Shown: positions 1 through 64,000 of the stretch, piece by piece
Layout of the letters: every line of letters begins with the position of its first letter
How positions within the stretch are numbered: position 1 is the first letter of the stretch
From: an uncultured bacterium
Lineage (GTDB): Bacteria > Planctomycetota > Phycisphaerae > UBA1845
Direction of reading: 5' to 3'
NCBI GenBank assembly: GCA_965371245.1
Contig: CBDUXT010000022.1
Span: 620 to 64,619 of the forward strand
DNA length: 64,000 nucleotides
Notes under the pieces: model-generated
What the model saw: only the letters and a program-made list of their open reading frames with translations
Databases searched by the model: none
Told to the model about the DNA's origin: nothing
Position numbers and translations under genes: made by a program

Positions 1-83
1 ATGTCAGACCGATGCATCGCCTTTCCTTGTCCGGCTCGGGATTCTTCGAGCACCATCCATCCGGCCCGCGCGACGACCGCGGG

Positions 84-557
84 CTACGGCATCACAAAAC
101 CGTGCTCCGAGTCGCGGATCGTGAGAACCGCGCAGGGCGCCTTGCGCACAACTTTTTCCGTCGTGCTTCCCAGCAACATGTGGCTGAGGGCGCCGCGACC
201 ATGCGTACCCATGACGATCAGATCGATCTCGCTGGACCGGGCGTAGGCGATGATCTCCGCGAAGGGTCGCCCGAGCACCACCTGCACAACCGGCTCGTGC
301 GTCAACGCCGTCAGGTGGTCGGCGCGAAACTGGTCCATGCGGGTACCGGCGAACTTGAGCAGATCCTCGGCCGGTGGACCGACGGGAATGCTCTCGGGTC
401 CCATAGCGCTCCAATATTGATAGGCCTCGTCAACAACGGTGAGGCAGTGGATCTGAGCGTCGAAGGCCTCGGCGAACGCCCGCGCGTGGCGAAGCGCCAC
501 CAGCGCAAGCTCGGAGAAATCGGTCGGGAACAGGATTCGATCGATCTTGATCGACAT
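84..557 (-). CDS. universal stress protein (UspA family)
   Basis: 157-aa ORF. N-terminal ILFPTDFS motif. C-terminal DLIVMGTHGRGALSHMLLGSTTEKVVRKAPCAVL is the typical Usp ATP-binding G-x2-G-x9-G-S/T segment. Confidence 0.85.
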   Translation of the reverse strand: MSIKIDRILFPTDFSELALVALRHARAFAEAFDAQIHCLTVVDEAYQYWSAMGPESIPVGPPAEDLLKFAGTRMDQFRADHLTALTHEPVVQVVLGRPFAEIIAYARSSEIDLIVMGTHGRGALSHMLLGSTTEKVVRKAPCAVLTIRDSEHGFVMP

Positions 558-616
558 GAAGCCATCCTTCTCGGCTAGTCTACGGTCAACCTTGAATCCG
601 CGGGCTTCGCTCGGTA

Positions 617-700
617 GGTGGCCCGCCTCTTCAGAGTTGGGGGACTCGAATGGTCTTCGGATTCGCGTCCCCCACGGCTAAAGCCATGGGCCACCCAACC
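617..700 (+). repeat. family-A ~80-nt intergenic repeat, copy 1
   Basis: Shares the core GGGGGAyTCGAATrGTC...CCGGATyCGC...CCACrGCyAArGCCATGrGCC with 15740-15821 and 57548-57630. Perfect inverted 8-mer termini GGTGGCCC (617-624) and GGGCCACC (688-695). Confidence 0.7.
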
Positions 701-955
701 TGGTGTGTGCTGGACAGATTCCACCTGGATCGTAGAAGTGATGAGCGAGAGCGTCAAACGGGTGCATGACAGAATCAGCGTTGGGCGGTCTCCAGAGCAC
801 CGAGCGCAAGCCCGGTGACATACCGACGCCGGGGTCCGCAGCCTGGCGACTGCGGCTCTGAACCGTCGTACCGATCCCGCCGGATGTGTAACGGCCCCCA
901 TCAAACCGGCAGGGTGCCACGCACCGCCCGGGCGGCTATAATCGCGGGTTCAAAG

Positions 956-1942
956 ATGCGACCCGGACGAGAAGAACCGGCGCGTCGGCTGCGCACTGAG
1001 GAGCCTTGGTTGAACCTGACCGTACTGCCATCGTCGTCACGACGACCGGGGCGGCGCTTGCCCCCGTGGCTGAAGCGTCCACTGCCGTCGGGGGACTTCG
1101 CGCATACCCATCGCGTAGTGGCGGAGAGCGGGGTGGCCACCGTGTGCGAGGAGGCCCGATGCCCGAACCTGTCGGAGTGCTGGTCGAAACGTCACGCGAC
1201 GTTCATGATTCTGGGCGACAAGTGTACGCGGCGGTGCCACTACTGTGCCGTGGCGACGGCCCGCCCGGAGCCGCCGGCGCCCGACGAGCCCGACCGGCTT
1301 TCAGAGGCGGTCGCCAAGCTCGACCTGCTGCACGTGGTGCTCACCGCCGTCGCGCGGGACGACTTGGCCGACGAAGGCGCGGAGCACTTCGCACGGTGCG
1401 TCGAAGCCATTCACGCGCGATCGCCCAAGACCACGGTCGAGGTTCTCCCGGCCGACTTTCACGCCCGGCGCGAGTGCATCCAGGTTCTCTGTGAAGCCGC
1501 CCCGGAGCTGTTCAACCACAACCTCGAGATGGTCGAGCGGTTGACGCCAGCCATTCGTCCGCAGGGAAGATATCACCGCTCGCTCGACGTGCTGCGGATC
1601 GTCAAGGAGATCGCCCCGCGGATGATTACGAAGTCCGGAATCATGGTCGGGCTGGGCGAGACCACCGAAGAGCTTCACCGCACGATGGCGGATCTTCGAG
1701 CGGTTGGTTGCGATGCGCTGACGATCGGGCAGTATCTTCAGCCGACGCTTACCGACCATGCGGCCGTGGCCAAGTTCTATACGCCGGAGGAGTTCGACGG
1801 GTTGGGCGAGGTTGGCCGGGGCATGGGGTTTCTCAGCGTCTCATCGGGACCGTTCGTCCGCTCCAGCTATAACGCGGCCGAGGTCTTCGCGGAGAGCCGC
1901 CGACGGCTGGGGCGCGCCGAACCCGATTCGTCCGTACGTTAG
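956..1942 (+). CDS. lipA: lipoyl synthase
   Basis: Radical-SAM CTRRCHYC motif, auxiliary-cluster CEEARCPNLSEC motif and the PPWLKRPLP N-terminal motif. ATG 956 chosen. An in-frame TTG at 1010 preceded by GAGGAG (998-1003) is an alternative start. The ORF-track start at 815 looks over-extended. Confidence 0.93.
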   Translation: MRPGREEPARRLRTEEPWLNLTVLPSSSRRPGRRLPPWLKRPLPSGDFAHTHRVVAESGVATVCEEARCPNLSECWSKRHATFMILGDKCTRRCHYCAVATARPEPPAPDEPDRLSEAVAKLDLLHVVLTAVARDDLADEGAEHFARCVEAIHARSPKTTVEVLPADFHARRECIQVLCEAAPELFNHNLEMVERLTPAIRPQGRYHRSLDVLRIVKEIAPRMITKSGIMVGLGETTEELHRTMADLRAVGCDALTIGQYLQPTLTDHAAVAKFYTPEEFDGLGEVGRGMGFLSVSSGPFVRSSYNAAEVFAESRRRLGRAEPDSSVR

Positions 1943-2035
1943 CAGCCAGTTTAAGCAGTGTGGCACCCGTCCCTTCGTCGGTCGCAAGGGTGGGATCCTT
2001 CACGAAAACACAAAGCCCTCTGAGGATCATCGAGC

Positions 2036-2743
2036 GTGCCCATACCCGAGTCACTTGTCGAAAACCTTCGCGGTCGATTCCTGGTGCTTGATGGTCCGGA
2101 CGGGGCCGGCAAGTCCACGCAGCGCGAGATGTTAAGCGACGCCCTGACGACCGCCGGCGTCGAGGTCGTGTCCTGCCGGGATCCGGGCGGTACGATCGTC
2201 GGCGATCGCATCCGATCGGTCCTTCTGGACCATGATCTGCGTGAGATGGATGTCAACTGCGAGACACTGTTGTTCATGGCGTCGCGCGCGCAGCTCATCG
2301 CCGAAGTGATCCGCCCCGCCCTCGAGGCACACAAGACCGTGCTGTGTGATCGATTCGTCACCTCGACCTGTGCCTATCAGGGGGCGGCCGGTTACGACCC
2401 GAAGCGCGTGGTTGATCTGGCCGGCTACGCCATCGGCGACCGTTGGCCGGACCTAACACTTGTCTTCGATGTCGATGTGGTCGAGGGATTCGACCGCATC
2501 GGCCGAAAAGCGAAACACGCGGGCAAGAACCGGCAGCGGTTCGCCGGCGAGGGGTCGCTTTTCGGTGACAGTCAGCCGGACGCGATGGAGGCTCGGTCGA
2601 TGGAGTTTCATCGCAAGGTTCGGACCATGTTTCTGGCGGTCGCGGACTATTATCCGCGCCCGGTGCTAGTGGTGGACGGGCGCGGCGATCCGGCGGCGGT
2701 TCACGTGCAGGTGTTGGAGGCGCTAACGAGTGTCACTCTCTGA
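2036..2743 (+). CDS. tmk: thymidylate kinase
   Basis: P-loop LVLDGPDGAGKSTQ, DRF motif (CDRFVTST), about 235 aa, GTG start. Confidence 0.92.
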   Translation: MPIPESLVENLRGRFLVLDGPDGAGKSTQREMLSDALTTAGVEVVSCRDPGGTIVGDRIRSVLLDHDLREMDVNCETLLFMASRAQLIAEVIRPALEAHKTVLCDRFVTSTCAYQGAAGYDPKRVVDLAGYAIGDRWPDLTLVFDVDVVEGFDRIGRKAKHAGKNRQRFAGEGSLFGDSQPDAMEARSMEFHRKVRTMFLAVADYYPRPVLVVDGRGDPAAVHVQVLEALTSVTL

Positions 2744-3899
2744 GGTCGAACATCAAGGCCATGCCCAGTCGCTGATCCAGCGGGCGTTCGCGGCCGACCG
2801 CGTTCCGCATGCCTATCTGTTTCATGGCCCGGACGGCGTGGGCAAGGAGAAGCTCGCCGTCGGGCTGGCCCAGCTCTTGCTGTGTCCGACGCCGGTTGAT
2901 GAGCCGGTGGACGCCCAACGGGTTGGCGTGGAACGGCTTCGCATGGGCTGCGGCTCGTGCGGGGAATGCCGCTTGGCCGTGGCCGGCACGCACCCCGACC
3001 TTCATCTGATCTACCGCCAGCTCTCGCGCGACCATCCAGACGCGGTCGTACGGAAACGAAAGGCGCTGACCATCGGCGTGGACGTGCTGCGTCACTTCGT
3101 CATCGACAAGACGGGGCTTACACCGATACACGGGCGGGCCAAGATGTTCATCATCCGCGAGGCGGACCGCATCACGCCCCAGGCACAGAACGCGCTGCTC
3201 AAGACGTTGGAGGAGCCGCCCGGAGCGACGGTGCTGATTCTCCTGGTGGGCGCGCTGGATCGAATGCTTCCGACGACGCAATCACGCTGCCAGGTCGTTC
3301 GCTTCGACGCACTGCCGACGTCGTTTGTCGCCGAGCGGCTGGCCACGCTTGTTCCCAGTGCCGACGCCGAGGCAGTCGCGTGGTACGCCCGCTGTGCCGA
3401 GGGCAGCCTGGGGCGCGGCGTTGAGTTCGCCCGGGACGATCTGTATGCGATGAACGCTCGCCTCGTTCCGGGCTTCGTCTTTCTGTGCGGCGGCGACACC
3501 GGCCTGCGAAACGATAAGGTGGTCAAGAGCTGGACGGATGAATCGAAGGCGCTCGGCGACTGTTTCCGCAAGCGCGACGCGGAGATCACGAACACCGAGG
3601 CCGGGCGGTGCGGGCTCAAGGCGATCTTTCAAGCGGCCGCTCGGTGGTACGGCGATGTCCTGCGCGTGTCCGCCGGCGAGGCGGCACAGACCGTAAACCA
3701 GACCTTTGTGGATCAGATTCGACGCATCGCCAAGCCTGCGGCGGGCGCCGGGTTCGAGCCGTCGAAGGCGATCGAGGCCGTCAATCGGCTCGCCCAAGCG
3801 GAGTGGCAGCTCGACCGGAACGTCTACGTTCCATTATGCCTCGGCGCGTTGGTGGACGACTTGGCAAGAATGGGCCGGCGCGCACTTGCCGCGACGTAA
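2730..3899 (+). CDS. holB: DNA polymerase III delta-prime subunit
   Basis: HAYLFHGPDGVGKEKLA P-loop-like motif, Zn-module CGSCGECRLAVAGTHPD, sensor SRCQVVRF. Overlaps the tmk stop by 14 nt, the classic tmk-holB arrangement. Confidence 0.85.
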   Translation: MSLSEVEHQGHAQSLIQRAFAADRVPHAYLFHGPDGVGKEKLAVGLAQLLLCPTPVDEPVDAQRVGVERLRMGCGSCGECRLAVAGTHPDLHLIYRQLSRDHPDAVVRKRKALTIGVDVLRHFVIDKTGLTPIHGRAKMFIIREADRITPQAQNALLKTLEEPPGATVLILLVGALDRMLPTTQSRCQVVRFDALPTSFVAERLATLVPSADAEAVAWYARCAEGSLGRGVEFARDDLYAMNARLVPGFVFLCGGDTGLRNDKVVKSWTDESKALGDCFRKRDAEITNTEAGRCGLKAIFQAAARWYGDVLRVSAGEAAQTVNQTFVDQIRRIAKPAAGAGFEPSKAIEAVNRLAQAEWQLDRNVYVPLCLGALVDDLARMGRRALAAT

Positions 3900-3970
3900 G
3901 GCCCGACGACTCGCCGGCCGGTGCGTCACCCAGGCATCGAAGGGCGCCATGCTCACGCTTGCGTGAGTGG

Positions 3971-4029
3971 GTAGGGCGGGCTATTGCCCGCCTTCTGGGA
4001 GTCGAGCGGCGGGCAATAGCCCGCCCTAC
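3971..4029. repeat. family-B palindromic element, copy 1 (two 22-nt hairpin units in inverted orientation)
   Basis: GTAGGGCGGGCTATTGCCCGCC (3971-3992), a 15-nt spacer, then its exact reverse complement (4008-4029). Each unit is itself a 7-bp hairpin. A near-identical element lies at 59133-59191. Confidence 0.85.
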
Positions 4030-4066
4030 TTTCTGAAGCGTGGAGCGCGCTTTTGACGCAAGTCGT

Positions 4067-4175
4067 GTAGGTCGGGTCATCGACCCGGCATTTCTTGACT
4101 GCCATCGCGATGGCATAATTGGTACACAGCCACAGGATCACGCTTGCAACGTGCCGGGTCGATGACCCGGCCTAC
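4067..4175. repeat. second inverted hairpin pair flanking a 14-nt perfect palindrome
   Basis: GTAGGTCGGGTCATCGACCCGGC (4067-4089) and its reverse complement with one mismatch (4153-4175). GCCATCGCGATGGC lies at 4101-4114. Sits between the convergent ends of holB and the methyltransferase gene, so it is plausibly a bidirectional terminator. Confidence 0.7.
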
Positions 4176-4179
4176 GGCA

Positions 4180-5124
4180 CTACGAACGCAGGCTCAGCTG
4201 GTAGGTAAAAAAGGACGTGACGCACTCTCCCAGCAGCGGCACAGGCAACAGAGCGCGTGTGGCCCGGCGAACGGTCGATCCGCTGAACCCGAACCTACGG
4301 CGACAGGAAATCTCCAACCCGGCGGCACGAACGATGCGCTCGAAGCGCCGCCGCGTCAGCCGGTTCAAGAAGGGATAGAAGCTTCGCGTGCCGCGCCACT
4401 TGTTGGGCTTCTTTTTCCCGGTCGCCGGATCGATGTCCCACTTCCGCGGTACGTAGTCCCGGGCGTCGTAGAGATCGGCACAGGCCGAAAACATCACCCG
4501 CTCGGGTACTAACAGATGAATCCACGGCAGCGGGATGAGGGATTCCAAGTGATGCCCATAGGGACCACGCCACGGCGACCACCAGATCCACACCGCCCCA
4601 CCCGGTCGCAGGACGCGCTGCCACTCAGAGGCGACGGAGGCCATGTCCGGTATGTGCTCGACGACATCGAAACAGCAGATGAGATCGATGCTGCAAGTCG
4701 CAAGCGGGATTTCCTCGTGCGCCTCGTTGCAGATGAACGTCGCTTGGCCCGCGGCGGTCGCCTGACGGATCGCGTCCGCTGATTTATCGAGGCCGCACAG
4801 GCTGCGGGGCTGACAGTCGCCAAGCAGTGTACATAGCTCCCCCGTTCCGCAACCAAAGTCGAGCACGTCCCGGCCCGCGATCCGGGCGACGTCGAACCGC
4901 TCGTGGAGCTGCCCGCGGAGTTCGCGCATCCGCCATGCGCGATAGACCTGCTCGCCCGTCGTTCGCTTCAGGTCGCTGTCGGTATGAACGACCGAGCGCC
5001 GCTGGGCGAGCCGCGCCGCGTGGTAGAGCGCCCTCGCCGTCCACGAACCACCCGCAACCGGTGACGTCCGAACCGTCGTGTCGGGCATCTGAGAAGTAAC
5101 CAGGGTTGTCGGGCTTGCGGGCAT
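4180..5124 (-). CDS. class I SAM-dependent methyltransferase
   Basis: SAM motif I VLDFGCGTGEL and post-I/II motifs (DLICCFDVVEHI, LRPGGAVWIW). Confidence 0.8.
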   Translation of the reverse strand: MPASPTTLVTSQMPDTTVRTSPVAGGSWTARALYHAARLAQRRSVVHTDSDLKRTTGEQVYRAWRMRELRGQLHERFDVARIAGRDVLDFGCGTGELCTLLGDCQPRSLCGLDKSADAIRQATAAGQATFICNEAHEEIPLATCSIDLICCFDVVEHIPDMASVASEWQRVLRPGGAVWIWWSPWRGPYGHHLESLIPLPWIHLLVPERVMFSACADLYDARDYVPRKWDIDPATGKKKPNKWRGTRSFYPFLNRLTRRRFERIVRAAGLEISCRRRFGFSGSTVRRATRALLPVPLLGECVTSFFTYQLSLRS

Positions 5125-5401
5125 CGAACCTCGTAGCGAACCATCGGCGTCTTGACCGGAAGGAATATCGGTCCCTCAAACGATGGACTCGATGATCGCG
5201 AGCGTGTTCTGCGGGACGACGCTGCACCCACGAAAGGTGGATCGTTCGCCGACTACAGGGTTTCCAGGCGTGTTTCTCACCCCGCGACCGGCGGTGTCCG
5301 ATAAGCGCGCTGACGGTGAGTGCTGGTTTCGCCATCGGACGCTCCGCGCGCGTGCCCCGGACGAACCCGTCCCGTCGCGCGATGCCCAAGGCCTGGAACG
5401 C

Positions 5402-7045
5402 ATGACCAACGATCGTCGAGATTCTGAACCGCGGAGCCGCCGGCGTGAGATCGCCGTCATCGCGCTGGTGCTCATCAGCACAGCGCTGGTGTTGGGCAAG
5501 GACATCACCGTGGGCGGGCTGCGTCACGGCGACTCGGCCGCCCACGCGATGGACGGGGTGTTGATTCACGACTGGCTCGCGTCGGGACCGGCGGCCTGGG
5601 TAGAACCGATGGCGTTCGCCCGGGCACAATACGCCCACTATCCGACGTTGGGCATCGGACGGCACTATCCACCCGGCTTCGCGATGGTCGAGGCCGGTTT
5701 TTTCGCGATGTTTGGCGTCTCCCCGGTCTCGGCACGACTGTGTGTGCTCTTCTTCGGTTTGGTCGCGGCGACCGGGATCTATACCTACGTACGACCCTTG
5801 CGCGGTCGTACGGCCGCTGCCTTCGCGGCGATCGCCCTGGTGGCCATGCCGGCGACGACCCAGTGGGGTCGCCAGGTCATGCTCGAACTTCCAACGATGG
5901 CCGTGCTAACCTGGGCGGCCGTCGCATTTCGCCGCTATCTGGATCGACCCACGATCGGCCGCCTCGCGGTCGCTCTGCTCATCGCCCTGACCACCGTGCT
6001 CTTCAAGCAACCGGGCGTATTCCTTGTTGGTGCTATTGCGGTGACGCTCTTGATCGCCGGCATCACCAAAGCCGCCCCGCTTCGGCACAGCGCCCTGGCG
6101 TTGGCAATCGCGCTGGCCGCCGTCGTCGGCGTCGCGCTGTCGCTGGACGGGCATGGCGGGCAACTGCTCTCGGGTGACGCGACGTTCCCCGAGCGATGGT
6201 CCTGGGCGGCGCTGTCGTTCTATCTTCGCCAGGTTCCCCGCGGCGTGGGACCGTGGTGCCTGGTGGCCGCCGGTGTGGGCGCACTCACGGGCGCTCGCCA
6301 ACTCGGGCGGCACGGTGTCTTTCTGCTGGCCTGGTTCGCCACGTGTTACGTCATGCTGTCGATCGCGGACTACAAGAACCCTCGTTTCCTCTACCTGGGG
6401 TTCTTCCCGTTCGCGGTGGCGGCGGGCGTGGGTGCGGCCTACGTGCTGACGCGAATCCGTTCGGTCAACCTGCGCCGGGCCACGGCTGCCGTGTGTTGGG
6501 CGACGTGCTGCATGCTGGCGACCATGGGCCCCGTTGAGGATCGCCCGGACTACGGCACGGTCGTGGTGGCAAGGCGCGATCACATCATCGGACGGGCGGT
6601 GCTGTTCAGCGGGCTGCGCGACGGCGACTTCGTTTTCGCGGTGCGCCAGCATCTTCCATGGCGCAGCGCCGTGGTGATTCGAGGAAGCAAGCTTCTATAC
6701 ACGTGCAACGGTCGGGCGGACTTGGACTTCGTCTCGCACGTCGGCTCCGCCTCGGACATGCGCGCGCTGATGCGAAAGTTCGCCTTTCGCTCGGTGTTTC
6801 TCGAGACAAAGAGCGCGACCCCGCTTGAGGAAGACGCGCTGCTGCGGAACTACCTTGTACACGGAGGCGCCTATCGCTCCGTCGCCTCCTACGCCTTCAA
6901 GATGGCGGGCGGTCCCAGCTACCGCGATGCCACGCTGGAGGTCTACGAGCTCAACGTGCCCTTGGAACGGCAGGTCGAACACGTCGATATCCTGATTCAA
7001 AGAGCAAAGCAAACGATCCGGGTCCGGCTGAAGGGATGGCTCTAA
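5402..7045 (+). CDS. glycosyltransferase family 39/83-like membrane protein (PMT_2/ArnT-like)
   Basis: Multi-pass membrane protein. The N-terminal loop (GGLRHGDSAAHAMDG..YPPGF) is typical of ArnT/PMT_2 enzymes, followed by a soluble C-terminal domain. ATG 5402 lies just before the first TM helix, and ORF-track start 5183 is probably too early. Confidence 0.65.
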   Translation: MTNDRRDSEPRSRRREIAVIALVLISTALVLGKDITVGGLRHGDSAAHAMDGVLIHDWLASGPAAWVEPMAFARAQYAHYPTLGIGRHYPPGFAMVEAGFFAMFGVSPVSARLCVLFFGLVAATGIYTYVRPLRGRTAAAFAAIALVAMPATTQWGRQVMLELPTMAVLTWAAVAFRRYLDRPTIGRLAVALLIALTTVLFKQPGVFLVGAIAVTLLIAGITKAAPLRHSALALAIALAAVVGVALSLDGHGGQLLSGDATFPERWSWAALSFYLRQVPRGVGPWCLVAAGVGALTGARQLGRHGVFLLAWFATCYVMLSIADYKNPRFLYLGFFPFAVAAGVGAAYVLTRIRSVNLRRATAAVCWATCCMLATMGPVEDRPDYGTVVVARRDHIIGRAVLFSGLRDGDFVFAVRQHLPWRSAVVIRGSKLLYTCNGRADLDFVSHVGSASDMRALMRKFAFRSVFLETKSATPLEEDALLRNYLVHGGAYRSVASYAFKMAGGPSYRDATLEVYELNVPLERQVEHVDILIQRAKQTIRVRLKGWL

Positions 7046-7064
7046 GAGCCAAAGTGGAACACCG

Positions 7065-8423
7065 ATGTGGCCACATAAGACCATGATGTATTTCGGGCTG
7101 TTCTGGGCGGCGTGCCTTCTGGCGCTCATCAACCCCATCTGGGGCGTCGTCAACTATCTCATGGCCTACCAGACCAACCCGACCGACACTTGGTGGGGCA
7201 TTCCGCTTGTCACCTTGGGCATGCGGTTTTCGATGCTGGCTGCCCTGTTCACGCTGGCGGGTTTCTTGACGGGCCGGAAGAATGTTCCGAAATTTCGTCC
7301 GAACGTCTCCTATTGGGAGCTTGGCGTATTGCTTCTCGTGGCGATTGCGGCGTTGAACCTGCTCATCGGCTATGGGTACACGAGCAGCGCCAAGTACGCC
7401 TTCGAGAAACTCTGGAAGATGCTCCTGTTCGTGCTGATTCTGGGACGCCTGGCGAGCACCCGCCGGAACTTTCAGTTGGTGATCTGGGCGTTCGTCGCGG
7501 GAAGCCTCTACATCGGCCACGACGCCTACACCGCCTCGCCGTCGGCGTTTCGGCATGGACGGCTGAACCAGATCGGCGGGCCCGACTTCTCGACGACGTC
7601 GGGAACCGCCGCGCACCTCGCGGCCATGCTGCCCTTGATCGGCATGGCCTTTCTCACCGCGCGCCGCCTGTCGGGTCGAGCGTTGGCCGCGATCGCCGGT
7701 GCGTTCACGGTTAACGCGATCATCCTTTGCCGAACGCGCTCGGCGTTCCTCGGTCTGCTCTGTGGAGCGCTCGCGGCCGTCCTGTTCGCGCCGCGAGCAC
7801 GCCGCTTTCGGATTCACCTGCTATTGGGCACCGGCATGCTCCTGGCATATTCGCTAACCGACGGGCACTTCTGGACACGGATGGACACCTTGCGGCACAG
7901 CGAGGTGCTCGCCACAGATGCCGCGACCGTCAGCCGGACCGACATCTGGAAGGCGTCGAGACGCATCCTCAGGGACAAACCCCTCGGGATCGGCCCCGGC
8001 AACTTCCCGGCGGTCATCGGAACGTACAACCCGCGCTACAAACGGCGATCGACGCACAACACGCTGGTCGTGTGCTTCGTCGAACTCGGAGTCCAAGGCG
8101 GAATGCTGTTCCTGTGCATGGTGGGCGGCTCCTTCTGGTTCCTGTGGCGCGTGGCCGCGCTGGCCGACCGAACGAAGGCCCCACTCGAAACCCGCATCAT
8201 GGCTTACGGAACACTCGTGGCCCTGGTGACGTACCTTGTATCCGGGTTGGGCACCGAACGTTTCTATTGTGAGTCGTTCTGGTGGATTCTCACGCTACCG
8301 TTGTGCCTACACCGGGTCGTCGTGCAGGAGGTGGCGGCATACGCCCCCGGGTGGGAACTTGAGGGCGCTGCGAACAACAACGAACCCCATCCCGCGCTCG
8401 GTGGACCATGCTATGACATTTGA
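7065..8423 (+). CDS. O-antigen ligase/polymerase-like (Wzy_C) membrane protein
   Basis: About 10-12 TM segments. The periplasmic loop with RTRSAFLGL..., the GIGPGNF motif and HNTLV are typical of the O-antigen ligase family. Confidence 0.75.
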   Translation: MWPHKTMMYFGLFWAACLLALINPIWGVVNYLMAYQTNPTDTWWGIPLVTLGMRFSMLAALFTLAGFLTGRKNVPKFRPNVSYWELGVLLLVAIAALNLLIGYGYTSSAKYAFEKLWKMLLFVLILGRLASTRRNFQLVIWAFVAGSLYIGHDAYTASPSAFRHGRLNQIGGPDFSTTSGTAAHLAAMLPLIGMAFLTARRLSGRALAAIAGAFTVNAIILCRTRSAFLGLLCGALAAVLFAPRARRFRIHLLLGTGMLLAYSLTDGHFWTRMDTLRHSEVLATDAATVSRTDIWKASRRILRDKPLGIGPGNFPAVIGTYNPRYKRRSTHNTLVVCFVELGVQGGMLFLCMVGGSFWFLWRVAALADRTKAPLETRIMAYGTLVALVTYLVSGLGTERFYCESFWWILTLPLCLHRVVVQEVAAYAPGWELEGAANNNEPHPALGGPCYDI

Positions 8424-9603
8424 CACGCCTCCCCGCGTCGTTCACGTGGTTCACTCACTCGAAGGAGGTGGGACGGAGCACATGCTGGTGAAGCTTCTGC
8501 GGGCATTTGATCCGTCGCGACTCCGCCACTGCGTGATCACGCTTCGATCGGCGGGCGCGCTCTCTGCTCTTCTCCCCGACCACGTGGCCTGTCGCGCACT
8601 CGACGCCCGTGGACGATCCCAAACAACGGCTCTACGCCTGGCGGGCACGGTCCGCAGAAGCCAGGCCTGCGTCCTTCACGCCCGGAACACCGGCTGCTGG
8701 GCCGACGCGACGACCGCACGGCTGCTCGCTCCGCGCTGCCGGCTGATTCTTGGATTCCACGGACTCGAACACGACGGCGGGTTTAGCGCCAAGCAAACGC
8801 GTTGGGCCGGACGGGCGCAGCGCCTGGGCGCATCGTTCACGAGTGTATCCCTGGCGGGCCGCGATCAGCTTCGCGAGCAAGCCCACGTCGCCGACCGACG
8901 CATCACGCTTTTGCGAAACGGAATCGACACCCCTCGCCTTGGGGTGACCGACCCGAACATCAGGCGCCGCACCCGCGCCGAGTTCGGCTTCGATGACACT
9001 TCGTTTGTGGTGGGCGCCGTCGGGAGCCTCACGCCGGTGAAGGGGCACTCGGTTCTCATCGAAGCCGTGAAACAGTTGGCCGCCCGGTTCCACAGCGTGC
9101 GTCTTCTGCTCGTCGGCGACGGCCCTCTTCACCAAGCTCTCATCCAACAGGCCGCACAGGCTGGAATCGGCGACCGCGTCCGCCTCGCCGGGCGGCGTGA
9201 TAACATCCCCAGCCTGCTGGCGGCGATGGACGCCTTTGCGTGCAGCAGCCTGTCGGAAGGAATGAGTAACGCGCTCCTGGAAGCGATGGCGTCGGGTCTA
9301 CCCGTCGTCGCCACGGACGTCGGCGACAATGCGGTCGTGGTCCGCGACGGGACCGATGGACTGATTGTCCCGGCCGGGTCCGCAGACGCCATCCAACAAG
9401 CCCTCGCGACGCTGGTGAGAGACCACGAAGTTCGCGAACGCCTTGCGAAAGCGGCAAGAACGCGCGCCGCTTCTTTTGACTTCGATCAGACAGTTCGCGC
9501 CTACGAGGCGTACTACCTGCGTCTTTCCCGGGATCGAGCAGCGCCGGGCGCCGGCACCGTCGTGGACGGAAGGCATGTGACCGTTGCAACGCAGCTCACG
9601 TAG
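8413..9603 (+). CDS. glycosyltransferase family 4 (GT-B)
   Basis: N-terminal VVHVVHSLEGGGTE. C-terminal SLSEGMSNALLEAMASGLPVVATDVGDN (E-x7-E region). ATG 8413 overlaps the stop of the preceding gene. The upstream part of the 8236 ORF overlaps the ligase gene. Confidence 0.85.
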   Translation: MTFDTPPRVVHVVHSLEGGGTEHMLVKLLRAFDPSRLRHCVITLRSAGALSALLPDHVACRALDARGRSQTTALRLAGTVRRSQACVLHARNTGCWADATTARLLAPRCRLILGFHGLEHDGGFSAKQTRWAGRAQRLGASFTSVSLAGRDQLREQAHVADRRITLLRNGIDTPRLGVTDPNIRRRTRAEFGFDDTSFVVGAVGSLTPVKGHSVLIEAVKQLAARFHSVRLLLVGDGPLHQALIQQAAQAGIGDRVRLAGRRDNIPSLLAAMDAFACSSLSEGMSNALLEAMASGLPVVATDVGDNAVVVRDGTDGLIVPAGSADAIQQALATLVRDHEVRERLAKAARTRAASFDFDQTVRAYEAYYLRLSRDRAAPGAGTVVDGRHVTVATQLT

Positions 9604-9811
9604 ATCGTCCTCGTCCGTCGCCTACCCCCGGATTCGACTCCCTTTACCGGACCCAACGTAGGCTCGACCGCATCAGCGGAATCAAGCTTTGCCTAGTCCA
9701 ATAACTACGGGCTTGGCGAAGAACCCGGGCACGACGGAAGCGTGGAAGCGGGAATCTTCTTTGGCCTCAAGGACCGCATAACTAAGTCCGAAAAAACAGG
9801 AGCCCGGTTTC

Positions 9812-11743
9812 TTGGGAGCCCAGCGGCTCCGTCCGCGCCTTGAATCGTCGCGTCGGGCCGATTTCGATCTGACGCCAGACCGTTGGCAGCGTTCACAAAA
9901 CAGGCAACCTGTGACCAGACAACCCGACCCACAAGATCGTTCTCGAGCCAAGAGCAACCCGGGTGTGGCACGTCCGGACTCGTTCAGCGAGGACGATCGG
10001 CCATTGGCCGAGATTCGCAAGAACATCCACGACGCCCTGCGAATGGTGTCCATGCATCGGTGGGCGTTCTTCGTTCCCTTCAGCGTCGTCACATGCACGG
10101 CCTTCATCCTTAGCTTGTCCTACCCGAGAACCTACCGCGCGAGCACGACCTTCGAGCGCCGCGATGACCCGGTCATGTTGAGCCTTCAGACGTCGGCGGC
10201 GGCGATGGGGTTCAAACAATTCCGCAGCACCGTCGTCCGTGATCTTCGCTCCGCCGCGTATATGAGCGAAGTGGTCCAGGAGCTCGGGCTCCCCGGCGTG
10301 GACGAACGCACTGAAGATGGCGCGTTGACGGAGGCTGCCGATCATCGACGAACGGCGCTCGCCCGTTCATTGGCCGGGACGCTCAGCGTTCGAGTCACCT
10401 CGCCGAGCGTTCAGTTGGACATAATCACCATCACCTATACGGGTCCGGACCCGGCCATCGGTCGCAAGCTCGTGGACCAGGCCAAGCGAACCTACATCCG
10501 GCGCACCATGAAATGGATCCACGACGACTTCCTCACGCGCCAACGGGAGTATTTCCAGCAGGAGGCGACGGAGGCCCAGCGAGAGCTCCTCGTAGCACGA
10601 AGGCAGGAGCAGGACCTTCGATTGGAGAATCCGCTCGTCGATCCGGCCAACCCCGCGACCATATCGCTCAAGCTCGCACAGCTCGACATGGAGCGCCGTC
10701 GGCTGTTGCTTCGCCAGCGGGAATATCGGGCAGATCGTTCCGCGATAGAGCAGATGCTCGCTGCGGTCGAAACAGCAACGGTGGACAGACTCGGCGTCTT
10801 GGACAAGGAAAAGCCCATCACCACACAGACCCCGCTTAGCGCGGAGGCGCGGGCACTCACCGCCCGCATACGCACGCTCGATAACCAGGTGGCGAACCTA
10901 CGGACCACCCGCGGGATGACCGGCCAGCATCCCGAGGTGGTATCTATCCTGAAAGAGCGTGCCGCCCTGACCCGCCGGCTTGAGCAGCCGCGCGACCGCG
11001 ACCAAGAGGCGATTTTCGTTGCCTTGCCGCCTGCCGTCGCCACAACAACACCGATCGACTTGGCGGCCAGACGCGAACGGGCGAGACTGCTCACTCAACT
11101 TGCCGCGCAGGAAGACAAACTCAAGGAAATCGACATCAGCCTGCAAACGAACCAGCTCAACAGTGAGGAGCATGCCCACGCCAAGGATCTCTTTGCCCAG
11201 AAACAAACCGAATTCGCCGAGCTGCTCGGCGACATCACACAGGCCGGGCAACGACAGCGAAAGGCACTGGCAACCGTTGCCTCGATCCAACCCGCGATCA
11301 CGGCGTTCGAGCGAGGGCGCCTGTTGCTCTTTTCCGAAGGATCCCCAGCGCGAGGCGGAAGCCGTCCCATTTCGCCGAAGGCCTCAACGGTTGTGCTCCT
11401 GGCGCTCTTTTCCGGACTCGCCACGGGGATCGTCTTCGTGGTGCTTGCCGAGGTCTTCGATCACGTCTTTCGGACGTCGAGCCAGGTTGCGCGGGGCCTG
11501 GGCCTGCCCCTGCTCGAATCCATTGACGAGATCGTGACAGCACACGACCGGCGCCGCCGGCTCCTGCAGCGAGCCGTCCTGACACCGATCGTCGTGACCT
11601 GCTTTGTCACGCTGACCGTCTTGACGGGGGCGATGGCCTATCTGAGCATCGAGCGACCGGCCACCTTTGAGAAGCTCCGCAAGTTCCCCGAGGCGGCGAT
11701 CCACCTCTTCGCCGGTGAGCCGCCCTCATCAAAGAACTCCTAA
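9812..11743 (+). CDS. polysaccharide chain-length determinant (Wzz/GumC-like), no kinase domain
   Basis: N-terminal TM after HRWAFFVPFSVV, a long coiled-coil periplasmic region and C-terminal TM segments. TTG start preceded by AGGAG 9 nt upstream. Confidence 0.7.
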   Translation: MGAQRLRPRLESSRRADFDLTPDRWQRSQNRQPVTRQPDPQDRSRAKSNPGVARPDSFSEDDRPLAEIRKNIHDALRMVSMHRWAFFVPFSVVTCTAFILSLSYPRTYRASTTFERRDDPVMLSLQTSAAAMGFKQFRSTVVRDLRSAAYMSEVVQELGLPGVDERTEDGALTEAADHRRTALARSLAGTLSVRVTSPSVQLDIITITYTGPDPAIGRKLVDQAKRTYIRRTMKWIHDDFLTRQREYFQQEATEAQRELLVARRQEQDLRLENPLVDPANPATISLKLAQLDMERRRLLLRQREYRADRSAIEQMLAAVETATVDRLGVLDKEKPITTQTPLSAEARALTARIRTLDNQVANLRTTRGMTGQHPEVVSILKERAALTRRLEQPRDRDQEAIFVALPPAVATTTPIDLAARRERARLLTQLAAQEDKLKEIDISLQTNQLNSEEHAHAKDLFAQKQTEFAELLGDITQAGQRQRKALATVASIQPAITAFERGRLLLFSEGSPARGGSRPISPKASTVVLLALFSGLATGIVFVVLAEVFDHVFRTSSQVARGLGLPLLESIDEIVTAHDRRRRLLQRAVLTPIVVTCFVTLTVLTGAMAYLSIERPATFEKLRKFPEAAIHLFAGEPPSSKNS

Positions 11744-12070
11744 CCCTCAAACCCGACGCCGACCGACATCGGCGAAGACAGTGCTGGGAGGACCGTTTTT
11801 CGCTTGCGACTGGTGCTGCCATTACGATATGCCCAGGCGAAAGCATTACAACGCCCCAAGCCAAAGCGTGCTGTGTGCCGACACCTTACCTGATCGGTAG
11901 GCTGGACCGCCGGCGATGAAGCTTGCTGGGCGTGTGCCCCTTTGCGCGGTCCACGCCCGATGGTAGACTCCCTCCGGTCTTGTAGCCCGCAAAGGCCGGG
12001 ACGTCAGCACGTGGCATCACGGACGCCAGGGAAGGCGAGCCGTCAAAGGTACATGGAGGTTTCCCCACCG

Positions 12071-15000
12071 ATGCACCTAAAGCGAATCAGCATCTGCGGC
12101 TTCAAGAGTTTCTGCGACCGCGCCGACTTCGACTTCGGACCGGGCGTGACCTGCATCGTAGGCCCCAACGGCTGCGGAAAGAGCAACCTCGTCGATGCCT
12201 TCAAATGGGTCTTGGGTGAACAATCCGCCCGCTCCCTCCGCGGTCGGCAGATGGCCGACATGATCTTCAACGGCTCGAGCACGCGCCGGAGCAGCAGCGT
12301 GGCCCAGGTCGATCTGGTCTTCGACAACACCGATCGCTCCTTGGACTACGACGCCGACGACGTCGTCGTCTCGCGCAAGCTCTACCGCTCCGGCGACAGC
12401 GAGTACCTGCTCAACCAGGCGCCGGCCCGTCTGAAGGACGTTCGCGATCTGTTCATGGACACCGGCGTGGGCGTCGATGCCTACTCGGTCGTCGAGCAGG
12501 GCCGGGTCGATAGCTTGTTGCAAAGCAGCCCCACCGAACGGCGCATCATTTTCGAAGAGGCGGCCGGGATCAGTAAGTACAAGGCCCGGCGGCGCGAGGC
12601 CGAGCGCAAGCTCGAACGCACCCAACAAAACCTGTTGCGCATCGAGGACATCATTCAGGAACTCGAGAAGCGCCTCCGCAGTGTGAAACTTCAGGCCGGA
12701 AAGGCCCGTAGCTACAAACAGCTTGAAGATCGCCTCAACGAGCTTCGGTCCAGCTACGCCCTCGCGGAGTTCCACCGCTTCACGGACGAAATCGCTCGTT
12801 TGACAACCGAGGCGCACGGGCAGACCGATTGTGTCACCAGCCTCAAGACCGAAATCGACCGTCACGGCGCGCAGGAAGCGGAAATGGTCACTCGCCTCGA
12901 TCGCCTGGCGGAGGACATTAACGCGGCCGACAGCAGCTTCGTCCAGACCAAGTCCGAACTGCTCGCCCGAGAGGAACGGATCGAGACCGCCCGCGGGCGA
13001 GCCGAAGAACAACGGGTGCTCCTCGAACGGGTCCGCGAACGCCATGCGGCCGACTCGTCCCGCATCGAGGAGTGCCGGCGCGAGCTAGCGTCGCTGCAGG
13101 AGTCGGCCGCCACCTTGGAGACGGAATCCGCCGAGCTGCGCGCATGCGTCGAGCAGATCACCGAACGCGACCGCGCGTTGGCACGAGAGCTCACCCAGTC
13201 CCAGGCCGTCCTGGAAGACGAAAAGGCCGGCATCATCGAGCTTCTCCGCCGCAGCGCCCGGCTGCACAACGAGATTATCCGCCTCAACACCCACCGCGAA
13301 TCGCTGGTCGGCCAGAAGGGCCGTCTCTCGGAGCGCGACGCCATGCTGACCTCGGAACTCGGCACGACGCTGGAGCAACGGGTCCAGCTCGATCGCCGGA
13401 TCCATGAGCTGGACAGTCTCATCGCGGAGGAGACGGAGAAGCTCGAGGAGAAGAAGACGGAGGCCGCACGCGTGGACACCCTCCGCCAGCGGCTCATCGA
13501 CGGGATCGCCGAGGCCAAGCAGCAGCGCAGCGCGATGGCGTCGCGCCGTGAACTGCTCGAAGACCTGCAGCAGCGTATGGAGGGCGTTGGCGTCGCGGCC
13601 CGCCGCATCCTGGACCGCAAGCGATCCGAAGAGCCGTCTGCCGCGCTGCAACAAATCGAAGGCCTGGTGGCCGATGTCTTCGAGACGGACGTCGCCCAGG
13701 CCGCCGTGATCGAGGCCGCCTTGGGCGAAGCAGCGAAGGCCTTGGTCGTCACGCACGGCGGCGCCCTTTTGACCGACGAGGAGCTCTTCGGCGATCTTCC
13801 CGGTCGCCTGGACATGCTCTGTCTCGATCGGCTCCCTCCTGTCATCAACGAACACGACTTTCGGGAAGCACCGGGTTTCGCCGCCCGCGCGATCGACATG
13901 GTTCGCTACGACGACCGATTCGACCACCTCGCCAGACATTTGCTCGGTAAGACCGTCGTCGTCGAAACATTGGCAGTGGCCATGGCGATGGCGGACCACG
14001 ACGTCGCCGGCCACCGATTCGTGACGCTCGCCGGCGAAGTGGTTGAGTCGGACGGCTCGGTTCGAATCGGCCCGCCATCGACCGGCGTCGGGCTGATCTC
14101 TCGTCGTAGCGAGCTGCGTGAGATCGCGACCCAGGCGACCACGCTGGAAACGCGCATCAGCACGTTGCACGATCAGCTCAACCGCACGCAGGCGGAAGCG
14201 GGGCATCTTGACGGCGTGCAACAAGAGCTTCGAACGGCCATCTACGAGTCCAACACCGCCAGGGTTGAGGCGAACGCCGCGCTGCAAAACATCACCGAGA
14301 CGATCAACCGGCTCACGCGGGAGCAGCCACTGATCGCCCAGGAGGTTGCGCTTCTCGAACAAGAGATCGGCGAGGTCCACGAGCGGAGCGCCAGCGAGGG
14401 GAAAACGCTCGCCCAGACCGAGGCGGAGAACACGCAAAGAGAGTCACTGGTCGCCCAACATCAGGCGAGAATCGACGACGTCGTCGCGAGCCGACAAGCC
14501 GTGCAGGAAGAACTGACGCAGGCCAAGGTCAGCGCGGGACAACTGGCCGAAAAACGATCCGCGGCGATAGAGAAGGCGACGGCGACTCAGCGAGTGACCC
14601 ACGAGCTTGAGAACACTCTGGCGAATGCCGAACGCGACGCCGAGGAGTGCGAAAGCCGTATTGCCGACGCAGCCAAAGCGATCGCGCAAGGGCAAGAGGA
14701 TCTCGCGTCCCTCCGAGAACGAATCGACCACCAGGAAGCCAGATGCACCGAGCTTCGGCGCGGTCGAGAAGGGCTCCGTAGCGAGCAGGAAATGCTGGCC
14801 GCCACGATCAAGAGCGCGCGCCAACGCCTGGAAGAAGCGGAGAGACGGGTCCACGAACATGAAATGGCGCTCGCGCAGACGAACGTGCGCCGCGACGACC
14901 TGGTCTCGCGCATCGCCGATGAACTCGACATCAACCTGATCGAGCGGCACGAAGCGTACCAGCACGAAGAGCAGGATTGGGCCGAGGTCGAAACGGAAAT

Positions 15001-15640
15001 TGCCGAGCTGCGACGCAAGCTGGATCGCCTCGGCAACGTCAACCTCGACGCCATCAAAGAGCTGGAAGAGCTCGAGGCCCGCCACCAGTTCCTGACCACT
15101 CAGCGGGACGACCTGACCACCTCACATCGGCAACTCGAGCAGCTTATCGAGCGGCTCAACGCCGAATCGCGCGACCGCTTCGAGAAGCACTTCCAGGAAA
15201 TCCGCGAAAACTTCCGGGCTCTGTTCCGCAAGCTGTTCGGCGGCGGGCGGGCCGACATCATCCTCGAAGACCCCAACGACGTGCTGGAGTGCGGCATCGA
15301 AATTGTCGCCCAACCCCCGGGCAAAGAGCTTCAAGCCATCTCTTTGATGTCGGGTGGGGAAAAATCGCTGACCGCGATCGCTCTGCTCATGAGCATCTTC
15401 AAGTGCCGACCGGCCCCCTTCGCTATCCTCGACGAGGTGGATGCGGCGCTCGACGAGGCCAACAACGAACGCTTCAACCGCATCATCCAGGAGTTCGTCA
15501 CCGAGGCCCAGTTCCTGCTCATCACGCACTCCAAGTGGACCATGAACATCGCCGACCGGCTCTACGGCATCACCATGCAGGAGCCGGGCATCTCCACGCG
15601 CGTCAGCGTCGAGTTCGAAGGCAAGTCCGAGGTGGCATAG
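12071..15640 (+). CDS. smc: chromosome segregation protein SMC
   Basis: Walker A GPNGCGKSN, long coiled coils, hinge, signature LSGGEKSLTAIALL, Walker B FAILDEVDAALD. ATG 12071 (MHLKRISICGFKSF) is the canonical N-terminus. Confidence 0.96.
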   Translation: MHLKRISICGFKSFCDRADFDFGPGVTCIVGPNGCGKSNLVDAFKWVLGEQSARSLRGRQMADMIFNGSSTRRSSSVAQVDLVFDNTDRSLDYDADDVVVSRKLYRSGDSEYLLNQAPARLKDVRDLFMDTGVGVDAYSVVEQGRVDSLLQSSPTERRIIFEEAAGISKYKARRREAERKLERTQQNLLRIEDIIQELEKRLRSVKLQAGKARSYKQLEDRLNELRSSYALAEFHRFTDEIARLTTEAHGQTDCVTSLKTEIDRHGAQEAEMVTRLDRLAEDINAADSSFVQTKSELLAREERIETARGRAEEQRVLLERVRERHAADSSRIEECRRELASLQESAATLETESAELRACVEQITERDRALARELTQSQAVLEDEKAGIIELLRRSARLHNEIIRLNTHRESLVGQKGRLSERDAMLTSELGTTLEQRVQLDRRIHELDSLIAEETEKLEEKKTEAARVDTLRQRLIDGIAEAKQQRSAMASRRELLEDLQQRMEGVGVAARRILDRKRSEEPSAALQQIEGLVADVFETDVAQAAVIEAALGEAAKALVVTHGGALLTDEELFGDLPGRLDMLCLDRLPPVINEHDFREAPGFAARAIDMVRYDDRFDHLARHLLGKTVVVETLAVAMAMADHDVAGHRFVTLAGEVVESDGSVRIGPPSTGVGLISRRSELREIATQATTLETRISTLHDQLNRTQAEAGHLDGVQQELRTAIYESNTARVEANAALQNITETINRLTREQPLIAQEVALLEQEIGEVHERSASEGKTLAQTEAENTQRESLVAQHQARIDDVVASRQAVQEELTQAKVSAGQLAEKRSAAIEKATATQRVTHELENTLANAERDAEECESRIADAAKAIAQGQEDLASLRERIDHQEARCTELRRGREGLRSEQEMLAATIKSARQRLEEAERRVHEHEMALAQTNVRRDDLVSRIADELDINLIERHEAYQHEEQDWAEVETEIAELRRKLDRLGNVNLDAIKELEELEARHQFLTTQRDDLTTSHRQLEQLIERLNAESRDRFEKHFQEIRENFRALFRKLFGGGRADIILEDPNDVLECGIEIVAQPPGKELQAISLMSGGEKSLTAIALLMSIFKCRPAPFAILDEVDAALDEANNERFNRIIQEFVTEAQFLLITHSKWTMNIADRLYGITMQEPGISTRVSVEFEGKSEVA

Positions 15641-15695
15641 CACACCGCTTCCCCCGACCGTCCAGTTCTTCGTTACACGTCGGGCGATTGGTGAT

Positions 15696-15823
15696 CCGAA
15701 CCGCGCCCGTAAGGAAGCGGTGGTCCGTGCCAAGACCGGTGGGTGGCCGACCTCTTTAGAGATGGGGGATTCGAATGGTCACCGGATCCGCCTCGCCACA
15801 GCCAAAGCCATGAGCCACCCAAC
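15696..15823 (+). repeat. composite repeat: family-C left half (15696-15750) fused to family-A copy 2 (15740-15821)
   Basis: GCGCCCGTAAGGAAGCGGTGGTCCGTGCCAAGACCGG matches 59052-59090 and partly 60775-60795. The family-A core has inverted termini TGGGTGGC and GCCACCCA. Confidence 0.7.
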
Positions 15824-15993
15824 CCACAAGTTTTCGAGCGGCGATGGGCTAGCGGCCCATTCGGCGATCCCGCTCTAACCGAGCCGCTTGTCGATAGTTG
15901 TCATCCCCTGCCATGACAGGATCCGCCTGCTGGGTATCATTTGGATTGCGCCGGATTCGATCGGAAAAACCCGCGTCACTCAGGAGCCTGACC

Positions 15994-17847
15994 ATGCGTC
16001 CATTCCATCATAGAAATGTGTTGTTCGCAGGAGGCCTGCTGGTTGCGATGGCGACCGGTGTCGGATGCTCGTCACAAGCGACGCGGCTGGTAGCAACAGC
16101 GCCGGCCTCCACCCACGGCGCGGGGGACTTCGTCACCACGCCGGATCGTTACCTGGCCCACATCGCCCTGCTCGCTCACGACGAACTCGAGGGGCGCGGC
16201 ACGGGGTCGAAGGGGATCGATCTGGCGGCCGGCTACATCGCCGGTCAATACGCGGCGGCCGGCTTGGAGCCGGGCGGACCCGATGGAACCTACTTTCAGG
16301 AGTTCACCATCGGCGGACGGACGGAACTCAAGGATGCCACTGATCTGGCATTCGAGGGAGCGGACGCCAAGGCAACCCTTCAGACCGATTATGTCCCCTT
16401 CGGATTCTCGAGCCAGGCTTCCTTCGCCGGGAACGTGGTCTTTGTCGGGTACGGCATTGTCAACCCGGACGAAAACCACGACGACTACGCCGGCGTCGAT
16501 GTCAGCGGCAAAGTCGCCCTGATGCTACGACGCGACCCGGCCGGCTGGAACGGCGGAAGGACCACGCACGCCCGGTTCGACACCAAGATTAAGCTCGCCG
16601 CTGAAAAAGGCGCGGCCGCCGTTCTGATCGTCAACAAGGACCCCGGCGAGGACGGAATCGACGGATTGATGCGCTTTCGCTCTCGTGGGACGGACCACGG
16701 TCTGCCGGCCTATCACGTCAAGCGAACGCTGGTGGATACGCTTCTGGCCGCGGGCGGTCTTGCCTCCATCACGGAGCTTCAGACCGCGCTAGATGAAAAA
16801 GGCAGCGGCGTATCGGCCGAGCTGAAGGGCGTCGGCGCGCGGGGGACGGTTTCCTATGAGGCCGACGAGATGCTCGCACGCAACGTCATCGGCCTCCTGC
16901 CCGGCAACGGTCCACAGGCAAGCGAATACGTGGTGATCGGCGGCCACTACGATCATCTCGGCAACCGCAACGACCGCATTCACAACGGCGCGGACGACAA
17001 CGCCTCCGGCACGGCCGGGGTCATCGAGCTGGCACGCGCCCTTGCGAACACACCGCGGCGCAATCGAAGTGTGTTGTTCATGGCATTCACCGGCGAGGAG
17101 ATGGGCCTGCTCGGCAGCAAGCACTTCGTCGAGTCGCCAACCGTCGAACGCGGCTCGATCGCGGCGATGATCAACATGGACATGATCGGGCGGCTCGACA
17201 ACGAAGACCATATGAACATGCTGGCCGTGCAGGGACTGGGCACCGGCGATTCATTCCCGGGCATCATCGAACGACACGCACCGGCGCTGGGTCTCCCCTA
17301 TCTGCCCGACCAAAGCGCCAAAGGGCCGAGCGACCACGCCCCCTTCTACGACGCCGGCGTGCCGTCGCTGTTTTTCTTCACCGGGGTCCACTCCGACTAC
17401 CACCGCCCGGGTGACGACACGGGCAAGATCAACGCGGAAGGCGCGGTCCGCATCGTCGAGCTGGTCTATCGAACGGCCGTGGACATTGTCAACGCGACCG
17501 ACACACCGCAGTACGCCGAAGTGAACGAGCCGGCCGTCATCTTTCGCACCGCGAGTTCAACCGGTCGCAGTCGCGGCGTGACCATGGGCATCATGCCCGA
17601 TTCGGACGACGAATCGGACGCCCCGGGCTGGCGCGTTGCCCAGGTAATACCCGACGGTGCGGCCGACAAGGCGGGTATGCGCGACGGCGACCGCATCCTG
17701 AAAATCGACGGGCAAGACATCGACGGCTTCGGTGCCTATCGCACGGCCACCCGAGACAAATCACCCGGCGACACCATCGACGTGGTCATCCTGCGTCATG
17801 GCAAGGAACTGACGCTGGCGCTAACGCTGGCAGGCCGCGGCGGGTAG
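15994..17847 (+). CDS. M28-family aminopeptidase with PA domain and C-terminal PDZ domain (lipoprotein)
   Basis: Lipobox LVAMATGVGCSS. M28 metal ligands HYDHLG, GADDNASGTAGVIELA and FTGEEMGLLGS. PDZ segment GWRVAQVIPDGAADKAGMRDGDRILKIDG. Confidence 0.85.
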   Translation: MRPFHHRNVLFAGGLLVAMATGVGCSSQATRLVATAPASTHGAGDFVTTPDRYLAHIALLAHDELEGRGTGSKGIDLAAGYIAGQYAAAGLEPGGPDGTYFQEFTIGGRTELKDATDLAFEGADAKATLQTDYVPFGFSSQASFAGNVVFVGYGIVNPDENHDDYAGVDVSGKVALMLRRDPAGWNGGRTTHARFDTKIKLAAEKGAAAVLIVNKDPGEDGIDGLMRFRSRGTDHGLPAYHVKRTLVDTLLAAGGLASITELQTALDEKGSGVSAELKGVGARGTVSYEADEMLARNVIGLLPGNGPQASEYVVIGGHYDHLGNRNDRIHNGADDNASGTAGVIELARALANTPRRNRSVLFMAFTGEEMGLLGSKHFVESPTVERGSIAAMINMDMIGRLDNEDHMNMLAVQGLGTGDSFPGIIERHAPALGLPYLPDQSAKGPSDHAPFYDAGVPSLFFFTGVHSDYHRPGDDTGKINAEGAVRIVELVYRTAVDIVNATDTPQYAEVNEPAVIFRTASSTGRSRGVTMGIMPDSDDESDAPGWRVAQVIPDGAADKAGMRDGDRILKIDGQDIDGFGAYRTATRDKSPGDTIDVVILRHGKELTLALTLAGRGG

Positions 17848-17959
17848 TGAACATCTGTCCCGAGCCGCGGGCTTCAGACCGCGCGGACATACGGCACTTA
17901 ACGACGGTCCGGTCGGCGGCGAGCCACGTTGGCTGACCCACTCGGTTGAAGGCCTACCA

Positions 17960-18190
17960 GTGACCGACGAACCTGTCACGATTAGCCTTAGAAGAGCTCA
18001 GGCGCTCGTACTTTTCGAATGGCTCAGCCGCTGTGACGACGAAGAGTCCTTGCCCTTCTGGGATCCGTCGGAACAGAAAGTGCTCTGGATCCTCACGGGG
18101 CAGTTGGAGAAGGTTCTTGTAGAACCGTTGCAGCAAGACTATGGGCAAATCATAGAAAGAGCACGGAAGACCGTGAACCAAGAGGATTGA
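17960..18190 (+). CDS. small hypothetical protein (76 aa) in a low-GC islet
   Basis: Clean 76-aa ORF in visibly lower-GC DNA. The acidic helical sequence (ALVLFEWLSRCDDEE...) resembles a small conserved family I cannot name. Confidence 0.4.
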   Translation: MTDEPVTISLRRAQALVLFEWLSRCDDEESLPFWDPSEQKVLWILTGQLEKVLVEPLQQDYGQIIERARKTVNQED

Positions 18191-18245
18191 GACGTTTCCG
18201 CAAGGAGAGGATCGCCGCATAGGGAAGGAAACGCGCGTGGCATGC

Positions 18246-18536
18246 CTAAGCGAAGCGCAGGCATGGTGACTCGTGTGACCGAGTCAGCCGTGGGTTCCAA
18301 CATGCCCGCGCGCATAGCTTGCGAATGCCACCTGCCGATCGCTTGCGACAAGAACACGTCGCACTCAGTTGGTTACGGATTTGCTGCTCCAAGGTCTTCG
18401 CCGCAATTCCCGCCGTAACGGATTTCACGAGGTCGAACGTCATCGATAAACCCTTGGGCAAGAGCGTCTGCTTTGTTCGCGTCCAAACGGTCTCGCTTCG
18501 TAGCGCGTCCAGGAACTCGTGCCCAGACCAGGTCAA
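18246..18536 (-). pseudogene. DUF2513-like C-terminal fragment
   Basis: Begins with TWSGHEFLDALRSETVW, which I recall as the C-terminal signature of DUF2513 proteins. The N-terminal winged-helix half is absent, with only 45 nt to the neighbouring gene. The tail of the ORF looks like read-through. Confidence 0.35.
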
Positions 18537-18581
18537 TCCAACCGGCCGGCCCTGGTCAGCCCTGCCGAACCCTGGCAGGCG

Positions 18582-20372
18582 TTATGCGTTCAGCGGCTTG
18601 GCCACCTCCAGTTTCTCAAGGGCCTCGCACAGGGAACGGAGGTCGTCCGCGAAACGGTCTCGCTTTTCACCGAGGAACTGCTCGGCTCGGGAGCGGTAGT
18701 ATTCGATCCCGGAGAACAGATTGTCCTTGAACTCGCGGAAGTACTTTGGAACATGGGCGGACAGGCCGAGCGTGTAGTCCTCGATCTCCTTGCGAAGGTG
18801 ATCGACGTACAGCGAAAGCTCTCGAATGAACATGTGTGGACGATCATGCCTGGTGGTAAGCGACAGCCGCCCGTAGATGTGCGACACCATCTCCTGCAAG
18901 GTGGAGATCTTGGTGAAGTCCGCGATGCCGGGACCGCAGCAGATCGCGGGCGTGGCATTCGGGTCGATGTCGCGCATGAGCGTCACGCCGCCGCCAAGGT
19001 CATGGCAGATGCAGGCTTTCGCAACGACTCGCTCTTTCGCGGCGACGAGCTGTTGGTGCGGCAACCCCTCGACAGTCATGTGCTCGAGCTTACGTTTCTG
19101 GAAAGCGCGGGAGGCGGGACAGAGCGGGAGTTTCGTGAACTCGGTGTTGGATACAAGGAAGCCCTTCGGGCATGGGCTACCGGGTTTGCCCTCCCGGATG
19201 CGGCGCCGGCGCGCCTCTTCGCTGGCCGAAGTTCGGAGGGTCCAAAATGGGATCCCAAGCGGCGAGCTGTCGCTGAGATGCACGTCGCGGTCCGTGGCGC
19301 TCGAGAGCTCTTGCTGATGAGCGGCATCGACGTTCGCCACTTCCGGCACAAGCAAGAACGGGGTTGCCCAGCCGGTGCTTTCAACTCGGAAATACTTGAG
19401 CAGCAGTCTGTCTTCATCGGCCGTTCCGATGCCGCCCTGGGCGGTGATCTGCATCTCGAGCGGAATGTCGTTGGACAATCCGCCGGCAGCCTCGCGAAAG
19501 ATGCCAAGCAGCGTTTCCTGGAGTTCCCGTTTCCGTTCTTTGAACTCCTCCAGGATGGGACCCATCAAGAGTCCTTTGGTGGCGAAGGCGTGTCCGCCGC
19601 AGTTTAGCCCGGATTCGACACGGAATTCGGACACCCACAGGCCACGTTTGGCGAGGAATCTTCCCTGAATCATCGCCGATCGCAAATCGCTGACCTTCAG
19701 GACGATCCTTTTCTTGATGATTCCGTTCCGGTCCGGGTGGAAGTCCGTGAATCGGGCGGCATAGGTAAAGAGACGCTTGTTCATGCCCGCCGAGAAGATG
19801 ATGGAGGAGGTCAGCGAGCTGTTCGCGTAGCCGCGTAAGGCGGCCATGGCGTCAGCGAACTCCGGCGCGAGCCTTTCTCCGTTTCGGTAGACGTCTCGAT
19901 CAAGCTTCGTCATGATGTTGACGTCGATCGCGCCGGGGACCGCGCGGCGGCGGAGTTCATCCTGCAGGCGTGCCTTCTCGTCCGGATTCTTCGTCGCCAG
20001 CATCTGGTGATAGGCTCTTCTGGGCGGCGAATCCGGAAGCATTTCGTAGTATTGAGTGATGTCGCTGCGCTCCTGGAACGGCGATGCCTGCAAGGTCCGG
20101 ACCTGTTTGCGAACGAGTCGGTCCACAAGATTCAGATACGCGGTGATACGCCGGGCGCGAGCGTCCTCCGCGCGCCGGCCGATCTCTTCGTAGGGCTCCT
20201 CCGCCTTGTGGCAGTGCATCTTTCGTAATTGTTCGATGAGCACATCGTCCACCAGAGAGATCACCGTGCTGATGCCGTACTTGGCAACCCTTAGCGGCGT
20301 ATCGACAGTGAATCCCGTGCCCATGACCGGGATGTGAAACGTATGCGCGCTGTGATTGGTTGCATCCGTCAT
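18582..20372 (-). CDS. conserved uncharacterised protein, possible FMN/TIM-barrel oxidoreductase with Cys-rich C-terminal half
   Basis: 596-aa ORF with good coding character. Motifs HIPVMGTGFTVDTPLRVAKYGISTVISLVDD, SGLNCGGHAF and QGGIGT recall NMO/FabK/PfaD-type TIM barrels. Cys cluster CP...CP...CICHDLGGG...CCGPG. No named family recognised. Confidence 0.7.
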   Translation of the reverse strand: MTDATNHSAHTFHIPVMGTGFTVDTPLRVAKYGISTVISLVDDVLIEQLRKMHCHKAEEPYEEIGRRAEDARARRITAYLNLVDRLVRKQVRTLQASPFQERSDITQYYEMLPDSPPRRAYHQMLATKNPDEKARLQDELRRRAVPGAIDVNIMTKLDRDVYRNGERLAPEFADAMAALRGYANSSLTSSIIFSAGMNKRLFTYAARFTDFHPDRNGIIKKRIVLKVSDLRSAMIQGRFLAKRGLWVSEFRVESGLNCGGHAFATKGLLMGPILEEFKERKRELQETLLGIFREAAGGLSNDIPLEMQITAQGGIGTADEDRLLLKYFRVESTGWATPFLLVPEVANVDAAHQQELSSATDRDVHLSDSSPLGIPFWTLRTSASEEARRRRIREGKPGSPCPKGFLVSNTEFTKLPLCPASRAFQKRKLEHMTVEGLPHQQLVAAKERVVAKACICHDLGGGVTLMRDIDPNATPAICCGPGIADFTKISTLQEMVSHIYGRLSLTTRHDRPHMFIRELSLYVDHLRKEIEDYTLGLSAHVPKYFREFKDNLFSGIEYYRSRAEQFLGEKRDRFADDLRSLCEALEKLEVAKPLNA

Positions 20373-20881
20373 GTCGCCTTCTCCGAGTACGGCGAGGTGC
20401 CAGTTTGTATTGAACGGTCAACGAGGGGCGCGGGCAAACGATGGTTCCTTCGCATGAGTCGATCCCGTTCGGTCGTTATCCTGTCAAGCCAGGTTGGCGC
20501 AGGCCGGCACCAACACGCTCGTGCGACTGTGTGTCGTGCCATTGGTGTTGCGGCGCGCGGAGCCAACACTCCGCGGCTCGCCGGCGCTTCAGAATCGCGC
20601 GCGATGTCCGGCAAGCCGACGTCCGCCCGCAACTCGCCCAATCCATCGCGGTACGTCGGTGAAGCATGCATCGTTCGTTCCGTTGCCTTACCGGCACCGA
20701 TCCATAGGCATCGGCAATAACCGTGCCAACCGCGGCGGGGACGCTGAAACATCGTATTGTACAACCTCACTGCGCTGAAAGCGATATCTTGTCCAGCCTG
20801 AAAACTCCGCACGGCTTGCAAACAAAGCAATTGCGGCGTTGTCTCTCGTAGCGTTCGCACGTGCCCGTGTGGCGAATCAAC

Positions 20882-21040
20882 AGCCCCGGAAGCCTGGGCA
20901 CGCCGCCGTCGCAGACGTGGCGGATTTTCCTGGACAACCACATTCGCGATCTCGTGGCGATCGATTTGTTCAGGGTTCCGACTACGACGTTTCGCATCTT
21001 GTTCGGCTTCATCGTACCGCGACACCGCCGAAGACCTTGA
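20882..21040 (+). pseudogene. remnant of an integrase-core (rve) transposase N-terminal region
   Basis: The frame reads GTPPSQTWRIFLDNHIRDLVAIDLFRVPTTTFRILFGFIVPRHRRRP-stop. This matches the ...SQTWRTFLRNH...DFFTVPT..FRvLf.f.V..H.RR segment that precedes the catalytic core in IS481/IS3-like integrases. No catalytic domain follows. Confidence 0.5.
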
Positions 21041-21154
21041 ACGGCGCCGGATGGAGTTGTTGATAGCGACAGGCGTCCGCCGCTGTTTTTGGCCTATCGC
21101 CCTAACGCTCATCGGCGCGAGATTCGTCTCGACTCCACACGGAGCTCGATCGGG

Positions 21155-21766
21155 TCATGCACCGAGTTCCTCATAATCCGCCCGCGTATCGATATCGCGC
21201 AATATGGCGTCGTCGTCGATGGCGACCTCGCATACCAGGTCAGCGCGAAGGCGCTGGAGTTCGTTGAGTCCACCGTCCATTTCGCCGAGCGTTTGACGTA
21301 GAACGGCCGGGAACAGGATGGGGTGTCCCCGCTTACCGCCGCAGGTCGCCACGACGATTCTCGAGGGGTTCTCGCGAAAGGCTTCGACGCATCGCCGGCA
21401 TGCCTCGGGCGGAACCGTCGGCATGTCGGCCGGGATCACAAGTATACCGGCATCCATCGACAGGCCATGGACTTCGTCCAGACGGTCCAGCCCCCGTCGG
21501 ATCGAGTCGATCATCTGACTTGACGAGTCGTCGTTGATGGCGACGAGCAAGCGATCATCTCGGGGCAGATCGATCGTATCGACGAGCTCGGTTCTGGTCA
21601 CCACCACGACGGCATCCAACCCCGCCGCGAGCATGGTTCGCGCCGTGTGCGCCGTCATCGTACACTCGCCGTAGGGTAGCGTCTGCTTGGAAGCCCCCAT
21701 TCGCCGGCTCATGCCCGCGGCCGGAAGCACGCCGTACACCGGGACTCGCGGTTTCGTTGGCCTCAC
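21155..21766 (-). CDS. mocA: molybdenum cofactor cytidylyltransferase (MobA-like NTP transferase)
   Basis: GVLPAAGMSRRMGASKQ nucleotide-binding motif, about 200 aa, 4-nt overlap with xdhC. Context is a xanthine-dehydrogenase-family enzyme. Confidence 0.8.
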   Translation of the reverse strand: MRPTKPRVPVYGVLPAAGMSRRMGASKQTLPYGECTMTAHTARTMLAAGLDAVVVVTRTELVDTIDLPRDDRLLVAINDDSSSQMIDSIRRGLDRLDEVHGLSMDAGILVIPADMPTVPPEACRRCVEAFRENPSRIVVATCGGKRGHPILFPAVLRQTLGEMDGGLNELQRLRADLVCEVAIDDDAILRDIDTRADYEELGA

Positions 21767-22704
21767 GGCGCATCCACAGGGAAAGGACCCTCGATCGCCT
21801 CACGATGGGTCGCGCGGCGGAGGCTGATCAACTCGGCCGCAATGCTAATGGCGATCTCGTCCGTTGTAACGGCATCGATCTTCAACCCGATCGGCGCATG
21901 GACTTGTGCCAGCGCGCTCTCGCTCGCGCCGGCCTGCCGTAAGTCGTCGAAGATGACTCTGATCTTGCGGCGACTGCCGATCATGCCGATATACTTGGCC
22001 TGCGATCCGAGAACGGCACCGAGCGCCGCCTCGTCGTGTCGGTGCCCGCGCGTCACGATGACGACGTAGGCACCGCTGTGGCGAACTTGCTCTTTCAAGA
22101 GCTTGGCCATATCGCCGACATGCACGATGACCGGGGGTGGAAAGCGACCCTCGTTGGCGTATTCGCTGCGATCGTCCATGACGTGGACTTCAAATCCGAT
22201 GCGCTGGGTCACGTCCGCGAGCACCCGGCTGATATGCCCGGCCCCGGCGATCAACAGCTTCGGTGCAGCCTCCACGTGAACACGATACGCCCACTGTCGT
22301 TCGTCCTTCTCGATCCGGATGGGAACGGTGGCGGCGCCGGTCTTGAGGGCCGTTACGGCTGCGCGGTACGGTCCCATTTCGGTGTCCGGGTTGATGGGAC
22401 AGATGGCCACGTCCATTTCGCCGCCGCAAATCATGCCGTCGTCATATCCGAAGTCGGCGTCGAGCCTGAAGGTCACGAGTCGCCCGACCCCGGCATCGAG
22501 CTGCTGATGAGCTTGGCGGCGCACGTCCGCCTCGACGCAGCCGCCGCCAAGTGTGCCGGTAACGGTCGCGCTGTCATCGACGCAAACCATGACGCCCGCC
22601 GGCTGTGGTGTCGATCCGCGCGTAGCCACCACAACACAGAGCGCGACGCGTCGGCCGGCTTCGTGCTCGGTTACGATCGTCTGAAGTACATCCCGCGGCG
22701 TCAT
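21763..22704 (-). CDS. xdhC: XdhC/CoxI family molybdoenzyme maturation factor
   Basis: N-terminal XdhC_CoxI motif (VVATRGSTPQPAGVMVCVD...GTLGGGCVEADV) and a C-terminal Rossmann-like domain (LLIAGAGHISRVLA). Confidence 0.85.
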   Translation of the reverse strand: MTPRDVLQTIVTEHEAGRRVALCVVVATRGSTPQPAGVMVCVDDSATVTGTLGGGCVEADVRRQAHQQLDAGVGRLVTFRLDADFGYDDGMICGGEMDVAICPINPDTEMGPYRAAVTALKTGAATVPIRIEKDERQWAYRVHVEAAPKLLIAGAGHISRVLADVTQRIGFEVHVMDDRSEYANEGRFPPPVIVHVGDMAKLLKEQVRHSGAYVVIVTRGHRHDEAALGAVLGSQAKYIGMIGSRRKIRVIFDDLRQAGASESALAQVHAPIGLKIDAVTTDEIAISIAAELISLRRATHREAIEGPFPVDAP

Positions 22705-22765
22705 GCCCCCAGTATAGGTTGTGGACGCACCGCGACACAGCCCGCCGGTCGTGAAGGATGGCTAC

Positions 22766-22942
22766 GGGTGCGTAACAGTCTTGGCGGACCCTGCAAAGCC
22801 ATCTACGGCGCCACGCTGCGTCAGAGCCGTGGCGCAAGCCCACGGACACGATGCGACCAAGCAGAGGGCTTCTACGATACCAGACCGGTCACAGGGCTCG
22901 CGCCCCGTGCTCTGAAAACTGCCCGCCGATTCGGTCATGCAC
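22766..22942 (+). repeat. family-D ~177-nt MITE-like element, copy 1
   Basis: About 85-90 percent identical by eye to the reverse complement of 63281-63458. Imperfect terminal inverted repeats (GGGTGC...GGCGG). Internal hairpin CCGTGG(G)C-GCAA-GCCCACGG. Confidence 0.8.
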
Positions 22943-22949
22943 CCGATGG

Positions 22950-24305
22950 CTACGAGTATCTCGCACCTCGGTGGCAGGGCGGGTAGAACATGGGGAGCCA
23001 TCGATCCACTCGCAGCAGGCCCTCGCGCGACAGCTCGACCTCGTTCGTGTCGCTTTGAATCCAACGGTTTCGCCGCAGCTCGTCCAAGGGACTCGCGAAG
23101 CGATCCAGCGGATCAACGCCGAAGCGGTCGCGAAGCCGATCCACATCGACCCGTCCGAGCTTGAGTTGCAAGATGAACTCGCGGATCAGGCGCTCGTCGT
23201 GGTTTAGTGAGTAGGCTCGCCCGATCGGCAAGTCCTCGCTGCGAACCCGGTCAAGGTATGTTGTCTGAGAGGTGACGTTCTGAAAATGGACGCCGCCGAG
23301 ATACGAAAACGAGGCCACGCCGAGCCCCAGCAGGTCGGCGCCGTGATATTGCCGATCCTGATAGATAAAGACGTGTTTCTTCGCGTCGCGCACCGCGGAG
23401 TAGGCACTGCGAACGTCGTAGCCCGCCTCTTCGAGTCGCGCAAAAGCCAGGCCCAGGCGTCGCCGTTTCTCGTGCCATGAAATCAAGGCTGTGTCTGTGG
23501 GGCCGGCACATACATCATGGTAGAGCGGCGTGTTGAGCGGTATTTCGAGCTGGTAGATCGTGACGCTCTCGGGTGCCATGGCGATGACACGGTCGATGCC
23601 GTCCAGGAACGATTCCGCCGTCTCGCCGGGAAGACCGACGATCAGATCGATGTTGACCACGGGGAAGCCCGCGCCGCGGATCGCTTCGTGCGCCCGGTCT
23701 ACATCGGCCGCAAGATGGATGCGCCCGTTTTTTTGCAGCACATGATCGTTGAACGTCTGCACGCCAAGGCTCAATCGCGTGATGCCGTTGTCTCTGAGGG
23801 TCTTCATCTTGGATGCGGTGACGGTCTTGGGCGCGCACTCGAAGCAGACCTCTTCGGCCGCCGTCCACGGGGCGATCCCCTGCAAGCGCTCCAACAGTCG
23901 CGCGAGCGTTTCGCCGGGCAGAAGCGACGGCGTGCCCCCGCCGAAGTAGACGAAAGAGACGTCGCGACCCGACATGGCCGGGGTGTCGCGGTAAAGCCGC
24001 CACTCGTCGGCCACGGCGTCCGCGTATTCATCCATATGCCGGTGAGACTTGCCGGCATGCGAAAGAAAATAACAGTACCGGCACCGCTCGACGCAGAACG
24101 GAATGTGGACATAGAGCCCAAGCGGCGCACCGGAAGGCGACGGGGGCTGATCGAGCACGCCCGTCACGGCGTCCACGGCTTTTGACGTCCAAGCCGAAAA
24201 AGGCGGATAGGTGGAGATGAAGTAGTTTCCGGCAACCGGCTCGTCGATGCCACAACCGACTCCGTCGCCGCTGGTATCCGGTTCAACGTTCATGTTGGGA
24301 TGCAT
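22950..24305 (-). CDS. HemN-like radical SAM protein (oxygen-independent coproporphyrinogen III oxidase family)
   Basis: YVHIPFCVERCRYCYF (CxxxCxxC), GGGTPSLL and the HemN_C region, 451 aa. Confidence 0.85.
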   Translation of the reverse strand: MHPNMNVEPDTSGDGVGCGIDEPVAGNYFISTYPPFSAWTSKAVDAVTGVLDQPPSPSGAPLGLYVHIPFCVERCRYCYFLSHAGKSHRHMDEYADAVADEWRLYRDTPAMSGRDVSFVYFGGGTPSLLPGETLARLLERLQGIAPWTAAEEVCFECAPKTVTASKMKTLRDNGITRLSLGVQTFNDHVLQKNGRIHLAADVDRAHEAIRGAGFPVVNIDLIVGLPGETAESFLDGIDRVIAMAPESVTIYQLEIPLNTPLYHDVCAGPTDTALISWHEKRRRLGLAFARLEEAGYDVRSAYSAVRDAKKHVFIYQDRQYHGADLLGLGVASFSYLGGVHFQNVTSQTTYLDRVRSEDLPIGRAYSLNHDERLIREFILQLKLGRVDVDRLRDRFGVDPLDRFASPLDELRRNRWIQSDTNEVELSREGLLRVDRWLPMFYPPCHRGARYS

Positions 24306-24329
24306 GGCATCGCTACCTGGTTGGCGGCA

Positions 24330-27227
24330 TCAGATCGTCGCCGGCTCTTGGGCGCGTTTCTTACTCGCGAGCGCTTTGAGGATTTTCTCAGGCGTGATGG
24401 GTAGATCCTTGATCCAAACGCCGGTGGCGTTGGCGATCGCGTGGGCTACGGCGCCGAGCACCGGCAGCGTGCTCCCTTCACCGATTTCCTTGGCGCCGAA
24501 TGGACCCCGGGGCTCGTACGAATCAACCAGCCCGCTGAAAATCTCCGGTGCATCCTTGATCGTCATCATCAGGTAGCCGTGCAGGTTCGGGTTGAGGATG
24601 CGACCCTGATCGTCAAACTGCACCTCCTCAAGCAAGGTTTCGCTGGCCCCCATGACGACGGCGCCCTCGACCTGACCGTGGACCGAGAGCGGGTTGATGG
24701 GCGTGCCGCAGTCGTGATAGTCGGTGAACTTGTCGATCTTGACCTTGCCGGTCTCGAGATCGACGGAAACCTCGCAAACGGCGCTGCCAAACGAGTAGGC
24801 CGGACTGGTGCCAACGGTCGCCCCTTTGTAATTGCCGCCAAGTCCGTCGGGCGGTTTGTAGGCGCCGGTGCCGACCAGCGGACCGTGATCGTTGAAATAC
24901 TTCCGCGCCACCTCCTCCCAGGCCACGCCGTCGGATTCGACGCCGCGCGCGAACATCCGCCCGTTGTGCGCCTCGACCAATGATTCGTCGCACCCGAGCA
25001 AGCGCGCGGCGTAGGGTTTCATTTTCTCGACCACCGCAGCGCCCGCCCGCGACACGGCATGGCCGGCCATCAAGGTCACCCGCGACGAATAAGCACCGAG
25101 ATCAAGCGGTGAAATATCAGTGTCTTCGCTGCGGATGCGCAATCGCGCCGCCGGAATGCCGAGCGACTCGGCACACATCTGCGTCAAGACCGTGTCACTT
25201 CCCTGGCCGATTTCAGCGGCGCCGATCATCAAGACAGCCGCCATGCCGTCCTCGCTGATTTTCACGATCGCGTTGGCGTGCGGGAAGATCGACTTCTTCT
25301 GGAATGACTCGCGACCCTTTTCGTGCGAAAGCTGAACCTGGCCGCGGTAGATGCAATAGCCCGCGCCGGAGACAAACCCGCCACACCCGATGCCGATGCC
25401 CTTGCCCTTCGGTAGTTTGTTGTACTTCTGATCCCAGTTGGCTTTGGCGGACACCGCCTCCAGCGTGCGCAAAAACTCGCAGCTCCCGACGGCCATCTCA
25501 TTGACGGTCATCGAGTTCGGTGTCATGGCGTTGCGCCGGCGAATCTCCACCGGGTCAATGCCCAGGTCGTCCGCGACCATGTTGAGCAAACATTCGAACG
25601 CGAACCGCGGCTGCGGAACGCCGTGGCCTCGCATCGCGCCGGCCGCCGGCTTGTTGGTCATCATGCGGTAGCCGTCGTACTTGTACGCCGGAAAGCGATA
25701 GAGCGTCGGCAGGACGCTCCCGGCGTAATACGCAGTGGCCACGCCAAAGGAAGAGTAGGCGCCGCCATCCAGATAGATTTCGCTGGCGAACGAGCGGATC
25801 GTTCCGTCGCGATCGACCCCGATCTTGAACTTCATGTGCTGCTTGTGCCGGCCGCGCCCGTGGTGAAACATCTCCTCACGCGAGTAGACCATCTTGACGG
25901 GTCGCCCGAGCTTCCTGCTGAATAGCGCCGCGCACAGATCAAGCGGTGTGGTTTCCGCCTTGCCGCCAAAGCCGCCGCCGACGGTGGGACGGATCACGCG
26001 AATCTTGCCGAGCGGGATGTGCAGCACGTGGGCCATCATGTACTGGACGTAGTGCGGGACCTGCGTCGAGGTGTGGAGCACCAGCGTGCCGTCGTGGTCC
26101 CAGGTGGCAATCGATGCGTGCGGCTCCAGCGGCGACTGGTAGATGTGGTTGCCGGTGAATGTCTCTTCGCGCACGTGAAACGAGTCCGCGAAACCTTGCT
26201 CGACGTCGCCGAAGCTCTGCTCGACATGGGTGTTGATGTTGCGTTCGTAGCGATCGTGAATCCGCGGCGCGCCCTCTTCGCCCGCCAGATAGGGATCGAG
26301 CACGCACGGCAGCGCTTCGTATTCCACTTCGATGAGTTCCAGCGCCGCCTCGGCGGTCCGCTCATCGATCGCGGCCACGGCGGCCACCTCATCCCCGACG
26401 TGGCGGACCTTGTCTCGGGCGAGCACGTACTCGTCATACCGCGCGGGCGACACGCCGTACTGCGTATCGGGTACGTCCTTGCCGGTGATGACGGCCAGCA
26501 CGCCCGGAAGGACTTCCGCCTTCGAGGTGTCGATGCGTTTGATACGCCCGTGCGCGATGGGCGATCCCAGGATCTTGCCGTACACCATGTTGGAAAGTGC
26601 GATGTCGTCCGTGTAGAGCGCCCGCCCCGTGACCTTGTCAGCGGCGTCCACGCGCGGCATGGGCACACCGACGCTGGTGGCGTCTCGCGAGCTTGGTCGG
26701 TAGTCGGATTGTCCGTCTCGTCTTTCACCAAGCGAATGGTTTTTCTTGGCGCAGGTGCCGTTGTCGCGGTAGTTGTCGCACCGCGACACGGCGCGCATGA
26801 TTCCGGAGTACCCGGTGCAACGACAGAGGTTGCCGGCCAGGGCGTCTTTGATTTCTTCCGCCCCGGGATGGGGACGCTGATCGAGCAACGCCGTCGCGGA
26901 GAGCACCATGCCGGGCGTGCAATACCCGCACTGGATGCCCCCTTCGTTGACAAACGATTTTTGAAGCGGCGTTAGCTGACCATCAACCGCGACGCCTTCG
27001 ATGGTCGTGATTTTTCGATCGGCGACCTCAGCGGCGAGCATCAGGCAGGCGTTCATCGGGCAACCGTCGATGAGCACGGTGCAAACGCCGCAGTCTCCAA
27101 CGCCGCACCCCTTCTTGGTTCCGGTGAGACGCAGCTTGTCGCGCAGTACATCGACCAGCGTGTCGTAGGGCTCGACCACGACGGCACGCTCCTGCCCGTT
27201 AACCCAGAAGGTGGCCACACTGCTCAT
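24330..27227 (-). CDS. xanthine dehydrogenase/aldehyde oxidoreductase-family protein, fused [2Fe-2S] plus molybdopterin-binding subunit
   Basis: N-terminal GCGVGDCGVCTV, CGYCTPGM and NLCRCTGY (two 2Fe-2S sites), followed by about 800 aa of a/b-hammerhead plus Mo-pterin domains (GGGFGGK, the AEIGQGS-type segment). Confidence 0.9.
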   Translation of the reverse strand: MSSVATFWVNGQERAVVVEPYDTLVDVLRDKLRLTGTKKGCGVGDCGVCTVLIDGCPMNACLMLAAEVADRKITTIEGVAVDGQLTPLQKSFVNEGGIQCGYCTPGMVLSATALLDQRPHPGAEEIKDALAGNLCRCTGYSGIMRAVSRCDNYRDNGTCAKKNHSLGERRDGQSDYRPSSRDATSVGVPMPRVDAADKVTGRALYTDDIALSNMVYGKILGSPIAHGRIKRIDTSKAEVLPGVLAVITGKDVPDTQYGVSPARYDEYVLARDKVRHVGDEVAAVAAIDERTAEAALELIEVEYEALPCVLDPYLAGEEGAPRIHDRYERNINTHVEQSFGDVEQGFADSFHVREETFTGNHIYQSPLEPHASIATWDHDGTLVLHTSTQVPHYVQYMMAHVLHIPLGKIRVIRPTVGGGFGGKAETTPLDLCAALFSRKLGRPVKMVYSREEMFHHGRGRHKQHMKFKIGVDRDGTIRSFASEIYLDGGAYSSFGVATAYYAGSVLPTLYRFPAYKYDGYRMMTNKPAAGAMRGHGVPQPRFAFECLLNMVADDLGIDPVEIRRRNAMTPNSMTVNEMAVGSCEFLRTLEAVSAKANWDQKYNKLPKGKGIGIGCGGFVSGAGYCIYRGQVQLSHEKGRESFQKKSIFPHANAIVKISEDGMAAVLMIGAAEIGQGSDTVLTQMCAESLGIPAARLRIRSEDTDISPLDLGAYSSRVTLMAGHAVSRAGAAVVEKMKPYAARLLGCDESLVEAHNGRMFARGVESDGVAWEEVARKYFNDHGPLVGTGAYKPPDGLGGNYKGATVGTSPAYSFGSAVCEVSVDLETGKVKIDKFTDYHDCGTPINPLSVHGQVEGAVVMGASETLLEEVQFDDQGRILNPNLHGYLMMTIKDAPEIFSGLVDSYEPRGPFGAKEIGEGSTLPVLGAVAHAIANATGVWIKDLPITPEKILKALASKKRAQEPATI

Positions 27228-28105
27228 CGGGCTCCCTCCCGTGCCCGCCGCACTGCCTTGGCCAACGCCCGTGTGGTAAGAACACCGATCAGTTCGCGGC
27301 GAAACGCGGCCGAGCCGCGAACGTCGGAGATCGGAGCAGCCTCGGTGGCGGCCATCTGAGCCGCCTTGGAAAACAGCTCCTCCGTAGGCGCCGAACCCAA
27401 CAGCAACTGGGACGCCCGGGTGGCGAGTTTGGGAATCGGCGACACCGCGCCGAGCACCACCCTGGCGTCCTCGATTGTTGCGTCCGCGGAAAGCCGCACA
27501 CTTGCCGCCACTGCGGCCACCGCGATCGCGTTGCCCTCTCGTAGACCGAAACGGACGTAAGCTGCACCGAATGCGGGGGGCGCATTCGGAATCTCGACGC
27601 CCGAGAGTATTTCATCCTCAAGTCGCGCGGTACGGCGCGGACCGAGGAAGAACTGTTCCAGCGGCACCAGGCGTTCACCCCGGGGGGACCACAACGCCAC
27701 GCTCGCATTCAGCGCGACGAAAACAGGAGGCAGATCGGCACAGGGCACGGCGCTGGCGAGGTTGCCGCCGACGGTGGCCAGATTCCGTACCTGCCGAACC
27801 GCCATGCTCCGTGTGGCATCCAGAATCGCCGGGTATCGGTCAGAAACCAGCGGTGCCTCGTCCAGCCGGGTGATGGTGGTCAGGGCCCCGATGCGCAGCG
27901 AGTCGCCGCGTAGCGCAACCCCTTTGAGTTCGTCTATGCGATTGATCGAGATGATGTGGTCGGCCGCGACCCGCTTGGCCTTGAGATCGACCAGGAGATC
28001 GGTTCCACCGGCAAGCAGCCTTGCGGTAGACCCAAACCGTTGAAGCAACTCAGACGCTTTGGCGAGCGTTGTCGCCTGATGAAGCTCGGCGGACGGTAAG
28101 TACAT
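27224..28105 (-). CDS. FAD-binding subunit of a molybdenum hydroxylase (CoxM/XdhB-like)
   Basis: LLAGGTDLLVDLK and ATVGGNLA FAD motifs, plus the CO_deh_flav_C tail (SDVRGSAAFRRELIGVL). ATG 28105 is preceded by GGAGAA. 4-nt overlap with the downstream gene. Only one Cys, so there is no 4Fe-4S insertion loop. Confidence 0.85.
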   Translation of the reverse strand: MYLPSAELHQATTLAKASELLQRFGSTARLLAGGTDLLVDLKAKRVAADHIISINRIDELKGVALRGDSLRIGALTTITRLDEAPLVSDRYPAILDATRSMAVRQVRNLATVGGNLASAVPCADLPPVFVALNASVALWSPRGERLVPLEQFFLGPRRTARLEDEILSGVEIPNAPPAFGAAYVRFGLREGNAIAVAAVAASVRLSADATIEDARVVLGAVSPIPKLATRASQLLLGSAPTEELFSKAAQMAATEAAPISDVRGSAAFRRELIGVLTTRALAKAVRRAREGAR

Positions 28106-28200
28106 GGTCGATTCTCCGAAGCGACGGGTTCTGTTGATGAACCAAAACGTCGGCAAATCGTCTTGACGGCGGCAAACTGTTTATGCTACGCAGTGTACTC

Positions 28201-28863
28201 CTACGACGGATTCCCGCTTGCCTCGGCGCTTCCGAAGAGGCCATGCAGAAACTGGTCGGTAATCTGGTTGGCGACCGTCCCGACGGCCGGACCGCGCTGC
28301 GGGTGGTACCAGCGATACAGCCAGTTCAAGGTGCCGAACAGCGCCATGGTCGTCACGTGTCGGTCGATCGTTCCGTTGCTGCCGCGCGAGTCGAGCACAC
28401 GATCGATGATGCCGCGGGTGACACCGTAGTACGCATGCCGGATGTCGCAGGTCTCGACGTAGGCGCTGCCGGTGAGCGAGTCCAATTCGTGCGAGCAGAC
28501 CTTCAGCGCCTCCATGTTGGCCGCAAAATAGGCGAGGTGCTCCCGGATCATGATCCGTAGTTGTTCGCGGGGGTCATCCACGCCGCAGATCTTCTCACGA
28601 AGGTTGTTGAGCAACGATCCGAAGGCGCGAAACTGGATGAGAAAGAGGATCCGCTCCTTGCTGTCAAAGTAGTGGTAGAGCCCGGCGAGGCTGACGCCGG
28701 AGGCCTTGGCGACCTCCCGCATCGATGCCTTTTCGTAGCCCAGACGCGCGATCGCGCCGGTGGCGGCCGAGAGGATGTGATTCACCCGCTCGTCGTAGGT
28801 TCCGCGGCCATCCGTGTTGGTGGTCGCCCGCCCGGCCACGAACGGTCGTTCTGGTTTATCCAT
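28201..28863 (-). CDS. TetR/AcrR family transcriptional regulator
   Basis: HTH segment ILSAATGAIARLGYEKASMREVAKASGVSLAGLYHYFDSKE. Confidence 0.9.
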   Translation of the reverse strand: MDKPERPFVAGRATTNTDGRGTYDERVNHILSAATGAIARLGYEKASMREVAKASGVSLAGLYHYFDSKERILFLIQFRAFGSLLNNLREKICGVDDPREQLRIMIREHLAYFAANMEALKVCSHELDSLTGSAYVETCDIRHAYYGVTRGIIDRVLDSRGSNGTIDRHVTTMALFGTLNWLYRWYHPQRGPAVGTVANQITDQFLHGLFGSAEASGNPS

Positions 28864-28960
28864 ATCTACATTACCGCCGTGGCGCCCATAACGAACATTT
28901 GCTCAAGCCCAGTGTCGTCCAATCGGACGGCCCTGTCAAGAAAAAAATCGCGGATTTCCG

Positions 28961-28988
28961 TTGACACGGGCATGAATTCGTCGATAAT
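28961..28988 (+). promoter_or_regulatory. candidate sigma70-type promoter for the plus-strand catabolic operon
   Basis: TTGACA (28961-28966), a 16-nt spacer, then GATAAT (28983-28988), in the divergent tetR/oah intergenic region. Confidence 0.4.
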
Positions 28989-29059
28989 TGGTCTGAGCGG
29001 CAAGGCTCGGCACCAGAGCGATCGAACCGATCCGGCCATGTCTTTCCGTGATAGACGAG

Positions 29060-29073
29060 CGAACGTACGTTCG
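29060..29073. promoter_or_regulatory. perfect 14-bp palindrome, candidate TetR operator
   Basis: CGAACGTACGTTCG, 36 nt upstream of the oah-like ATG and downstream of the candidate promoter. Confidence 0.4.
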
Positions 29074-29108
29074 GTTATATGCATCTTTTGGTCCTAAGGA
29101 GACCCAAG

Positions 29109-30245
29109 ATGGCCATGTTCCCGCCCAGATCGGCCCAGTCGCTCGAGTTGCGCGAGGTCCGCTACCACAAGCAGGGCTGGGTCGCCCACATCGCGCTTGA
29201 CCGCCCCCACAACTACAACGCCTACAGCACGCCGGCGCTGACCGAGTTGGCCGCCGCCTTTCAGGACGCCTCCTGGGACGACCGCGTGGCGGTCGTCGTG
29301 TTCACCGGCGTGGGCGACCGCGCGTTTTGTACGGGCGGTGACGTCAAAGAGTACCAGGAGTCGTACACACAGAAGCCACGCGACTACTGGAAGTACATGT
29401 CCTGCTTCAAGGCTTACATCGAGTCCATTACGAACTGCTCCAAGCCGGTGATCGCGCGGCTCAACGGGATGGCCGTCGGCGGCGGGAACGAAAGCCAGCT
29501 TGCGTGTGACCTGTCCGTCATGGGCGAGCACGCGTTCATCGCGCAGGTCGGTACGAACGTCGGTTCGGTGGCGTGCGGCGGTTCGACGCAGTGGCTTCCG
29601 CTTCACGTCGGTGACCGCAAAGCACGCGGGATGTTGTTTCTCAATCAGCGGTACGGGGCGTTCACCTCACTGGCGATGGGGCTGGTCAACGTGGTCGCGC
29701 CGACGGTCAAGGGACCCGATGGCGCCTTCGTGACCAGGTTCACGGGTGGTCGAACGTACCTGGCCGACTGGAACACCGATCCGTGGGAGCAGCCGTTCGA
29801 GTCGCGCGCGACGCCGGAGCAGGTGAAGAAGGCTCAGAAGGGCATCGACGGATTCACGCTCGACCTCTCGGCCGTGGACGAAGCGGTCGCCGAACTTTGC
29901 GACCAGATCGTTCACAAGTTCTCGGAATGTACGCGGTACACGAAGGCTCAGGTCAATTTTTGGAAGGACGCGGCGTGGCATGCCACGGTGGGGCACGCGC
30001 GCGACTGGCTCTCTGTTCATTACACAAGTCTCGAGCCGCACGAGGGCATGTCGGCGTTCGTCGAGAAGCGCAAAGCCAACTATGTGGGGCTGCGTGAACG
30101 TGCGGCCGACCCCGCGGGATCGAGCGAGTTTCTGTGGGGTCCGTATGCCCACACCTGCATGGAGTGCGGCGCCAAGGGGATCCCTCGCGCCTTCGAGTTC
30201 TGCGGAAAGTGCGGGGCGGCGCTCAAGGCACCGGTGGCGACGTAG
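29109..30245 (+). CDS. crotonase-superfamily ring-cleaving hydrolase, Oah/BamA-like (6-oxocyclohex-1-ene-1-carbonyl-CoA hydrolase-like) with C-terminal zinc ribbon
   Basis: MenB/BadI/Oah-type core (AFCTGGDVKEY, LNGMAVGGGNESQLACDL). NYNAYST resembles the QYNSYTT region targeted by bamA primers. Long Oah-type insertion. C-terminal CMECG...CGKCG. AAGGAG RBS before ATG 29109. Confidence 0.65.
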   Translation: MAMFPPRSAQSLELREVRYHKQGWVAHIALDRPHNYNAYSTPALTELAAAFQDASWDDRVAVVVFTGVGDRAFCTGGDVKEYQESYTQKPRDYWKYMSCFKAYIESITNCSKPVIARLNGMAVGGGNESQLACDLSVMGEHAFIAQVGTNVGSVACGGSTQWLPLHVGDRKARGMLFLNQRYGAFTSLAMGLVNVVAPTVKGPDGAFVTRFTGGRTYLADWNTDPWEQPFESRATPEQVKKAQKGIDGFTLDLSAVDEAVAELCDQIVHKFSECTRYTKAQVNFWKDAAWHATVGHARDWLSVHYTSLEPHEGMSAFVEKRKANYVGLRERAADPAGSSEFLWGPYAHTCMECGAKGIPRAFEFCGKCGAALKAPVAT

Positions 30246-30267
30246 CGGGATCGACAGGGAGCGGCGC

Positions 30268-31008
30268 ATGCCCGCGGTTCGACGAGCACTGGTGACCGGC
30301 GGCGCCCGCGGCATCGGTCGTTGCATTGCGACGACGCTGGCACGCGACGGATGCGACGTATGTGTGCTGGACCGCGAGCCGGCGGATGACACCGATATGT
30401 TTGCTTCCGAGATCGAATCTCTCGGTCGAAAGTGCCTGACGCTCACCGGCGACGTGCGTGATGTGGCCGCCGTGCGCGACGCGATCGAATCGGTCGTGGG
30501 GCGGTGGGGCGGCATCGATGTCCTGGTCAACAACGCCGGCATCGTGCGGGATCAAGTCAGTTGGAAGATGAGCGACGACCAATGGCGCGACGTCATCGAC
30601 GTCAACTTGACCGGTGCTTTTTACGTCTGTCGGGCGGTCATTCCCCACATGCGCGAGGCCGGGTGCGGCACGATCATCAATCTTTCGAGCATCAATGGGA
30701 TGCGCGGGAAGTTCGGGCAGGCCAACTACGCCGCGTCCAAGGCGGGCTTGATCGGGCTGACCAAGTCGCTGGCAAGAGAAGTGGCACGGTTCGACATCAC
30801 CGTCAACGCCGTGGCGCCGGGTCTGATCGAGACGGACATTGTGCGGTCCATGTCGGCGGACGCGCTCAAGCAGTCGGCGGGCGAAATCCTTGTGAATCGC
30901 CTGGGGCGCGTGGAGGACGTGGCGGAAGCCGTGGCGTTTCTGGCGAGCGATCGCGCGCGCTTCATCACCGGCGAAGTGCTGCGCGTGGACGGCGGACAAT
31001 ACATCTAG
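30268..31008 (+). CDS. short-chain dehydrogenase/reductase (FabG-like)
   Basis: TGGARGIG, NNAG and the YAASKAG catalytic motif, 246 aa. Confidence 0.88.
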   Translation: MPAVRRALVTGGARGIGRCIATTLARDGCDVCVLDREPADDTDMFASEIESLGRKCLTLTGDVRDVAAVRDAIESVVGRWGGIDVLVNNAGIVRDQVSWKMSDDQWRDVIDVNLTGAFYVCRAVIPHMREAGCGTIINLSSINGMRGKFGQANYAASKAGLIGLTKSLAREVARFDITVNAVAPGLIETDIVRSMSADALKQSAGEILVNRLGRVEDVAEAVAFLASDRARFITGEVLRVDGGQYI

Positions 31009-31020
31009 GGACGAGTTGCC

Positions 31021-31791
31021 ATGAGCAAGTATGACTACTTCGACGTGGGCGTAGCGGACGGGGTGGCCACGGTCACGATGCGGCGCGAACCGCTCAATGT
31101 GCTGCACAACCCCATGATGGCGGAGTTCAACACGATCCTGGAGACGACGCTCTGTGGCTCGAACCTGGCGGCCATCGTGATCCGCGCGGCCGGCAAGGCG
31201 TTCAGCGCCGGCGTCGATGTCGGTGATCATGCGCCCGACAGCGTCGCGGACATGATTCGTCTGTTCCACGGCATTTTCAGGAAGCTGGCCGCCACCGACG
31301 CGGTCACCATCGCCGCGGTGCAGGGCGCGGCGCTGGGCGGCGGATGCGAGCTGGCTTGTTTCTGTGACATCGTACTGGCATCCGAACGCGCCAAATTCGG
31401 CCAGCCGGAGGTTCAGGTCGGCGTGTTCCCGCCGGTGGCGGCGTGCGTGCTTCCCGGACAGGTGGGTATCAAGAAGGCCATCGAGCTCAACGCGCTAGGG
31501 CACACGATCGGCGCGGCGGAGGCCCATCGCATCGGACTGGTCAACCAGGTATTCCCCACGGAATCGTTTGACGAAAGCGTAGAGACGTACCTGGACGACA
31601 TCCGCAAGCTCTCTCGACCCGTGGTGCGCCTGTCGAAGCGAGCGACCTGTTTGGTGTGGCGTGAGCGGGTGCTCGCCCATCTGGATCGGACCGAAGCGCT
31701 CTATCTTGATGAGCTCATGAAGCTTCGGGACGCGAGGGAAGGTATCGCGGCCTTTGTCGAAAAACGAAGCCCCAACTGGTGTCATGCATGA
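31021..31791 (+). CDS. enoyl-CoA hydratase, Dch/BamR-like (cyclohexa-1,5-diene-1-carbonyl-CoA hydratase-like)
   Basis: 256-aa crotonase. FGQPEVQVGVFPPVAACVLP and C-terminal EALYLDELMKLRDAREGIAAFVEKRSPNW resemble my recollection of Thauera Dch. Context includes Oah-like and Had-like genes. Confidence 0.75.
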   Translation: MSKYDYFDVGVADGVATVTMRREPLNVLHNPMMAEFNTILETTLCGSNLAAIVIRAAGKAFSAGVDVGDHAPDSVADMIRLFHGIFRKLAATDAVTIAAVQGAALGGGCELACFCDIVLASERAKFGQPEVQVGVFPPVAACVLPGQVGIKKAIELNALGHTIGAAEAHRIGLVNQVFPTESFDESVETYLDDIRKLSRPVVRLSKRATCLVWRERVLAHLDRTEALYLDELMKLRDAREGIAAFVEKRSPNWCHA

Positions 31792-31834
31792 TGCGCCGGA
31801 ACAAGATCACGCGCTCCACGGAGGATAAGCAACC

Positions 31835-32857
31835 ATGAAAGCGGCAGTGTTTCACGGCGACGACGTCGGTTTGAAGATCGAAGACATTCCGATTCCAACG
31901 ATCGGCGCACACGAAATCCTCGTGAAGGTGGCGGCCTGCGGCGTGTGTCACACCGACCTGCACTACATCGAACACGGCGTGCCGACCTTCAAGAAACCGC
32001 CGCTCGTGTTGGGGCACGAGGCGTCGGGCGTTGTCGAAGAGGTCGGCGGCGAGGTGGAGCATCTCGCCAAAGGGCAGCGTGTGCTGATCCCGGCGGTGCT
32101 GACCTGCGGCAAGTGCATGTTCTGCCGCATGGGCCGTGAAAACATCTGCGCCGACATGACCATGCTCGGCAACCACATCGACGGCGCGTACGCCGAGTTC
32201 GTGGCGGTTCCGGCGAAGGACGTGCTCGACCTGCCGGAATCGATCCCGCTCCATGAGGCGTCGATCATCGCGGACGCGCTCTCCACACCGTATCACGCGG
32301 TCAAGAACCGCGCACGGGTCCAACCCGGCGATACCGTCGTGATCTTCGGGTGCGGCGGCGTGGGCATGGGCGCGGTGCAGGTCGCGGTGGCGAGCGGCGC
32401 CTATGTCATCGCCGTTGATATGAATGAGCGCAAGCTGCAATGGGCGTCCGACTTCGGGTCCGTCAAGACCATCAACGCATCGAAGTTCGAGCGGGTCAGC
32501 AAGGAGGTCAAGAAGCTCACGGGCGGCGGCGCGGACATCGCGATGGAGGTGATCGGCAACCCACGAACGATCGAGGAGGCGTTCGAGTGCGTACGCGTCG
32601 GCGGGCGACTGTGTGTCGTCGGTTATACGCACGAAAAGATATCGCTGGTGGCGGGCAAGATCATGTTCAAGGAGATCGAAGTCGTCGGCTCTTTGGGGTG
32701 TCGACCGCTCGATTACCGGCCGCTGATTCGAATGGTGGAGACCGGCGTGATCGACGTGAAGCGTCAGGTCACGCACCGGTTCAAGCTGGAGGAATTGGAA
32801 CGGGCGTTCGCGGTGATGAAAGAGGGCGTGTCGTTGCGGTCCATCGTGACGCCGTAA
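31835..32857 (+). CDS. Zn-dependent alcohol dehydrogenase, Had-like candidate (6-hydroxycyclohex-1-ene-1-carbonyl-CoA dehydrogenase)
   Basis: GVCHTDLH, GHEASGVVEEVG, structural-Zn Cys cluster CGKCMFCRMGRENIC, Rossmann VIFGCGGVG. Confidence 0.75.
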   Translation: MKAAVFHGDDVGLKIEDIPIPTIGAHEILVKVAACGVCHTDLHYIEHGVPTFKKPPLVLGHEASGVVEEVGGEVEHLAKGQRVLIPAVLTCGKCMFCRMGRENICADMTMLGNHIDGAYAEFVAVPAKDVLDLPESIPLHEASIIADALSTPYHAVKNRARVQPGDTVVIFGCGGVGMGAVQVAVASGAYVIAVDMNERKLQWASDFGSVKTINASKFERVSKEVKKLTGGGADIAMEVIGNPRTIEEAFECVRVGGRLCVVGYTHEKISLVAGKIMFKEIEVVGSLGCRPLDYRPLIRMVETGVIDVKRQVTHRFKLEELERAFAVMKEGVSLRSIVTP

Positions 32858-34114
32858 ATGCGAGCTGAGATGAGCACGATCGCGGTCAAACGAGTTGAGA
32901 TCAAGGCGCAACAGCGGCTGGGCGCGCTGATGCGCGAGCATTTTCTCGACCTCGACGCGGCCGCCCATGATCCGCAGCGCAACGTGGCGTGGTGTACCTC
33001 CGTCGGACCGTGCGAGATTCTGACGGCCATGGGGTTCGAGGTGTACTTCCCGGAGAATCACGGGGCGCTACTCGGTGCGCGGCGCGTCAGCCACGAACTC
33101 ATCCCGCGGGCGGTCGGCATCGGCTACGGCGCGGAGTCGTGTTCCTACATGACCAGCGACATCGGTTCGGCGCTGGCGGGGGTGAGCCCGCTGACGGAGG
33201 CGTTCGGCATCGCCGGCCCGCCGACGCCTGATCTGTTGGTCTACAGCACCAATCAATGCCGCGAGGTGCAGGACTGGTGGAACTTCCACGGCCGGCGCAG
33301 CGGCGCCGCCGTGATGGGCGTGTGTCCGCCCACGCACCTGGGCGAAGTGACGGGTGAACACGTCGCCTTCGTTCGCGGCCTGTTGGAACGGCTGATCGAA
33401 CAGATCGAGCGTCGATTGGGAGCCACGTTGGATCGTGATCGCCTAAAGGAAGTGGTGACGCTGTCCAGCCGGGCGAGCCACCTGTGGCGGCAGGTGCTCG
33501 ATACGGCGCGAGCCCATCCGTCGGCGATGACCTTCTTCGACGGTGTGATTCATATGGCGCCCGTGATCCTCATGCGCGGGTCGAAAAAAGCGATTGATTA
33601 CTACGAAGAGCTGCTCGCCGAGTTGAATCAGCGGGTTGCCGACGGCGTGGGCGCCGTGCCCGACGAACGCTTTCGCATTTATTGGGAGGGGATGCCGATC
33701 TGGCCGAAGGTGCGTGAGCTGGCGGAGAAGTTTTTTGACCTGCGCACTGTCGTCGCCGCGAGCACCTACTGTAACTCATGGGCGTTCGGCGAGTTCGACG
33801 GCGGCGATCCGGTTGAGTGGATGGCGCGGACCAGCATCGAGATCTTCATCAACCGCGATGAGGTTACAAAGCAGGGTTTTCTCGAGGAGATGTTCGAGCG
33901 ATTCGAGATCGACGGCGCGATCTTCCACAACGCACGAACGTGCCCGAACAACACGAACTCGCGTTTTGGCATGGCTCAACGCATTCGCGAAGAAAGGGGT
34001 ATGCCGGTGCTGGTGATCGACGGCGACCTCAGTGACGTGCGGTTCTTTTCGACGGCGCAGACGATGACCAACATCGAGGCGTTTGTCGAACAGCTCGAGG
34101 AGCACACGCGATGA
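32858..34114 (+). CDS. benzoyl-CoA reductase/2-hydroxyacyl-CoA dehydratase superfamily protein, orphan single subunit (DCCP-like candidate)
   Basis: 418 aa. Paralogous by eye to the BcrB-like protein at 43440 (FRIYWEGMPIWP vs FRIVVEGPPPYP; HNARTCPNN vs HSIKSCRLF; DLSDVRFFS vs DLEDPRYY). Seven Cys. No partner subunit adjacent. ATGA overlap with the activase gene. Confidence 0.8.
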   Translation: MRAEMSTIAVKRVEIKAQQRLGALMREHFLDLDAAAHDPQRNVAWCTSVGPCEILTAMGFEVYFPENHGALLGARRVSHELIPRAVGIGYGAESCSYMTSDIGSALAGVSPLTEAFGIAGPPTPDLLVYSTNQCREVQDWWNFHGRRSGAAVMGVCPPTHLGEVTGEHVAFVRGLLERLIEQIERRLGATLDRDRLKEVVTLSSRASHLWRQVLDTARAHPSAMTFFDGVIHMAPVILMRGSKKAIDYYEELLAELNQRVADGVGAVPDERFRIYWEGMPIWPKVRELAEKFFDLRTVVAASTYCNSWAFGEFDGGDPVEWMARTSIEIFINRDEVTKQGFLEEMFERFEIDGAIFHNARTCPNNTNSRFGMAQRIREERGMPVLVIDGDLSDVRFFSTAQTMTNIEAFVEQLEEHTR

Positions 34115-34929
34115 GCGGCGCTCTTTTTGTCGGCATCGATGTCGGATCATCGGCGACCAAGTGCGTCGTGCTCGACGAAAGCGCGACCCTGGTCGGACAC
34201 CACGTGGTCAACTCGGGTTTCGACTACGTCGAGGCGGCCCGGGTCGCACTTCACCACGCCCTGGCTGCGGCCGAGGTCGAGAAACCCGACATCAAACGCT
34301 GCGTGGCCACCGGATACGGACGCGAGCGTGTCGCGCTGGCGGATCGGCGCGTCACTGAAATCACCTGTCATGCGCGCGGCGCCCGCGAGTGGTACCCCGC
34401 GGTACGCAGCATCATCGACGTCGGCGGACAGGACACGAAGGTCATTCGCCTGGGCGAAAACGGGCGCATGGCGGACTACCGCATGAACGCCAAGTGTGCG
34501 GCGGGTACGGGTACGTTTCTCGAATCGATCGCGCACAAGCTCGGGCTTTCGCTGGGGCGCCTGGACGAACTGGCGATGACCTCAACAGAGCGGGTTGTGG
34601 TCAACAGCTACTGCACGGTCTTCGCCGCAACGGAGGTGATCGAGCGGATCAAGGAGGGACAGCCGCCGCGAGATATCGCGATGGGGCTGTTTCGTTCGAT
34701 CGCGACGCGCGTGACGGAGATGCTGGCCGCTCGTGACGGCGCCGTCGCGGTGACCGGCGGCGTGGCGGCCCACTGTCGGGCCTTGGTGCGAGCCCTGGAA
34801 GAAGTGCTTGAGACCGAGGTGCTGTTACCGCCGATGCCGCAGCACGCCGGAGCCTACGGAGCGGCCTTGCTCGCCGCCGAAACGGATGATGTACATAGGA
34901 GCTCGAAGAGCCATGCTGCGTACCGGTGA
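34111..34929 (+). CDS. BcrAD/BadFG/HgdC-type activase ATPase (ASKHA fold, bridging 4Fe-4S)
   Basis: GIDVGSSATKCVVLD, IDVGGQDTKVI, KCAAGTGTFLE and SYCTVFAATEV (the two cluster Cys), 272 aa. Confidence 0.9.
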   Translation: MSGALFVGIDVGSSATKCVVLDESATLVGHHVVNSGFDYVEAARVALHHALAAAEVEKPDIKRCVATGYGRERVALADRRVTEITCHARGAREWYPAVRSIIDVGGQDTKVIRLGENGRMADYRMNAKCAAGTGTFLESIAHKLGLSLGRLDELAMTSTERVVVNSYCTVFAATEVIERIKEGQPPRDIAMGLFRSIATRVTEMLAARDGAVAVTGGVAAHCRALVRALEEVLETEVLLPPMPQHAGAYGAALLAAETDDVHRSSKSHAAYR

Positions 34930-37900
34930 ACTCGGCGTCCATCCGCCCGGTGCATTGGGCGTGGCGTTTTTCATGCACACGCGCGCGGAGTGCTTCGTGG
35001 GCCGCGGCGGTGACGGCATCACGCTGCCGCTCAAGGACGCGGGCGCGCTGAATCTGCTGGACGACGGACGCCAACGATCGATTGCCCTCGGCGGAAAGAT
35101 CCTGGCGAATCTTCTCGAGGCCGACGCGCTGGACCGCATGCCCGAACTTCTCCTGGTCTGCTGTAACCCGAACCAATTAGATCTGGTCACGCAGGAAGTG
35201 ACGCGTTTCCTTGAGAGCCTGGCGGGCCGAGGGCGTTTGCGATCGATCGATGACATCCGGCGCCACGTGCCGATTCTGCTGCTGATGCCCAACGGCGTGC
35301 TGATGGAGCAGACCATCGCCACCTATGAAGATCAAGTCAGCGAAGCCGTCCTGATGGAGCGGCTGCCCGGCGTGGACGAGTCGATGGTGGAGGCACTGAT
35401 GGCGCGAGTGGTCCGCGGCATTTCGCTCCAGGCGGGCGGACGTCGTGGGATGGGACGAGACACCGTGTATCTGCTCGAAAAGAAAGGCTCGCTGGTGTTC
35501 GCCGGCGGCGGGGACTTCGAGCGATCGCGCATCGAGGCGATTCTGGGCGTCCGCCAGTACCCGTTCCACCACGCCAAGGGCGTGCCCGGCACGCGGATCG
35601 AGTTCGACAAGGCGATGATCTCGATGGTCCTCAACGTCGGAGGACTGATTCACACCGTCAAGTCCAGCGGTGAGCTGATCGATCTGCGCATGGGCGACCT
35701 GTGCGGCGACGCGAGCAAGGCGGAATTCGTCGAACGCGTCGGACGCGCGGTGTTCGACGTGGGCCAGGTGGTCGATGCCTATCCACGCGAGGCAAGCTAT
35801 GAAGCCATCTGGGCGAAGCACCGTGCCACCATCATGTCGTTCGCTGGACACATGACCAGCTCGCTCAAGACCCTTCGCGACGCACTGGCGAATGGCTTGA
35901 ACAGTGTCACGCTGTTTTCCAACGAGGAGTGGATTCTGACGCCGCTCTGTCGCTACGCAGCGAAGGCCGGTCTGTCTGAAGCGGAAGCGCTGTTCAAATC
36001 GCTCAAGCACGAGGTTCAGGCGTCCATGGCGCGAGCCATTCGCCATCGAGATCACACCAACCACGGTGGACAACCAGGAGCTACCGACATGCCACTGACG
36101 GCTCAACGCAACATCACGATCGAACTCTTCGACGCCGGCCCCGATCACGTTGCGGTCGTCGGCACCATGCTCGACAGCGAGCATCTGATCAAACTCGATA
36201 TCAAGATCTACCTGCCCGACGAACAGATCGTTAGCAGTCGGCTGAGCATGATTCGCGTGCCGTTTCCCGTGTGCCGCGAGGTCGAGAGCGCGGCCGAGCG
36301 CCTGGTGGGCCTGCGCATCGAACGCGGGGTGCTCGCCGAGATTATTCGTCGCGTTGGCGGTCGCGTGGGGTGCTCGCACATCAAAGAACTCGCCACGAAC
36401 ATCATCTATTTCGTGGCGTCCGATCTGGTGCGCCGCCGGGCCGGCCTGGACCCGCTGAGCGCGGACTTCGGACAGAAACCACCGGAAGAGCGCTTCGCGC
36501 TGACCAAGGAGCTGTTGCGCGATACGTGCCTTGCTTATTGCCAGACGACGTCGCTTGGCCTCGACGAGCAGATCGGCATCAAGCGGGTCGGCGAGGTCCA
36601 TACGAGCAACATTCCGCTGGGCGAGTATGAGTCGTCGGTGGGCGTTGTTCTGCGGAACCGCGCCGAGCGCTTCGGCGACAAGCCCTTCCTTCGTACGCGA
36701 CAAGGCGACGACGAGTCGATGACGACCTGGTCGCGGTTTTTACGCGAGGTGCGCACGATCGCGCGAAACCTGATCGATCTGGGCGTGCGCCCGGGCGACC
36801 GCGTCGGGATGATTTCGGAGAACCGACCGGAGATGTTCGAGGCCGACCTTGCGATCATGGCCATCGGCGCCGTGACCGTGCCGGTGTTCGCCGGATACCC
36901 GCGACATCAAATCGCCTACGTGCTGGGGCACGCCAAGCCGAAACTACTGATCGTCTCGGGCATGCATCAGCTCGATAAGATCGAGGCGGAGCGCCACCCG
37001 TGGATCAAGAAGTGCGTTGCGATGGACTTTGGCGCCGATTGTGCGGCGTGGGGTGCGATCCCCTTCAGCGACCTGCTCGAACCTTCCAAGACGACCGACG
37101 GCGAACTCGACGCAAGAATCGATGCGGTCCAGCCGGACGATCTGTGTCTTGTCATGTATACGTCCGGCACGACCGGCCCGCCGAAGGGGGTTCGTCTGTG
37201 TCATCGCAACATCATCACGCAGCAAAAAGCCATCGAACTCATCTGGGACGTTAGTGACCAGGACGTTTTGCTGAGCTACCTGCCGTGGCACCACAGCTTC
37301 GGCGGAATCTTCGAGCGGTTTCTGGCGCTTTATCACGGGTGCGAACTCTGCCTTGACGATTCTCGCGGGCGCGACGTCGATCGGCTGATCGCCAATTGGA
37401 AGGCCTTCGATCCGACGCTCTTTTTCAGCGTGCCGCGCGTGCATGACCTGATCGTGACCGCCTGCCGCGCGACACAGGAGGTGGACCGTGTCATCTTTGG
37501 TGGGCGGCTCCGCTTCGTGTTCACCGCCGGCGCCTCGCTGCCCGCGCCGGTGGCGGCCACCTACCGACGGCACAACATACCGGTGCTTGAGGGCTGGGGG
37601 CTCACCGAGACCGCCCCGAGCGTGACCCTGACCACGCTCGATGGCTCGTGGCGTAGCGGCTACGTCGGGTTTCCGATCCCCGGCGTCTCGGTTCGCATCG
37701 ACGACGATCAGGAGATTCTGGTCAAGGGTCCCAACGTGATGAGCGGCTACCTCGACGACGAGGAGGCCACCGCCCACGTGCTCGGGTCGAACGGCTGGTT
37801 CAAAACCGGCGACCTCGGCGAGTTCACCAAGAACGGTCTTCGCGTGTTCGGCCGAAAGGACGGCGCCTTCAAACTGACCACCGGCGAGAAGGTCCACCCG

Positions 37901-38320
37901 CAACGGATCGAGACCGTGCTGGTCAACGAGTCGCGTTACATCGACCAGGCCCTGGCATTGGGCAGCGGGGAGGACTTCGTAGGCGCCCTCGTGTATCCGG
38001 CGATGGGTGAACTGACCCGATGGGCCGACGAGCACGGCGCAACGAGTGATGATCTTCTGACGGAGCCGAGTATTCGCGCATTCTTGAGCCGAGAAATCGA
38101 GCGACTCAACGCATTGGTCGAAGTGAAGTATCAGCGCGTTCGGCGCGTGATTCTGACCGATCGCGAGCCGACGCTGGCCAACGGTGAACTGACGCCGTCG
38201 GGCAAGATCGTACGCAAGGCGGTCATCGCCAATCACAAGGATGCCCTGGACGACATGTTTGCGCTGATGCCCGGCGAGCGCGTGATCCGGGTCGGGCACG
38301 TGCAGTTACAAAGGGCGTAA
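34913..38320 (+). CDS. three-domain fusion: PanE/ApbA-like oxidoreductase-like region, DUF2889-like module and AMP-forming acyl-CoA synthetase (FadD/COG1022-like)
   Basis: About 34913-36060: ketopantoate-reductase-like (LLVCCNPNQLDLV, LLLMPNGV, EFDKAMISMVLNVGGL), but the GxGxxG is degenerate. About 36090-36480: RNITIELFD...VGGRVGCSHIKELATN, DUF2889-like from memory. About 36640-38320: AMP-binding (MYTSGTTGPPKGV, GWFKTGDLG, GRKDGAFKLTTGEKV). ATG 34913 lies 11 nt after AGGAG. Confidence 0.8.
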   Translation: MLRTGELGVHPPGALGVAFFMHTRAECFVGRGGDGITLPLKDAGALNLLDDGRQRSIALGGKILANLLEADALDRMPELLLVCCNPNQLDLVTQEVTRFLESLAGRGRLRSIDDIRRHVPILLLMPNGVLMEQTIATYEDQVSEAVLMERLPGVDESMVEALMARVVRGISLQAGGRRGMGRDTVYLLEKKGSLVFAGGGDFERSRIEAILGVRQYPFHHAKGVPGTRIEFDKAMISMVLNVGGLIHTVKSSGELIDLRMGDLCGDASKAEFVERVGRAVFDVGQVVDAYPREASYEAIWAKHRATIMSFAGHMTSSLKTLRDALANGLNSVTLFSNEEWILTPLCRYAAKAGLSEAEALFKSLKHEVQASMARAIRHRDHTNHGGQPGATDMPLTAQRNITIELFDAGPDHVAVVGTMLDSEHLIKLDIKIYLPDEQIVSSRLSMIRVPFPVCREVESAAERLVGLRIERGVLAEIIRRVGGRVGCSHIKELATNIIYFVASDLVRRRAGLDPLSADFGQKPPEERFALTKELLRDTCLAYCQTTSLGLDEQIGIKRVGEVHTSNIPLGEYESSVGVVLRNRAERFGDKPFLRTRQGDDESMTTWSRFLREVRTIARNLIDLGVRPGDRVGMISENRPEMFEADLAIMAIGAVTVPVFAGYPRHQIAYVLGHAKPKLLIVSGMHQLDKIEAERHPWIKKCVAMDFGADCAAWGAIPFSDLLEPSKTTDGELDARIDAVQPDDLCLVMYTSGTTGPPKGVRLCHRNIITQQKAIELIWDVSDQDVLLSYLPWHHSFGGIFERFLALYHGCELCLDDSRGRDVDRLIANWKAFDPTLFFSVPRVHDLIVTACRATQEVDRVIFGGRLRFVFTAGASLPAPVAATYRRHNIPVLEGWGLTETAPSVTLTTLDGSWRSGYVGFPIPGVSVRIDDDQEILVKGPNVMSGYLDDEEATAHVLGSNGWFKTGDLGEFTKNGLRVFGRKDGAFKLTTGEKVHPQRIETVLVNESRYIDQALALGSGEDFVGALVYPAMGELTRWADEHGATSDDLLTEPSIRAFLSREIERLNALVEVKYQRVRRVILTDREPTLANGELTPSGKIVRKAVIANHKDALDDMFALMPGERVIRVGHVQLQRA

Positions 38321-39571
38321 ATGGTGAAGACAAACGAATATCCAGCGATCGTCATCGTCGATGGCGCGCGAACGCCCATCGGCGTCAAGTGCGGCACGCT
38401 GAAGCGCTTTGCGCCGGAGGATCTGGCCACGCTTGCTTGCGAGGAGGCCATCCGCCGTAGCGGCATCGCCCGCGAACGAATCGACACGGCCGTCGGCGCC
38501 AATGTGTATCAATACACGGCCCCCGGCGCGCAGGACATCTATTTCCCGCGCAATGTCGGATTGCGCTGCCGGCTGAACGTCGAAACGCCGGCACTGATGG
38601 TGCAGCGCATCTGCGGCTCGGGCTTGCAAACGATTGTCAGCGCCATGCAGCAGCTCGCCCTGCCCGACGTCGTGGACGACGCGAAAACGGCGCTCTGCTT
38701 CGGCAGCGAGGTGATGTCGCGTACGCCGCAGGTGATTCGCGCTCCGCGCAATGATGCCAACTTCTGGGAATTCGAAGAAGGTGGAACCGTCGAGGACATG
38801 CTGCTGGCCGGACTGAACCACGATCTGGCCCATACCACCATGATGCTCACCGCCGACGAGTACGGTCACGCAACCGGCGTGACACGACAGGCATGCGATG
38901 CGTTCGCATCGCAATCGCATGAGCGCGCCCGAGCCGCCTATCGCAACAGCCATCTCAACGGCGGCGACGCGCTGCATGGCATGTTTGCGATCGACGCAAC
39001 GGACCTGAGCGGAGAACCCGTACACCTCGCCCGGGACGAATGCACCCGAAACACCTCGGCTGAAGCGCTGGCGAAGCTGCGCGGCATCACGCCGCACAAA
39101 CTCGTGTCTGCCGGTAACGCCAGCGAGCTGAGCGACGGGGCGGCCGCGGTGGTGCTGGCCGAGCGCGAGGTCGCTAGGCAAAACGGATGGTCCACGCAAT
39201 TCGAAATCGTCGGCTACTGTGTCCGCGGAGTCGATCCGCGCGTCATGGGCTCCGGCCCGGTGCCCTCCATCAACCAGGCACTGCGTCGCGCCGGGCTTGA
39301 GCAACCCGATATCGGTCTGTGGGAGATCAACGAAGCATTCGCCGCGCAGTATCTCGGCGTGGAAACGCAAATGGGGCTTCCGCGCGAGAACGTCAACGTC
39401 AACGGCGGAGCGATTGCCCTGGGGCATCCCCTGGCCGCCACCGGCGTGCGGCTGATCGTCGATCTCATGTATGAAATGAAGCGTCGCGGCGTCGAGCACG
39501 GCTGCGCCTCGGCTTGTATCGGCGGTGGGCAGGGCATCGCCGTCATCCTGCGAAATACGGAACCAACATGA
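38321..39571 (+). CDS. acetyl-CoA C-acyltransferase (thiolase)
   Basis: Active-site region RICGSGLQ, NVNGGAIALGHPLAATG and CIGGGQGIAVIL. Confidence 0.93.
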   Translation: MVKTNEYPAIVIVDGARTPIGVKCGTLKRFAPEDLATLACEEAIRRSGIARERIDTAVGANVYQYTAPGAQDIYFPRNVGLRCRLNVETPALMVQRICGSGLQTIVSAMQQLALPDVVDDAKTALCFGSEVMSRTPQVIRAPRNDANFWEFEEGGTVEDMLLAGLNHDLAHTTMMLTADEYGHATGVTRQACDAFASQSHERARAAYRNSHLNGGDALHGMFAIDATDLSGEPVHLARDECTRNTSAEALAKLRGITPHKLVSAGNASELSDGAAAVVLAEREVARQNGWSTQFEIVGYCVRGVDPRVMGSGPVPSINQALRRAGLEQPDIGLWEINEAFAAQYLGVETQMGLPRENVNVNGGAIALGHPLAATGVRLIVDLMYEMKRRGVEHGCASACIGGGQGIAVILRNTEPT

Positions 39572-39599
39572 ACCTTTGCCCTCTCAACGGAGCGGTCCC

Positions 39600-42059
39600 A
39601 TGAAGCGCGCATTCTCATTCGGCGACAAGGCGATTGAACCGGCCGTACGCCGCGTCAACGAGATTCGGTGTGTGGCCATCATCGGCGCCGGCACGATGGG
39701 GCAAGGCATCGTCATCGACCTGCTCCGGAAAACGGATTACGCCATTACACTCCTGGATGTGAAGCAGGAGGCACTTGACGCCGCTTGCACTCGGGTCGAA
39801 TCAATCTTCAAGAAAGATGTGGCCGCGCTTCGGATGCGCGAGGAGGATGCCGCCGCTTGTGTCGCGCGGATGACCTATACGCGCAGCTACGATTCGCTTG
39901 GCAAGGCCGACATTGTCTGGGAGGTCGCCACCGAACGAAGTGATGTCAAGGCTTCCATCTTCGCCAAGATCGAGGATGCGATCGATCCCGCGGGTCTTGC
40001 CGCGATCTTCTCGAACACGTCATCGCACACGACGGCCGAACTCGCCGAACTGTTTCGTTCGGAGGCGTTTCGCGAAAGATTCCTGACCGTTCACGGATAC
40101 TATCCGTTCGAAGCCAACCGCCTCATCGACGTCATGAAGGGCAAGTACGCCTCTAACGCCACGTTCAAGATCGCCACGGTCTTCGCCGACCAGATCCTCG
40201 AAAAGACGGTCATCGCGCTGCCGGTCGATCACCACGGCTACATCACCGATCCGATCTTTCAGGCGATGGGCGCCATCATTTCGTGGGACGTCAAGACCTC
40301 GAAGGACATCGTCGAGCGCGGCGGACTGTGGGACCTCTTTACGGCCAATCCGTTCGTCGTGCTCGACCAAACCGGGCACATGCCCTACACCGAGTCATCG
40401 CGCCACCTCGGCACCGCGTTGCCCGAAACCGATCGACTGCGCAGCCTCTACCAGCGCGACGGCGCGTTCTATCCGGCATGGATCGCGCGGCTGGAGCGCG
40501 ACGGACGTACCGGGGTTCAGTCCAGCGAGCGTCGCGGCTTCTTCGCCTGGAGTTCGGACGATCGACCCAAGCCCACGGCCGTACTCGATCCACAAACGAA
40601 CGAATACGTACCGATCTGCGAGATATCACGAAAAGATCACTGGTCCTACTACGAGGCCTCGGAGCAGGATCGCCTCGCCGGTCGGATCAAGAGTGCCGAG
40701 TCCCTCGTGCATGTCGCCTGTGCGGGTGACGCGGGTGGGCGCGCGTTCCGGCGCTATGTCCTTCCGATTTGCCTCTATGCCCTGGATATGATTCAGGATC
40801 GCATCGCCACACCCGGGCAGATCAACATGGCGACCCGGGCGGGGCTTCGCTTCAAGGTGGGGCTGATCGAACTCATCGACACGCTCATCGCCCATCTGAC
40901 GATCGACGGCGTGATCGAACTGATCCGCAGGGCGCGCGATGAGAACGCCGACGATCCTCTCATGGTAGAGATGCTCGACGTGGACGGCGCCGCGGGGCCA
41001 CGCCAAGGCCGGCCGTGTTTGCTGTGGGACATGAAGCGTCGCAACCTCCCGCGACTGCTCGGCTACGGCAAACACTATCGAACGCCGGTCGCGGAACTCG
41101 ATCTTGAAACCGGCACGTACCGAGGTTGCTATCTCGATCTCAAAATGACCGCGCCCTCGTCGAAAGACCGTGTCGCGAGCATCGTGTTCAACAGCTCGCT
41201 GCGTGGGAACGTATTCAACAAGTCCGTCATCGATCAACTCGCCCACGCGTTCAGTCGCGTGCTTGCGCTGCATCAAAAAGGTGCGTGCGGGGCCGTGCTC
41301 TTCAGCGCCGCCGGTTGCGGGATGCGCATGCTCGGCGCCGATGCACGAGAGTTCAATCGCGGCTGGTTCGAGCGCGAGCAGGGGTATGCGCCGCTGGACG
41401 AATCCGAGGCGGCGGCCTCGAGTCGCAACGCAGTCTCACTCTTCCGTTTGATACAACGGAGTCCCGTCGCGTCCATCGGCGTCTTCGGCGAAAAGTGGGG
41501 CGGGGGGGCGGAATTCAGCTATTTTCTGGATCTTCGGTACGACGTACGCGCCCACGGTTTCACGTTCGACTCGCTCGAACGAGAGTCCCGATGGGGACGG
41601 AAGAACACCTACAACCAACCGGAACTCGACTTTGCGATTCTTCCCGGTTTCGGCGCGGCCGGTGAACTCAAACGCCTCGGCATGGGCGACTCGATCATCT
41701 TTGAACTGTTCGATCAAGGACTGACGGCCGATCGCGCCCACCAGGTCGGCCTGAGCAACGGCGTGTTCGATGATGAATGGGAGGGGATCCGGCGGGGCTT
41801 CGAACGTGCCCGGCAGATGGCCAAGGACGCGCCCTACTCGCGGGCTCTGTTCAAGCAGGAACTCGCCCGCGGCGCGGATGACGAGGCGCTGGCCGGTGAC
41901 ACGGCCGCGACGTTCGACCCCAAGCGTAACCCGTTCATACGAACCGGGCTGCTGGCCTTACTCGATCGCGAACATCGAGCGCCGACGATGAACTACGCCT
42001 GCAACGGTGTTCAGCTCCCCGGATGGCAGTACCCCACGGAAAATGGAATGGCCGATTGA
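39600..42059 (+). CDS. bifunctional 3-hydroxyacyl-CoA dehydrogenase (N-terminal) / crotonase-fold (C-terminal) protein
   Basis: VAIIGAGTMGQGIV Rossmann motif and the 3HCDH N and C domains. The C-terminal ~300 aa has a crotonase-like segment (VLFSAAGCGMRMLGADAREF). 819 aa. Confidence 0.85.
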   Translation: MKRAFSFGDKAIEPAVRRVNEIRCVAIIGAGTMGQGIVIDLLRKTDYAITLLDVKQEALDAACTRVESIFKKDVAALRMREEDAAACVARMTYTRSYDSLGKADIVWEVATERSDVKASIFAKIEDAIDPAGLAAIFSNTSSHTTAELAELFRSEAFRERFLTVHGYYPFEANRLIDVMKGKYASNATFKIATVFADQILEKTVIALPVDHHGYITDPIFQAMGAIISWDVKTSKDIVERGGLWDLFTANPFVVLDQTGHMPYTESSRHLGTALPETDRLRSLYQRDGAFYPAWIARLERDGRTGVQSSERRGFFAWSSDDRPKPTAVLDPQTNEYVPICEISRKDHWSYYEASEQDRLAGRIKSAESLVHVACAGDAGGRAFRRYVLPICLYALDMIQDRIATPGQINMATRAGLRFKVGLIELIDTLIAHLTIDGVIELIRRARDENADDPLMVEMLDVDGAAGPRQGRPCLLWDMKRRNLPRLLGYGKHYRTPVAELDLETGTYRGCYLDLKMTAPSSKDRVASIVFNSSLRGNVFNKSVIDQLAHAFSRVLALHQKGACGAVLFSAAGCGMRMLGADAREFNRGWFEREQGYAPLDESEAAASSRNAVSLFRLIQRSPVASIGVFGEKWGGGAEFSYFLDLRYDVRAHGFTFDSLERESRWGRKNTYNQPELDFAILPGFGAAGELKRLGMGDSIIFELFDQGLTADRAHQVGLSNGVFDDEWEGIRRGFERARQMAKDAPYSRALFKQELARGADDEALAGDTAATFDPKRNPFIRTGLLALLDREHRAPTMNYACNGVQLPGWQYPTENGMAD

Positions 42060-42124
42060 TGGGGACCGAAGGCGCCGAAGCGATCGGCGCCGCGAGGCCA
42101 AGAGCCTGGCCCAAATTGTGTGGC

Positions 42125-42147
42125 ACCGGCATCTTGCCGGTCTTTTC
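42125..42147 (+). terminator. candidate intrinsic terminator
   Basis: ACCGGCA-TCT-TGCCGGT (7-bp stem) followed by CTTTTC, 66 nt after the stop of the preceding gene. A second GC-rich hairpin GGCGCCGA-AGCGA-TCGGCGCC lies just upstream of it, starting ~10 nt after that gene's stop. Confidence 0.4.
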
Positions 42148-42210
42148 ACGGACTCGAAGCCCGTGGCGCACTTGTTATTGGGATAGGTTCCAGGACCAAC
42201 GGAGGTAAGC

Positions 42211-43365
42211 GTGACACAAGACGAAATCATTCAGCACTGTCGAAACCTGCTGGAGTTGCTGCCCGGTCAAGCGCTGGCCCAGGCGCGACGGCAGCATGGC
42301 GATATCGGCGGGTTCGGTGTTTTTCCGGTCTATGCTCCGGTCGAAATCATACACGCGGCCGGCCTCATGCCGGTCGGGCTGTTCGGCGCGGGTGATAAGG
42401 TCGAGCTGTCGCACGCGGAGTCTCGGTTTCAGTCCTTCATCTGTTCGATCGCCAAGAGCACGCTCGAGCTGTTCCTCAGCGGCGAGATGAAGGATTTCCA
42501 AGGCACCGTGTTCAGTTCAATCTGTGACGTCGCTCGCAATCTAGCGAGTCTGGTGAAACGCAACGTCCCGGAACTCTACATCGAGTACCTGCACATGCCC
42601 CAGAATATGTACAGCGCCCAATCGCTCAACTTCACTCGCGCGGAGTTCGAACGTTTTCGCGCGAACCTCTCGAGACATCTCGGGCGACCCATCACCGAAG
42701 ACGCGATCCGCAAGAGCTTGGCGCTCTACAACGAAGTGCGCGATCTGACCCGAAGGCTCTACGCTCATCGCAAGAGTCATCCCACGTCGATCGCGGCGGC
42801 CGACCTTTACGCGGTGGTTCAGGCCGGCACGCGCATGATGCCCGAAGATTACGCGCCGATGCTGCGCGAGTTCTGCGAGCACGCGCAGGCCGCCAAAGTC
42901 AAACCGCGAGACGGTGTCCGCGTCGTGGTCGAGGGCGCCTTCTGCGAACAGCCGCCCATCGGCCTGATCGATGTCATCGAGGCGAGCGGCTGTATCGTGC
43001 AGGACGACGACATCGCCATCGGCTGGCGACTCTTCGATCAAGACGTGGAATGCAACGGCGATCCGCTCGCGGCGCTGTCCAAGGCCTACCTCGCCGGCAG
43101 CACGTACACGTCGGTCCGTCACGACGTCAACAAGCCGCGCAGCGACCAACTGATCGACAGGATGAAGCGCGCGGGCGCCGAGGCTGTTCTTTTTACCCCG
43201 GCCAAGTTCTGCGAGCCCGCCCTGCTCGACTATGTCCTGTTTCGGCAGAAACTGGAAGCGGCGGACGTGCCGCATCTGAAGATCGAGTTTGAAGAGAAAA
43301 TGTGGACGTTCGAGACGACCCGAACGGAAGTCGAGACCTTCGCGGAGTCCATGCTCTTTGATTGA
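42211..43365 (+). CDS. bcrC: class I benzoyl-CoA reductase subunit, BcrC/BadD/BzdN-like
   Basis: HAD/BCR family. GGFGVFPVYAPVEIIHAAGLMPVGLFGAG is the typical BcrC N-terminus. 384 aa, GTG start after GGAGG. Confidence 0.85.
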   Translation: MTQDEIIQHCRNLLELLPGQALAQARRQHGDIGGFGVFPVYAPVEIIHAAGLMPVGLFGAGDKVELSHAESRFQSFICSIAKSTLELFLSGEMKDFQGTVFSSICDVARNLASLVKRNVPELYIEYLHMPQNMYSAQSLNFTRAEFERFRANLSRHLGRPITEDAIRKSLALYNEVRDLTRRLYAHRKSHPTSIAAADLYAVVQAGTRMMPEDYAPMLREFCEHAQAAKVKPRDGVRVVVEGAFCEQPPIGLIDVIEASGCIVQDDDIAIGWRLFDQDVECNGDPLAALSKAYLAGSTYTSVRHDVNKPRSDQLIDRMKRAGAEAVLFTPAKFCEPALLDYVLFRQKLEAADVPHLKIEFEEKMWTFETTRTEVETFAESMLFD

Positions 43366-43439
43366 GTGCGTGTAGCGGCGCCGCGACAGGAACCAAGAAA
43401 CCCGCTAGGACACCGGAACTCCGGTCGGAGCGAAACCTG

Positions 43440-44723
43440 ATGAGAACAGACGTTGCTGAAACGAAGGACTATCGCGGCAATGTGCATGAGCTGTCGCGCA
43501 ACATCATGACCGATTGGATGCAGGAACTGAAGGAGGCCACCGACAGCCCCGCGCCGTCCGCGTACATGATGATCAGCGGCAACTGCGTGGAAATCCTGCG
43601 ATGCTTCGACATCCTGCCGGTTTTTCCCGAGGTCAACGCCTTGCAACTGGCCATCCGGAAAAAATCGCTGCCCTACATCATCAAGAGCGAGGAAGTGGGG
43701 TACGCCTCTGACAACTGCGCGTACGTCAAGGCCGACATCGGATTCACGATGTGCGGCGGCGTCGGCGAGGGCGGCACGGTTCCCAAGCCTTCTTTCATCG
43801 TATGCAACTTCGTCGGCTGCAACGTCTACATCAAGTGGTTCGAACACTGCGCCCAGATGATGAACGTGCCGATGATCATGCTCGACGTGCCGTTTCTGCG
43901 CGAGGACGCGCCGAGCCAAGCAGACGTAGCCTACGTCATGTGTCAACTGCATGAACTCATCGAACGGTGCGAGGCGCTCACCGGCAAGAAGTTCGACATG
44001 GATCGGCTTCGAGAAATCCTGAAATACTCCGCCCGCGCCGAAGCCGGTTGGAGCCGCGCGAAAGAACTCTGCAAACATCGCCCGGCGCCGTTTGACGCCT
44101 ATTTCGACAGCATCAACATGATGGGGCCGATCAACGCCCTGCGCGGCACGAAGGAGGCGGCCGACTTCTTCGATGCCACGGTGGCGGAATACGAAAACAT
44201 GGTGGCCGAGGGCATCGGCGTGCTGGATGACGAACGCTTCCGCATCGTTGTGGAAGGCCCTCCGCCATATCCCTACTACCGCAACTTCCGCAATCTGTTC
44301 GAGGCCTGGGGTGCGGTGGCCGTTCAAAGCACCTACTCCACCGTTGGCGGCACCTGGGAGTTCGGATTCCGCCACGATCCGGATCGCCCCTTGGAGAGCA
44401 TCGCCGAGCAGATGATCCTGCACAACCTCTGCAATCGCTCGATGATCGAGCGCTACAAACAGATTCGAACGTACGTCGAAGACTGGCACGCAGACGCACT
44501 GGTGATCCACAGCATCAAGAGCTGTCGGCTGTTTTCCGCCGGGCAGGGCGACATGCGCGAGTATTTCACCAAGGATCTCGGCGTACCGACGTTGATGGTC
44601 GAGTCTGATCTCGAGGATCCGCGATACTATGCGGAGGCGCAGATGAAAAACCGCATCGACGCGTTCTTCGAGTCGCTGCAATACAAGCGCATGCGCCAAG
44701 GAGAAGAGGCGGCAACCGCCTGA
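43440..44723 (+). CDS. bcrB: class I benzoyl-CoA reductase subunit, BcrB/BadE/BzdO-like
   Basis: DNCAYVKADIG, GCNVYIKWFEH, FDMDRLREILKYSARAE, FRIVVEGPPPYP, GFRHDPDRPLESIAEQ, SIKSCRLFSAGQ and DLEDPRYY closely resemble my recollection of Thauera BcrB. An alternative TTG start at 43362 overlaps the bcrC stop. Confidence 0.88.
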   Translation: MRTDVAETKDYRGNVHELSRNIMTDWMQELKEATDSPAPSAYMMISGNCVEILRCFDILPVFPEVNALQLAIRKKSLPYIIKSEEVGYASDNCAYVKADIGFTMCGGVGEGGTVPKPSFIVCNFVGCNVYIKWFEHCAQMMNVPMIMLDVPFLREDAPSQADVAYVMCQLHELIERCEALTGKKFDMDRLREILKYSARAEAGWSRAKELCKHRPAPFDAYFDSINMMGPINALRGTKEAADFFDATVAEYENMVAEGIGVLDDERFRIVVEGPPPYPYYRNFRNLFEAWGAVAVQSTYSTVGGTWEFGFRHDPDRPLESIAEQMILHNLCNRSMIERYKQIRTYVEDWHADALVIHSIKSCRLFSAGQGDMREYFTKDLGVPTLMVESDLEDPRYYAEAQMKNRIDAFFESLQYKRMRQGEEAATA

Positions 44724-44755
44724 ACAACGCGACAAGACCGAAAGGGTTGGAATCC

Positions 44756-45592
44756 ATGGAATATGCCGTCGGAATCGACGTCGGGAGCACGCAAACAAAG
44801 GCGATCGCGATCGACACGTCACGCGCCATCGTGGCGCGGGCGCTGATCGACACGGGCGCCAACGTCAAACGTGCCGGACAGCGCGCCCTCGACCACCTCG
44901 TGGAACACGAGAACATCGCACGCGCCGACATAAAATTTGTCGTGGGGACCGGCTACGGTCGGTACAAGATCGAGGCCGGCGATACGCAGGTGACCGAGAT
45001 ATCATGCCACGCCCGCGGTGCCCAACTTCTGTTTCCCAGCACGCGAACCGTGATTGACATGGGTGGACAGGACACCAAGGCGATCAAGATCGGCCCGGAG
45101 GGCGACGTACTGGACTTCTGCATGAACGACAAGTGCGCCGCGGGAACCGGACGTTTCTTGGCCGGTGCCGCCGAGGTGCTCGGACTCACCCTCGACGAAC
45201 TCGGCGATATTTCATTGAAAGGCACCAAGCCGATTCGCCTGACCAGCGTATGCACGGTGTTCGTCGAATCCGACATTCTGAGTCATCTGGCGCAGAAAAA
45301 GAAGGTCGAGGACATCCTCGCCGGCGTTCACGAAGCGATTGCATCGCGCACCGTTGGTCTCGTTCGACGTGTCGGCATCGAACCGGAGGTCTCCTTCACC
45401 GGCGGCGTGGCACGCAACGTCGGCATGGTACGGGCACTGGAAGCCAAGCTTGGGAAACCGCTGAACATCAGCCCCGAGGCGCACTTCTGCGGTGCGCTGG
45501 GCGCCGCGCTGTTCGCGATGGATCACGTGTTCGCGAATCGAAAGCCGGACGCCGGCGTGAGCGCCGAACCGGCCGTATGGGTGGATGAGTAG
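44756..45592 (+). CDS. benzoyl-CoA reductase ATPase subunit (BcrD/BadG/BzdP-like)
   Basis: GIDVGSTQTKAIAID, DMGGQDTKAI, KCAAGTGRFL and SVCTVFVESDI. Alternative TTG start at 44747. Confidence 0.85.
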   Translation: MEYAVGIDVGSTQTKAIAIDTSRAIVARALIDTGANVKRAGQRALDHLVEHENIARADIKFVVGTGYGRYKIEAGDTQVTEISCHARGAQLLFPSTRTVIDMGGQDTKAIKIGPEGDVLDFCMNDKCAAGTGRFLAGAAEVLGLTLDELGDISLKGTKPIRLTSVCTVFVESDILSHLAQKKKVEDILAGVHEAIASRTVGLVRRVGIEPEVSFTGGVARNVGMVRALEAKLGKPLNISPEAHFCGALGAALFAMDHVFANRKPDAGVSAEPAVWVDE

Positions 45593-45699
45593 CGACGCAA
45601 CACGCCGGCGAATCAACTTGCCGGATACGGCGGGAATCAAAAAAATGGCGCGGCGCGACTGACGGCCACGCGGTAAGAAGAACCATCAAGGAGTGAAAC

Positions 45700-46557
45700 G
45701 TGGCGATCATTGCAGGTGTGGATCTAGGCGCCGGAGCGACCAAGACGGTATTGGTCGATGATACGGCCTGCGTGCTCGGTCGGGGCATCGCGCGCACCCA
45801 GGCGGACTTCGACGCCGTGGCGCAGCGCTCGATCGATATGGCCTGCCGCGAGGCGGACATCACACCCGAGGACATCGACTACATCGCCTCGACCGGCCTC
45901 GGTCGCTACAGTCTGAGCGCGCGCGACATACAGATCACCGACTTGACATCCGGGGCCCGCGGCGCGCATGCGCTGTTTCCCGACGCCAACTTCGTGCTGG
46001 ACATGGGCGCCCAATGCACCCGGGCCGTCGCCCTGCGCGACGGCGGCAAGGTCAAGTCGTTTAGAACAAACGAAAAATGTGCGGCGGGAAGCGGCGGGTT
46101 CCTCGAACGTATCTGCCGCTACCTCGAAGTGGACGTCAACGACATCGGGGCGCTATCGCTTCAGGGCAAAGACCCCCAGCCCATCAGCAGCGTGTGCGCG
46201 GTGCTCGCCGAATCGGAAATCATCAACCACGTCTCCGAGGGAAAGAGCGTGGCCGACATCGTCCGCGGCGCGCACGAATCGTTGGCCGGCCGAGCGCTGA
46301 GTCAGTTGAGAATGGTCGGCTTTGAGACATCCGTCATCTTCATCGGCGGCGTGGTGCGACAGGAAGGGATGGTCCACGCATGCCGCGAAATCTTTAACGG
46401 CGACGTGTTGATCCCCCGGAACCCGGCGCACGTTGTCGCCTACGGTGCCGCCATCCTGGGGCTGTCTCGCTTCGCGAAGCGCTCCGCTCCCGCCGGTGTT
46501 CTGCGAAACGAGGTCCGATCAGATGTCGTCGGCTACGCGCGCGAGCCCGGATCCTGA
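45700..46557 (+). CDS. benzoyl-CoA reductase ATPase subunit (BcrA/BadF/BzdQ-like, short form)
   Basis: GVDLGAGATKTVLVD, DMGAQCTRAV, KCAAGSGGFLE and SVCAVLAESEI. 285 aa, GTG start. Confidence 0.85.
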   Translation: MAIIAGVDLGAGATKTVLVDDTACVLGRGIARTQADFDAVAQRSIDMACREADITPEDIDYIASTGLGRYSLSARDIQITDLTSGARGAHALFPDANFVLDMGAQCTRAVALRDGGKVKSFRTNEKCAAGSGGFLERICRYLEVDVNDIGALSLQGKDPQPISSVCAVLAESEIINHVSEGKSVADIVRGAHESLAGRALSQLRMVGFETSVIFIGGVVRQEGMVHACREIFNGDVLIPRNPAHVVAYGAAILGLSRFAKRSAPAGVLRNEVRSDVVGYAREPGS

Positions 46558-46602
46558 TTGCTCGTGGGGAGATGCATGAGGTACGGCGGCGCCGGGTTTG
46601 GA

Positions 46603-47925
46603 CTACGGGAGCGAATTGATTTCGTCTCGAAGATTCGCCATGAGGACGAACGTCGCGCCCTTGTCATCGCTCCGGTACACGTCGTAGCTCTGGGTCGCGG
46701 CGTATGCGATGCTGGAGTCGGAGGGCGCGAACGCAATCCACTCAAACTGGGCCGCGGCCGTCTGGACGACGGCGTCGGTTTGCATGCCGTCCGTTGTGCG
46801 TCGCAGATCGGCGTTGGAGGTGAACAGAACGGTTTGAGAATCCGCCGGACAGATCGCGATCGGACCCTGCGGACCCGGCGAGACATTGGGGAGTTGCTCC
46901 CACGTCTGCCCGGCGTCCGTGGAACGCTCGAAGAGGAAGGAACTCTCCGGCAGGGCGTAGATGGTCCGCCCGTTCGAAGAGACGTCGAAGTGGGTGGTGG
47001 TCCGATTCCTTAGCTCCGGGGCGAAGGTAGTCCAGGTTTGTCCTTCGTCCGAACTTCTGAGGAACCCTGCGTTGATCGACGAATCCTCGAAGTTGAACCC
47101 GAACGTGACGTACGTCGTGGGGCTGCCTGCGGCGCGGATGATCCAGTAGCGGTTCCGCTCGTTCGCTCCCGCCGGCATCATGGCCAAGGACCAGCTGTCG
47201 CCGCCGTCGTTCGATCGATAGATGCCGCCCGGGAAGAACTCGCCCGCGGCCTGCGCGAACGAGGCAGCCTCCCCTTGCACGGCGGCCAGCGCGACGTTGC
47301 CGTCGGTCGGGGAGAACAGCACGAAGCCGATCTTCGAGTTGTTCAATCCACAGTTCGATCGTAGCCACGTCTGCCCACCGTCGGTTGACTTGTAGATTCC
47401 CGCTATTGCGCTTGGGAGATCCCCAATCACGGGACCGGCCGAGTCCGTGGTGGCCGCGAGCAGGGTGTTGCTGTCAACGGGCGAGAACGCGACGTTCCAG
47501 ATCTCCGGGTAGTTCTCGGGATCAACCGCGTGGCGCAGACCGTGGCGCAGGCGCGCCCAGGTCGCGCCGCCGTCGGTGGACTTCAGGAACCCGTTGCGCT
47601 CGCTTCCGCAGAACACGACGTCGGGGTTGCGGGGGTCGATGACCAGAGACCTGAACACGGTGTCGTTGTCGATCGGCGGTTCCGTGCGGGCCGGCCCCGA
47701 GACGATCTCGTTTCCGTTGCCGACATCGTTGCCGCAGTCGTCAGTCGGGGGCTCCACGTCGCCGCCGGTGGCATTGTTGTCGGGATTGGTGCCGACATCG
47801 GTGGCGGTGTCCGACTCATTCGGGACTGTTGCGCTGCCTGGATCGATCGGGCTGCAGGAGCAGAGCGCGCTGACCGCGACCAGGCAAGGAAAAACTCGGT
47901 AGACACATGCACGTCCCGTCAGCAT
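46603..47925 (-). CDS. secreted BNR/Asp-box repeat beta-propeller lipoprotein (sialidase/Ycf48-like fold)
   Basis: Lipobox ALCSCSP. Six S-x-D-x-G-x-T-W type Asp-boxes: STDGGATW, STDGGQTW, SNDGGDSW, SSDEGQTW, STDAGQTW, SDDKGATF. Confidence 0.8.
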   Translation of the reverse strand: MLTGRACVYRVFPCLVAVSALCSCSPIDPGSATVPNESDTATDVGTNPDNNATGGDVEPPTDDCGNDVGNGNEIVSGPARTEPPIDNDTVFRSLVIDPRNPDVVFCGSERNGFLKSTDGGATWARLRHGLRHAVDPENYPEIWNVAFSPVDSNTLLAATTDSAGPVIGDLPSAIAGIYKSTDGGQTWLRSNCGLNNSKIGFVLFSPTDGNVALAAVQGEAASFAQAAGEFFPGGIYRSNDGGDSWSLAMMPAGANERNRYWIIRAAGSPTTYVTFGFNFEDSSINAGFLRSSDEGQTWTTFAPELRNRTTTHFDVSSNGRTIYALPESSFLFERSTDAGQTWEQLPNVSPGPQGPIAICPADSQTVLFTSNADLRRTTDGMQTDAVVQTAAAQFEWIAFAPSDSSIAYAATQSYDVYRSDDKGATFVLMANLRDEINSLP

Positions 47926-47952
47926 CTTTTGTCCATCGTGTGCCCGAGCTTC

Positions 47953-48966
47953 CTAGTCGATGACCACATCCGGGGCGGTCAGCACCGGGCTCCACTCCCC
48001 GCCACAGCCGTCCTGATTGCCGTTTTCACAAGGATTGAACCACTGATCGTTGTCGAAGTCCTCGAAGAACCAAGCGTCCTGAACGCTGAACGTGAAGGCT
48101 ACCGTGGTTTCACCGGAGTCGGCGCTGAGGATCAGGTTCAGCTCGCCTTCCAGGATGAAAATGTCCTGACTGGCTCCCTGCATGGCGTTGGGGCGATCCC
48201 ATAGGTCCGTGTTCCCGTAGAGCCCGCGCAGGTGTCCTGTTTCCGGGTCAGCGCCGCCGGCACCGTTGATGGTGCCTCGCGCTGCCGCCAGGAAATCCGT
48301 TTGCCACAGCTCCGCCGGTGGCACGAAGCCGAGTTCATTGTTAGCGGCGTCCACGAGCGTGATATCACCCTGGTGATGACCGAGGCTCCCCTCCGCGGGG
48401 AAATCGTCGTCGCTCACGTAGACACGAATGGTCGCGGGGTTTTCGGGGTCGTACAGCGGCATTGTCAGTTCGTGGAAATAGATCTCCGCGTAATAATCAG
48501 GGTACTCACCCGCCGGCAAGTTCAGGTCCAGAAGGGTGATCGCCGTGGTCAGGTCAAGAACCTCGGCGCCGGCCAGCGTGCCGGTATCGGCGATGACATC
48601 CACCAGGTCACCGTCTGCATTCTCGAAGGCAAGCCGTTTGAAGGCGACCTTGTACGCGGAGGGCGTGATATAGCGGATGATCCCGCCGTCCCCGTCGCAG
48701 TCCTGCTCACCCTGATAGATGGGGTCGTCCGTCGCCGGAGGGGACGTCGGGCACAGCTCCTTGGCCAAAGCTCTCCTCGGCTTGGAAGCGACCTCCGGTG
48801 CGAAGAGGGCCTTCAAGGTTACCGTGACCGTACGCGGGGTATTCGGGTCCGTCGCCCCCGTGCCACCGGGACCAAGGGGTACGTCGCAAGCTGTTCCGAT
48901 AACAGAGGACAGCAGCAGGGCCGGGCAAGTGACGACAAGTCTTCGGAAACAGTTTCTGTTGTTCAT
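47953..48966 (-). CDS. hypothetical secreted lipoprotein
   Basis: Signal/lipobox LLLSSVIGTACD and an acidic Asp/Gly-rich mature protein. No recognised domain. Confidence 0.6.
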   Translation of the reverse strand: MNNRNCFRRLVVTCPALLLSSVIGTACDVPLGPGGTGATDPNTPRTVTVTLKALFAPEVASKPRRALAKELCPTSPPATDDPIYQGEQDCDGDGGIIRYITPSAYKVAFKRLAFENADGDLVDVIADTGTLAGAEVLDLTTAITLLDLNLPAGEYPDYYAEIYFHELTMPLYDPENPATIRVYVSDDDFPAEGSLGHHQGDITLVDAANNELGFVPPAELWQTDFLAAARGTINGAGGADPETGHLRGLYGNTDLWDRPNAMQGASQDIFILEGELNLILSADSGETTVAFTFSVQDAWFFEDFDNDQWFNPCENGNQDGCGGEWSPVLTAPDVVID

Positions 48967-49697
48967 GATGTTCTCACCTTCGTGCTGTAACTCCGGTGAT
49001 TACCGGGCGCACAGTTTTGTGGACGTTCAAGACGTGGTCGGCAACGTGGATCAAGGGCAAAGCCCGCCTGCGGACGATCCCGCATCCGGAGACAACACTC
49101 CATCGGATCACCGCGCGTCAGGCTGAACATGATGCCGAGTGATTCTGAAGCAGACGCCGCCTGGCGGCGGCAGATCGCCGGGCGGTCCGGTACGATCTCG
49201 TCTTCCGCGATCGGCTCCGCGGTGATGTTCTCCATGACGGGTGGATGGCCTATGAAGCCGAGGTCCATCTCACCACGAAGCGCCTTCCGCTCAACGCTTT
49301 GCGAAGGCTCGACCGTGTAACGCAGCTCCACCCCGCTGTGCAGTCGGTGAAACCGTCCGAGAAGAGACGGTAGCAGGTAGAACTCCGGCGTCGTGCCCGC
49401 GTCCGCTCGAAACCCGCCGGCGCCTGCGGTCTGATGCTCTGCCACGGATTCGGCCACCCGGTCCACTCTCGCAAGCAAGTCCTGCGCTCTTTGGGTAAGG
49501 GTCCGGCCCGCATCGGATAGGTGAAGTGACTTCCCGATCTGCTCGAAGATCGACACCCCAAGGTCATGCTCGCGCCGCTGAACCTGGCGCGAGACGGCCG
49601 GCCGCGACAGGTAGACCTCCTCAGCGGCCGGCGTGTAGCTGAGGTGTTTTCCGACGGCCAGAAATGTTCTGAGATGTACCGGGCCCAGTGTGCTCAT
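48963..49697 (-). CDS. LysR family transcriptional regulator (C-terminus apparently truncated or divergent)
   Basis: HTH LRTFLAVGKHLSYTPAAEEVYLSRPAVSRQVQRREHDLGVSIFEQIGKSLHLSDAG. The substrate-binding domain is recognisable to about residue 190. The last ~50 residues are atypical, and the ORF ends by overlapping the next gene's start. Confidence 0.75.
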   Translation of the reverse strand: MSTLGPVHLRTFLAVGKHLSYTPAAEEVYLSRPAVSRQVQRREHDLGVSIFEQIGKSLHLSDAGRTLTQRAQDLLARVDRVAESVAEHQTAGAGGFRADAGTTPEFYLLPSLLGRFHRLHSGVELRYTVEPSQSVERKALRGEMDLGFIGHPPVMENITAEPIAEDEIVPDRPAICRRQAASASESLGIMFSLTRGDPMECCLRMRDRPQAGFALDPRCRPRLERPQNCAPGNHRSYSTKVRTS

Positions 49698-49831
49698 GGG
49701 CGAACCAGAAACAACAAACATGGTAACGATTACGATTATTCATTTGTATTCCAGTTCCTCAGGGCGTAATCTGTCAGTATCGCAGCGTAGCCGTCAAATA
49801 GGTTGAATCGCTCGGGCGAGAGGCACGGATC

Positions 49832-50566
49832 ATGCTGGCCACGGAGCAGTTACGAAACGCGGTGAATCACGCCTACTCCGCTGCGGCAGAGCGTCCACGC
49901 GGGGAGCACGCGTTTCCAGTCGGTCGCCGATTCGCCGAGAGCATTGGCTATAGCGTTGAGCTGCTCGAGACGATTCCGCCGGTGGCGTATGAAGCGTTCG
50001 CCGGCGTTTCCTGCGTGTCCGTGTTTGCCGACACTCCGGCAGGGGCTCGTGTTCTCGACCTGGGATGTGGGGCGGGGCTCGATTCGTTAATCGCCGCACG
50101 ACGGGTCGGAGTCGCAGGGCGCGTCATCGGCGTCGATTTCAGCGATGCGATGCTTGCGCGGGCGCGGGAAGCGGCTGTGGAAGCTGGGGCCACGAACATC
50201 GAGTTCCGCCGCGCGGACGCGGAGCGCCTGCCGTTTGCGGACGACTCGTTTGATCTCGCGCTGGTGAACGGGCTCTTCAACCTCAATCCCGCCCGAGAAG
50301 GGATCGTCGCTCAGCTCGCCAGAGTCGTATGCGCCGGCGGTTCGGTTTGGGCGGCGGAGTTGATCCTCAAGGCTCCACTTCCCGAAGCGGTGACCGGCAA
50401 TGAAGCCAATTGGTTTGCATGAATCGCCGGCGCGAAGGAAGGCGGCGCCTTCCTCCAGGAGTTCACCGACGCCGGGTTTCGCACGGCCAACATCCTGCGG
50501 ACCACAAGAAACGCGCGAACGAAGAACGATTGCGTGCTCGCAGCCGAGATCGTGGCCGTGAGATAA
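49832..50566 (+). CDS. ArsM/UbiE-like SAM-dependent methyltransferase with in-frame TGA (50420-50422) at the conserved Cys position: selenocysteine candidate or nonsense pseudogene
   Basis: SAM motif VLDLGCGAGLD. The ORF-track product stops at ...EANWFA-TGA, but the same frame continues as IAGAKEGGAFLQEFTDAGFRTANIL...VR-TAA (50564-50566). This aligns with the ArsM ...LYAGC(I/V)AGA...L.EAGF motif, with TGA in place of the Cys codon. Confidence 0.6.
50436..50454 (+). promoter_or_regulatory. SECIS-like hairpin 13 nt downstream of the in-frame TGA
   Basis: AGGAAGGC-GGC-GCCTTCCT: 8-bp stem with a G-rich apical loop, or a 7-bp stem with loop CGGCG. Confidence 0.35.
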
Positions 50567-51059
50567 CAAACCGGCAGCCGGCTCCAGAGGCTGTTGCGCT
50601 CGAGACTTCGCCGGCAGCCTGGGCAACGCCCGGCTTCGCTCCGGCCGCCGCCAATCGTGGAGGCCGGCCGAGGATACCCGGGTTAGGGCACGACCCTCTT
50701 GAAACTGCCTCGCTTTGGGCAAAGAATGTCTGCGGATGTTCGCGCGGACGCTAACGCCTCAGACCATAAGGGAATCACCACGTACGATACCTTCACGAAG
50801 CCGTCAACGCTCACTTCCACCGTCAACCGATTCCCTCACTCCTCCCTGCCGAGCCGTGAACGGTTACCATATCACGAACGCGGATTCGGCGTGTAACTTG
50901 GCGTAGCCGAAAGTACCCCGGGGCCAGTCCGGGCAACACATTCGCGACACACATTCGCGGTGCGCCGCGCACCTCGCCGACTCGACGCAGGTGTGAGGAC
51001 ACGCGGCTCGAACGTAACATGGAGTCTCGAACGGCCTACACGAGGGGAAGGGCCGGTGC

Positions 51060-51779
51060 TCACTTCCGATGCTCCTCTTCGCTCTTGATGCCGTCTGAGA
51101 TTTCAAAGCGGTATCCTATATCTCGTATTGTCTCAATGAACGCTGGGCGGTTGGGGTCGGGCTCGATCTTGGCTCTTAGCGTATTGATAAAGCGGTCAAC
51201 GCTCCTCGAAGTCACGTGGATGTCGCTGCCCCATACTTCGCGCAGAATATGGTCGCGGGTGAGCGCGTGGCCGGGGCGTCGTACGAAGAATTCGAGCAAG
51301 CGGAATTCTTTGGGCGTGAGCGGAACTTCAAGGCCCTTACGGAAAAGCTTGTGCGACACCGTATCAAGCTCAAATTCACCAAAACGATGAACCTTCCGCA
51401 CCTCCTGACGCCGCCGGCGCAGAAACGCGTTGGCACGTGCCAGAAGTTCTTGAATGCTGAAGGGCTTGGTAACGTAATCATCGGCGCCAAGATTAAGCCC
51501 TCGCACGATGTCCGGTTCCTGGCTCTTTGCGGTTAGCATGATGATGGGCATGTCCAAGCCTGCCTTGCGAACTCGACGGCAAATCTCGTAGCCGTTGATT
51601 TTAGGCAGCATGATATCGAGCACGATCAGGGCGGGTTGACGGTTGACAGCCTCCGCGAGCCCTCGTTCGCCATCGCAAGCGGTCGTCACCGAAAACCCGC
51701 TGAACTCGAAGTTGTCTTTCAGGATTCGGAGCATCGTCGGGTCGTCTTCAATGATTAGGATTGCTTCCGATGCCATCAC
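51060..51779 (-). CDS. OmpR/PhoB-family response regulator
   Basis: Receiver ILIIEDDPTM...ALIVLDIMLPKINGYE...MLTAK. Winged-helix output LTPKEFRLLEFFVRRPGHALTRDHIL..VW. Confidence 0.93.
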   Translation of the reverse strand: MMASEAILIIEDDPTMLRILKDNFEFSGFSVTTACDGERGLAEAVNRQPALIVLDIMLPKINGYEICRRVRKAGLDMPIIMLTAKSQEPDIVRGLNLGADDYVTKPFSIQELLARANAFLRRRRQEVRKVHRFGEFELDTVSHKLFRKGLEVPLTPKEFRLLEFFVRRPGHALTRDHILREVWGSDIHVTSRSVDRFINTLRAKIEPDPNRPAFIETIRDIGYRFEISDGIKSEEEHRK

Positions 51780-51792
51780 TTCGTTGCATCCC

Positions 51793-53760
51793 CTATGCCG
51801 GTGGGTCTGGTAAGGCCGCGCCGGCCGGCAGCGTCACCGTAAACGTGCTACCTTCGCCCGGTTGGCTGGACACTTCAACGGATCCTCCGTGGGCGGTGAC
51901 GATGAACTTAACGATGCTCAGTCCGAGTCCGCATCCGCCGGCATCGCGGGACAGCGTCTGATCTGCCCGGTAGAAGCGATCGAATGCCCTCTTCGCGGCA
52001 CGGCCGGAAAGACCGATTCCGTTGTCCCGCACCTCAAAGTGGACCTTATGGTGGCTCTCGTACGCATGAAGAACCACATGTTTGACATCCCCCGAGTACT
52101 TGTACGCATTGTCGAGAAGGTTCACGAGAACGGTGACGAGCGCATCGGAATCACCGGCGATTCTTGGCAGCTCGGGTTCAATCGCTATGTCCAATCGGCA
52201 GTTGGGCGCCCCGAACCGATCGCGCAGCGTATCAACAGCCGTGGTCACAACAGCCTCGATGTTAACTTCGCCAAACTCGAAAGTTTGCTTGTCTTGCTCC
52301 ATGCGCGAGAAGGCCAGGAAGTTGTCGATCAGGCGACTGAGCCGTTCGCTTTCTTTCGTGATCAGTTGAAGGTATTCCTGATGTTGCTCCTCGTCACGGT
52401 ATCGGCCTTCGACCAACGTATCAGCGAGCGCACGGATCGAGGACAGAGGTGTCTTCAATTCATGCGATACGATCGCGAGGAGGTCGTTCTTGAGTCGGGT
52501 GAGTCGCACTTGCGTGCCCACGTAGCGGGCGACGACACCGGCCAGAATCGCAATCGCTGCGACGACGAGCACACCGCCCCATAAATAGGTCGTGATGTGC
52601 TTGTCGGCAGAAGCCGTAAACGGATCGGAACCGGTGAGTCTCACGGCCAACCGCCAGGAAGGCAGGAACGGACTTGCCGCGGAGGTGAGAAAGGGGGAAG
52701 GCTCTGATGGGCGCGCGCCGGGGGGTTCGAGCGTGATGGTTGCATCAGGAAGCGAAATCTCCGATTCGATTAGCGCTTGGATATCTGCCCGGATGCGACC
52801 CTCTCGGAAAATGGCGACGACAAGTCCATCCGCCGAGGCCAATCGCCACACGCTGCTTACGCCGCTAGGGCGAAACCCTGACTCCGTCGGTCGTGGCGCG
52901 TTGGCCTCGAGATATTCCGCAGCCAGCGTCTCTCCCGCGAGCGTGGGAAATTCCAGGCCCTCCGGAACGATCGCTTGCAACCGTTCCATCAGGAATCGGC
53001 GCTGGCTGGAGGCCAGCGATGGATCACTGTAGTCCGTTATCCGTTGTAGAAGCAACGCGAGTGCCGTGCGATACGCTTCCGCCGTAGGATCCGCTGTCAG
53101 TTGAAGGGCAAGCAACTGCGCGTTGGGTACGATCAGGCTTCCCTGCATGTCTGTGGCGTCACGGAACCTCGAATGAGCGAAGGAACCGATCAAGATGTCG
53201 ATGGCGTCCCGCTTTCGACCGGCCTTGACAAGACAACGCGCCTGGGCCTGAAGAGCACGCGCAGCCAAGTTGACGTCAAGAGTGTCACTGGCCATGCGCG
53301 CGTACGCGCTGGCCGCTGCAGCGGGATCGGCGTTCTCGAATTCCAATTGCCGCGCCTGAGACCACTCCGGAGACTCAACGCTCTCGCCGGCTGCATAAAC
53401 ATTGGCGGGAGCGGGATAGGTCACTCTGCCTGTGACGTCATAGACGATCACACTGTCCGCCAGGCCCGCTGCGATTAAGTTTGCGAAGACTTCAGATGCC
53501 GTCGTATCCGGGTCCACTGACGCCAGAGCTTCCTGCTTCTCCTCCCAGTACTCATGCAATCGCTGCTCAAGTGCCACGAGTTGGCTCTGGTACACGGCCG
53601 TTAGCTTCTGACGGACAGCCAGTCGCTCGTTGCGCATGGCCTCGGTCATAAACCACAGCACGCACGCGGTCGGCACCGCGACCGCGACAAGCAGCAGCGA
53701 TATAACCGGCAAGAGGCTGTCGCCTCGCATCGGCCCCGTTCTGACTACCCGTCTCGCCAT
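51793..53760 (-). CDS. sensor histidine kinase with large periplasmic domain
   Basis: H-box IVSHELKTPLSSI, N-box LVNLLDNAYKYS, G-boxes DNGIGL and GGCGLGLSIV. Two TM segments flank a ~350-aa sensor region. Confidence 0.9.
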   Translation of the reverse strand: MARRVVRTGPMRGDSLLPVISLLLVAVAVPTACVLWFMTEAMRNERLAVRQKLTAVYQSQLVALEQRLHEYWEEKQEALASVDPDTTASEVFANLIAAGLADSVIVYDVTGRVTYPAPANVYAAGESVESPEWSQARQLEFENADPAAAASAYARMASDTLDVNLAARALQAQARCLVKAGRKRDAIDILIGSFAHSRFRDATDMQGSLIVPNAQLLALQLTADPTAEAYRTALALLLQRITDYSDPSLASSQRRFLMERLQAIVPEGLEFPTLAGETLAAEYLEANAPRPTESGFRPSGVSSVWRLASADGLVVAIFREGRIRADIQALIESEISLPDATITLEPPGARPSEPSPFLTSAASPFLPSWRLAVRLTGSDPFTASADKHITTYLWGGVLVVAAIAILAGVVARYVGTQVRLTRLKNDLLAIVSHELKTPLSSIRALADTLVEGRYRDEEQHQEYLQLITKESERLSRLIDNFLAFSRMEQDKQTFEFGEVNIEAVVTTAVDTLRDRFGAPNCRLDIAIEPELPRIAGDSDALVTVLVNLLDNAYKYSGDVKHVVLHAYESHHKVHFEVRDNGIGLSGRAAKRAFDRFYRADQTLSRDAGGCGLGLSIVKFIVTAHGGSVEVSSQPGEGSTFTVTLPAGAALPDPPA

Positions 53761-54032
53761 CGTGCTCTACTGCCTCTACAGGCTTCGATCGTTTCACGTT
53801 GTGGCTGTCGGTTCCGGAGGGAAGCTCCCCCATCATCCAAAATTCGCAGCCACCACCATTCTCACCCTAACAGCCCATTGAATAAATGTGGCGCCGCCCT
53901 TCGTGGGCGGCGCAAGTTTCCGTTCGGCGTCGCCCACGAGCTGGGACGCAACCGTCAAGGCGTCGGCCTCGCGTTTCTCAACGGACTGTCAAGCGTGCTC
54001 ACGAGCTTGAGCGAGCCACTCCGTCCGAGCTA

Positions 54033-54737
54033 TTACGGTGCTATCGTTACCGTAAGCAGAAACCGCATTTTGTATAGCGTTACTATTTTATTGCCGCCTA
54101 CAGCCTCCTCCACACAAGCCACGGCGTCGCTGCCAGCGCCGTCGGGTCCGGCTTCGATCTCCCAGATATCGACAGCGATTCGCCTTACGGTAGTGAGGGT
54201 GCTGCCCGGGCAACGATCGGGGTTGAAGTGGTATTGTGCTGCGTTGCTGTCTGCATCTGGCTTATAAAAACCATTCACGATTACCGGCAGGCTAACGTTC
54301 TGATCCACGACCATGGCTCTCAGATCGACGCCGGATGTGCGGAGAACCCCCGTTCCTAGACCCGGATAGAACGGCTCGCACCCTGTCGAGTCCACACAGT
54401 CGCTGAAATCGAAGAACAGTTCTCGGATAACCGACTTGTTGCCCCTGGCTTTGGGTACCGCCAGCCGAAAGTTTCCAGTTGTACCAGCAATGTCCACACT
54501 CACCCTATCTATGCCGTCGAAATAGCGGCCCCAAAGATCGCTGCCAATGTGATCAAAATCGTCATCCCGAAAGGTAACGGTCGCCGGGACGTCGCCACCC
54601 CCGCTGCCATGATTATGCTCGCCGTTTCCGTCGGGCGGGTTGGCCAGGGCGGTCCCAGAGATGGCCAGCATTGCCCAGGCGAGGGTCAGGACTACACATC
54701 CCGCTAATGTCGCTCCCAAAATTCTCTTGCTACTCAT
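54033..54737 (-). CDS. hypothetical secreted protein
   Basis: Signal peptide ...AMLAISGTALA. Lower-GC gene with no recognised domain. Confidence 0.55.
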   Translation of the reverse strand: MSSKRILGATLAGCVVLTLAWAMLAISGTALANPPDGNGEHNHGSGGGDVPATVTFRDDDFDHIGSDLWGRYFDGIDRVSVDIAGTTGNFRLAVPKARGNKSVIRELFFDFSDCVDSTGCEPFYPGLGTGVLRTSGVDLRAMVVDQNVSLPVIVNGFYKPDADSNAAQYHFNPDRCPGSTLTTVRRIAVDIWEIEAGPDGAGSDAVACVEEAVGGNKIVTLYKMRFLLTVTIAP

Positions 54738-54794
54738 CGCAAATATCCTCTCTAAGTTTGTTCGTAAGATGCTGCGCCCGGCGGTACTGGATCG

Positions 54795-56918
54795 CTACTT
54801 TCCGCTGGCGGCCCCGAGTGCAGACAGAAAGTTCTCCATCACCCAGAGTTCCTTTTTTCCTCCACCGATCGTGAAGACGATCTGCTTCCCGTCCGGATGG
54901 ACGTGCGGACCGAGCAAGAATCCAGGCATCGTTTCGCCCAGCTTCTGGGCTTCTCCCCCGGCGAGGGGAATTTGCCAGAGTTCTGCGGGATCGAGAGTTC
55001 GTTGTAGGTCTCCCGGCTGTGTCGTATCGCTACTCCCCATTCTAAAGAGCAGGTTCTGTCCGCCCGGCGTCCATGTGGCGCCGGTCACTTGCCCAATAAA
55101 CTCCGGGTCTTGCACGCTCAGCAGCGTACGCGGTTCTCCGCCTCTTGTGGGCATGACCATGATGGCCGTCGATGCTGACGTTTGATCGATAAGAACAAAT
55201 GCCACGTTGCGGCCATCTCGCGAAACGGAGAAGTGAGCTACTTTGGAAGGCTCACGGGCATCGAACACACTTCTCTCTCGCCCCGTTGCCAAGTCTCGCG
55301 CCACGATGGTGGTCCGATTGCTCCTCTTGTTATTCCTCAAGTAAAAAACCGTATTCCCATCAGGGGACCAGATCGGTAATCGGGCACGCGTCCCTTTTTC
55401 GGGGCGAACGACCCACGTGACCGCAGCCGTGTGGGCGTCAACCCTGCAGATCCCCCGGCGTCCTTTCTCGTTCCGAGCAGTCAGCAAAATCGAGCCTCTG
55501 TCCGGCGACAGCGAGGGGCGAAGAGATAAGTCGTTGCCCAAGATGAGTTCAGGCCTAAGTTCCCGCTCCTCCCCATTGACGAGCGAACGAATCACAATCG
55601 CCAAGGAACTCCAAGACTCTTGGCTGTCTCTCCGCAAGTAAAGTAAATACTCCCCGTCATGCGACCAACGAGGCCAGAGAGTGTTGCCCAGATGGCGTTG
55701 ACTGATCCGAGTCGGCGTGCCAAGACCCTTGCCCGTTGCCAGATCAAGCGGGGCGATATACGCATCTCTTAGACTGGTGGTGAGGCCGTAATAGAAATCA
55801 CCTGCCCGGGTGAATCCCAGAGGCGAGATTCTTCCTATGTTCGGCTTGACCAGCTGGGGATCTCCCTGAGGTTCTCCGTCGCGGATGCGAATAGCCCACA
55901 CGTCGGTATTCCCCGTGCGATCGCTGGTAAACAAAAGCCTCTGGCCGTCGAGCGTCCAGGCGAGCGCGTTCTCATGGCCAGGGTGCTCTACCACAGGAAC
56001 TTCGTGACTTCCGTCGGTGGCCAGCAGGAAGATGTCGCGCTGGGGTGACTCTTCGCTCGGGGGGAAGCTATAGACCATGTAGCGGCCGTCGGGAGAAAAC
56101 GGCCCGGGATTCAGCCAACGCCAATCGACCGTTTTGAGAACGCGCCCCGACGCATCAGCAACGGAAATCAGTACGAGTTCGTGAGTGTTGTTGGCCTTGA
56201 TCAAGGTCGCGGTAACGTATGTCCCGTCCGGAGACCACGCACCTGGCCAAAGATATTCAACATCCTCTTTGCTATATAGAATCCGGAGGTTGGAGCCATC
56301 AACTCCAATAAGGCGCATCTCATAGAACTGACCGTTAAACCAGGCGTAAGCGATCTGCTTACCATCGGGTGAGACAAGGGAAAGTTCGGCATACTCGTCC
56401 GACTCAGCCCACGGACCCTTGTGTGTGAGACGGCGATTCTCTCCAGTGACCACGTCGGTGATGGCCAGATCACCAGTCGACCAGTCCACATACGTAAAGT
56501 AGCTGCCGTCGGGAGACACCCTGCCGTAGGGTAGTTGGCCTTCTCGGATCCTCCGGGCCACCATTCCCGTCATTGGATGACCGAGTGCGGACAGGCGAAC
56601 CTTGGCCTGAGACACAAGCTCAGTTTGCTTGGAAAACTGGTCGATCAGTTTCCGAAACGCGATCACAGCTTTGTGTTTCTGCCCTTTTTTCAGGTAGCAC
56701 ATACCCAACCGGTATTGCGCCTGTGCTGCGTAGGAGCGATTCTCTTGAGTGCTCGCGGCGATCTGTTTATAGATCTTCATGGCCGCATCCAGATCGCCGA
56801 CCATCTCCTCGGCGAAGATGCCCTTCTGCAAGAGCACCGAAACCGATTGAGCCGGCACCGGTGCGCTGATAGCCAGCACTACGATAACAGCAACCACGAT
56901 ACGACATTTGCATTGCAT
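54795..56918 (-). CDS. secreted TPR plus TolB-like PD40 beta-propeller protein
   Basis: Signal peptide, then TPR (AAQAQYRLGMCYLKKGQKHKAVIAFRKLI), then repeated SPDG motifs (SPDGSYFTY, SPDGKQIAYA, WSPDGTYV, FSPDGRYMVYS, WSPDGNTVFY). ATG 56918 follows AAGGAGAC. Confidence 0.8.
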   Translation of the reverse strand: MQCKCRIVVAVIVVLAISAPVPAQSVSVLLQKGIFAEEMVGDLDAAMKIYKQIAASTQENRSYAAQAQYRLGMCYLKKGQKHKAVIAFRKLIDQFSKQTELVSQAKVRLSALGHPMTGMVARRIREGQLPYGRVSPDGSYFTYVDWSTGDLAITDVVTGENRRLTHKGPWAESDEYAELSLVSPDGKQIAYAWFNGQFYEMRLIGVDGSNLRILYSKEDVEYLWPGAWSPDGTYVTATLIKANNTHELVLISVADASGRVLKTVDWRWLNPGPFSPDGRYMVYSFPPSEESPQRDIFLLATDGSHEVPVVEHPGHENALAWTLDGQRLLFTSDRTGNTDVWAIRIRDGEPQGDPQLVKPNIGRISPLGFTRAGDFYYGLTTSLRDAYIAPLDLATGKGLGTPTRISQRHLGNTLWPRWSHDGEYLLYLRRDSQESWSSLAIVIRSLVNGEERELRPELILGNDLSLRPSLSPDRGSILLTARNEKGRRGICRVDAHTAAVTWVVRPEKGTRARLPIWSPDGNTVFYLRNNKRSNRTTIVARDLATGRERSVFDAREPSKVAHFSVSRDGRNVAFVLIDQTSASTAIMVMPTRGGEPRTLLSVQDPEFIGQVTGATWTPGGQNLLFRMGSSDTTQPGDLQRTLDPAELWQIPLAGGEAQKLGETMPGFLLGPHVHPDGKQIVFTIGGGKKELWVMENFLSALGAASGK

Positions 56919-57547
56919 GACCGGAGTCTCCTTTTCGTTAGACCACGCAAAACACGACTCATTCGCCGAAGTAGAGTCTACACCGCGCATGTTACGGTTT
57001 TGTCACCGTTTGATCCTTTTTTCATCTTTTTTCGTGGGCTTCCGGCCGCCCCAAACGGGCCAGATGCGGAGTTGTGCCATTCCCCAGCTATGACCGCCCT
57101 GAGACGACGGAAACCTATTTGAACCTCAGCCTCGAGAATGCCTTGCGAGAGTTTCGGTCGAACGTGTTGCTCTTGGCGAGGCGCGTTTCGCGAGCATGAG
57201 CATGCGAGGACCACGAATTGTCTTTCATGCCCGCGCGCATCTCGTTGGTAGAGCATTTCCCGTTTCCGTGGTCCGAGCCGCAGGCTTGTGCCCGTGCGGT
57301 CTGTCGCCGATTGATGGGTCGCGAAGGGCGGTGGACCCGGCATGCTAGAACGAGACATGCTTTAGTAGCCCTGGTCGTCTATCCGAACCCGGCGAGCCGA
57401 ACAAGAGAAAAGCGGAACTTGATTTAAAAGCTGCAGGTACGTATTTGATGGAGATTGCAGTTTTGCTTTACGTCGTCCGAAGCCTGGTCCGTTGGGCCTA
57501 CCGACCTAGCATTCGGCTAACCTTGAATCTGCGGGGGGTTTTTCGCG

Positions 57548-57630
57548 TGGGCGGCCCACCCGTTCAGAGGAGGGGGAATCGAATAGTCACCGGATTCGCG
57601 TCCGCCACGGCTAACGCCATGGGCCGCCCA
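57548..57630 (+). repeat. family-A intergenic repeat, copy 3
   Basis: Same core as the copies at 617 and 15740. Perfect inverted 10-mer termini TGGGCGGCCC (57548-57557) and GGGCCGCCCA (57621-57630). Confidence 0.7.
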
Positions 57631-57849
57631 ACGCGCAAGGTTACGAGTGACGATGCCCTAGCACCCCGTTGGAGTGGGATAAACCGAGCACGCCGCACGA
57701 ACGACCACGACGTGGTTGCTCGCCTCCTGCCCGTGCTTGTACAATTCCGCCACTACCCCGTGAGATGATCCTTCGGCACGAACTCTCGATCGACCATGGT
57801 GGATCGGAGCGATGGCCGCAAGGCAACCTGGGCGACAAAGGAGTCCTTT

Positions 57850-58887
57850 ATGATGAGAGCAATGGTGAGATCCCTAGCTGTCCTTCCCATCGGGTTCGTG
57901 ATGATGGGCCTGTTCGTTGGCTGCGACGGCGTAACGATCCCGGGAGATCTGCTCGGCAACGTTAACGGAAATGACAACAGCACGGCCGATCGAGTTCAAA
58001 CGAGTGTTTATGCATCCAACACCGGCGGCGCGAGCGGCCTGGCGATTCGCCCGTCCGACGGAGCCGTGTTCGCCGTGCGCGGCGATGGCTTGTACGGCCC
58101 GATTGCCGAGGGCGACGACCTTTCCACGATGACGCCGTTTGGCGCCACGAACTTGGGAGACGCCGATCTTTTCGACGCTCCGCCAAGTTCGGCGGTCCTG
58201 GCGATCACCAACACGGGTGAGTTTTGGATCGGCTCGGATTGCTGCACGACGGTGGCGGTCGTCCCACCCGGAGGCGGGAACGCCGTACCGTTCCTTGGCT
58301 TGTTCGATGCGAGCGAGATCAAACCTGAGACAATCGCCCTTGTGCCCACGGGGTTCCAGGGTCCGCCGTTTTTCCCCGGACGCCTTCTGTTCGGTCAGTC
58401 GACCACGTTCTCACGCATGGTAGGCGTGGACGTCGATGGAGACCGGGGCGCCGTCGATATCGCAAACCCGTCAAGCCTGAATCGTAACGCCCACCATCTA
58501 GCCTTCGGCCTCGACGGCGTCCTTTACAGCTCTCGTGACGCAACGGGTCTTACAATCTCCGGGTTCCAATCGATCAACAGCGAGGGGCGCCCCACGGAGC
58601 TGCCCGGCACGCTCGGTGCGGCCGGCGAGACCTTCGTCGTGCTTGCCAGCGGAGACATGGTGATCCGCGGCACGTTCCAGATGTCGGCGACCGGGTCACA
58701 GCGAGGCATCCTGCTGTACGACACCGCAGCGCAAACCATCAGCGTTGGACTCGCGCTACTCACGGCCGACGTATCGACGGCTGATGAAATGGTCATCACG
58801 TCGGACGGCTTGACCATTCTGCTGTCCCTGCCGAATCGAAACGAGATCCTCCGCGTCACGGTCAACGATGCGACCGGGTCCGGATAG
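57850..58887 (+). CDS. hypothetical lipoprotein (beta-propeller-like)
   Basis: AAGGAG RBS, lipobox GLFVGCDG, repetitive Gly/Asp-rich beta-strand pattern. Confidence 0.6.
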   Translation: MMRAMVRSLAVLPIGFVMMGLFVGCDGVTIPGDLLGNVNGNDNSTADRVQTSVYASNTGGASGLAIRPSDGAVFAVRGDGLYGPIAEGDDLSTMTPFGATNLGDADLFDAPPSSAVLAITNTGEFWIGSDCCTTVAVVPPGGGNAVPFLGLFDASEIKPETIALVPTGFQGPPFFPGRLLFGQSTTFSRMVGVDVDGDRGAVDIANPSSLNRNAHHLAFGLDGVLYSSRDATGLTISGFQSINSEGRPTELPGTLGAAGETFVVLASGDMVIRGTFQMSATGSQRGILLYDTAAQTISVGLALLTADVSTADEMVITSDGLTILLSLPNRNEILRVTVNDATGSG

Positions 58888-59047
58888 TGCAGCGTCGCGA
58901 GTGACCTTGCGGGTCGGTTGACGGGTCTGGCCAAACCCCACAACCGACGCGTGACTGAGTGGCCCGTGGCTTCAGCCGTGGAGGATGCGAGTGGCAGACC
59001 AGGTTGGTGTCTCCCATGTCTAAACAGATGGGGGCTCCACCGCCATC

Positions 59048-59191
59048 GAAGCCGCGCGCGTAAGGAAGCGGTTGTCCGCGGCAAGACCGACGGTCACGCG
59101 TCCGCTCCCTGACGGTCGCGGCCGAAGAGACAGTAGGGCGGACTATTGCCCGCCGCTTAACCACAAGAAGGCGGGAAATAGCCCGCCCTAC
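59048..59191 (+). repeat. composite repeat: family-C long hairpin (59048-59122) plus family-B palindromic element copy 2 (59133-59191)
   Basis: GCCGCGCGCGTAAGGAAGCGG...CCGCTCCCTGACGGTCGCGGC. Then GTAGGGCGGACTATTGCCCGCC, a 15-nt spacer, GGCGGGAAATAGCCCGCCCTAC and the same CTGAAAGCGT tail as copy 1. Confidence 0.8.
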
Positions 59192-59263
59192 CCCCTGAAA
59201 GCGTAGCAACACCTTACTGGAAACGGCACGAGGAGCGCCCCACTGAACGCCCCCCTACACCGA

Positions 59264-60490
59264 ATGGATCGGCGCGAAGTCTCGATCATCAGCGTCACCT
59301 TCGTGGGGCACGCACTGTGCCATGCGAGCGTGCTTGTCGTCACGGGGCTCTTGGTGCCTCTTCGAGCGGAGTTCGGGCTCAGCAAGTTCTGGGTCACCGC
59401 CCTTCCGATGACCGGCTACATCCTGATGGGCGTGGGGGCCGTCCCGGCCGGCTTGCTGACGGATCGCTGGGGCGGGCGCCGCGTGCTGATGATCTATTTC
59501 CTCCTCACGGGGATCGCCAGCAGTGCCGCCGCCTTGGCACCGAACGCCTGGATGTTCGCGGCCGCCTTGACGGCGCTCGGCGCCGCGGTCAGCCTCTATC
59601 ACCCGACCGGGTTGGCGATGATCTCTCGCGGGGTGGCGCGTCCCGGCCATGCGATGGGCATACACGGGGTGGCCGGCTCGCTCGGGCTCGCGGGGAGCGC
59701 GTTCGGGCTGTGGATGGGCTCACACGGGAGTTGGCGGGCTGCGTACTGGGTTGTGGCGGTCGTGGCGATGCTGGGTGCGGCCGCCCTACTCGCAGCACCC
59801 ATGAGGCATAAGCCACCGCGCGACGTCGCGATCCGGACGCCGGGCAGGTCGCCCGTTGCGTCGAAAAGCGGACTGCTCACGCTGTTGGTGATGCTCTACG
59901 CGGCCATGATGCTCAGCGGGTTTAACTATCGATCGCTGATGACGGCCCTTCCGACCTATCTGACGGCGACCGCGGGCGGCGTCTACACCGGTGGGGATCA
60001 ATCGGGCGTGGTCTTCCTGGTTTTTGTGTGCGGCGCGTTGGGTCAATACGCGTGCGGGCGACTGGCTGATCGGGCCGATCCCATCCGCCTTTATGTGGTC
60101 GCGGCCGCTCTTTCGGTCCCGATGGCCCTCCTTCTTGCCGGGTCCGAAGGGATCGGCGCGAAGGGAGCCGCGGCCGCGATGGGGCTGGCGTTCGTACACT
60201 TCGGCACGCAACCGGCGGAGAACCTCCTGATCGCGCAACACACACCGCCCAAGCTGCGCGGTACATCCTATGGACTCAAGTTCCTGGTTACGTTCGGCTT
60301 CGGCGCGCTGGGGGCTCCGACGGTCGGGTTCTTTTGGAGCCGTACGGGAACCTTCGCGTGGACGTTCGTCCTCTTCGCCGTCATCGCGACCGTCGTCACG
60401 ACTCTGATTCTCATGCTGGCACGGTTGGCCGTGCCCCATGGGAGCGATGAAGATGCCGCGTGCCGGGATCATGGCACGGTGAGCGGATAG
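59264..60490 (+). CDS. MFS transporter
   Basis: About 12 TM helices, loop 2-3 motif LTDRWGGRRVL, 408 aa. Confidence 0.85.
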   Translation: MDRREVSIISVTFVGHALCHASVLVVTGLLVPLRAEFGLSKFWVTALPMTGYILMGVGAVPAGLLTDRWGGRRVLMIYFLLTGIASSAAALAPNAWMFAAALTALGAAVSLYHPTGLAMISRGVARPGHAMGIHGVAGSLGLAGSAFGLWMGSHGSWRAAYWVVAVVAMLGAAALLAAPMRHKPPRDVAIRTPGRSPVASKSGLLTLLVMLYAAMMLSGFNYRSLMTALPTYLTATAGGVYTGGDQSGVVFLVFVCGALGQYACGRLADRADPIRLYVVAAALSVPMALLLAGSEGIGAKGAAAAMGLAFVHFGTQPAENLLIAQHTPPKLRGTSYGLKFLVTFGFGALGAPTVGFFWSRTGTFAWTFVLFAVIATVVTTLILMLARLAVPHGSDEDAACRDHGTVSG

Positions 60491-60765
60491 CACGACGCCC
60501 GGACAATGCACCGCCATCGGGGGGAGGTCTCTGGCTCCCTACGTTTCTACTTCTCCACGTGTCCAGTCTCGTTGCCATGCACCGGTCCGGGCTCGCCTTG
60601 GCCCATCTATCTTGTGCCGGCTTCGGACAAGCGGCCGACTCGGCGACCATCTTCATGGCTCGCCGCGGCCTATCGCTTTCCCGACCAAGACGGTCGGGCC
60701 GACGCGGCACATCATCTCGTCCGGTGCGGGCGGCCCAATGACCAAGAGCGTGTTTAAGAAGGCCC

Positions 60766-60837
60766 TTGAAGAGCCGCGCCCGTAAGGAAGCGGTCCGCGT
60801 TCGCGCACGAAACCGCTCCTTCATAGTCGCGGCTCGG
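60766..60837 (+). repeat. family-C long hairpin element, copy 3
   Basis: GAGCCGCG-CCCGTAAGGAAGCGGT...ACCGCTCCTTCATAGT-CGCGGCTC, with an outer 8-bp stem and an inner ~10-bp stem. Confidence 0.65.
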
Positions 60838-61163
60838 TTTGTCACGGCGCTTCTCATACATCCTCTAAAGAGGTGGGCCACCAACCTTCCCCCCTTCGGT
60901 TCCCTGCGTCCTCTTCGGCGTCTACCCGCTCTTCGCGCTTGCGAGGTTCCCGGGGATCGCCATCGACGCCGACGCAGGGAACAAGGCCTGTGCATCGATT
61001 GCGGCTACGACCTGACGGGCAACGTGACGAGGGTGTGTTCGGAGTGCGGCCTGAGGATCGATGAGCGCTGCGAGGGAGTTCGGAATGAGGTATGATGTGA
61101 ACCGATGAACTTGTTTGCCACACCTTGCTACTAACCTGCAGCCCCAGGCCCAGGAGGAGCGTG

Positions 61164-62507
61164 ATGATCTTTGATGGCAAGCCCACGAGCGACATCACGC
61201 CCGACGACCTCGAAGCGCTCGTGCGTGACCGCGTTGAGGAGGATGCATTTCTCGACTACAAGGCACGTCCTTATGCGCGCGATCAGCACGGAATCCATGA
61301 GCTCGTAAAAGACGTCTCGGCTTTTGCTAATGCGCAAGGCGGTTATCTGATCATAGGGATCGGTGAGGAAAGTGCGTATCCACGGCGAGCTCACGCCTTT
61401 GTGAACGTCGAAGACCCTGAAGGCGAAAGACGACGAATGATCGACATCTGCTTTGAGAAGATAGAGCCTCGTTTCCGGGAGCTCGATATCCGTGCCATCA
61501 GAGCGGAAGACAAGAACGTGCTCGTCTGCCGGATACCTGAATCGGGTCAGAAACCTCACTGTGGTAAGCCAGATCGTGAACATCACTATTTTTGGAGACG
61601 GTTCGAAGACGGGAATCGCCTTATGTCGGTCCCTGAGATTCGTGCGTGCTTAGAGGGCGACCGTGTCCTTCTAGAGTTGTCGGAAATACGCCACGAGTTC
61701 AGGAGTATTCGCAAGCAACAGGTCATCGCCCACGAAGCGGAGCAGGAGATCACCGAGGGAAACGTCTTCGACCTTACCACGAGCGAAGCGTTTCGTCGGT
61801 TTGCCGACGATCAGTTTGAACACGCAACGGAGGGCAAGCCGTACTATCGGCTGACGGCCACTCCGCTTCCGGTCAACCAAGTCAATCTTCGAAGTAAACA
61901 TCGTGAGATCTATTCCTTGATGAAGAACCCACCTGCGCTCCGGTCGGGTGGATGGGATCTGGCTGACCGTTTCGGACAGGACACGCGCGTGACCTCGCTC
62001 GGCGTCGTTCGCACGGACATCGGCTACAAGCACTTGCGAGTGTTGTGGAACGGCCACATCGAGTTCTGGACGGAGGTGGAAAACGGCTTTTTTCGGTTTA
62101 GCGAGGTGCCAGGCGGCCACGTGGAACATAGGTTTCTCTACCCCTATGCAATAAGTGAACCGATAGAAAACTTCATCCGATTCGCCAAGGAGATGTGCGG
62201 TCTCGCATCGTTTGAGGGCAACGTGGAATTCCGGCTCGGCTTTTATCGAATCCAAGGATTCTATCTCGCCCCAGGGCATCCAGAGAGCCAGGGATACATG
62301 TGGGGGCGCTCGGACTCGGGCCGTCCACACGGGATTCAACCATATCAAGACGAAAACCTACTCGCGCCACCTGTTGGAGTTGACGTTGCGGAGCTTCCGG
62401 ATCAGGTATCATGGCGACTCGTGTCACATGTGTACCAGCGCTTCGGTAATCCACTCGATGAGCACGTCCCGTTCTTCGATCAGGATCATCACTTCGCTCT
62501 CGGTTGA
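61164..62507 (+). CDS. AlbA_2 (Schlafen-like, formerly divergent AAA) domain protein with uncharacterised C-terminal ~300 aa
   Basis: EDAFLDYKARPY...ELVKDVSAFANAQGGYLIIGIGE matches the AlbA_2 signature (E..LefK....l.k.i.AfAN..GG.l.iGv). AGGAGGAGCGTG precedes the ATG. The gene is visibly lower in GC. Confidence 0.7.
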   Translation: MIFDGKPTSDITPDDLEALVRDRVEEDAFLDYKARPYARDQHGIHELVKDVSAFANAQGGYLIIGIGEESAYPRRAHAFVNVEDPEGERRRMIDICFEKIEPRFRELDIRAIRAEDKNVLVCRIPESGQKPHCGKPDREHHYFWRRFEDGNRLMSVPEIRACLEGDRVLLELSEIRHEFRSIRKQQVIAHEAEQEITEGNVFDLTTSEAFRRFADDQFEHATEGKPYYRLTATPLPVNQVNLRSKHREIYSLMKNPPALRSGGWDLADRFGQDTRVTSLGVVRTDIGYKHLRVLWNGHIEFWTEVENGFFRFSEVPGGHVEHRFLYPYAISEPIENFIRFAKEMCGLASFEGNVEFRLGFYRIQGFYLAPGHPESQGYMWGRSDSGRPHGIQPYQDENLLAPPVGVDVAELPDQVSWRLVSHVYQRFGNPLDEHVPFFDQDHHFALG

Positions 62508-62544
62508 GACACACACGTGCGATGAAGTAGCGAGGCGGATGGAC

Positions 62545-63216
62545 CTACGACAACGGCTCGACACACGCGGCATCCTCATGCCTTGGGCTGTTCACGTGCG
62601 TGCTGACGGGGTGCGCCGTCATCTGGTTGGCCGCGTAGGGTCGTAGCAGAGATTGGATCGAATCGCGATCGTCGCAGGTGGGGTCCAGCCACTGGGCGTA
62701 GTCGTCCGCGCTGAGAATCACGGGCATGCGATTGTGCAGCGTCGCCATCAGTTCGTTCGGCTCGGTGGTGATGATCGTGCAGGAATCGATGGCGTCGCCG
62801 CCCTTACCCGGCCAACGCTCCCAGAGGCCGGCGAACGCGAAGGGCTTGGCCTCGGTGAGTTGGATGTAGTGCGGTTGCTTGCCGCCGGGCAGCTTTTGCC
62901 ACTCGTAGAATCCGTCGGCGACGACCAGGCAGCGACGTTTGCGAAACGCTGAGCGGAACGAGGGCTTTTGTGCCACCGTTTCGGCACGGGCGTTGATCAT
63001 CCGCGAGCCGATTCCGGGATCCTTGGCCCACGAGGGGATGAGTCCCCAGTGCATCAGCTCGCAGCGCCGCGGCCGATCGCCAAGACCGGCCACGACGACA
63101 GCAATCGGCTGTGTCGGGGCGATGTTGTACCGCGGGGTGATCGCCGGCTGGTCGATCAGCTCAAAGAGTTCGGCCACAACATCGGCCGGGCTGGTCAGCG
63201 TGAATCGTCCGCACAT
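62545..63216 (-). CDS. SOS response-associated peptidase (SRAP/YedK, abasic-site sensor)
   Basis: Starts MCGRF (catalytic Cys2). Motifs PRYNIAPTQ, HWGLIPSWAKD, INARAET and DGFYEW. The upstream part of the ORF-track call runs into repeat D2. Confidence 0.9.
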   Translation of the reverse strand: MCGRFTLTSPADVVAELFELIDQPAITPRYNIAPTQPIAVVVAGLGDRPRRCELMHWGLIPSWAKDPGIGSRMINARAETVAQKPSFRSAFRKRRCLVVADGFYEWQKLPGGKQPHYIQLTEAKPFAFAGLWERWPGKGGDAIDSCTIITTEPNELMATLHNRMPVILSADDYAQWLDPTCDDRDSIQSLLRPYAANQMTAHPVSTHVNSPRHEDAACVEPLS

Positions 63217-63280
63217 GCGGCCATTGTAGGCTGCGAAGCGGAAGGCGCCGACACGTTGCGATCGACCGGCACCGTCGCGG

Positions 63281-63458
63281 GTGCCTGACCGAATCGGCGG
63301 GCAGTTTTCAGAGCACAGGGCGCGAGCCCGGTGACCGGTCTGGTATCGTGGAAGCGTGCTTGTTCGCATCGTGTCCGTGGGCTTGCGCCCACGGCTCTGA
63401 CGCGGCGTGGCGCAGTCAAGATGGCTCTGCCCGTCCCGCCCAGACTGTCACGCACCCG
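63281..63458 (-). repeat. family-D MITE-like element, copy 2 (inverted relative to copy 1)
   Basis: Its reverse complement aligns along its whole length with 22766-22942. Contains the perfect hairpin CCGTGGGC-GCAA-GCCCACGG. Confidence 0.8.
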
Positions 63459-63531
63459 GCGCGTGCCCGCCCGAAGCCCCACCGTGTCCGACTTGTCAAA
63501 CCGCAAGGACTGGCTATCGTGTCCTCCCGAT

Positions 63532-63606
63532 GCCGACGTAGCTCAGTTGGTTTAGAGCGCCTGCCTGTGGAGCAGGATGTCGCTGGTTCGAATCCAGCCG
63601 TCGGTA
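63532..63606 (+). tRNA. tRNA-His (anticodon GTG), no encoded G-1, G1:U72, A73, no encoded CCA
   Basis: Manual cloverleaf: acceptor GCCGACG/CGTCGGT, D arm GCTC-AGTTGGTTTA-GAGC, anticodon arm CCTGC-CTGTGGA-GCAGG, variable ATGTC, T arm GCTGG-TTCGAAT-CCAGC, discriminator A. Confidence 0.9.
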
Positions 63607-63690
63607 AATCTTGTGAGGAAAGGACTTACGACACTTTCCGGGCTCGGAAAACAACCCCGAAAACGGTCGCCAGTGCAACGGAGAGAGGAT

Positions 63691-64000
63691 TCATTCGCCT
63701 CCCACGGCCAGTTTCGAGGCCGATCCAAGCAGCCGATCCATGGTGGCGGCGGCTGCCCTCTGGTTGGCGTCGGTGACCCGGTTGTAGAACTCCATCGTCA
63801 CCATCGGGTCCGAATGCCCCAACAGTTCCGCCAGGGTTCGGGGTGGTGTTGCGTTGTCCGCGTGGTTCTGCCCAAAGGACTTGCGGAACGTGTGAAGCGT
63901 AAACGCCGCCGACAGCTCGACGCCTGCCTTACGCAGATACCCCCTCGTGTCCCGTAGCAGGTTGTTCACCATGTCCCGGTTCTGCCAAGGACGAGGTCCG
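63691..64000 (-). CDS. tyrosine-type integrase/recombinase, C-terminal part (gene continues beyond the window)
   Basis: LHTFRKSF (H-x-x-R) and LLGHSDPMVTMEFYNRV (catalytic Tyr region). Lies 85 nt from the tRNA-His 3' end on the opposite strand. Confidence 0.8.
   Translation of the reverse strand, partial: GPRPWQNRDMVNNLLRDTRGYLRKAGVELSAAFTLHTFRKSFGQNHADNATPPRTLAELLGHSDPMVTMEFYNRVTDANQRAAAATMDRLLGSASKLAVGGE

Follow-up and report, generated by a model that had tools for sequence, protein, structure and literature searches.

A conserved clade of 2-hydroxyacyl-CoA dehydratase/benzoyl-CoA reductase superfamily proteins with a dedicated activase and no beta-subunit gene nearby: a candidate aryl-lactyl-CoA dehydratase module in a planctomycete benzoyl-CoA cluster

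The beta subunit of 2-hydroxyacyl-CoA dehydratases (HAD) and class I benzoyl-CoA reductases (BCR) is thought to be the entry point of the ATP-energised electron. The characterised HADs and BCRs are all alpha-beta heteromers (PMC7317905, PMC11971306), and the known class I BCRs use two different ATPases together with an [8Fe-9S] beta subunit (PMC11971306). In the catalytic subunit BzdO, the ligand cysteines are C95, C128 and C380, and the aqua-[4Fe-4S] site contains a Glu65/His131 acid-base pair (PMC11971306). In DCCP/DCCP-R of Carboxydothermus hydrogenoformans (YjiM/YjiL in E. coli), one HGD-D protein is associated with one dedicated ATPase gene, and a homodimer docks a homodimer (PMC7317905, PMC9351452). 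The DCCP motif, CX19CX18-19CX29CX166-170CX32-34CX32C, comprises seven cysteines, six of which are ligands to the double-cubane [8Fe-9S] cluster (PMC7317905).

The window analysed here, a stretch of 64 kb from an uncultured planctomycete, contains a gene pair which an earlier note had proposed to be a DCCP/DCCP-R-like system. Its catalytic component is called ALPHA below. The features of the region are as follows.

24330-28156, minus strand: 4-hydroxybenzoyl-CoA-reductase (4-HBCR)-like Mo enzyme (TIGR03194, 896 bits, cutoff 995), made of a gamma-alpha fusion (24330-27227) and an FAD subunit (27224-28156)
28201-28863, minus strand: TetR-family regulator, divergent from the plus-strand operon
28961-28988, plus strand: sigma-70-like promoter match, TTGACA-16-GATAAT (11/12), upstream of a 13-gene plus-strand array
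29079-30245, plus strand: upstream ORF (TIGR03200, 220 bits, below cutoff)
30268-31008, plus strand: short-chain dehydrogenase (SDR)
31021-31791, plus strand: Dch-like enoyl-CoA hydratase (TIGR03189, 164 bits)
31835-32857, plus strand: Had-like Zn-dependent alcohol dehydrogenase (TIGR03201, 248 bits), its stop abutting the ALPHA start
32858-34114, plus strand: ALPHA, alpha/catalytic-type HGD-D protein, 418 aa (PF06050, 198 bits)
34111-34929, plus strand: HgdC/HadI/DCCP-R-type ATPase ('archerase' activator), 272 aa (PF01869 BcrAD_BadFG, 194 bits; TIGR00241, 238 bits)
34913-36068, plus strand: N-terminal domain of a fusion protein, ketopantoate-reductase (KPR)/ApbA-family fold (AF2 pLDDT 84, Foldseek)
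36182-36403, plus strand: central DUF2889 domain of the fusion, with no known function (PF11136, 48 bits)
36653-38263, plus strand: AMP-forming acyl-CoA ligase domain of the fusion, FadD11/PRK12582-like (PF00501, 265 bits; PF23562)
38321-39571, plus strand: thiolase (acetyl-CoA C-acyltransferase), its start abutting the fusion stop
39600-42059, plus strand: multidomain protein with 3-hydroxyacyl-CoA dehydrogenase (beta-oxidation)
42211-46557, plus strand: four-subunit Bcr-type class I BCR, with BcrC-like (42211-43365) and BcrB-like (43362-44723) subunits and two ATPases (44747-45592 and 45700-46557)

The gene context described in the earlier note is borne out: Oah-, Dch- and Had-like ring-processing genes are found upstream of ALPHA and a CoA ligase fusion downstream, and the complete BCR placed 7 kb beyond the pair starts 7.3 kb downstream of it. 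From the Had-like gene to the thiolase, the gaps between genes are 0, -4, -17 and 0 nt. The promoter match is the sole one in 19 kb, and is not significant alone, shuffled sequences having 3.4 on average; shuffling also gives at least as many terminator-like sites as the real sequence.

The 418-aa ALPHA with its seven cysteines (46, 52, 95, 134, 156, 305 and 362), coupled by an ATGA overlap to the 272-aa ATPase, is confirmed by the translated ORFs and their PF06050 and PF01869 matches. As ALPHA homologues are 413-414 aa long, the ATG at 32870 may be the true start, giving 414 aa. Both expected cluster cysteines are indeed present in the activase: C129 lies within NAKCAAGTG and C168 within NSYCTVFA, and the two align with those of HadI and MbdQ. 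Being encoded by a single gene, the activase is presumably a homodimer. It adjoins the ALPHA homologue in 54 of the 72 assessable loci and is present in the same array in 11 more (65/72 in total), and a DCCP-like two-component architecture, with a catalytic protein and a one-gene ATPase, is therefore plausible. The organisation initially put forward, a single protein with its own ATPase, is thus retained, but not the DCCP identity.

A DCCP/DCCP-R-like double-cubane [8Fe-9S] reductase could account for this two-gene architecture (PMC7317905), for a significant fold match of ALPHA to DCCP (Foldseek E 1.5e-14, TM 0.74) and for the alignment of C305 with a Cys of genuine BzdN, but we consider it very improbable. 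A regular-expression search for the seven-Cys motif in ALPHA was negative, its cysteines being spaced by 5, 42, 38, 21, 148 and 56 residues, and the DCCP model NF040772 only gives 57.1 bits, against a cutoff of 350, over residues 170-413 of the C-terminal half. HadB (3o3m_A) is the top PDB match of ALPHA, with a phmmer E of 1.9e-44 compared to 3.5e-4 for DCCP. It also ranks first in Foldseek (E 4e-23, TM 0.85-0.88), and MbdO/BzdO (E about 1e-22 to 1e-20, TM 0.82) likewise outrank DCCP. In an alignment of 79 family members, the only invariant cysteines are C95, C134 and C362, whereas the double-cubane reading would require six ligands to align. The extra, near-invariant C46 and C305, located on active-site linkers, are each replaceable: seven members, forming one subgroup, have Ala in place of C305, and locus L070, which keeps the full gene context, has Leu in place of C46. 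With such replacements, an 'open' double-cubane held by five cysteines (C46, C95, C134, C305 and C362) is unlikely as well. Finally, DCCP is closer to the beta type, since the window BcrC reaches 125 bits on the DCCP model, whereas ALPHA falls on the opposite, alpha side of the superfamily.

On sequence grounds, ALPHA is indeed of the alpha (substrate-binding) type, like HadB, BcrB and BzdO. C95, C134 and C362 align with the ligands of HadB and with C95/C128/C380 of BzdO (PMC11971306), and the Glu of the PENH motif (residues 65-68), invariant across the 79 members, aligns with BzdO Glu65. These three cysteines are predicted to hold a single [4Fe-4S] cluster, one iron of which is left open. Identity is about equal to HadB (28%) and to the window BcrB (27.6%). 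The HadB model NF052455 gives 196 bits, under its equivalog cutoff of 750, and the BCR catalytic models TIGR02260 and TIGR03191 give 141 of 487 and 74 of 449 bits, their cutoffs being unmet; for contrast, an Asgard BzdO (locus L063) reaches 697 bits in the BCR equivalog test. The HadB model outscores the BcrB and BzdO models in every clade member tested, and several motifs are common to ALPHA and HadB and absent from BCR catalytic subunits. ALPHA shares with BcrB, BzdO and MbdO the alpha-type fold, the three Cys ligands, the Glu and the genomic neighbourhood, but it lacks their 3-residue insertion and the aromatic residue or His after the second Cys ligand. The missing BzdO His131, replaced by Val in ALPHA, was downgraded as evidence for a dehydratase: MbdO and BcrB also lack this His, having Phe or Tyr there, and the position is therefore not diagnostic. 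In a bootstrapped neighbour-joining tree, the ALPHA family forms a separate clade in 200/200 replicates, grouping with the Bcr/Mbd type in 107/200 and with HadB in 33/200, HAD alpha subunits being represented by a single reference.

HMMs built from alpha-type and beta-type subunits were searched over the entire 64-kb window. They detected three HGD-D ORFs, namely ALPHA and the BcrC-like and BcrB-like subunits, so that, in agreement with the earlier note, the window holds no second catalytic subunit for ALPHA besides the BCR's own pair. Related loci were read over about 10 kb on each side. No unassigned beta-type ORF was found in 81 loci, each HGD-D ORF being either a member of the ALPHA family or part of a BCR alpha/beta pair. 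Relatives down to 39% identity possess the activase and no beta gene; at 34% and 30% identity, a beta gene immediately precedes that of the relative, which indicates that the method detects partners where they are present. ALPHA belongs to a distinct clade, and a beta-type partner gene lies near none of the members examined.

ALPHA could alternatively form a conventional heterodimer, either by borrowing BcrC/BzdN from the BCR next to it or by recruiting a beta-type protein whose gene is unlinked, as would fit the heteromeric state of all characterised relatives. A BCR beta gene is present within about 8 kb in most loci, and the scan covered about 10 kb per side rather than whole genomes. We nevertheless regard such borrowing as quite unlikely, as the BCR context of the clade is variable, with two Bcr lineages, a Bzd-type BCR or no BCR within 10 kb. 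The closest relatives (87% and 85% identity) are located beside very different BcrC lineages (274 versus 717 bits to the window BcrC), other members are beside genuine BzdN, and there is no BCR at L053, L056, L062, L064, L078, L083 and L085-L087. Furthermore, canonical relatives have their beta gene immediately adjacent, whereas here the constantly linked partner is the activase. Asgard loci do not lack a BCR as a group: in L063, genuine BzdN and BzdO are encoded where its 10-kb flank ends, and other Asgard loci are cut there.

The clade is found in Planctomycetota, Asgard archaea, Acidobacteriota, Elusimicrobia and Gammaproteobacteria, and more than 120 clusters have 71-92% identity to ALPHA. 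The 79 aligned members, which range from Planctomycetota to Asgard archaea, share 74 invariant residues. Relatives keep the synteny and the translational coupling, and ALPHA has a dN/dS of 0.06-0.10, the same as the adjacent Had-like gene. The clade is under strong purifying selection. A decaying or non-functional BcrB paralogue, an alternative raised in the earlier note, would be in line with the low identity to the window BcrB and with the lack of a partner gene, but it is hardly credible in view of this conservation. The clade genes are presently annotated as 'BcrC/BadD/HgdB' or as generic dehydratases. Literature searches brought up no account of a HAD-type enzyme without a beta subunit; an uncharacterised 'singular' FldB-like gene is mentioned in PMC13416013. 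The clade is widespread and had not been described previously.

ALPHA homologues are usually accompanied by the activase, a KPR-family D-2-hydroxyacid dehydrogenase and an acyl-CoA ligase; a 4-HBCR-like Mo enzyme is frequent as well. The KPR-family reductase is encoded by a separate neighbour, fused to the ligase as in the window, or fused to ALPHA. Separate ApbA genes lie beside the pair in loci of Asgard archaea, Acidobacteriota, Elusimicrobia and Gammaproteobacteria, among others; in P0152, P0153 and P0160, a single polypeptide carries both ApbA and the alpha domain; and ligase genes adjoin the pair in related loci. In the window, the likeliest start of the fusion, ATG 34913, is preceded by AGGAG and gives a 1135-aa protein overlapping the activase gene by 17 nt. 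Its N-terminus was identified only through AF2 and Foldseek (5x20, 3wfi, 3wfj and KPRs, E 6e-12 to 1e-8, TMt up to 0.77); by sequence, there was no Pfam match (E up to 1), no PDB phmmer match, no significant BLASTP match to Asgard ApbA and an E of 0.08 in hhalign against the ApbA neighbours. Its predicted structure is closest to D-mandelate dehydrogenase, a D-2-hydroxyacid dehydrogenase, and D-mandelate dehydrogenases belong to the KPR family according to Wada et al. (2008), as cited in PMC6303947. NAD(P)H binding by this domain is uncertain, because its glycine motif is PxGxxG and not GxGxxG. NCBIfam typing assigned no specific substrate to the ligases, which have a medium/long-chain look.

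Taken together, we give about even chances to a beta-less system of the HAD/class I BCR superfamily, in which ALPHA would be the catalytic component and the ATPase its ATP-dependent reductive activator, the two probably forming an aryl-lactyl-CoA dehydratase module. The most likely chemistry, and the most likely substrate as deduced from gene context alone, would be the following. The KPR-like domain of the fusion would reduce a 2-oxoacid to an (R)-2-hydroxyacid, and its ligase domain would form the 2-hydroxyacyl-CoA. The ferredoxin-reduced activase, spending ATP, would then deliver a single electron to the [4Fe-4S] cluster of ALPHA, itself probably a homodimer. The thioester carbonyl would bind the open iron and give a ketyl radical from which the alpha-hydroxyl leaves; beta-deprotonation and return of the electron would yield the enoyl-CoA. 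The side chain could be shortened by the thiolase, hydroxyacyl-CoA dehydrogenase and hydratases of the next genes, although these beta-oxidation genes could serve the 3-hydroxypimelyl-CoA branch only. The likeliest substrates are phenyllactyl- and 4-hydroxyphenyllactyl-CoA. They would be converted to cinnamoyl- or coumaroyl-CoA and, further on, to benzoyl- or 4-hydroxybenzoyl-CoA, on which the neighbouring Mo enzyme, the BCR and the Dch/Had/Oah enzymes would act. A link to aromatics is suggested by the 4-HBCR-like Mo enzymes adjacent in the window and at L062, L064, L078 and L083, and by the D-mandelate dehydrogenases of the KPR family. An IorA/ADP-ACS neighbourhood, a clue to arylpyruvate, occurs in one Asgard locus only, and no aminotransferase was found near the pair. 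The role of the window's Mo enzyme is uncertain, as its FAD subunit, which has a single Cys and hence no [4Fe-4S] insertion, lacks the [4Fe-4S] loop carried by the canonical 4-HBCR FAD subunit.

This dehydratase module would resemble HadBC/HadI of Clostridioides difficile and its relatives HgdAB/HgdC, FldBC/FldI and LcdAB/LcdC. In addition to HadB being the top sequence and fold match, the common features are the three-Cys open-iron [4Fe-4S] site with the PEN(Q/H) Glu (predicted in ALPHA), a one-gene activator with a helix-cluster-helix Cys pair, and an upstream D-2-hydroxyacid dehydrogenase and CoA activation, here deduced from family membership. Conversely, ALPHA has no HadC-type beta gene nearby and stays below the HadB equivalog cutoff. 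The HAD systems use a CoA-transferase and a 2HADH-family reductase where an AMP-forming ligase and the KPR/ApbA family are found here, and they belong to amino-acid fermentation operons of Clostridia rather than to an anaerobic benzoyl-CoA degradation cluster of Planctomycetota, Asgard archaea and others.

The same two proteins might instead carry out a stoichiometric, ATP-coupled low-potential reduction at an alpha-type site, and not a redox-neutral dehydration. Candidate reactions are the reductive dehydroxylation of 2-hydroxyacyl- or hydroxyaryl-CoA and the dearomatisation of a substituted benzoyl-CoA, at a [4Fe-4S]-OH2 as in BzdO, with C46 and C305 perhaps acting as hydrogen donors. The slight leaning of the tree to Bcr/Mbd-type catalytic subunits, the equivalence of the PENH Glu and BzdO Glu65, and the two extra Cys on active-site linkers are consistent with this. 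So are the top PDB match of the activase, the BCR ATPase MbdQ (198 bits, with HadI at 189 and HgdC at 187), the roughly equimolar synthesis suggested by the ATGA coupling, and the location of the pair in BCR clusters, right beside 4-HBCR-like Mo enzymes. We nonetheless hold such a reductase to be unlikely. Class I BCRs have two ATPases and an [8Fe-9S] beta subunit, whereas here there is one ATPase gene and no BcrC/BzdN-type partner; the HadB model is the better one for all members tested; C46 and C305 are dispensable in some members; and the KPR fusions and ligase linkage suit a 2-hydroxyacid route. A more specific version, to which we give little credence, is a self-sufficient homomeric enzyme in which two open-iron [4Fe-4S] sites replace the alpha-beta pair and the activase is used stoichiometrically for ATP-driven reduction. 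An example would be 2-hydroxyacyl- or hydroxyaryl-CoA reductive dehydroxylation with C46/C305 as hydrogen donors, alongside a Mo enzyme without the ferredoxin-entry [4Fe-4S] loop. If true, bacteria and Asgard archaea alike would possess a third kind of ATP-coupled ketyl/Birch-type system. The third ATP-coupled reduction system of the earlier note is, however, not what the context and gene fusions favour: they point to the dehydratase logic, from 2-oxoacid to 2-hydroxyacyl-CoA to enoyl-CoA.

A conserved beta-less clade would provide a minimal two-gene system for activator docking, electron delivery and electron recycling, and the recurrent KPR-DUF2889-ligase and KPR-alpha fusions are directly testable constructs. 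As for annotation, metagenomic surveys covering Planctomycetota and Asgard archaea could mistake the clade genes for BCR subunits and miscount them. If the substrate proposed here is right, aromatic 2-oxo and 2-hydroxy acids derived from Phe and Tyr would reach the benzoyl-CoA pathway via radical dehydration, a route which, to our knowledge, is so far known for aromatic 2-hydroxyacids from fermenting Clostridia only.

The tight plus-strand array spanning 29079-46557, with one strong sigma-70-like match upstream of it (28961-28988), contains a gene of the HGD-D family, here called ALPHA, and the gene of its activase. The features needed for the argument are the following:

24330-28156, minus strand, 4-hydroxybenzoyl-CoA reductase (4-HBCR)-like Mo enzyme, gamma and alpha fused (965 aa), divergently transcribed
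32858-34114, plus strand, ALPHA, 418 aa, PF06050 HGD-D (198 bits)
34111-34929, plus strand, activase, 272 aa, PF01869 (194 bits) and TIGR00241 acyl-CoA dehydratase activase (238 bits)
34913-38320, plus strand, fusion of a KPR-like domain, DUF2889 and an acyl-CoA ligase in one 1135-aa polypeptide

The earlier note had described a single HGD-D protein with 7 Cys, coupled through ATGA to an activase with both cluster Cys and having no second catalytic subunit in the window, and this description is borne out. The two ORFs share the ATGA overlap, the Cys count agrees, the cluster Cys of the activase are C129 and C168, and its motifs are common to HadI and MbdQ. Alpha-type and beta-type HMMs recognise only three HGD-D ORFs in the 64-kb window, ALPHA and the BcrC-like/BcrB-like pair of 42211-44723. 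The gaps between the Had-like gene, ALPHA, activase, fusion and thiolase are 0, -4, -17 and 0 nt. As homologues are 413-414 aa long, ALPHA may alternatively start at ATG 32870; for the fusion, ATG 34913 is the most likely start, and the resulting length of 1135 aa matches that in locus L001. The Oah-like crotonase (29079-30245) has a short Cys-rich C-terminal tail (CMECGAKG...CGKCGA) that resembles zinc ribbons weakly, its matches to PF12773 and PF24463 being under cutoff.

By sequence, the nearest solved structure to ALPHA is, over the full length, HadB (E 1.9e-44), the substrate-binding alpha subunit of (R)-2-hydroxyisocaproyl-CoA dehydratase, followed by the catalytic BCR subunits MbdO (2e-25) and BzdO (1e-16); the match to DCCP is weak (3.5e-4) and limited to the C-terminal half. 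NCBIfam scores decrease from HadB (196 bits) to BcrB (141), BzdO (74) and the double-cubane model (57), all four far under the curated cutoffs. The AlphaFold model of ALPHA (pLDDT 81), used as Foldseek query, gives the same order as the sequence, HadB (TM 0.85-0.88) and MbdO/BzdO (~0.82) outranking DCCP (0.74), and reaches 0.64-0.71 with the beta-type BzdN, HadC and MbdN. Since the window's BcrC-like gene and genuine BzdN score 125 and ~200 bits on the double-cubane model, DCCP is, by these scores, allied with the beta branch; ALPHA is placed in the alpha branch.

The cysteines likewise speak against the double-cubane protein proposed in the earlier note. The DCCP motif is CX19CX18-19CX29CX166-170CX32-34CX32C, six of its Cys binding the [8Fe-9S] cluster (PMC7317905). 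The spacings in ALPHA are different (5, 42, 38, 21, 148, 56), and only C95, C134 and C362 are invariant in 79 family members from several phyla; these align with the aqua-[4Fe-4S] ligands of BzdO (C95, C128, C380), a single-cluster arrangement, and with the matching HadB Cys. C52 and C156 are variable, and C46 and C305 (at about 32993 and 33770 in the window), although near-invariant (78/79 and 72/79), are replaceable: C46 is Leu in an Acidobacteriota member which keeps the full gene context, and C305 is Ala throughout one Planctomycetota paralogue group. ALPHA thus cannot supply six protein ligands, and the DCCP identity is rejected. In HadB and BzdO, Ser stands in place of C46 and either Pro or Thr in place of C305; in genuine BzdN, a Cys is aligned with C305. 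In the AlphaFold model both residues are located on strand-helix linkers of the pocket, and they may act as hydrogen donor, transient ligand or in shaping the pocket.

Within the alpha branch, ALPHA and HadB have in common (A/G)W(C/S)(T/S)SV, EG(M/I)P(I/C)WP and a Val three residues past the second ligand, and neither has an insertion following the STY motif; this comparison favours HadB. In a bootstrapped NJ tree, the clade is monophyletic (200/200) and clearly of the alpha type, the beta types splitting off (200/200); support for its sister group is divided between HadB (33/200) and Bcr/Mbd-type catalytic subunits (107/200), with a single HAD alpha reference in the tree. As to mechanism, we give dehydration by ALPHA and its activase about an even chance, and the main rival, in which the same pair is an ATP-driven reductase, is unlikely.

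In 81 loci, read over 10 kb on each side, each HGD-D ORF is either a clade member or one half of an authentic BCR's alpha/beta pair, and around several clade loci no BCR is encoded within 10 kb. Among further relatives, drawn from the 50%-cluster library, L083, L085, L086 and L087 (down to 39% identity) carry alpha and activase genes and no beta gene, whereas L089 and L090 (34% and 30% identity) have a beta-type gene directly upstream of the alpha gene. The partner search is thus able to detect beta genes where they are present and, because they are found in the 34% and 30% relatives and in none down to 39%, the lack of a beta gene characterises this clade over the ~10 kb read on each side. 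A beta gene may alternatively be unlinked, elsewhere in the genome, but this would differ from every characterised system, in which, to our knowledge, the genes of the two subunits lie side by side. The activase directly adjoins ALPHA in 54 of the 72 assessable loci, and in 11 Asgard loci it closes the array that contains ALPHA.

The accompanying BCRs vary. Genuine Bzd-type BCRs are found in Asgard L063 and Elusimicrobia L071, and two divergent Bcr lineages of the downstream four-subunit enzyme occur in Planctomycetota: in otherwise syntenic clusters, BcrC scores either ~250-280 bits (L002, L014, L015, L020, L025, L026, L030 etc.) or 520-720 bits (L003, L007, L018 etc.) against the window's BcrC, with 274 bits in the closest locus (L002, 87% alpha identity) and 717 in L003 (85%). 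Two lineages in otherwise syntenic clusters suggest that the BCR cassette was replaced inside a conserved operon.

The conserved companions point, by analogy, to a 2-hydroxyacid route. In clostridial 2-hydroxyacyl-CoA dehydratase systems, a 2-oxoacid reductase is followed by CoA activation and by an alpha-type ketyl enzyme with its activator (PMC7317905). At least 14 loci keep the Asgard array: AMP-ligase, thiolase, ALPHA, MaoC hydratase, HdrD-like, AFOR-family, ferredoxin, ApbA/PanE-family reductase, activase. The order is Dch, ALPHA, activase, ligase, ApbA in L070 (Acidobacteriota), and ApbA ... ALPHA, activase in L085 and L087, with a ligase then in L085; ApbA genes also occur in Elusimicrobia L071 and Gammaproteobacteria L064/L078. 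The most telling evidence comes from P0152, P0153 and P0160, in which an ApbA domain precedes an alpha-type HGD-D domain in a single polypeptide, a Rosetta-stone fusion that, as read from sequence, ties the reductase step to the ALPHA-type enzyme. The window appears to have the same companion set, since the first ~385 residues of its fusion, for which sequence searches of Pfam and PDB gave no match, are predicted to fold KPR-like: their AlphaFold model (pLDDT 84) retrieves ketopantoate reductases as well as D-mandelate dehydrogenase (E 6e-12 to 1e-8; Foldseek TMt up to 0.77). The passage of PMC6303947 that cites Wada et al. (2008) includes D-2-hydroxyacid (D-mandelate) dehydrogenases in the KPR family. 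The domain has PPGALG where GxGxxG is expected and belongs almost only to Planctomycetota fusions, the exceptions being two stand-alone relatives (31-32% identity), one of which, P0149 (L082), adjoins an ACT-domain gene. In L063 (12196-16578), as in 13 or more further Asgard loci, the HdrD-like CCG/Fer4 protein, 634-aa AFOR-family protein and 176-aa polyferredoxin, encoded between ALPHA and ApbA/activase, resemble BamBCD-like modules; in L063 the Bzd-type BCR lies 8 kb from this module.

Given the co-occurrence of thiolase, hydroxyacyl-CoA dehydrogenase, hydratases, BCR and Dch/Had/Oah, the simplest reading of the gene set would be a pathway in which an arylpyruvate is converted through aryllactate and aryllactyl-CoA to cinnamoyl- or coumaroyl-CoA, which beta-oxidation would shorten to benzoyl- or 4-hydroxybenzoyl-CoA for the benzoyl-CoA pathway. 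Several points keep this reading tentative: the beta-oxidation genes are needed for 3-hydroxypimelyl-CoA too, the ligases have no substrate-specific NCBIfam match, no aminotransferase is found near the pair, IorA adjoins it in one locus only, and the FAD subunits of two of the Mo enzymes, described below, depart from canonical 4-HBCR. The Mo enzyme best matches the 4-hydroxybenzoyl-CoA reductase alpha subunit (896 bits, under the cutoff of 995). Related Mo enzymes directly adjoin ALPHA and activase in L062, L064 and L078, and the L083 operon consists only of KPR-ALPHA, activase, three Mo-enzyme subunits, XdhC and MocA. In Thauera aromatica 4-HBCR, a Cys-rich insertion of the beta subunit carries an extra [4Fe-4S] cluster; the window's FAD subunit, with a single Cys, and the L083 enzyme (11019-14757) are without this insertion, whereas four clustered Cys (C170/186/194/208) are present in the L078 FAD ORF. 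The genes immediately downstream of the Mo enzyme (21763-24305, minus strand), probably in the same transcription unit, encode an XdhC-family protein for Mo-cofactor insertion and a radical-SAM protein of 451 aa.

More than 120 protein clusters are 71-92% identical to ALPHA, every named source being Planctomycetota/Phycisphaerae. A one-genome-per-species scan gave 376 relatives, of which 80 loci were kept; their Planctomycetota members are completely syntenic with the window, and relatives of ~50% identity come from Asgard archaea (Prometheo-, Hermod-, Thor-, Hod-, Odinarchaeota), Acidobacteriota, Elusimicrobia and Gammaproteobacteria. On contig JASMMN010000024.1 (63 kb), L031 (1-20056) and L033 (43129-63184) have matching gene maps and scores in inverted orientation at both ends, which reflects either misassembly or a large duplication in inverted orientation. 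A decaying paralogue under relaxed selection, an outcome considered in the earlier note, is ruled out by a dN/dS of 0.06-0.10 for ALPHA against four relatives (dS near saturation) and by 74 residues that all family members share; among them is the PENH motif, with its Glu at the position of BzdO Glu65. The activase gives 0.05-0.20, and the dN/dS of the pair equals that of the neighbouring Had-like gene.

The likeness to DCCP/DCCP-R is thus at the gene level, one catalytic gene and one ATPase gene, ALPHA lacking the cluster motif and scoring under the DCCP model, whereas the likeness to HadBC/HadI most probably lies in the active site and the pathway. ALPHA nevertheless differs from the HAD family by the lack of a beta subunit gene nearby and a score under the HadB equivalog, and from BCR by scores under the equivalog models and the lack of a four-subunit organisation; judged on these criteria, it is a member of neither DCCP nor HAD as defined. 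Our literature search found no description of such a beta-less system. The clade, whose genes are now annotated as BCR or generic HGD subunits, would represent a predicted minimal ketyl-enzyme system of two genes, widespread among uncultured anaerobes, Asgard archaea being one group of them.

Follow-up and report, generated by a model that had tools for sequence, protein, structure and literature searches.

The locus raises the question of what a 1135-residue protein that joins a reductase-fold domain, a DUF2889 module and an AMP-forming acyl-CoA synthetase in one reading frame contributes to a benzoyl-CoA-type gene cluster, and whether such a fusion is real. The window, that is, the whole stretch of 64,000 nucleotides from an uncultured bacterium that was analysed, holds the following features.

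24330..28863, minus strand: divergent TetR regulator with FAD and fused 2Fe-2S/MoCo subunits of the xanthine-oxidase family (4-hydroxybenzoyl-CoA-reductase-like); syntenic in orthologous loci
29079..32857, plus strand: Oah-like crotonase, SDR, Dch-like crotonase and Had-like Zn-dehydrogenase (upstream); syntenic in orthologous loci
32858-34114, plus strand: HadB-like HGD-D gene; facultative in orthologous clusters
34111-34929, plus strand: acyl-CoA dehydratase activase gene (BcrAD/BadFG ATPase); facultative in orthologous clusters
34897..34901, plus strand: Shine-Dalgarno (SD) AGGAG for the full-length start, 11 nt ahead of ATG 34913
34913..38320, plus strand: three-module protein gene, ATG at 34913, stop to 38320, 1135 aa
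34913..36067, plus strand: residues 1-385, diverged ketopantoate-reductase / D-mandelate-dehydrogenase-fold domain (AlphaFold (AF2) model, Foldseek vs PDB, hhalign vs E. coli PanE, residue conservation)
36068..36088, plus strand: variable linker, least conserved stretch (about residues 376-400; conservation profile)
36076-36080, plus strand: internal Shine-Dalgarno AGGAG within the linker
36089..36091, plus strand: internal ATG, Met393, from which a nested 743-aa DUF2889-ligase isoform may start; invariant in 68/68
36089..36637, plus strand: residues 393-575, DUF2889 module and conserved C-terminal extension (Pfam match 424-497, nt 36182-36403)
36638..38320, plus strand: residues 576-1135, AMP-forming acyl-CoA synthetase (Pfam N-domain 581-947, C-domain 987-1117)
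38321..46557, plus strand: thiolase, 844-aa 3-hydroxyacyl-CoA dehydrogenase and four BcrC/B/A/D-like reductase subunits (downstream)

The fusion gene and its cluster

The fusion gene overlaps the preceding activase gene by 17 nt, as the first-pass annotation had stated, and the thiolase gene begins at 38321, immediately after its stop. An SD core lies ahead of Met1 in 56/68 orthologues, and the GC content is steady across the gene at 0.60-0.67. A search through the species genomes of GTDB gave 113 relatives; 80 loci were kept, with 58-82% identity over residues 1-570 and with the synteny of the cluster preserved. Each of the 67 complete orthologues from species-level genomes, nearly all of them Phycisphaerae/Planctomycetota MAGs, is one uninterrupted ORF with a length of 1125-1179 aa, and protein matches from independent assemblies agree with a single long ORF; the frameshift test that had been set beforehand thus revealed no split. 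The conservation profile is flat over all three modules, with a dip only at residues 376-400; purifying selection is equal on all three. The fusion is almost certainly real and conserved. A description of the reductase-DUF2889-ligase architecture was not found in the literature search, in keeping with the earlier statement that it has no established role, and the N-terminal 570 aa, when tested as a possible known ligase-associated domain, matched none.

The neighbours of the fusion gene have Oah, Dch, Had and BcrC/B/A/D as their best matches, and BzdN, BzdO and BzdQ score over the equivalog cutoffs in the orthologous type-B clusters. The next gene after the fusion is a thiolase in 48/57 loci and a 3-hydroxyacyl-CoA dehydrogenase in 7/57. 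Scanning the other large ORFs of the window turned up no further AMP-binding domain, which upholds the placement of the fusion at the ligase position of a benzoyl-CoA-type cluster; the fusion gene is the sole CoA ligase found in this conserved, TetR-flanked cluster with an ATP-dependent benzoyl-CoA reductase.

Properties of the three modules

Pfam domains, AlphaFold and Foldseek placed the three parts approximately within the boundaries given by the first-pass annotation. The C-terminal 560 aa hold the full set of core motifs that mark adenylate-forming CoA ligases in the long-chain / feruloyl-CoA-synthase-like branch (YTSGTTGPPKG, GWGLTE, TGD, GRKDGAFKLTTGEKV and PSGK), with Pfam AMP-binding at residues 581-947 (E 8e-79) and AMP-binding_C_3 at residues 987-1117. 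The top NCBIfam matches were PRK12582, PRK06187 and FadD11, in agreement with the complete FadD/long-chain-type ligase proposed earlier; a benzoate-CoA-ligase model was not found among the 25 best NCBIfam matches, and the PDB benzoate-CoA ligase 2v7b matched with an E value of 6e-22 only. PRK12582 aligns end to end over residues 562-1126 with 267 bits, compared with a family cutoff of 777 bits. Full-length matches to the ligase in a tblastn search against plasmids were mostly annotated as feruloyl-CoA synthase, at about 28-30% identity at most. Because the identity to these annotated proteins does not exceed ~30% and the ligase scores under every NCBIfam cutoff, the substrate is not readable from homology. 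The fusion ligase shares with the Fcs/PRK12582/COG1022 branch of the ANL superfamily a full adenylation domain, complete in its core motifs, and AMP-binding_C_3, whereas it differs in this low score and identity, in the two additional modules that extend its N-terminus by 575 residues and in its locus, a benzoyl-CoA reductase operon. In operon role it is the same as BadA, BclA, BamY and HbaA, the benzoate-/4-hydroxybenzoate-CoA ligases of anaerobic aromatic degraders, being like them the sole acid-activating enzyme beside benzoyl-CoA reductase and Dch-, Had- and Oah-like genes, although it belongs to another ANL clade. Known benzoate-CoA and 4-hydroxybenzoate-CoA ligases are single-module proteins of ~520-540 aa. 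The fusion is very probably a functional CoA ligase of a benzoyl-CoA-type pathway.

The middle segment had been assigned to DUF2889 by its GC(S/T)H signature, and the assignment was confirmed by a Pfam match over residues 424-497 (E 1.7e-12, 48.1 bits; cutoff, 25 bits), with GCSHIKEL as residues 486-493. A Cys3His set, comprising C454, C487 and C539 (invariant in 68/68) and H489 (66/68), is also invariant in distant standalone DUF2889 proteins. The fusion module, whose Pfam match is above the gathering score, has a Cys, GC(S/T)H, Cys pattern identical to that of the standalone DUF2889 (PF11136) proteins of Proteobacteria. These are, like the fusion module, often near CoA-ester genes: those of Variovorax and Pacificitalea lie in clusters of such genes, and one of three standalone contexts is without CoA genes. 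Unlike the standalone proteins, the fusion module matches profile positions 45-117 only, lacks their P-x-HD insertion, has its own conserved C-terminal extension and is embedded between two other modules. The model of the module has a moderate overall pLDDT of 71 (core, 85-94), and its comparison with the PDB gave no fold match below E 0.1. From its conserved residues, the module is predicted to bind a metal through the Cys3His set and to lie against the ligase as an accessory of CoA-ester enzymes.

Residues 1-385 gave no Pfam, NCBIfam or PDB sequence match, and ApbA_C was matched in 1/40 family members, at E 0.15 only. However, the AlphaFold model of this N-domain (pLDDT 91.4) matched D-mandelate dehydrogenase and ketopantoate reductases (KPRs) in a Foldseek search of the PDB, with E values of 3e-12 to 1e-10 and target-normalised TM values of 0.63-0.75. 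The earlier label PanE/ApbA-like is right at the fold level because of these matches, whereas the qualification of the dinucleotide motif as degenerate did not hold, since PPGALG, present in place of GxGxxG, does not vary among the 68 orthologues and hardly varies across the wider family (family-wide PxGxxG), and reads as a conserved variant, not a decayed motif. P11, G13, G16, N127, K233, N241, S316, S317 and E338 are invariant in 68/68; in standalone family members of ~30% identity, N127, K233, N241, S316 and E338 are invariant, and P11, G13 and G16 are conserved in at least 90%. In the hhalign register against E. coli PanE, K233 corresponds to K176, N241 to N184 and S316/S317 to S243/S244, and the N-domain retains residues aligned with the KPR catalytic Asn98, Lys176, Ser244 and Glu256; because the hhalign probability is only 7.8%, these equivalences represent a weak alignment combined with a fold match. 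NAD(P) binding stays putative, since the first Gly of GxGxxG is Pro. The N-domain thus has in common with KPR (PanE/ApbA) and D-mandelate (D-2-hydroxyacid) dehydrogenase the two-domain fold and, at positions aligning with Asn98, Lys176, Asn184, Ser244 and Glu256, invariant residues, whereas the identity to them is 14-18%, neither Pfam ApbA nor ApbA_C is matched, the domain is ~85 residues longer, and the loop and the fusion to other modules set it apart. The chances that it is catalytically active appear evenly balanced.

The KPR-like family is separately fused to succinyl-CoA-synthetase-alpha-like CoA-ligase domains (P0201-P0203), and one of these genes overlaps an acyl-CoA carboxyltransferase gene; together with the CoA-ester clusters around standalone DUF2889 genes, this favours a link of the modules to CoA chemistry. 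Standalone KPR-like genes on Verrucomicrobia-like contigs have LexA and an ACT-domain gene rather than CoA genes as neighbours, and such contexts count against the link.

A probable internal start at Met393

Met393 is placed exactly at the reductase/DUF2889 boundary, and independent gene callers began P0033-P0039 at this codon. An SD core at -20 to -4 of Met393 was found in 61/68 sequences, the top frequency of all 1118 columns, compared with a background over columns of 0.155 ± 0.185 and with 56/68 at the true start; the spacing is 7-9 nt in 55/61, and position -11 is G in 67/68. The heptapeptides preceding Met393 are of 65 distinct kinds, and codon -4 is AGG in 33, GGA in 26 and GGG in 6 sequences, with GGC and CGC/CGG never present at this codon; gene-wide, AGG represents 5% of the Arg codons and GGA 13% of the Gly codons. 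The SD is thus kept at the nucleotide level via the rare AGG and GGA codons. Together with the invariant Met393, this makes a nested 743-aa DUF2889-ligase isoform likely. Internal initiation is probably used, although the internal SD/ATG could be a relic preserved from gene fusion. IF2, ClpB, CheA and SpaO are encoded by bacterial genes with nested in-frame isoforms produced via internal translation starts. Like them, the fusion gene has at a domain boundary an ATG that is in frame and served by a separate Shine-Dalgarno, and a putative N-terminally shortened product; here the nested product is predicted from comparative sequence. The internal start was absent from the first-pass annotation.

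Role of the fusion protein

Our best explanation, to which we assign a probability of roughly 0.5, is that the fusion would act as the AMP-forming CoA ligase that activates a carboxylic acid for a conserved, TetR-flanked operon of anaerobic benzoyl-CoA-type degradation, and that its gene would be translated into two nested proteins: a 1135-aa reductase-DUF2889-ligase and a 743-aa DUF2889-ligase. The ligase would thioesterify an aromatic (aryl- or aryl-alkanoic) acid entering the benzoyl-CoA funnel, with the metal-binding DUF2889 accessory packed against it, and the KPR-like domain would catalyse the NAD(P)(H)-dependent oxidation or reduction of a 2-oxo/2-hydroxy carboxylic acid. The specific coupling to 2-oxo/2-hydroxy acids is a tentative part of this explanation.

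It is possible, though clearly less probable, that the N-terminal modules are non-catalytic and that the KPR-fold domain binds CoA, acyl-CoA or an adenine nucleotide via the altered nucleotide site. This domain would then sense a ligand for, regulate or help to oligomerise what is otherwise an ordinary benzoate/4-hydroxybenzoate CoA ligase, and the internal start would set the ratio of regulated to unregulated ligase. The Thermococcus KPR 5ayv, in which CoA occupies the NADP site, is among the structural matches of the N-domain, and the replacement of the first Gly throughout the family, the fusion of the family to two unrelated CoA-ligase classes, the pairing of standalone members with an ACT (ligand-sensing) gene and the presence in the cluster of a 4-hydroxybenzoyl-CoA-reductase-like Mo enzyme and benzoyl-CoA reductase are also consistent with it. 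However, the invariance of the positions of the KPR catalytic Asn, Lys, Ser and Glu at ~30% family identity is atypical for a pure binding domain, and the ligase is outside the benzoate-CoA-ligase clade.

The fusion is unlikely to be a dedicated reductase-ligase supplying a 2-hydroxyacyl-CoA dehydratase, in which the KPR-like domain would turn an aryl-2-oxo acid (e.g. phenylpyruvate) into the (R)-2-hydroxy acid, the ligase would form the 2-hydroxyacyl-CoA in place of the CoA transferase of clostridial pathways, and the adjacent HadB-like HGD-D and activase would produce an enoyl-CoA for beta-oxidation to benzoyl-CoA. The best structural matches to D-2-hydroxyacid (D-mandelate) dehydrogenase and KPR, the best match of the HGD-D protein to 2-hydroxyisocaproyl-CoA dehydratase alpha, the activase score above the cutoff, the 17-nt overlap and the hydratase, SDR, 3-hydroxyacyl-CoA dehydrogenase and thiolase genes in the operon would fit such a route. 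Yet the HGD-D/activase pair is directly upstream in about 38-39/65 orthologous clusters and missing in 26/65, whereas the fusion and all its conserved residues, including those at the catalytic positions, are retained with or without it. The presence of the pair correlates perfectly with reductase type, Bcr-like clusters having it and true Bzd-type clusters lacking it, and the pair is therefore linked to the reductase, not the fusion; the functional tie to this "orphan" pair in the first-pass annotation is thereby not supported. Moreover, a single HGD-D subunit is present, whereas known 2-hydroxyacyl-CoA dehydratases are alpha/beta heterodimers.

A ligase for the lower pathway or for general fatty/dicarboxylic acids (pimelate, glutarate, fatty acids) rather than an aromatic acid is quite improbable: the long-chain/FadD-type family matches, AMP-binding_C_3 and the thiolase and 3-hydroxyacyl-CoA dehydrogenase genes directly after the fusion would suit it, but no second ligase that could take the ring substrate is found in the cluster, and the feruloyl-CoA synthases named in most full-length plasmid matches are aryl-propenoate ligases. 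Benzoyl-CoA pathway intermediates are CoA esters throughout, so that no free aliphatic acid needs activation. Finally, the chance that a chimeric assembly or a frameshift has united two to three genes into the long ORF is negligible, since the shorter database forms are accounted for (743-748-aa gene calls that run open upstream to a contig edge or follow a 1-nt indel within the N-domain, and, in a complete genome, a 707-aa entry that is a decayed remnant beside a truncated dehydrogenase gene), composition is even along the gene, and the intact orthologues from independent assemblies already refute such an origin.

As judged from these comparisons, the three-module protein is a real enzyme that occurs throughout a lineage of uncultured Phycisphaerae. 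If it is the acid-activating fusion that we favour, the long isoform would serve the interconversion and activation of 2-oxygenated acids, and the short isoform would be a plain ligase.

A real and conserved fusion gene

The fusion is encoded by a single open frame of 1135 codons that runs from an ATG at 34913 to a stop at 38320 on the + strand, and it consists of an N-terminal domain (N-domain; residues 1-385) resembling ketopantoate reductase (KPR; PanE/ApbA), a DUF2889 module (about residues 393-575), and an AMP-forming ligase (residues 576-1135). An AGGAG is located 11 nt 5' of the ATG, the first 17 nt of the gene lie within the end of the preceding BcrAD/BadFG-type ATPase gene (34111-34929), a thiolase gene begins at 38321 with zero gap after the stop, and the GC content is even along the gene (0.60-0.67).

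The first homology search detected 41 close relatives and one distant standalone N-domain protein in independent assemblies. The relatives were 58-79% identical, were mostly labelled Phycisphaerae or Planctomycetota, and ended in many cases at contig edges, and a full-length representative of 1140 aa carried the same three Pfam domains as the fusion. Scanning a single genome from each GTDB species yielded 113 relatives, of which the best 80 loci were kept; these matched residues 1-570 contiguously at 58-82% identity. The 67 complete ORFs among the 80 loci were all 1125-1179 aa in length, and 12 more ran off their contigs. In an alignment of 68 orthologues, conservation was even over the three modules, with dips solely in the linker at residues 376-400. 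A frameshift or assembly chimera, which the first-pass annotation had wanted checked, is excluded by the finding that all 67 complete species-level orthologues are single ORFs, and the fusion is a real, conserved three-module protein. A separate DUF2889-ligase architecture of 743-748 aa was also considered and rejected, because the frame either stayed open as far as the upstream contig edge or was interrupted by a 1-nt indel in a recognisable N-domain.

Two observations concern individual loci. In a complete 3.8-Mb Phycisphaerales genome (L002, CP070718.1), a truncated fusion copy of 707 aa lies beside a truncated Zn-dehydrogenase gene, and it looks like the remnant of a decaying cluster, since the remaining operon is absent. 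All orthologous loci are from Planctomycetota except two, L014 and L072, whose MAGs bear the labels Ectothiorhodospiraceae and Acidobacteriota; these labels are probably binning errors, transfer being less likely. Literature searches on DUF2889 and on Phycisphaerae or Planctomycetes in combination with benzoyl-CoA returned nothing on the fusion protein, and the three-part architecture was undescribed in the literature searched.

The N-terminal domain and its relatives

Residues 1-385 matched nothing in Pfam or NCBIfam at E <= 1, and PDB searches, one with the sequence of the N-terminal 570 aa and one with a 40-sequence family profile, were empty. When 40 members of the N-domain family were compared with Pfam at E <= 10, no recurrent family was found, with one of the 40 matching ApbA_C at E 0.15. 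Structure prediction from the family alignment gave a model with a pLDDT of 91.4 and a pTM of 0.88, and a Foldseek search of the PDB with this model indicated that the top 44 matches were all KPR or D-mandelate dehydrogenase (E 3e-12 to 2e-8; target-normalised TM 0.63-0.75; identity 14-18%), including D-mandelate dehydrogenases 5x20 and 3wfj and KPRs 1ks9, 2ofp, 5hws, and 5ayv. The model is predicted to combine a Rossmann N-domain with an all-helical C-domain, as in KPR. The description of this region as PanE/ApbA-like therefore holds for the fold, as judged by Foldseek of the model, and fails for the Pfam families PF02558 and PF08546, which gave no profile match.

The catalytic residues of KPR, in E. 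coli numbering, are Lys176, Glu256, Asn98, and Ser244. Alignment with E. coli PanE by hhalign, in a plausible register with a low probability of 7.8%, paired K233 with K176, N241 with N184, and S316/S317 with S243/S244, and matching by eye paired N127 (PNG) with N98 (HNG) and E338 with E256. N127, K233, N241, S316/S317, and E338 are invariant in the 68 orthologues, and equally so in standalone relatives that are about 30% identical. The N-domain has a KPR fold with conserved residues at the putative catalytic positions. The nucleotide loop differs, in that the fusion has PPGALG (P11-P12-G13-A14-L15-G16), which departs from GxGxxG, where KPR has GCGALG. P11 is present in 68/68 orthologues, and the loop that had been called degenerate is a fixed variant rather than a product of decay.

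We infer that the N-domain is catalytically active and works as an NAD(P)-linked oxidoreductase on 2-oxo/2-hydroxy acids. A rival reading is that it is non-catalytic and senses CoA or a nucleotide, for which the KPR of Thermococcus (5ayv), with CoA bound in its NADP site, offers a precedent.

An exhaustive profile search with the N-domain retrieved 167 representatives, most of which stand alone, are about 385 aa long, and lack any Pfam domain. Three mutually distant proteins of about 1065 aa (P0201-P0203) have the KPR-fold domain fused to a CoA-ligase module resembling the succinyl-CoA synthetase alpha subunit, and one such gene (L098, 8001-11201) overlaps a fused acetyl-CoA-carboxylase-type (acyl-CoA carboxyltransferase) gene by 14 nt. 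That the KPR-fold family was fused independently to CoA ligases of two unrelated classes argues that it works with acid-CoA ligation.

Other members were observed in different settings. In two Verrucomicrobia-like contexts, standalone KPR-fold genes follow LexA and an ACT-domain gene. At L003, L004, and L005 (8001-9200, 5019-6218, and 8001-9188), standalone KPR-fold genes of 395-399 aa with no Pfam match follow a 136-aa ACT-domain gene, with a 1-base gap in L003 and L004 and abutting it in L005; the ACT-domain gene itself follows LexA, and the arrangement recurs in different contigs. Larger KPR-fold proteins were also found (P0177, P0185, P0187, and P0199), the fusions comprising a 1243-aa protein with radical SAM, a 1575-aa protein with an adenylate-kinase-like domain, and giants of 3640-3925 aa.

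The ligase, the DUF2889 module, and the internal start

The ligase matched Pfam AMP-binding at residues 581-947 (E 8e-79; 265.6 bits against a gathering cutoff of 29.9) and AMP-binding_C_3 at residues 987-1117. The ANL core motifs checked were the A3 P-loop (T/S)SG(T/S)TGxPKG, A5 GxTE, A7 TGD, the A8 GRxxD hinge, and A10 PxxxxGK with the catalytic Lys, and they were intact in the translation (YTSGTTGPPKG, GWGLTET, KTGDLG, GRKDGAFKLTTGEKV, and TPSGKIVRK), the motif blocks being 0.77-0.90 conserved in the 68 orthologues. The top NCBIfam matches were PRK12582, the long-chain-fatty-acid-CoA ligase PRK06187, and FadD11, all far under their cutoffs. The earlier description of a DUF2889 domain joined to a FadD-type ligase was thus borne out by the Pfam domains, the FadD/long-chain matches, and the intact adenylation motifs, and the ligase is intact in sequence, with the ordinary chemistry predicted for ANL AMP-forming acyl-CoA synthetases.

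The comparisons do not fix its substrate by homology. Feruloyl-CoA synthase (PRK12582; NF009232) aligned end to end, yet the fusion scored 267.3 bits against a cutoff of 777, outside the family. No benzoate-CoA ligase model was among the 25 best of 105 NCBIfam matches to the fusion, and the benzoate-CoA ligase structure 2v7b ranked 44th for the ligase (E 5.7e-22). The nearest solved structures were oxalate-CoA ligase and malonyl-CoA synthetase (E about 1e-34 to 1e-31). Full-length matches on plasmids, at 28-30% identity, were mostly annotated as feruloyl-CoA synthase, the best plasmid match being a polyketide-synthase loading domain (33.5%). Our preferred reading is that the ligase would activate an aromatic acid that enters the benzoyl-CoA pathway; an alternative is that it works on aliphatic acids lower in that pathway.

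The DUF2889 profile (PF11136) matched residues 424-497 over part of its length, positions 45-117 of 123, with an E-value of 1.7e-12 and 48.1 bits against a gathering cutoff of 25. A model of residues 393-575 had a mean pLDDT of 71, with 85-94 in the core, and consisted of three helices preceded in sequence by an antiparallel sheet of four strands; Foldseek against the PDB found no relative under E 0.1. By remote homology, DUF2889 had been assigned in 2015 to the immunoglobulin-like sandwich (supplement of PMC4520260), an assignment rejected here because it misfits the predicted four-strand sheet and helices. A homology search with DUF2889 alone returned fragments and one standalone member, nothing more. 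We compared the module with standalone DUF2889 proteins at 20-28% identity, using the metagenome protein P0291 and three annotated plasmid proteins of Variovorax, Burkholderia, and Pacificitalea. C454, C487, H489, and C539, which form a pattern of Cys, GC(S/T)H, and Cys, were invariant in five distant members and kept in 66-68 of the 68 orthologues, suggesting a Cys3His metal site. Two of three standalone DUF2889 genes have AMP-binding, CoA-transferase, thioesterase, hydratase, and thiolase genes as neighbours, and the third is without them.

Met393, at the end of the variable linker, was examined because seven independent gene calls began there, and it proved invariant (68/68). A Shine-Dalgarno (SD) core, defined as GGAG, GAGG, or AGGA within -20 to -4 of the Met codon, precedes it in 61 of the 68 sequences, the highest value of 1118 alignment columns (background 0.155 +/- 0.185), compared with 56 of 68 for the annotated start and 1-49% for other conserved Met codons. 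The spacing from SD to ATG is 7-9 nt in 55 of the 61, positions -12 to -9 are almost all purine, and -11 is G in 67/68. The heptapeptide preceding Met393 occurs in 65 different versions despite these conserved nucleotides. At codon -4, 33 sequences have AGG, 26 have GGA, and 6 have GGG; gene-wide, AGG accounts for 5% of the codons for Arg and GGA for 13% of those for Gly, and the codons that these genes prefer, GGC (50%) and CGC/CGG (72%), are absent from this position. Nucleotide conservation amid peptide variation, together with the rare codons, indicates that selection acts on the nucleotides rather than the protein. The internal SD of the window is AGGAG at 36076-36080, 8 nt before ATG 36089, and the AGGAGCT there is identical to the heptanucleotide at the main start. 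An in-frame start with an SD at proper spacing is thus conserved beyond what the protein sequence needs, and a DUF2889-ligase isoform of 743 aa would be made alongside the full-length protein; the two isoforms would be expected to differ in oxidoreductase activity.

Operon context and significance

The genes surrounding the fusion are as follows.

Features around the fusion gene (window coordinates, strand, description)
24330-28156, -, xanthine-oxidase-family enzyme: fused 2Fe-2S/MoCo protein of 965 aa and separate FAD subunit
between the xanthine-oxidase-family genes and the divergent operon, -, TetR regulator
upstream of the fusion, in order, +, Oah-like crotonase, SDR, Dch-like crotonase, Had-like Zn-dehydrogenase, HadB-like HGD-D, activase
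32858-34929, +, the last two of these, a single HadB-like HGD-D gene and the activase gene
downstream of the fusion, in order, +, thiolase, 844-aa 3-hydroxyacyl-CoA dehydrogenase, four BcrC/B/A/D-like subunits
42211-46557, +, the same four subunits, a Bcr-like four-subunit reductase

The xanthine-oxidase-family genes lie behind TetR and diverge from the operon, a synteny kept in most orthologous loci, and the enzyme may be a 4-hydroxybenzoyl-CoA reductase. Within 29079-31008, the SDR ORF, called mechanically from 29980, overlaps the Oah-like gene; the real start is near 30260-30280, just past the Oah-like stop at 30245, since the SDR domain starts at about residue 103. The 3-hydroxyacyl-CoA dehydrogenase (39525-42059) has Pfam matches just at about residues 50-231 and 409-490, leaving the C-terminal 350 or so residues without an assignment, although these keep their length in orthologous clusters (the L058 protein has 836 aa).

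The reductase, Dch-, Had-, and Oah-like genes of the window had benzoyl-CoA-pathway equivalogs as their best matches, with scores under the cutoffs, and L058, a cluster with a Bzd-type reductase and without the HGD-D/activase pair (type B), passed the equivalog cutoffs for BzdN (490 vs 454), BzdO (692 vs 449), and BzdQ (435 vs 380). AMP-binding was absent from all other large ORFs scanned in the window, making the fusion the sole ligase of this benzoyl-CoA-type operon. In type-B loci (L023, L029, L058, and others), the SDR and Dch-like genes are separated by an additional gene, for an acetyl-CoA C-acyltransferase (6331-7521 in L058), and their SDR, which is about 50% identical to that of the window, matches FabG/acetoacetyl-CoA reductase models.

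The gene order recurs over 80 loci in two variants, with and without the HGD-D/activase pair. The pair is directly upstream of the fusion in 38-39 of the 65 loci with sufficient upstream sequence and missing in 26, on which synteny a dependence of the fusion on the pair was rejected. The link between the two drawn in the first-pass annotation gave way to another association: where a reductase was in view, it was Bcr-like in 29/29 pair-containing loci and distant, of the true Bzd type, in 10/10 pair-less loci. The pair thus follows the reductase type and not the fusion, which suggests that it is an accessory of the non-canonical Bcr-like reductase, and it is with the benzoyl-CoA pathway genes that the fusion is constantly associated. 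The facultative presence of the pair also weakens the rival explanation that the fusion is a dedicated reductase-ligase feeding the HadB-like dehydratase.

The boldest reading, to which as a whole we assign a probability of roughly one in five, is that the gene would encode two nested enzymes, a reductase-ligase whose diverged KPR-fold domain would perform NAD(P)H-linked 2-oxo/2-hydroxy-acid chemistry on the very substrate thioesterified by the ligase and a DUF2889-ligase from the conserved internal ribosome-binding site, with DUF2889 in both as a so far unrecognised Cys3His metal domain cooperating with CoA-ester enzymes, and that these would form a Phycisphaerae-specific entry route to the anaerobic benzoyl-CoA pathway. 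The ligase chemistry is ordinary; the novelty, which lends itself to direct testing, lies in the N-terminal modules, in their repeated and independent association with CoA ligases, and in the nested start, and the roles proposed for the extra modules are hypotheses.

Phycisphaerae abound in anoxic sediments, aquifers, and oil-impacted sites, and almost none of them have been cultured. The operon is common to at least 67 species-level genomes, so that its entry enzyme would decide which aromatic acids their benzoyl-CoA pathway can receive. DUF2889 gains its first functional handle, namely an invariant, putative Cys3His site and its physical joining to a CoA ligase, and the conserved internal start offers a clear example, open to testing, of how a metabolic enzyme may have nested isoforms. 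The analysis also exposes a large KPR-fold family that is invisible to sequence profiles and that two independent fusions have joined to CoA ligases of unrelated classes.

Follow-up and report, generated by a model that had tools for sequence, protein, structure and literature searches.

An in-frame TGA in a gene for an ArsM-like methyltransferase almost certainly encodes selenocysteine

Positions 49832-50566 of the window (the whole 64-kb stretch analyzed here, from an uncultured bacterium of the Phycisphaerae, Planctomycetota) very likely form a single gene for a 244-residue ArsM-like selenoprotein, in which catalysis would depend on a lone selenolate and is probably non-canonical. Judged by comparison of sequences, the codon that appears to stop the annotated reading frame almost certainly encodes selenocysteine (Sec). 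A preliminary description of this DNA had proposed a selenoprotein, and the proposal is supported by a Sec/Cys pair, a protein-coding signature beyond the TGA and a covarying hairpin. The selenoprotein family is itself already known; the branch described here is widespread, and annotations usually show its members as truncated proteins.

The open reading frame (49832..50422, plus strand) closes with the TGA at 50420-50422. Past this codon, exactly 47 further sense codons (IAGAKEGGAFLQEFTDAGFRTANILRTTRNARTKNDCVLAAEIVAVR) follow in frame before the TAA at 50564-50566; these limits, first given in the preliminary description, were confirmed (Table 1). The full-length product has a class I SAM methyltransferase domain with the sequence and fold of ArsM. 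It matches the Pfam families Methyltransf_31/25/11; in NCBIfam, it is closest to models of ArsM-type selenoproteins and to PRK11873 (E=1.6e-46 for the latter), every score lying below the respective cut-off. ArsM proteins of the PDB were matched with E=4e-17 using the single sequence and 1e-20 using a profile, and residues L75, D76, L77, G78, C79, G80 and G82 of SAM-binding motif I are invariant in our alignment A1. The full-length homologues P0002 and P0003 (246 aa) have Cys at the Sec codon. An AlphaFold model of the first of these, of moderate quality, gave 5evj, 4fs8 and 8xt7 as its top Foldseek matches (TM 0.46-0.58). Its confidence is low at the C-terminus and near the Sec loop, with pLDDT below 50 at residues 179-207, and it was used solely to confirm an overall similarity to the ArsM fold.

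Table 1. Coordinates of the features of the predicted selenoprotein gene, as positions in the window.
Feature	Position	Strand	Remarks
Complete selenoprotein CDS (predicted)	49832..50566	+	244 residues; ArsM-like class I SAM-dependent methyltransferase; Sec is residue 197
SAM-binding motif I, VLDLGCGAG, residues 74-82	50051..50077	+	Matches the CmArsM and CrArsM motif
Val59, at the position of arsenic-site Cys72 of CmArsM	50006..50008	+	Profile alignment, 'aFaGvsn' against CmArsM 'KFYGCGS'
Cys61, 2 residues 3' of Val59, in the subclade-specific GVSCVS motif	50012-50014	+	
Gly147, at the position of arsenic-binding Cys174 of CmArsM	50270..50272	+	Alignments to 5evj and 4fr0/4kw7
In-frame TGA, predicted selenocysteine U197	50420..50422	+	Start of U-I-A-G (UxxG); CmArsM Cys224 position
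47-codon segment after the predicted Sec codon	50423..50563	+	C-terminal methyltransferase part, IAGAKEGGAFL...RNARTKN..VLAAEI.A.R
TAA, predicted true stop	50564..50566	+	Family sequence conservation ends there
Bacterial SECIS-type hairpin (candidate)	50436..50454	+	5' arm 50436-50443, loop GGC 50444-50446, 3' arm 50447-50454

The TGA is found at the same codon in 73 of 80 related loci, each representing a species, and is followed in those 73 by (I/V/L)AGAKEGGAFL; the seven most distant loci have Cys instead. The TGA-containing genomes belong to more than 10 phyla, including Chloroflexota, Acidobacteriota, Planctomycetota, Methylomirabilota, Nitrospirota, Deltaproteobacteria, Armatimonadota and Dormibacterota; a close orthologue is present in a cultured species, Paludibaculum fermentans (L060). 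More than 100 of the best 120 database proteins terminate at ...WFA, the residue preceding the TGA. Together with the gene in the window, they provide the 74 Sec-type genes on which the family statistics below are based. A Cys codon (TGC or TGT) occupies the position in L073, in L075-L080 and in P0002 and P0003, being TGT in the last of these, a close homologue. In Chlamydomonas ArsM (PDB 5evj), too, the residue aligned to the TGA is a Cys, that of 'ECLAGA', which corresponds to the Cys224-type position of CmArsM. These data establish the pairing of Sec with Cys by which bacterial selenoprotein genes are recognized. They also bear out the earlier claim that the TGA falls exactly on a conserved substrate-binding Cys, and the homologue alignment suggested at the time yielded both Cys at this column and other TGA-containing orthologues. 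The pattern that had been named as contrary evidence, an ordinary stop in the relatives with no conservation downstream, was not seen, as the TGA, the extension and the hairpin all recur in the 73 genomes.

The hairpin, AGGAAGGC-GGC-GCCTTCCT, lies at 50436-50454, 13 nt 3' of the TGA, where a GC-rich hairpin with a G-rich apical loop had been noted beforehand. It consists of an 8-bp stem and a GGC loop (-12.3 kcal/mol for the 21-nt segment), the loop beginning 21 nt after the UGA. The SECIS test recommended in the preliminary description gave a positive result: the published bSECIS rules (stem >= 4 bp, loop 3-9 nt long with G in its first two positions, distance to the UGA 16-37 nt, MFE <= -7.5 kcal/mol; PMC13188914) fit the window hairpin and 68 of the 74 family genes. 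The element is both conserved and covarying. Over the 74 sequences, 91.4% of the stem is paired, compared to 48-64% in slid registers, and compensatory changes occur in 5 of the 8 pairs, giving a covariation score that was reached by none of 500 shuffles. Some of these changes are synonymous (Lys AAA with Leu TTA) and others are not (Gly>Ser with Phe>Leu in L020). The first G of the loop is invariant in the family, though the codon to which it belongs encodes Gly, Val or Asp. In the Cys clade, the hairpin is absent (0 of 7).

Hairpins of this type are not rare in the GC-rich window. A hairpin passing the bSECIS rules is present at the same offset from 58 of the 1758 TGA trinucleotides in the window (3.3%), and one of equal stability from 6 of them (0.3%). 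The 66-nt fold around the TGA site was moreover unexceptional (z = -0.57), so that stability in a single sequence is no evidence by itself. The observation rises above chance through the conservation of the TGA, the extension and the hairpin in 73 other genomes. A lower stem that extends the hairpin in the MFE fold (50427-50434/50467-50475) was rejected, being 62% paired across the family and showing no covariation. A search of Rfam with the whole window (at the gathering threshold) and with positions 50380-50520 (E up to 10) returned no SECIS or other relevant family, only a tRNA-His; this result is uninformative because bacterial SECIS elements are short and diverse.

The substrate of the enzyme is a separate question from the decoding of its TGA. 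The label 'arsenite methyltransferase' is doubtful here, since the other arsenic-binding cysteines are missing. In canonical ArsM, C174 and C224 form the arsenical site, C44 and C72 supply the disulfide cascade, and all four cysteines are needed for As(III) methylation (PMC6138428); a protein is counted as ArsM in surveys if at least three of the four are conserved (PMC5552862). The window protein has kept the C224 position alone, as Sec. C72 is replaced by Val59, C174 by Gly147, and residues 1-60 contain no Cys. The family motif VNGIFNLNP, in which N146 and G147 are invariant in alignment A1, aligns with ISNCVxNLS, while the GVSCVS motif, which contains Cys61, is found in the window, P0004, P0007, P0008, P0010, P0026 and L020, most family members having GVSNVS. 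The score against the curated model NF008823 (PRK11873) is 159 bits, compared to a cut-off of 263.

No ars operon context was found around the gene. The adjoining genes in the window are a divergent LysR gene and a two-component system, and no conserved operon partner was found in the gene neighbourhoods of related loci. Acr3, ArsB and ArsC are not among the top 25 families of the 141 ORFs flanking the 73 loci; the flanking ORFs include three ArsR-type HTH proteins, four CDF transporters, two P-type ATPases and two RND pumps.

One account of these data is a true ArsM with Sec in place of Cys224, which would detoxify As(III) along the standard route, the missing ligands being supplied by glutathione or some other thiol. 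The best structural and sequence matches are indeed ArsM and AS3MT, the literature classes UxxG proteins as 'arsenite methyltransferase', and regulators of the ArsR type, together with metal efflux pumps, make up a minority of the neighbours. Nevertheless, with one conserved cysteine position out of four, a score well short of the curated cut-off and no ars operon context found among the flanking ORFs, we consider this account rather unlikely. A tentative possibility, to which we give somewhat more credence, is that the clade represents a functionally distinct selenoenzyme that has dispensed with three of the four catalytic cysteines and whose substrate is not inorganic As(III). Candidate reactions for such an enzyme are the conversion of DMAs(III) to volatile trimethylarsine, a step that needs a Cys224-type ligand only, or the methylation of selenium, tellurium or sulfur species.

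Returning to the decoding of the TGA as Sec, we considered the genetic code of the host. TGA ends 17 of the 35 confident ORFs of the window, where it is the most common stop, and 20 of the 74 Sec-type genes themselves end in a TGA, beyond which there is no conservation. TGA is thus not reassigned. A second C-terminal Sec of the UXPK-star type was rejected since the sequence beyond the terminal TGA stops is unconserved. It is very unlikely that the internal UGA is recoded as Trp, Cys or Gly, whether by a near-cognate or suppressor tRNA or in a lineage that has reassigned TGA. JGI gene calls do assign Trp to the TGA in P0005, P0006 and P0009, but relatives have Cys at this column rather than Trp or Gly, and the conserved hairpin, which fits a SelB-type SECIS, accompanies the TGA and is absent from the Cys clade. 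The Sec machinery is not visible within the 64-kb window, which would favor such recoding: tblastn with E. coli SelA, SelB and SelD revealed no selA, selB or selD there, and no tRNA-Sec was predicted by ARAGORN, whether in the window or at the related loci. However, three of the related loci have a Sec gene no more than 10 kb from the methyltransferase gene, namely selA (L006), selB (L032) and, directly downstream, selD (L045). A full set of Sec machinery genes has been described in some Planctomycetes (PMC4807772). A scan of the window for TGA read-through candidates revealed no further convincing selenoprotein gene.

The sequence after the TGA behaves as part of the same protein. Exactly 47 codons separate the TGA from the stop in 64 of the 74 Sec genes, and entropy at codon positions 1, 2 and 3 is 0.70, 0.61 and 1.57 in the extension, compared to 1.94, 1.96 and 1.94 beyond the true stop. 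This bias of variation towards the third position reflects purifying selection on a protein, so the downstream frame is conserved as coding sequence. The extension can be aligned to the C-terminal region of ArsM-type enzymes and to that of the full-length Cys homologues, in agreement with the earlier suggestion that it is the expected continuation of an ArsM/UbiE-like fold. In public databases the gene appears as a 196-200 aa protein, and one could imagine a functional 196-residue product ending at the TGA, with the downstream conservation due to a separate regulatory RNA or small ORF. We regard this as extremely improbable, given that the conservation is codon-periodic, in frame, of fixed length and ends at the next stop codon, and that the family alignment contains no conserved start codon 3' of the TGA.

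The least probable explanation, to which we attach practically no weight, is a pseudogene, in which a sequencing error or a recent TGC/TGT to TGA nonsense mutation (the alternative raised in the preliminary description) would have truncated a Cys methyltransferase: the TGA is a single base from the codons of L084/L085 (TGT) and L086 (CGA) and the adjoining LysR gene looks truncated, but conservation of the TGA across phyla excludes a recent mutation, a 98.2% identical contig from another sequencing run (L083) retains both TGA and extension, and purifying selection is stronger on the 47 codons after the TGA than on the 47 before, which is not expected of a dead gene.

In the selenoprotein reading, and with the decoding steps taken from the standard bacterial mechanism, the hairpin at 50436-50454 in the mRNA would recruit SelB with Sec-tRNA(Sec) when the ribosome meets the UGA at 50420-50422. 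Selenocysteine would then be inserted and translation would run for 47 more codons to the TAA at 50564. Sec197, at the arsenic-binding Cys224 position of ArsM and beside the SAM site, is most likely the ligand of a soft metalloid or chalcogen substrate during methyl transfer. As equivalents of Cys44, Cys72 and Cys174 are absent, the canonical three-thiol As(III) cycle is probably not carried out; the likelier substrate would need a single selenolate ligand, for instance a trivalent arsenical that already carries two methyl groups, or a compound of selenium, sulfur or tellurium. Replacement ligands might be sought in the conserved His26 or, in the subclade of the window protein, in Cys61.

Public databases contain hundreds of orthologues in the same form as the window gene, as proteins of 196-200 aa ending at the predicted Sec codon, under the names 'methyltransferase domain-containing protein', 'SAM-dependent methyltransferase', 'arsenite methyltransferase' or 'UbiE'. 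Recognizing the Sec codon recovers the C-terminal fifth of the enzyme along with its likely catalytic residue. The clade spans more than 10 phyla, with 73 or more genomes at the species level, and appears to be absent from curated selenoprotein models. Homology-based surveys of arsM would count it despite the missing set of arsenic-binding cysteines, and the arsenic methylation potential of soils, sediments and groundwater could thereby be overestimated. A methyltransferase working with a single selenolate would also be a useful case for roles of Sec beyond redox catalysis.

A Sec-containing 'arsenite methyltransferase' family with the motif UxxG has been known since 2007-2008 (Fomenko et al. 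2007 Science 315:387; the GOS survey, PMC2398784) and is covered in reviews (PMC9312934, PMC13188914); the preliminary description had correctly mentioned Sec-containing ArsM from marine metagenomes. Like this family (PRK11873/NF008823), the window gene encodes a SAM methyltransferase with predicted Sec at the Cys224-type position opening UxxG, has a candidate bacterial SECIS just 3' inside the coding region and has Cys homologues. It differs in its low score against the family model (see above) and in that its product is short (244 aa) and stands alone. The protein also lacks the Cys44, Cys72 and Cys174 equivalents, which may set it apart from published Sec-ArsM such as WP_011987699.1. The fold and SAM-binding motifs are those of CmArsM (4fr0/4fsd), CrArsM (5evj) and human AS3MT (8xt7), with Sec as the equivalent of Cys224/Cys206. 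However, these canonical enzymes have four conserved cysteines and an additional C-terminal domain, for a total of about 320-390 aa, whereas the 244-aa window protein has Gly at C174, Val at C72 and no N-terminal Cys.

Three NCBIfam models that share the UxxG Sec motif are credited to Haft & Tolstoy 2025 (PMC13188914): NF041537 (ArsM/AhpD), NF041536 (ArsM/DUF2284) and NF047649 (methyltransferase/UXPK-star). For the methyltransferase domain, no curated model scores higher than the first and third (175 and 174 bits, respectively, over residues 5-225), and NF041536 also matches, with 152 bits. All three scores fall far short of the cut-offs (510 for NF041537, 575 for NF041536 and 460 for NF047649), which places the protein outside the multi-Sec families. 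Proteins of the NCBIfam fusion families carry two or three Sec residues plus a further domain or tail, whereas a single Sec and no additional domain are predicted for the window protein.

The hairpin resembles the SECIS of E. coli fdhF in being a stem-loop within the ORF just 3' of the UGA, with a small apical loop and an early G. This candidate SelB site differs from E. coli SECIS elements in showing no sequence similarity to them and in that the upper hairpin alone is conserved. Its spacing of 21 nt (range 16-37), 8-bp stem and stability of -12.3 kcal/mol all agree with the consensus bSECIS model.

Translated in one frame, the methyltransferase gene gave 196 residues, an in-frame TGA (the putative Sec197 codon), 47 further residues (IAGAKEGGAFLQEFTDAGFRTANILRTTRNARTKNDCVLAAEIVAVR) and then a TAA. 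The preliminary description had proposed a selenoprotein from an ORF ending in TGA, 47 open codons beyond it and a GC-rich hairpin, and the coordinates of all three proved correct. Reading through the TGA yields a class I SAM-dependent methyltransferase (Pfam Methyltransf_31, 25 and 11), with the NCBIfam ArsM-type models as its best curated matches. Every score is under its cut-off: NCBIfam ArsM/AhpD selenoprotein (175 bits vs. 510), NCBIfam methyltransferase/UXPK-star double selenoprotein (174 vs. 460), PRK11873 arsenite methyltransferase (159 vs. 263) and NCBIfam ArsM/DUF2284 selenoprotein (152 vs. 575). The top solved-structure matches were arsenite methyltransferases (5evj, 4e-17, and CmArsM, 4fr0/4kw7), and the proposal that the TGA falls on a conserved ArsM Cys was borne out by the 5evj alignment, where it occupies the Cys of 'ECLAGA', i.e. 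the Cys224-type residue of CmArsM. ArsM and AS3MT also ranked first with Foldseek; the query there was the model of a homologue with Cys, and that model is poor around the Sec loop.

Coordinates of the methyltransferase gene and of features in the window and in related loci (L-numbers)
Feature	Location	Strand	Remark
ORF up to TGA	49832-50422	+	stop TGA at 50420-50422
Terminal stop of extension	50564-50566	+	TAA
Hairpin AGGAAGGC-GGC-GCCTTCCT	50436-50454		13 nt past TGA
LysR-type regulator	48963-49721	-	matches residues 10-190 of 321-aa orthologue (L018 neighbour)
Benzoyl-CoA reductase/2-hydroxyacyl-CoA dehydratase-like subunits and molybdoenzyme	42211-46557; 24330-27227	+; -
selA	L006:964-2313		~8 kb upstream of methyltransferase
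selB	L032:13668-14717		~3 kb downstream of methyltransferase
selD (selenophosphate synthetase) homologue	L045:10805-11729		directly downstream of methyltransferase; Nitrospirota MAG
Sec-position codon, P0006 contig	L087:762-764		TGA
Sec-position codon, close homologues	L084:720-722; L085:1265-1267; L086:757-759		TGT (Cys) or CGA (Arg); hairpin kept

We searched 5.8 billion proteins for homologues and inspected the best 120 matches, of which more than 100 were 196-206 aa long with 78-80% query coverage, stopping at ...(N/D)WFA, the residue preceding the TGA. The full-length entries P0002 and P0003 have Cys at the Sec position, in 'WFACI(S/T)GAKE(D/G)GAFL' (codon TGT in P0003), and a third, P0019, has Arg (CGA). 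Three JGI records (P0005, P0006, P0009) show Trp; in P0006, whose contig DNA was read, JGI had written the TGA as W, and the record carries a flag that the gene's translation differs from the protein on file. The hairpin is still present in the DNA of P0006, P0003 and P0019. Three close homologues within the Sec clade (L084-L086) look like recent single-base conversions leaving a relic SECIS.

Scanning a single genome for each GTDB species, we obtained 80 loci. TGA stands at exactly the Sec codon in 73, followed by (I/V/L)AGAKEGGAFL..RNARTKN..VLAAEV.A.K, in Chloroflexota, Acidobacteriota, Planctomycetota, Methylomirabilota, Rokubacteria, Nitrospirota, Deltaproteobacteria, Armatimonadota, Dormibacterota and others. 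The seven most distant (~40% identity; L073, L075-L080) carry Cys in 'DWFRCIGGAL', and both the KEGGAFL motif and the hairpin are absent from them (0/7). The homologue alignment called for in the preliminary description thus yielded both Cys at this column and TGA-containing orthologues, and TGA vs. Cys at one codon is a classic Sec/Cys pair.

In 64 of the 74 Sec-type genes (the window gene and 73 related loci), exactly 47 codons separate the TGA from the following stop. Mean column entropies at codon positions 1/2/3 were 0.70/0.61/1.57 in the extension, 1.11/1.02/1.63 in the 47 codons preceding the TGA and 1.94/1.96/1.94 past the true stop; strong purifying selection thus acts on the protein encoded by the extension and ceases at the real stop. 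Sequencing error is disfavoured, because an independent contig with 98.2% identity to window 49524-50673 has both the TGA and an identical extension. Reassignment of TGA is ruled out: 17 of 35 confident window ORFs stop at TGA, and it serves as the terminal stop for 20 of the 74 Sec-type genes themselves, where the sequence beyond is unconserved.

To describe the hairpin we aligned the TGA and the following 45 nt from the 74 genes. An 8-bp helix (columns 17-24 with 28-35) was paired in 91.4% of cells, compared to 48-64% when the 3' arm was slid by 1-3 nt. Five of the eight pairs showed two-sided changes, the covariation score was reached by 0 of 500 shuffles, and RNAalifold independently predicted a 6-bp core of the helix. 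Among the compensated pairs are synonymous ones, as in L003, L012 and L025 (Lys AAG>AAA with Leu CTN>TTA), and amino-acid-changing ones, as in L020 (Gly>Ser with Phe>Leu). The first loop base, a G (column 25; window 50444), is invariant despite belonging to a Gly, Val or Asp codon, which points to RNA-level constraint. The published bSECIS consensus combines a 3-9 nt loop, with G at its first two positions, and a stem of 4 bp or more; the distance from the UGA is 16-37 nt and the MFE -7.5 kcal/mol or lower (PMC13188914). The window hairpin conforms (8-bp stem, GGC loop, 21 nt, -12.3 kcal/mol), in keeping with the SECIS-like role first suggested for it, as do 68 of the 74 genes in all, the other six failing solely on minimal-hairpin energy. 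Since 3.3% of all window TGAs have, by chance, a qualifying hairpin at the same offset and the single-sequence fold at the site is unexceptional, the SECIS argument rests on conservation.

No SelA, SelB or SelD homologue was found within the 64-kb window, where the tRNA search returned tRNA-His only. Machinery genes lie within 10 kb of the methyltransferase gene in three related loci (see table), which shows the Sec trait to be present among carriers, and some Planctomycetes are known to have the full machinery (PMC4807772). The SMC protein encoded in the window has its closest named relatives in Phycisphaerae MAGs. By the standard bacterial pathway, SelB with Sec-tRNA(Sec) would bind the hairpin loop with the ribosome on the UGA, Sec197 would be inserted and translation would proceed to the TAA.

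Gene neighbourhoods were variable. The window gene is flanked by a two-component system and a divergent LysR gene that looks truncated or degenerate, no frame continuing the homology past 'AEDEIV'; in L018 and L020 the divergent LysR gene beside the methyltransferase is intact. The 141 flanking ORFs included LysR (6), radical SAM (6), phosphonate-binding (5), CDF (4), ArsR-type (3), P-type ATPase (2) and RND (2) genes. CDF transporters and ArsR-type regulators occur as direct neighbours. Within 6 kb, six loci have heavy-metal P-type ATPase genes and seven CzcA/RND efflux genes, some adjoining (L008, L042, L062, L079, downstream; L003, L009, L013, L018, L034, L062, L076). No ars operon was found in the window neighbourhood or among the 141 ORFs; the neighbourhoods hint weakly at metal stress, with no apparent link to canonical arsenic resistance. 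Synteny is lineage-specific in seven Chloroflexota loci (L001, L005, L007, L015, L025, L039, L069), with radical SAM genes upstream and a Nudix hydrolase gene downstream of the methyltransferase. Elsewhere in the window, BcrC-like and HgdD-like genes, two BcrA/D-type ATPases and a fused 4-hydroxybenzoyl-CoA reductase alpha/gamma-like molybdoenzyme suggest anaerobic aromatic degradation in this Phycisphaerae MAG.

Conservation takes in the TGA, the frame beyond it and the hairpin together, Cys replaces Sec in relatives and TGA is otherwise a stop; we regard the gene as a genuine, well-supported selenoprotein gene of a known family. In practical terms, the family is systematically mis-annotated. 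Sec197 would lie, by homology, at the substrate site beside SAM. ArsM has four conserved cysteines: the arsenical is bound by C174 and C224, the first methylation depends on C44 and C72, and C224 is the sole ligand of DMAs(III) (PMC6138428); surveys demand at least three of the four for an ArsM call (PMC5552862). Profile alignment to CmArsM places Val59 at the C72 position and Gly147 at the C174 position, and the N-terminal 60 residues contain no Cys, a pattern shared by the Sec clade and the sister clade with Cys. Cys61 (50012-50014), two residues past the Cys72 position, could be a second ligand or resolving residue; it belongs to a GVSCVS subclade (window, P0004, P0007, P0008, P0010, P0026, L020), most of the family having GVSNVS. 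Because the partner thiols are absent, the canonical three-thiol As(III) cycle is unlikely; a substrate needing one selenolate ligand, e.g. DMAs(III) or a species of selenium, tellurium or sulfur, would seem more plausible. Plain As(III) methylation we likewise consider unlikely. The scientific interest would lie in this apparent lone-Sec active site and its substrate.

Sec-containing ArsM in marine metagenomes, as mentioned in the preliminary description, is indeed on record: the GOS selenoproteome lists a Sec 'arsenite S-adenosylmethyltransferase (PRK11873)', counting 8 Sec-containing sequences and 245 homologues with Cys (PMC2398784), and current catalogues, citing Fomenko et al. 2007, give the family motif as UxxG (PMC13188914, PMC9312934). 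The window protein likewise has this motif, as U-I-A-G, and is a divergent new addition to the known Sec-ArsM kind, not a new kind; compared to the four cysteines of CmArsM, the C224 position alone survives, as Sec.
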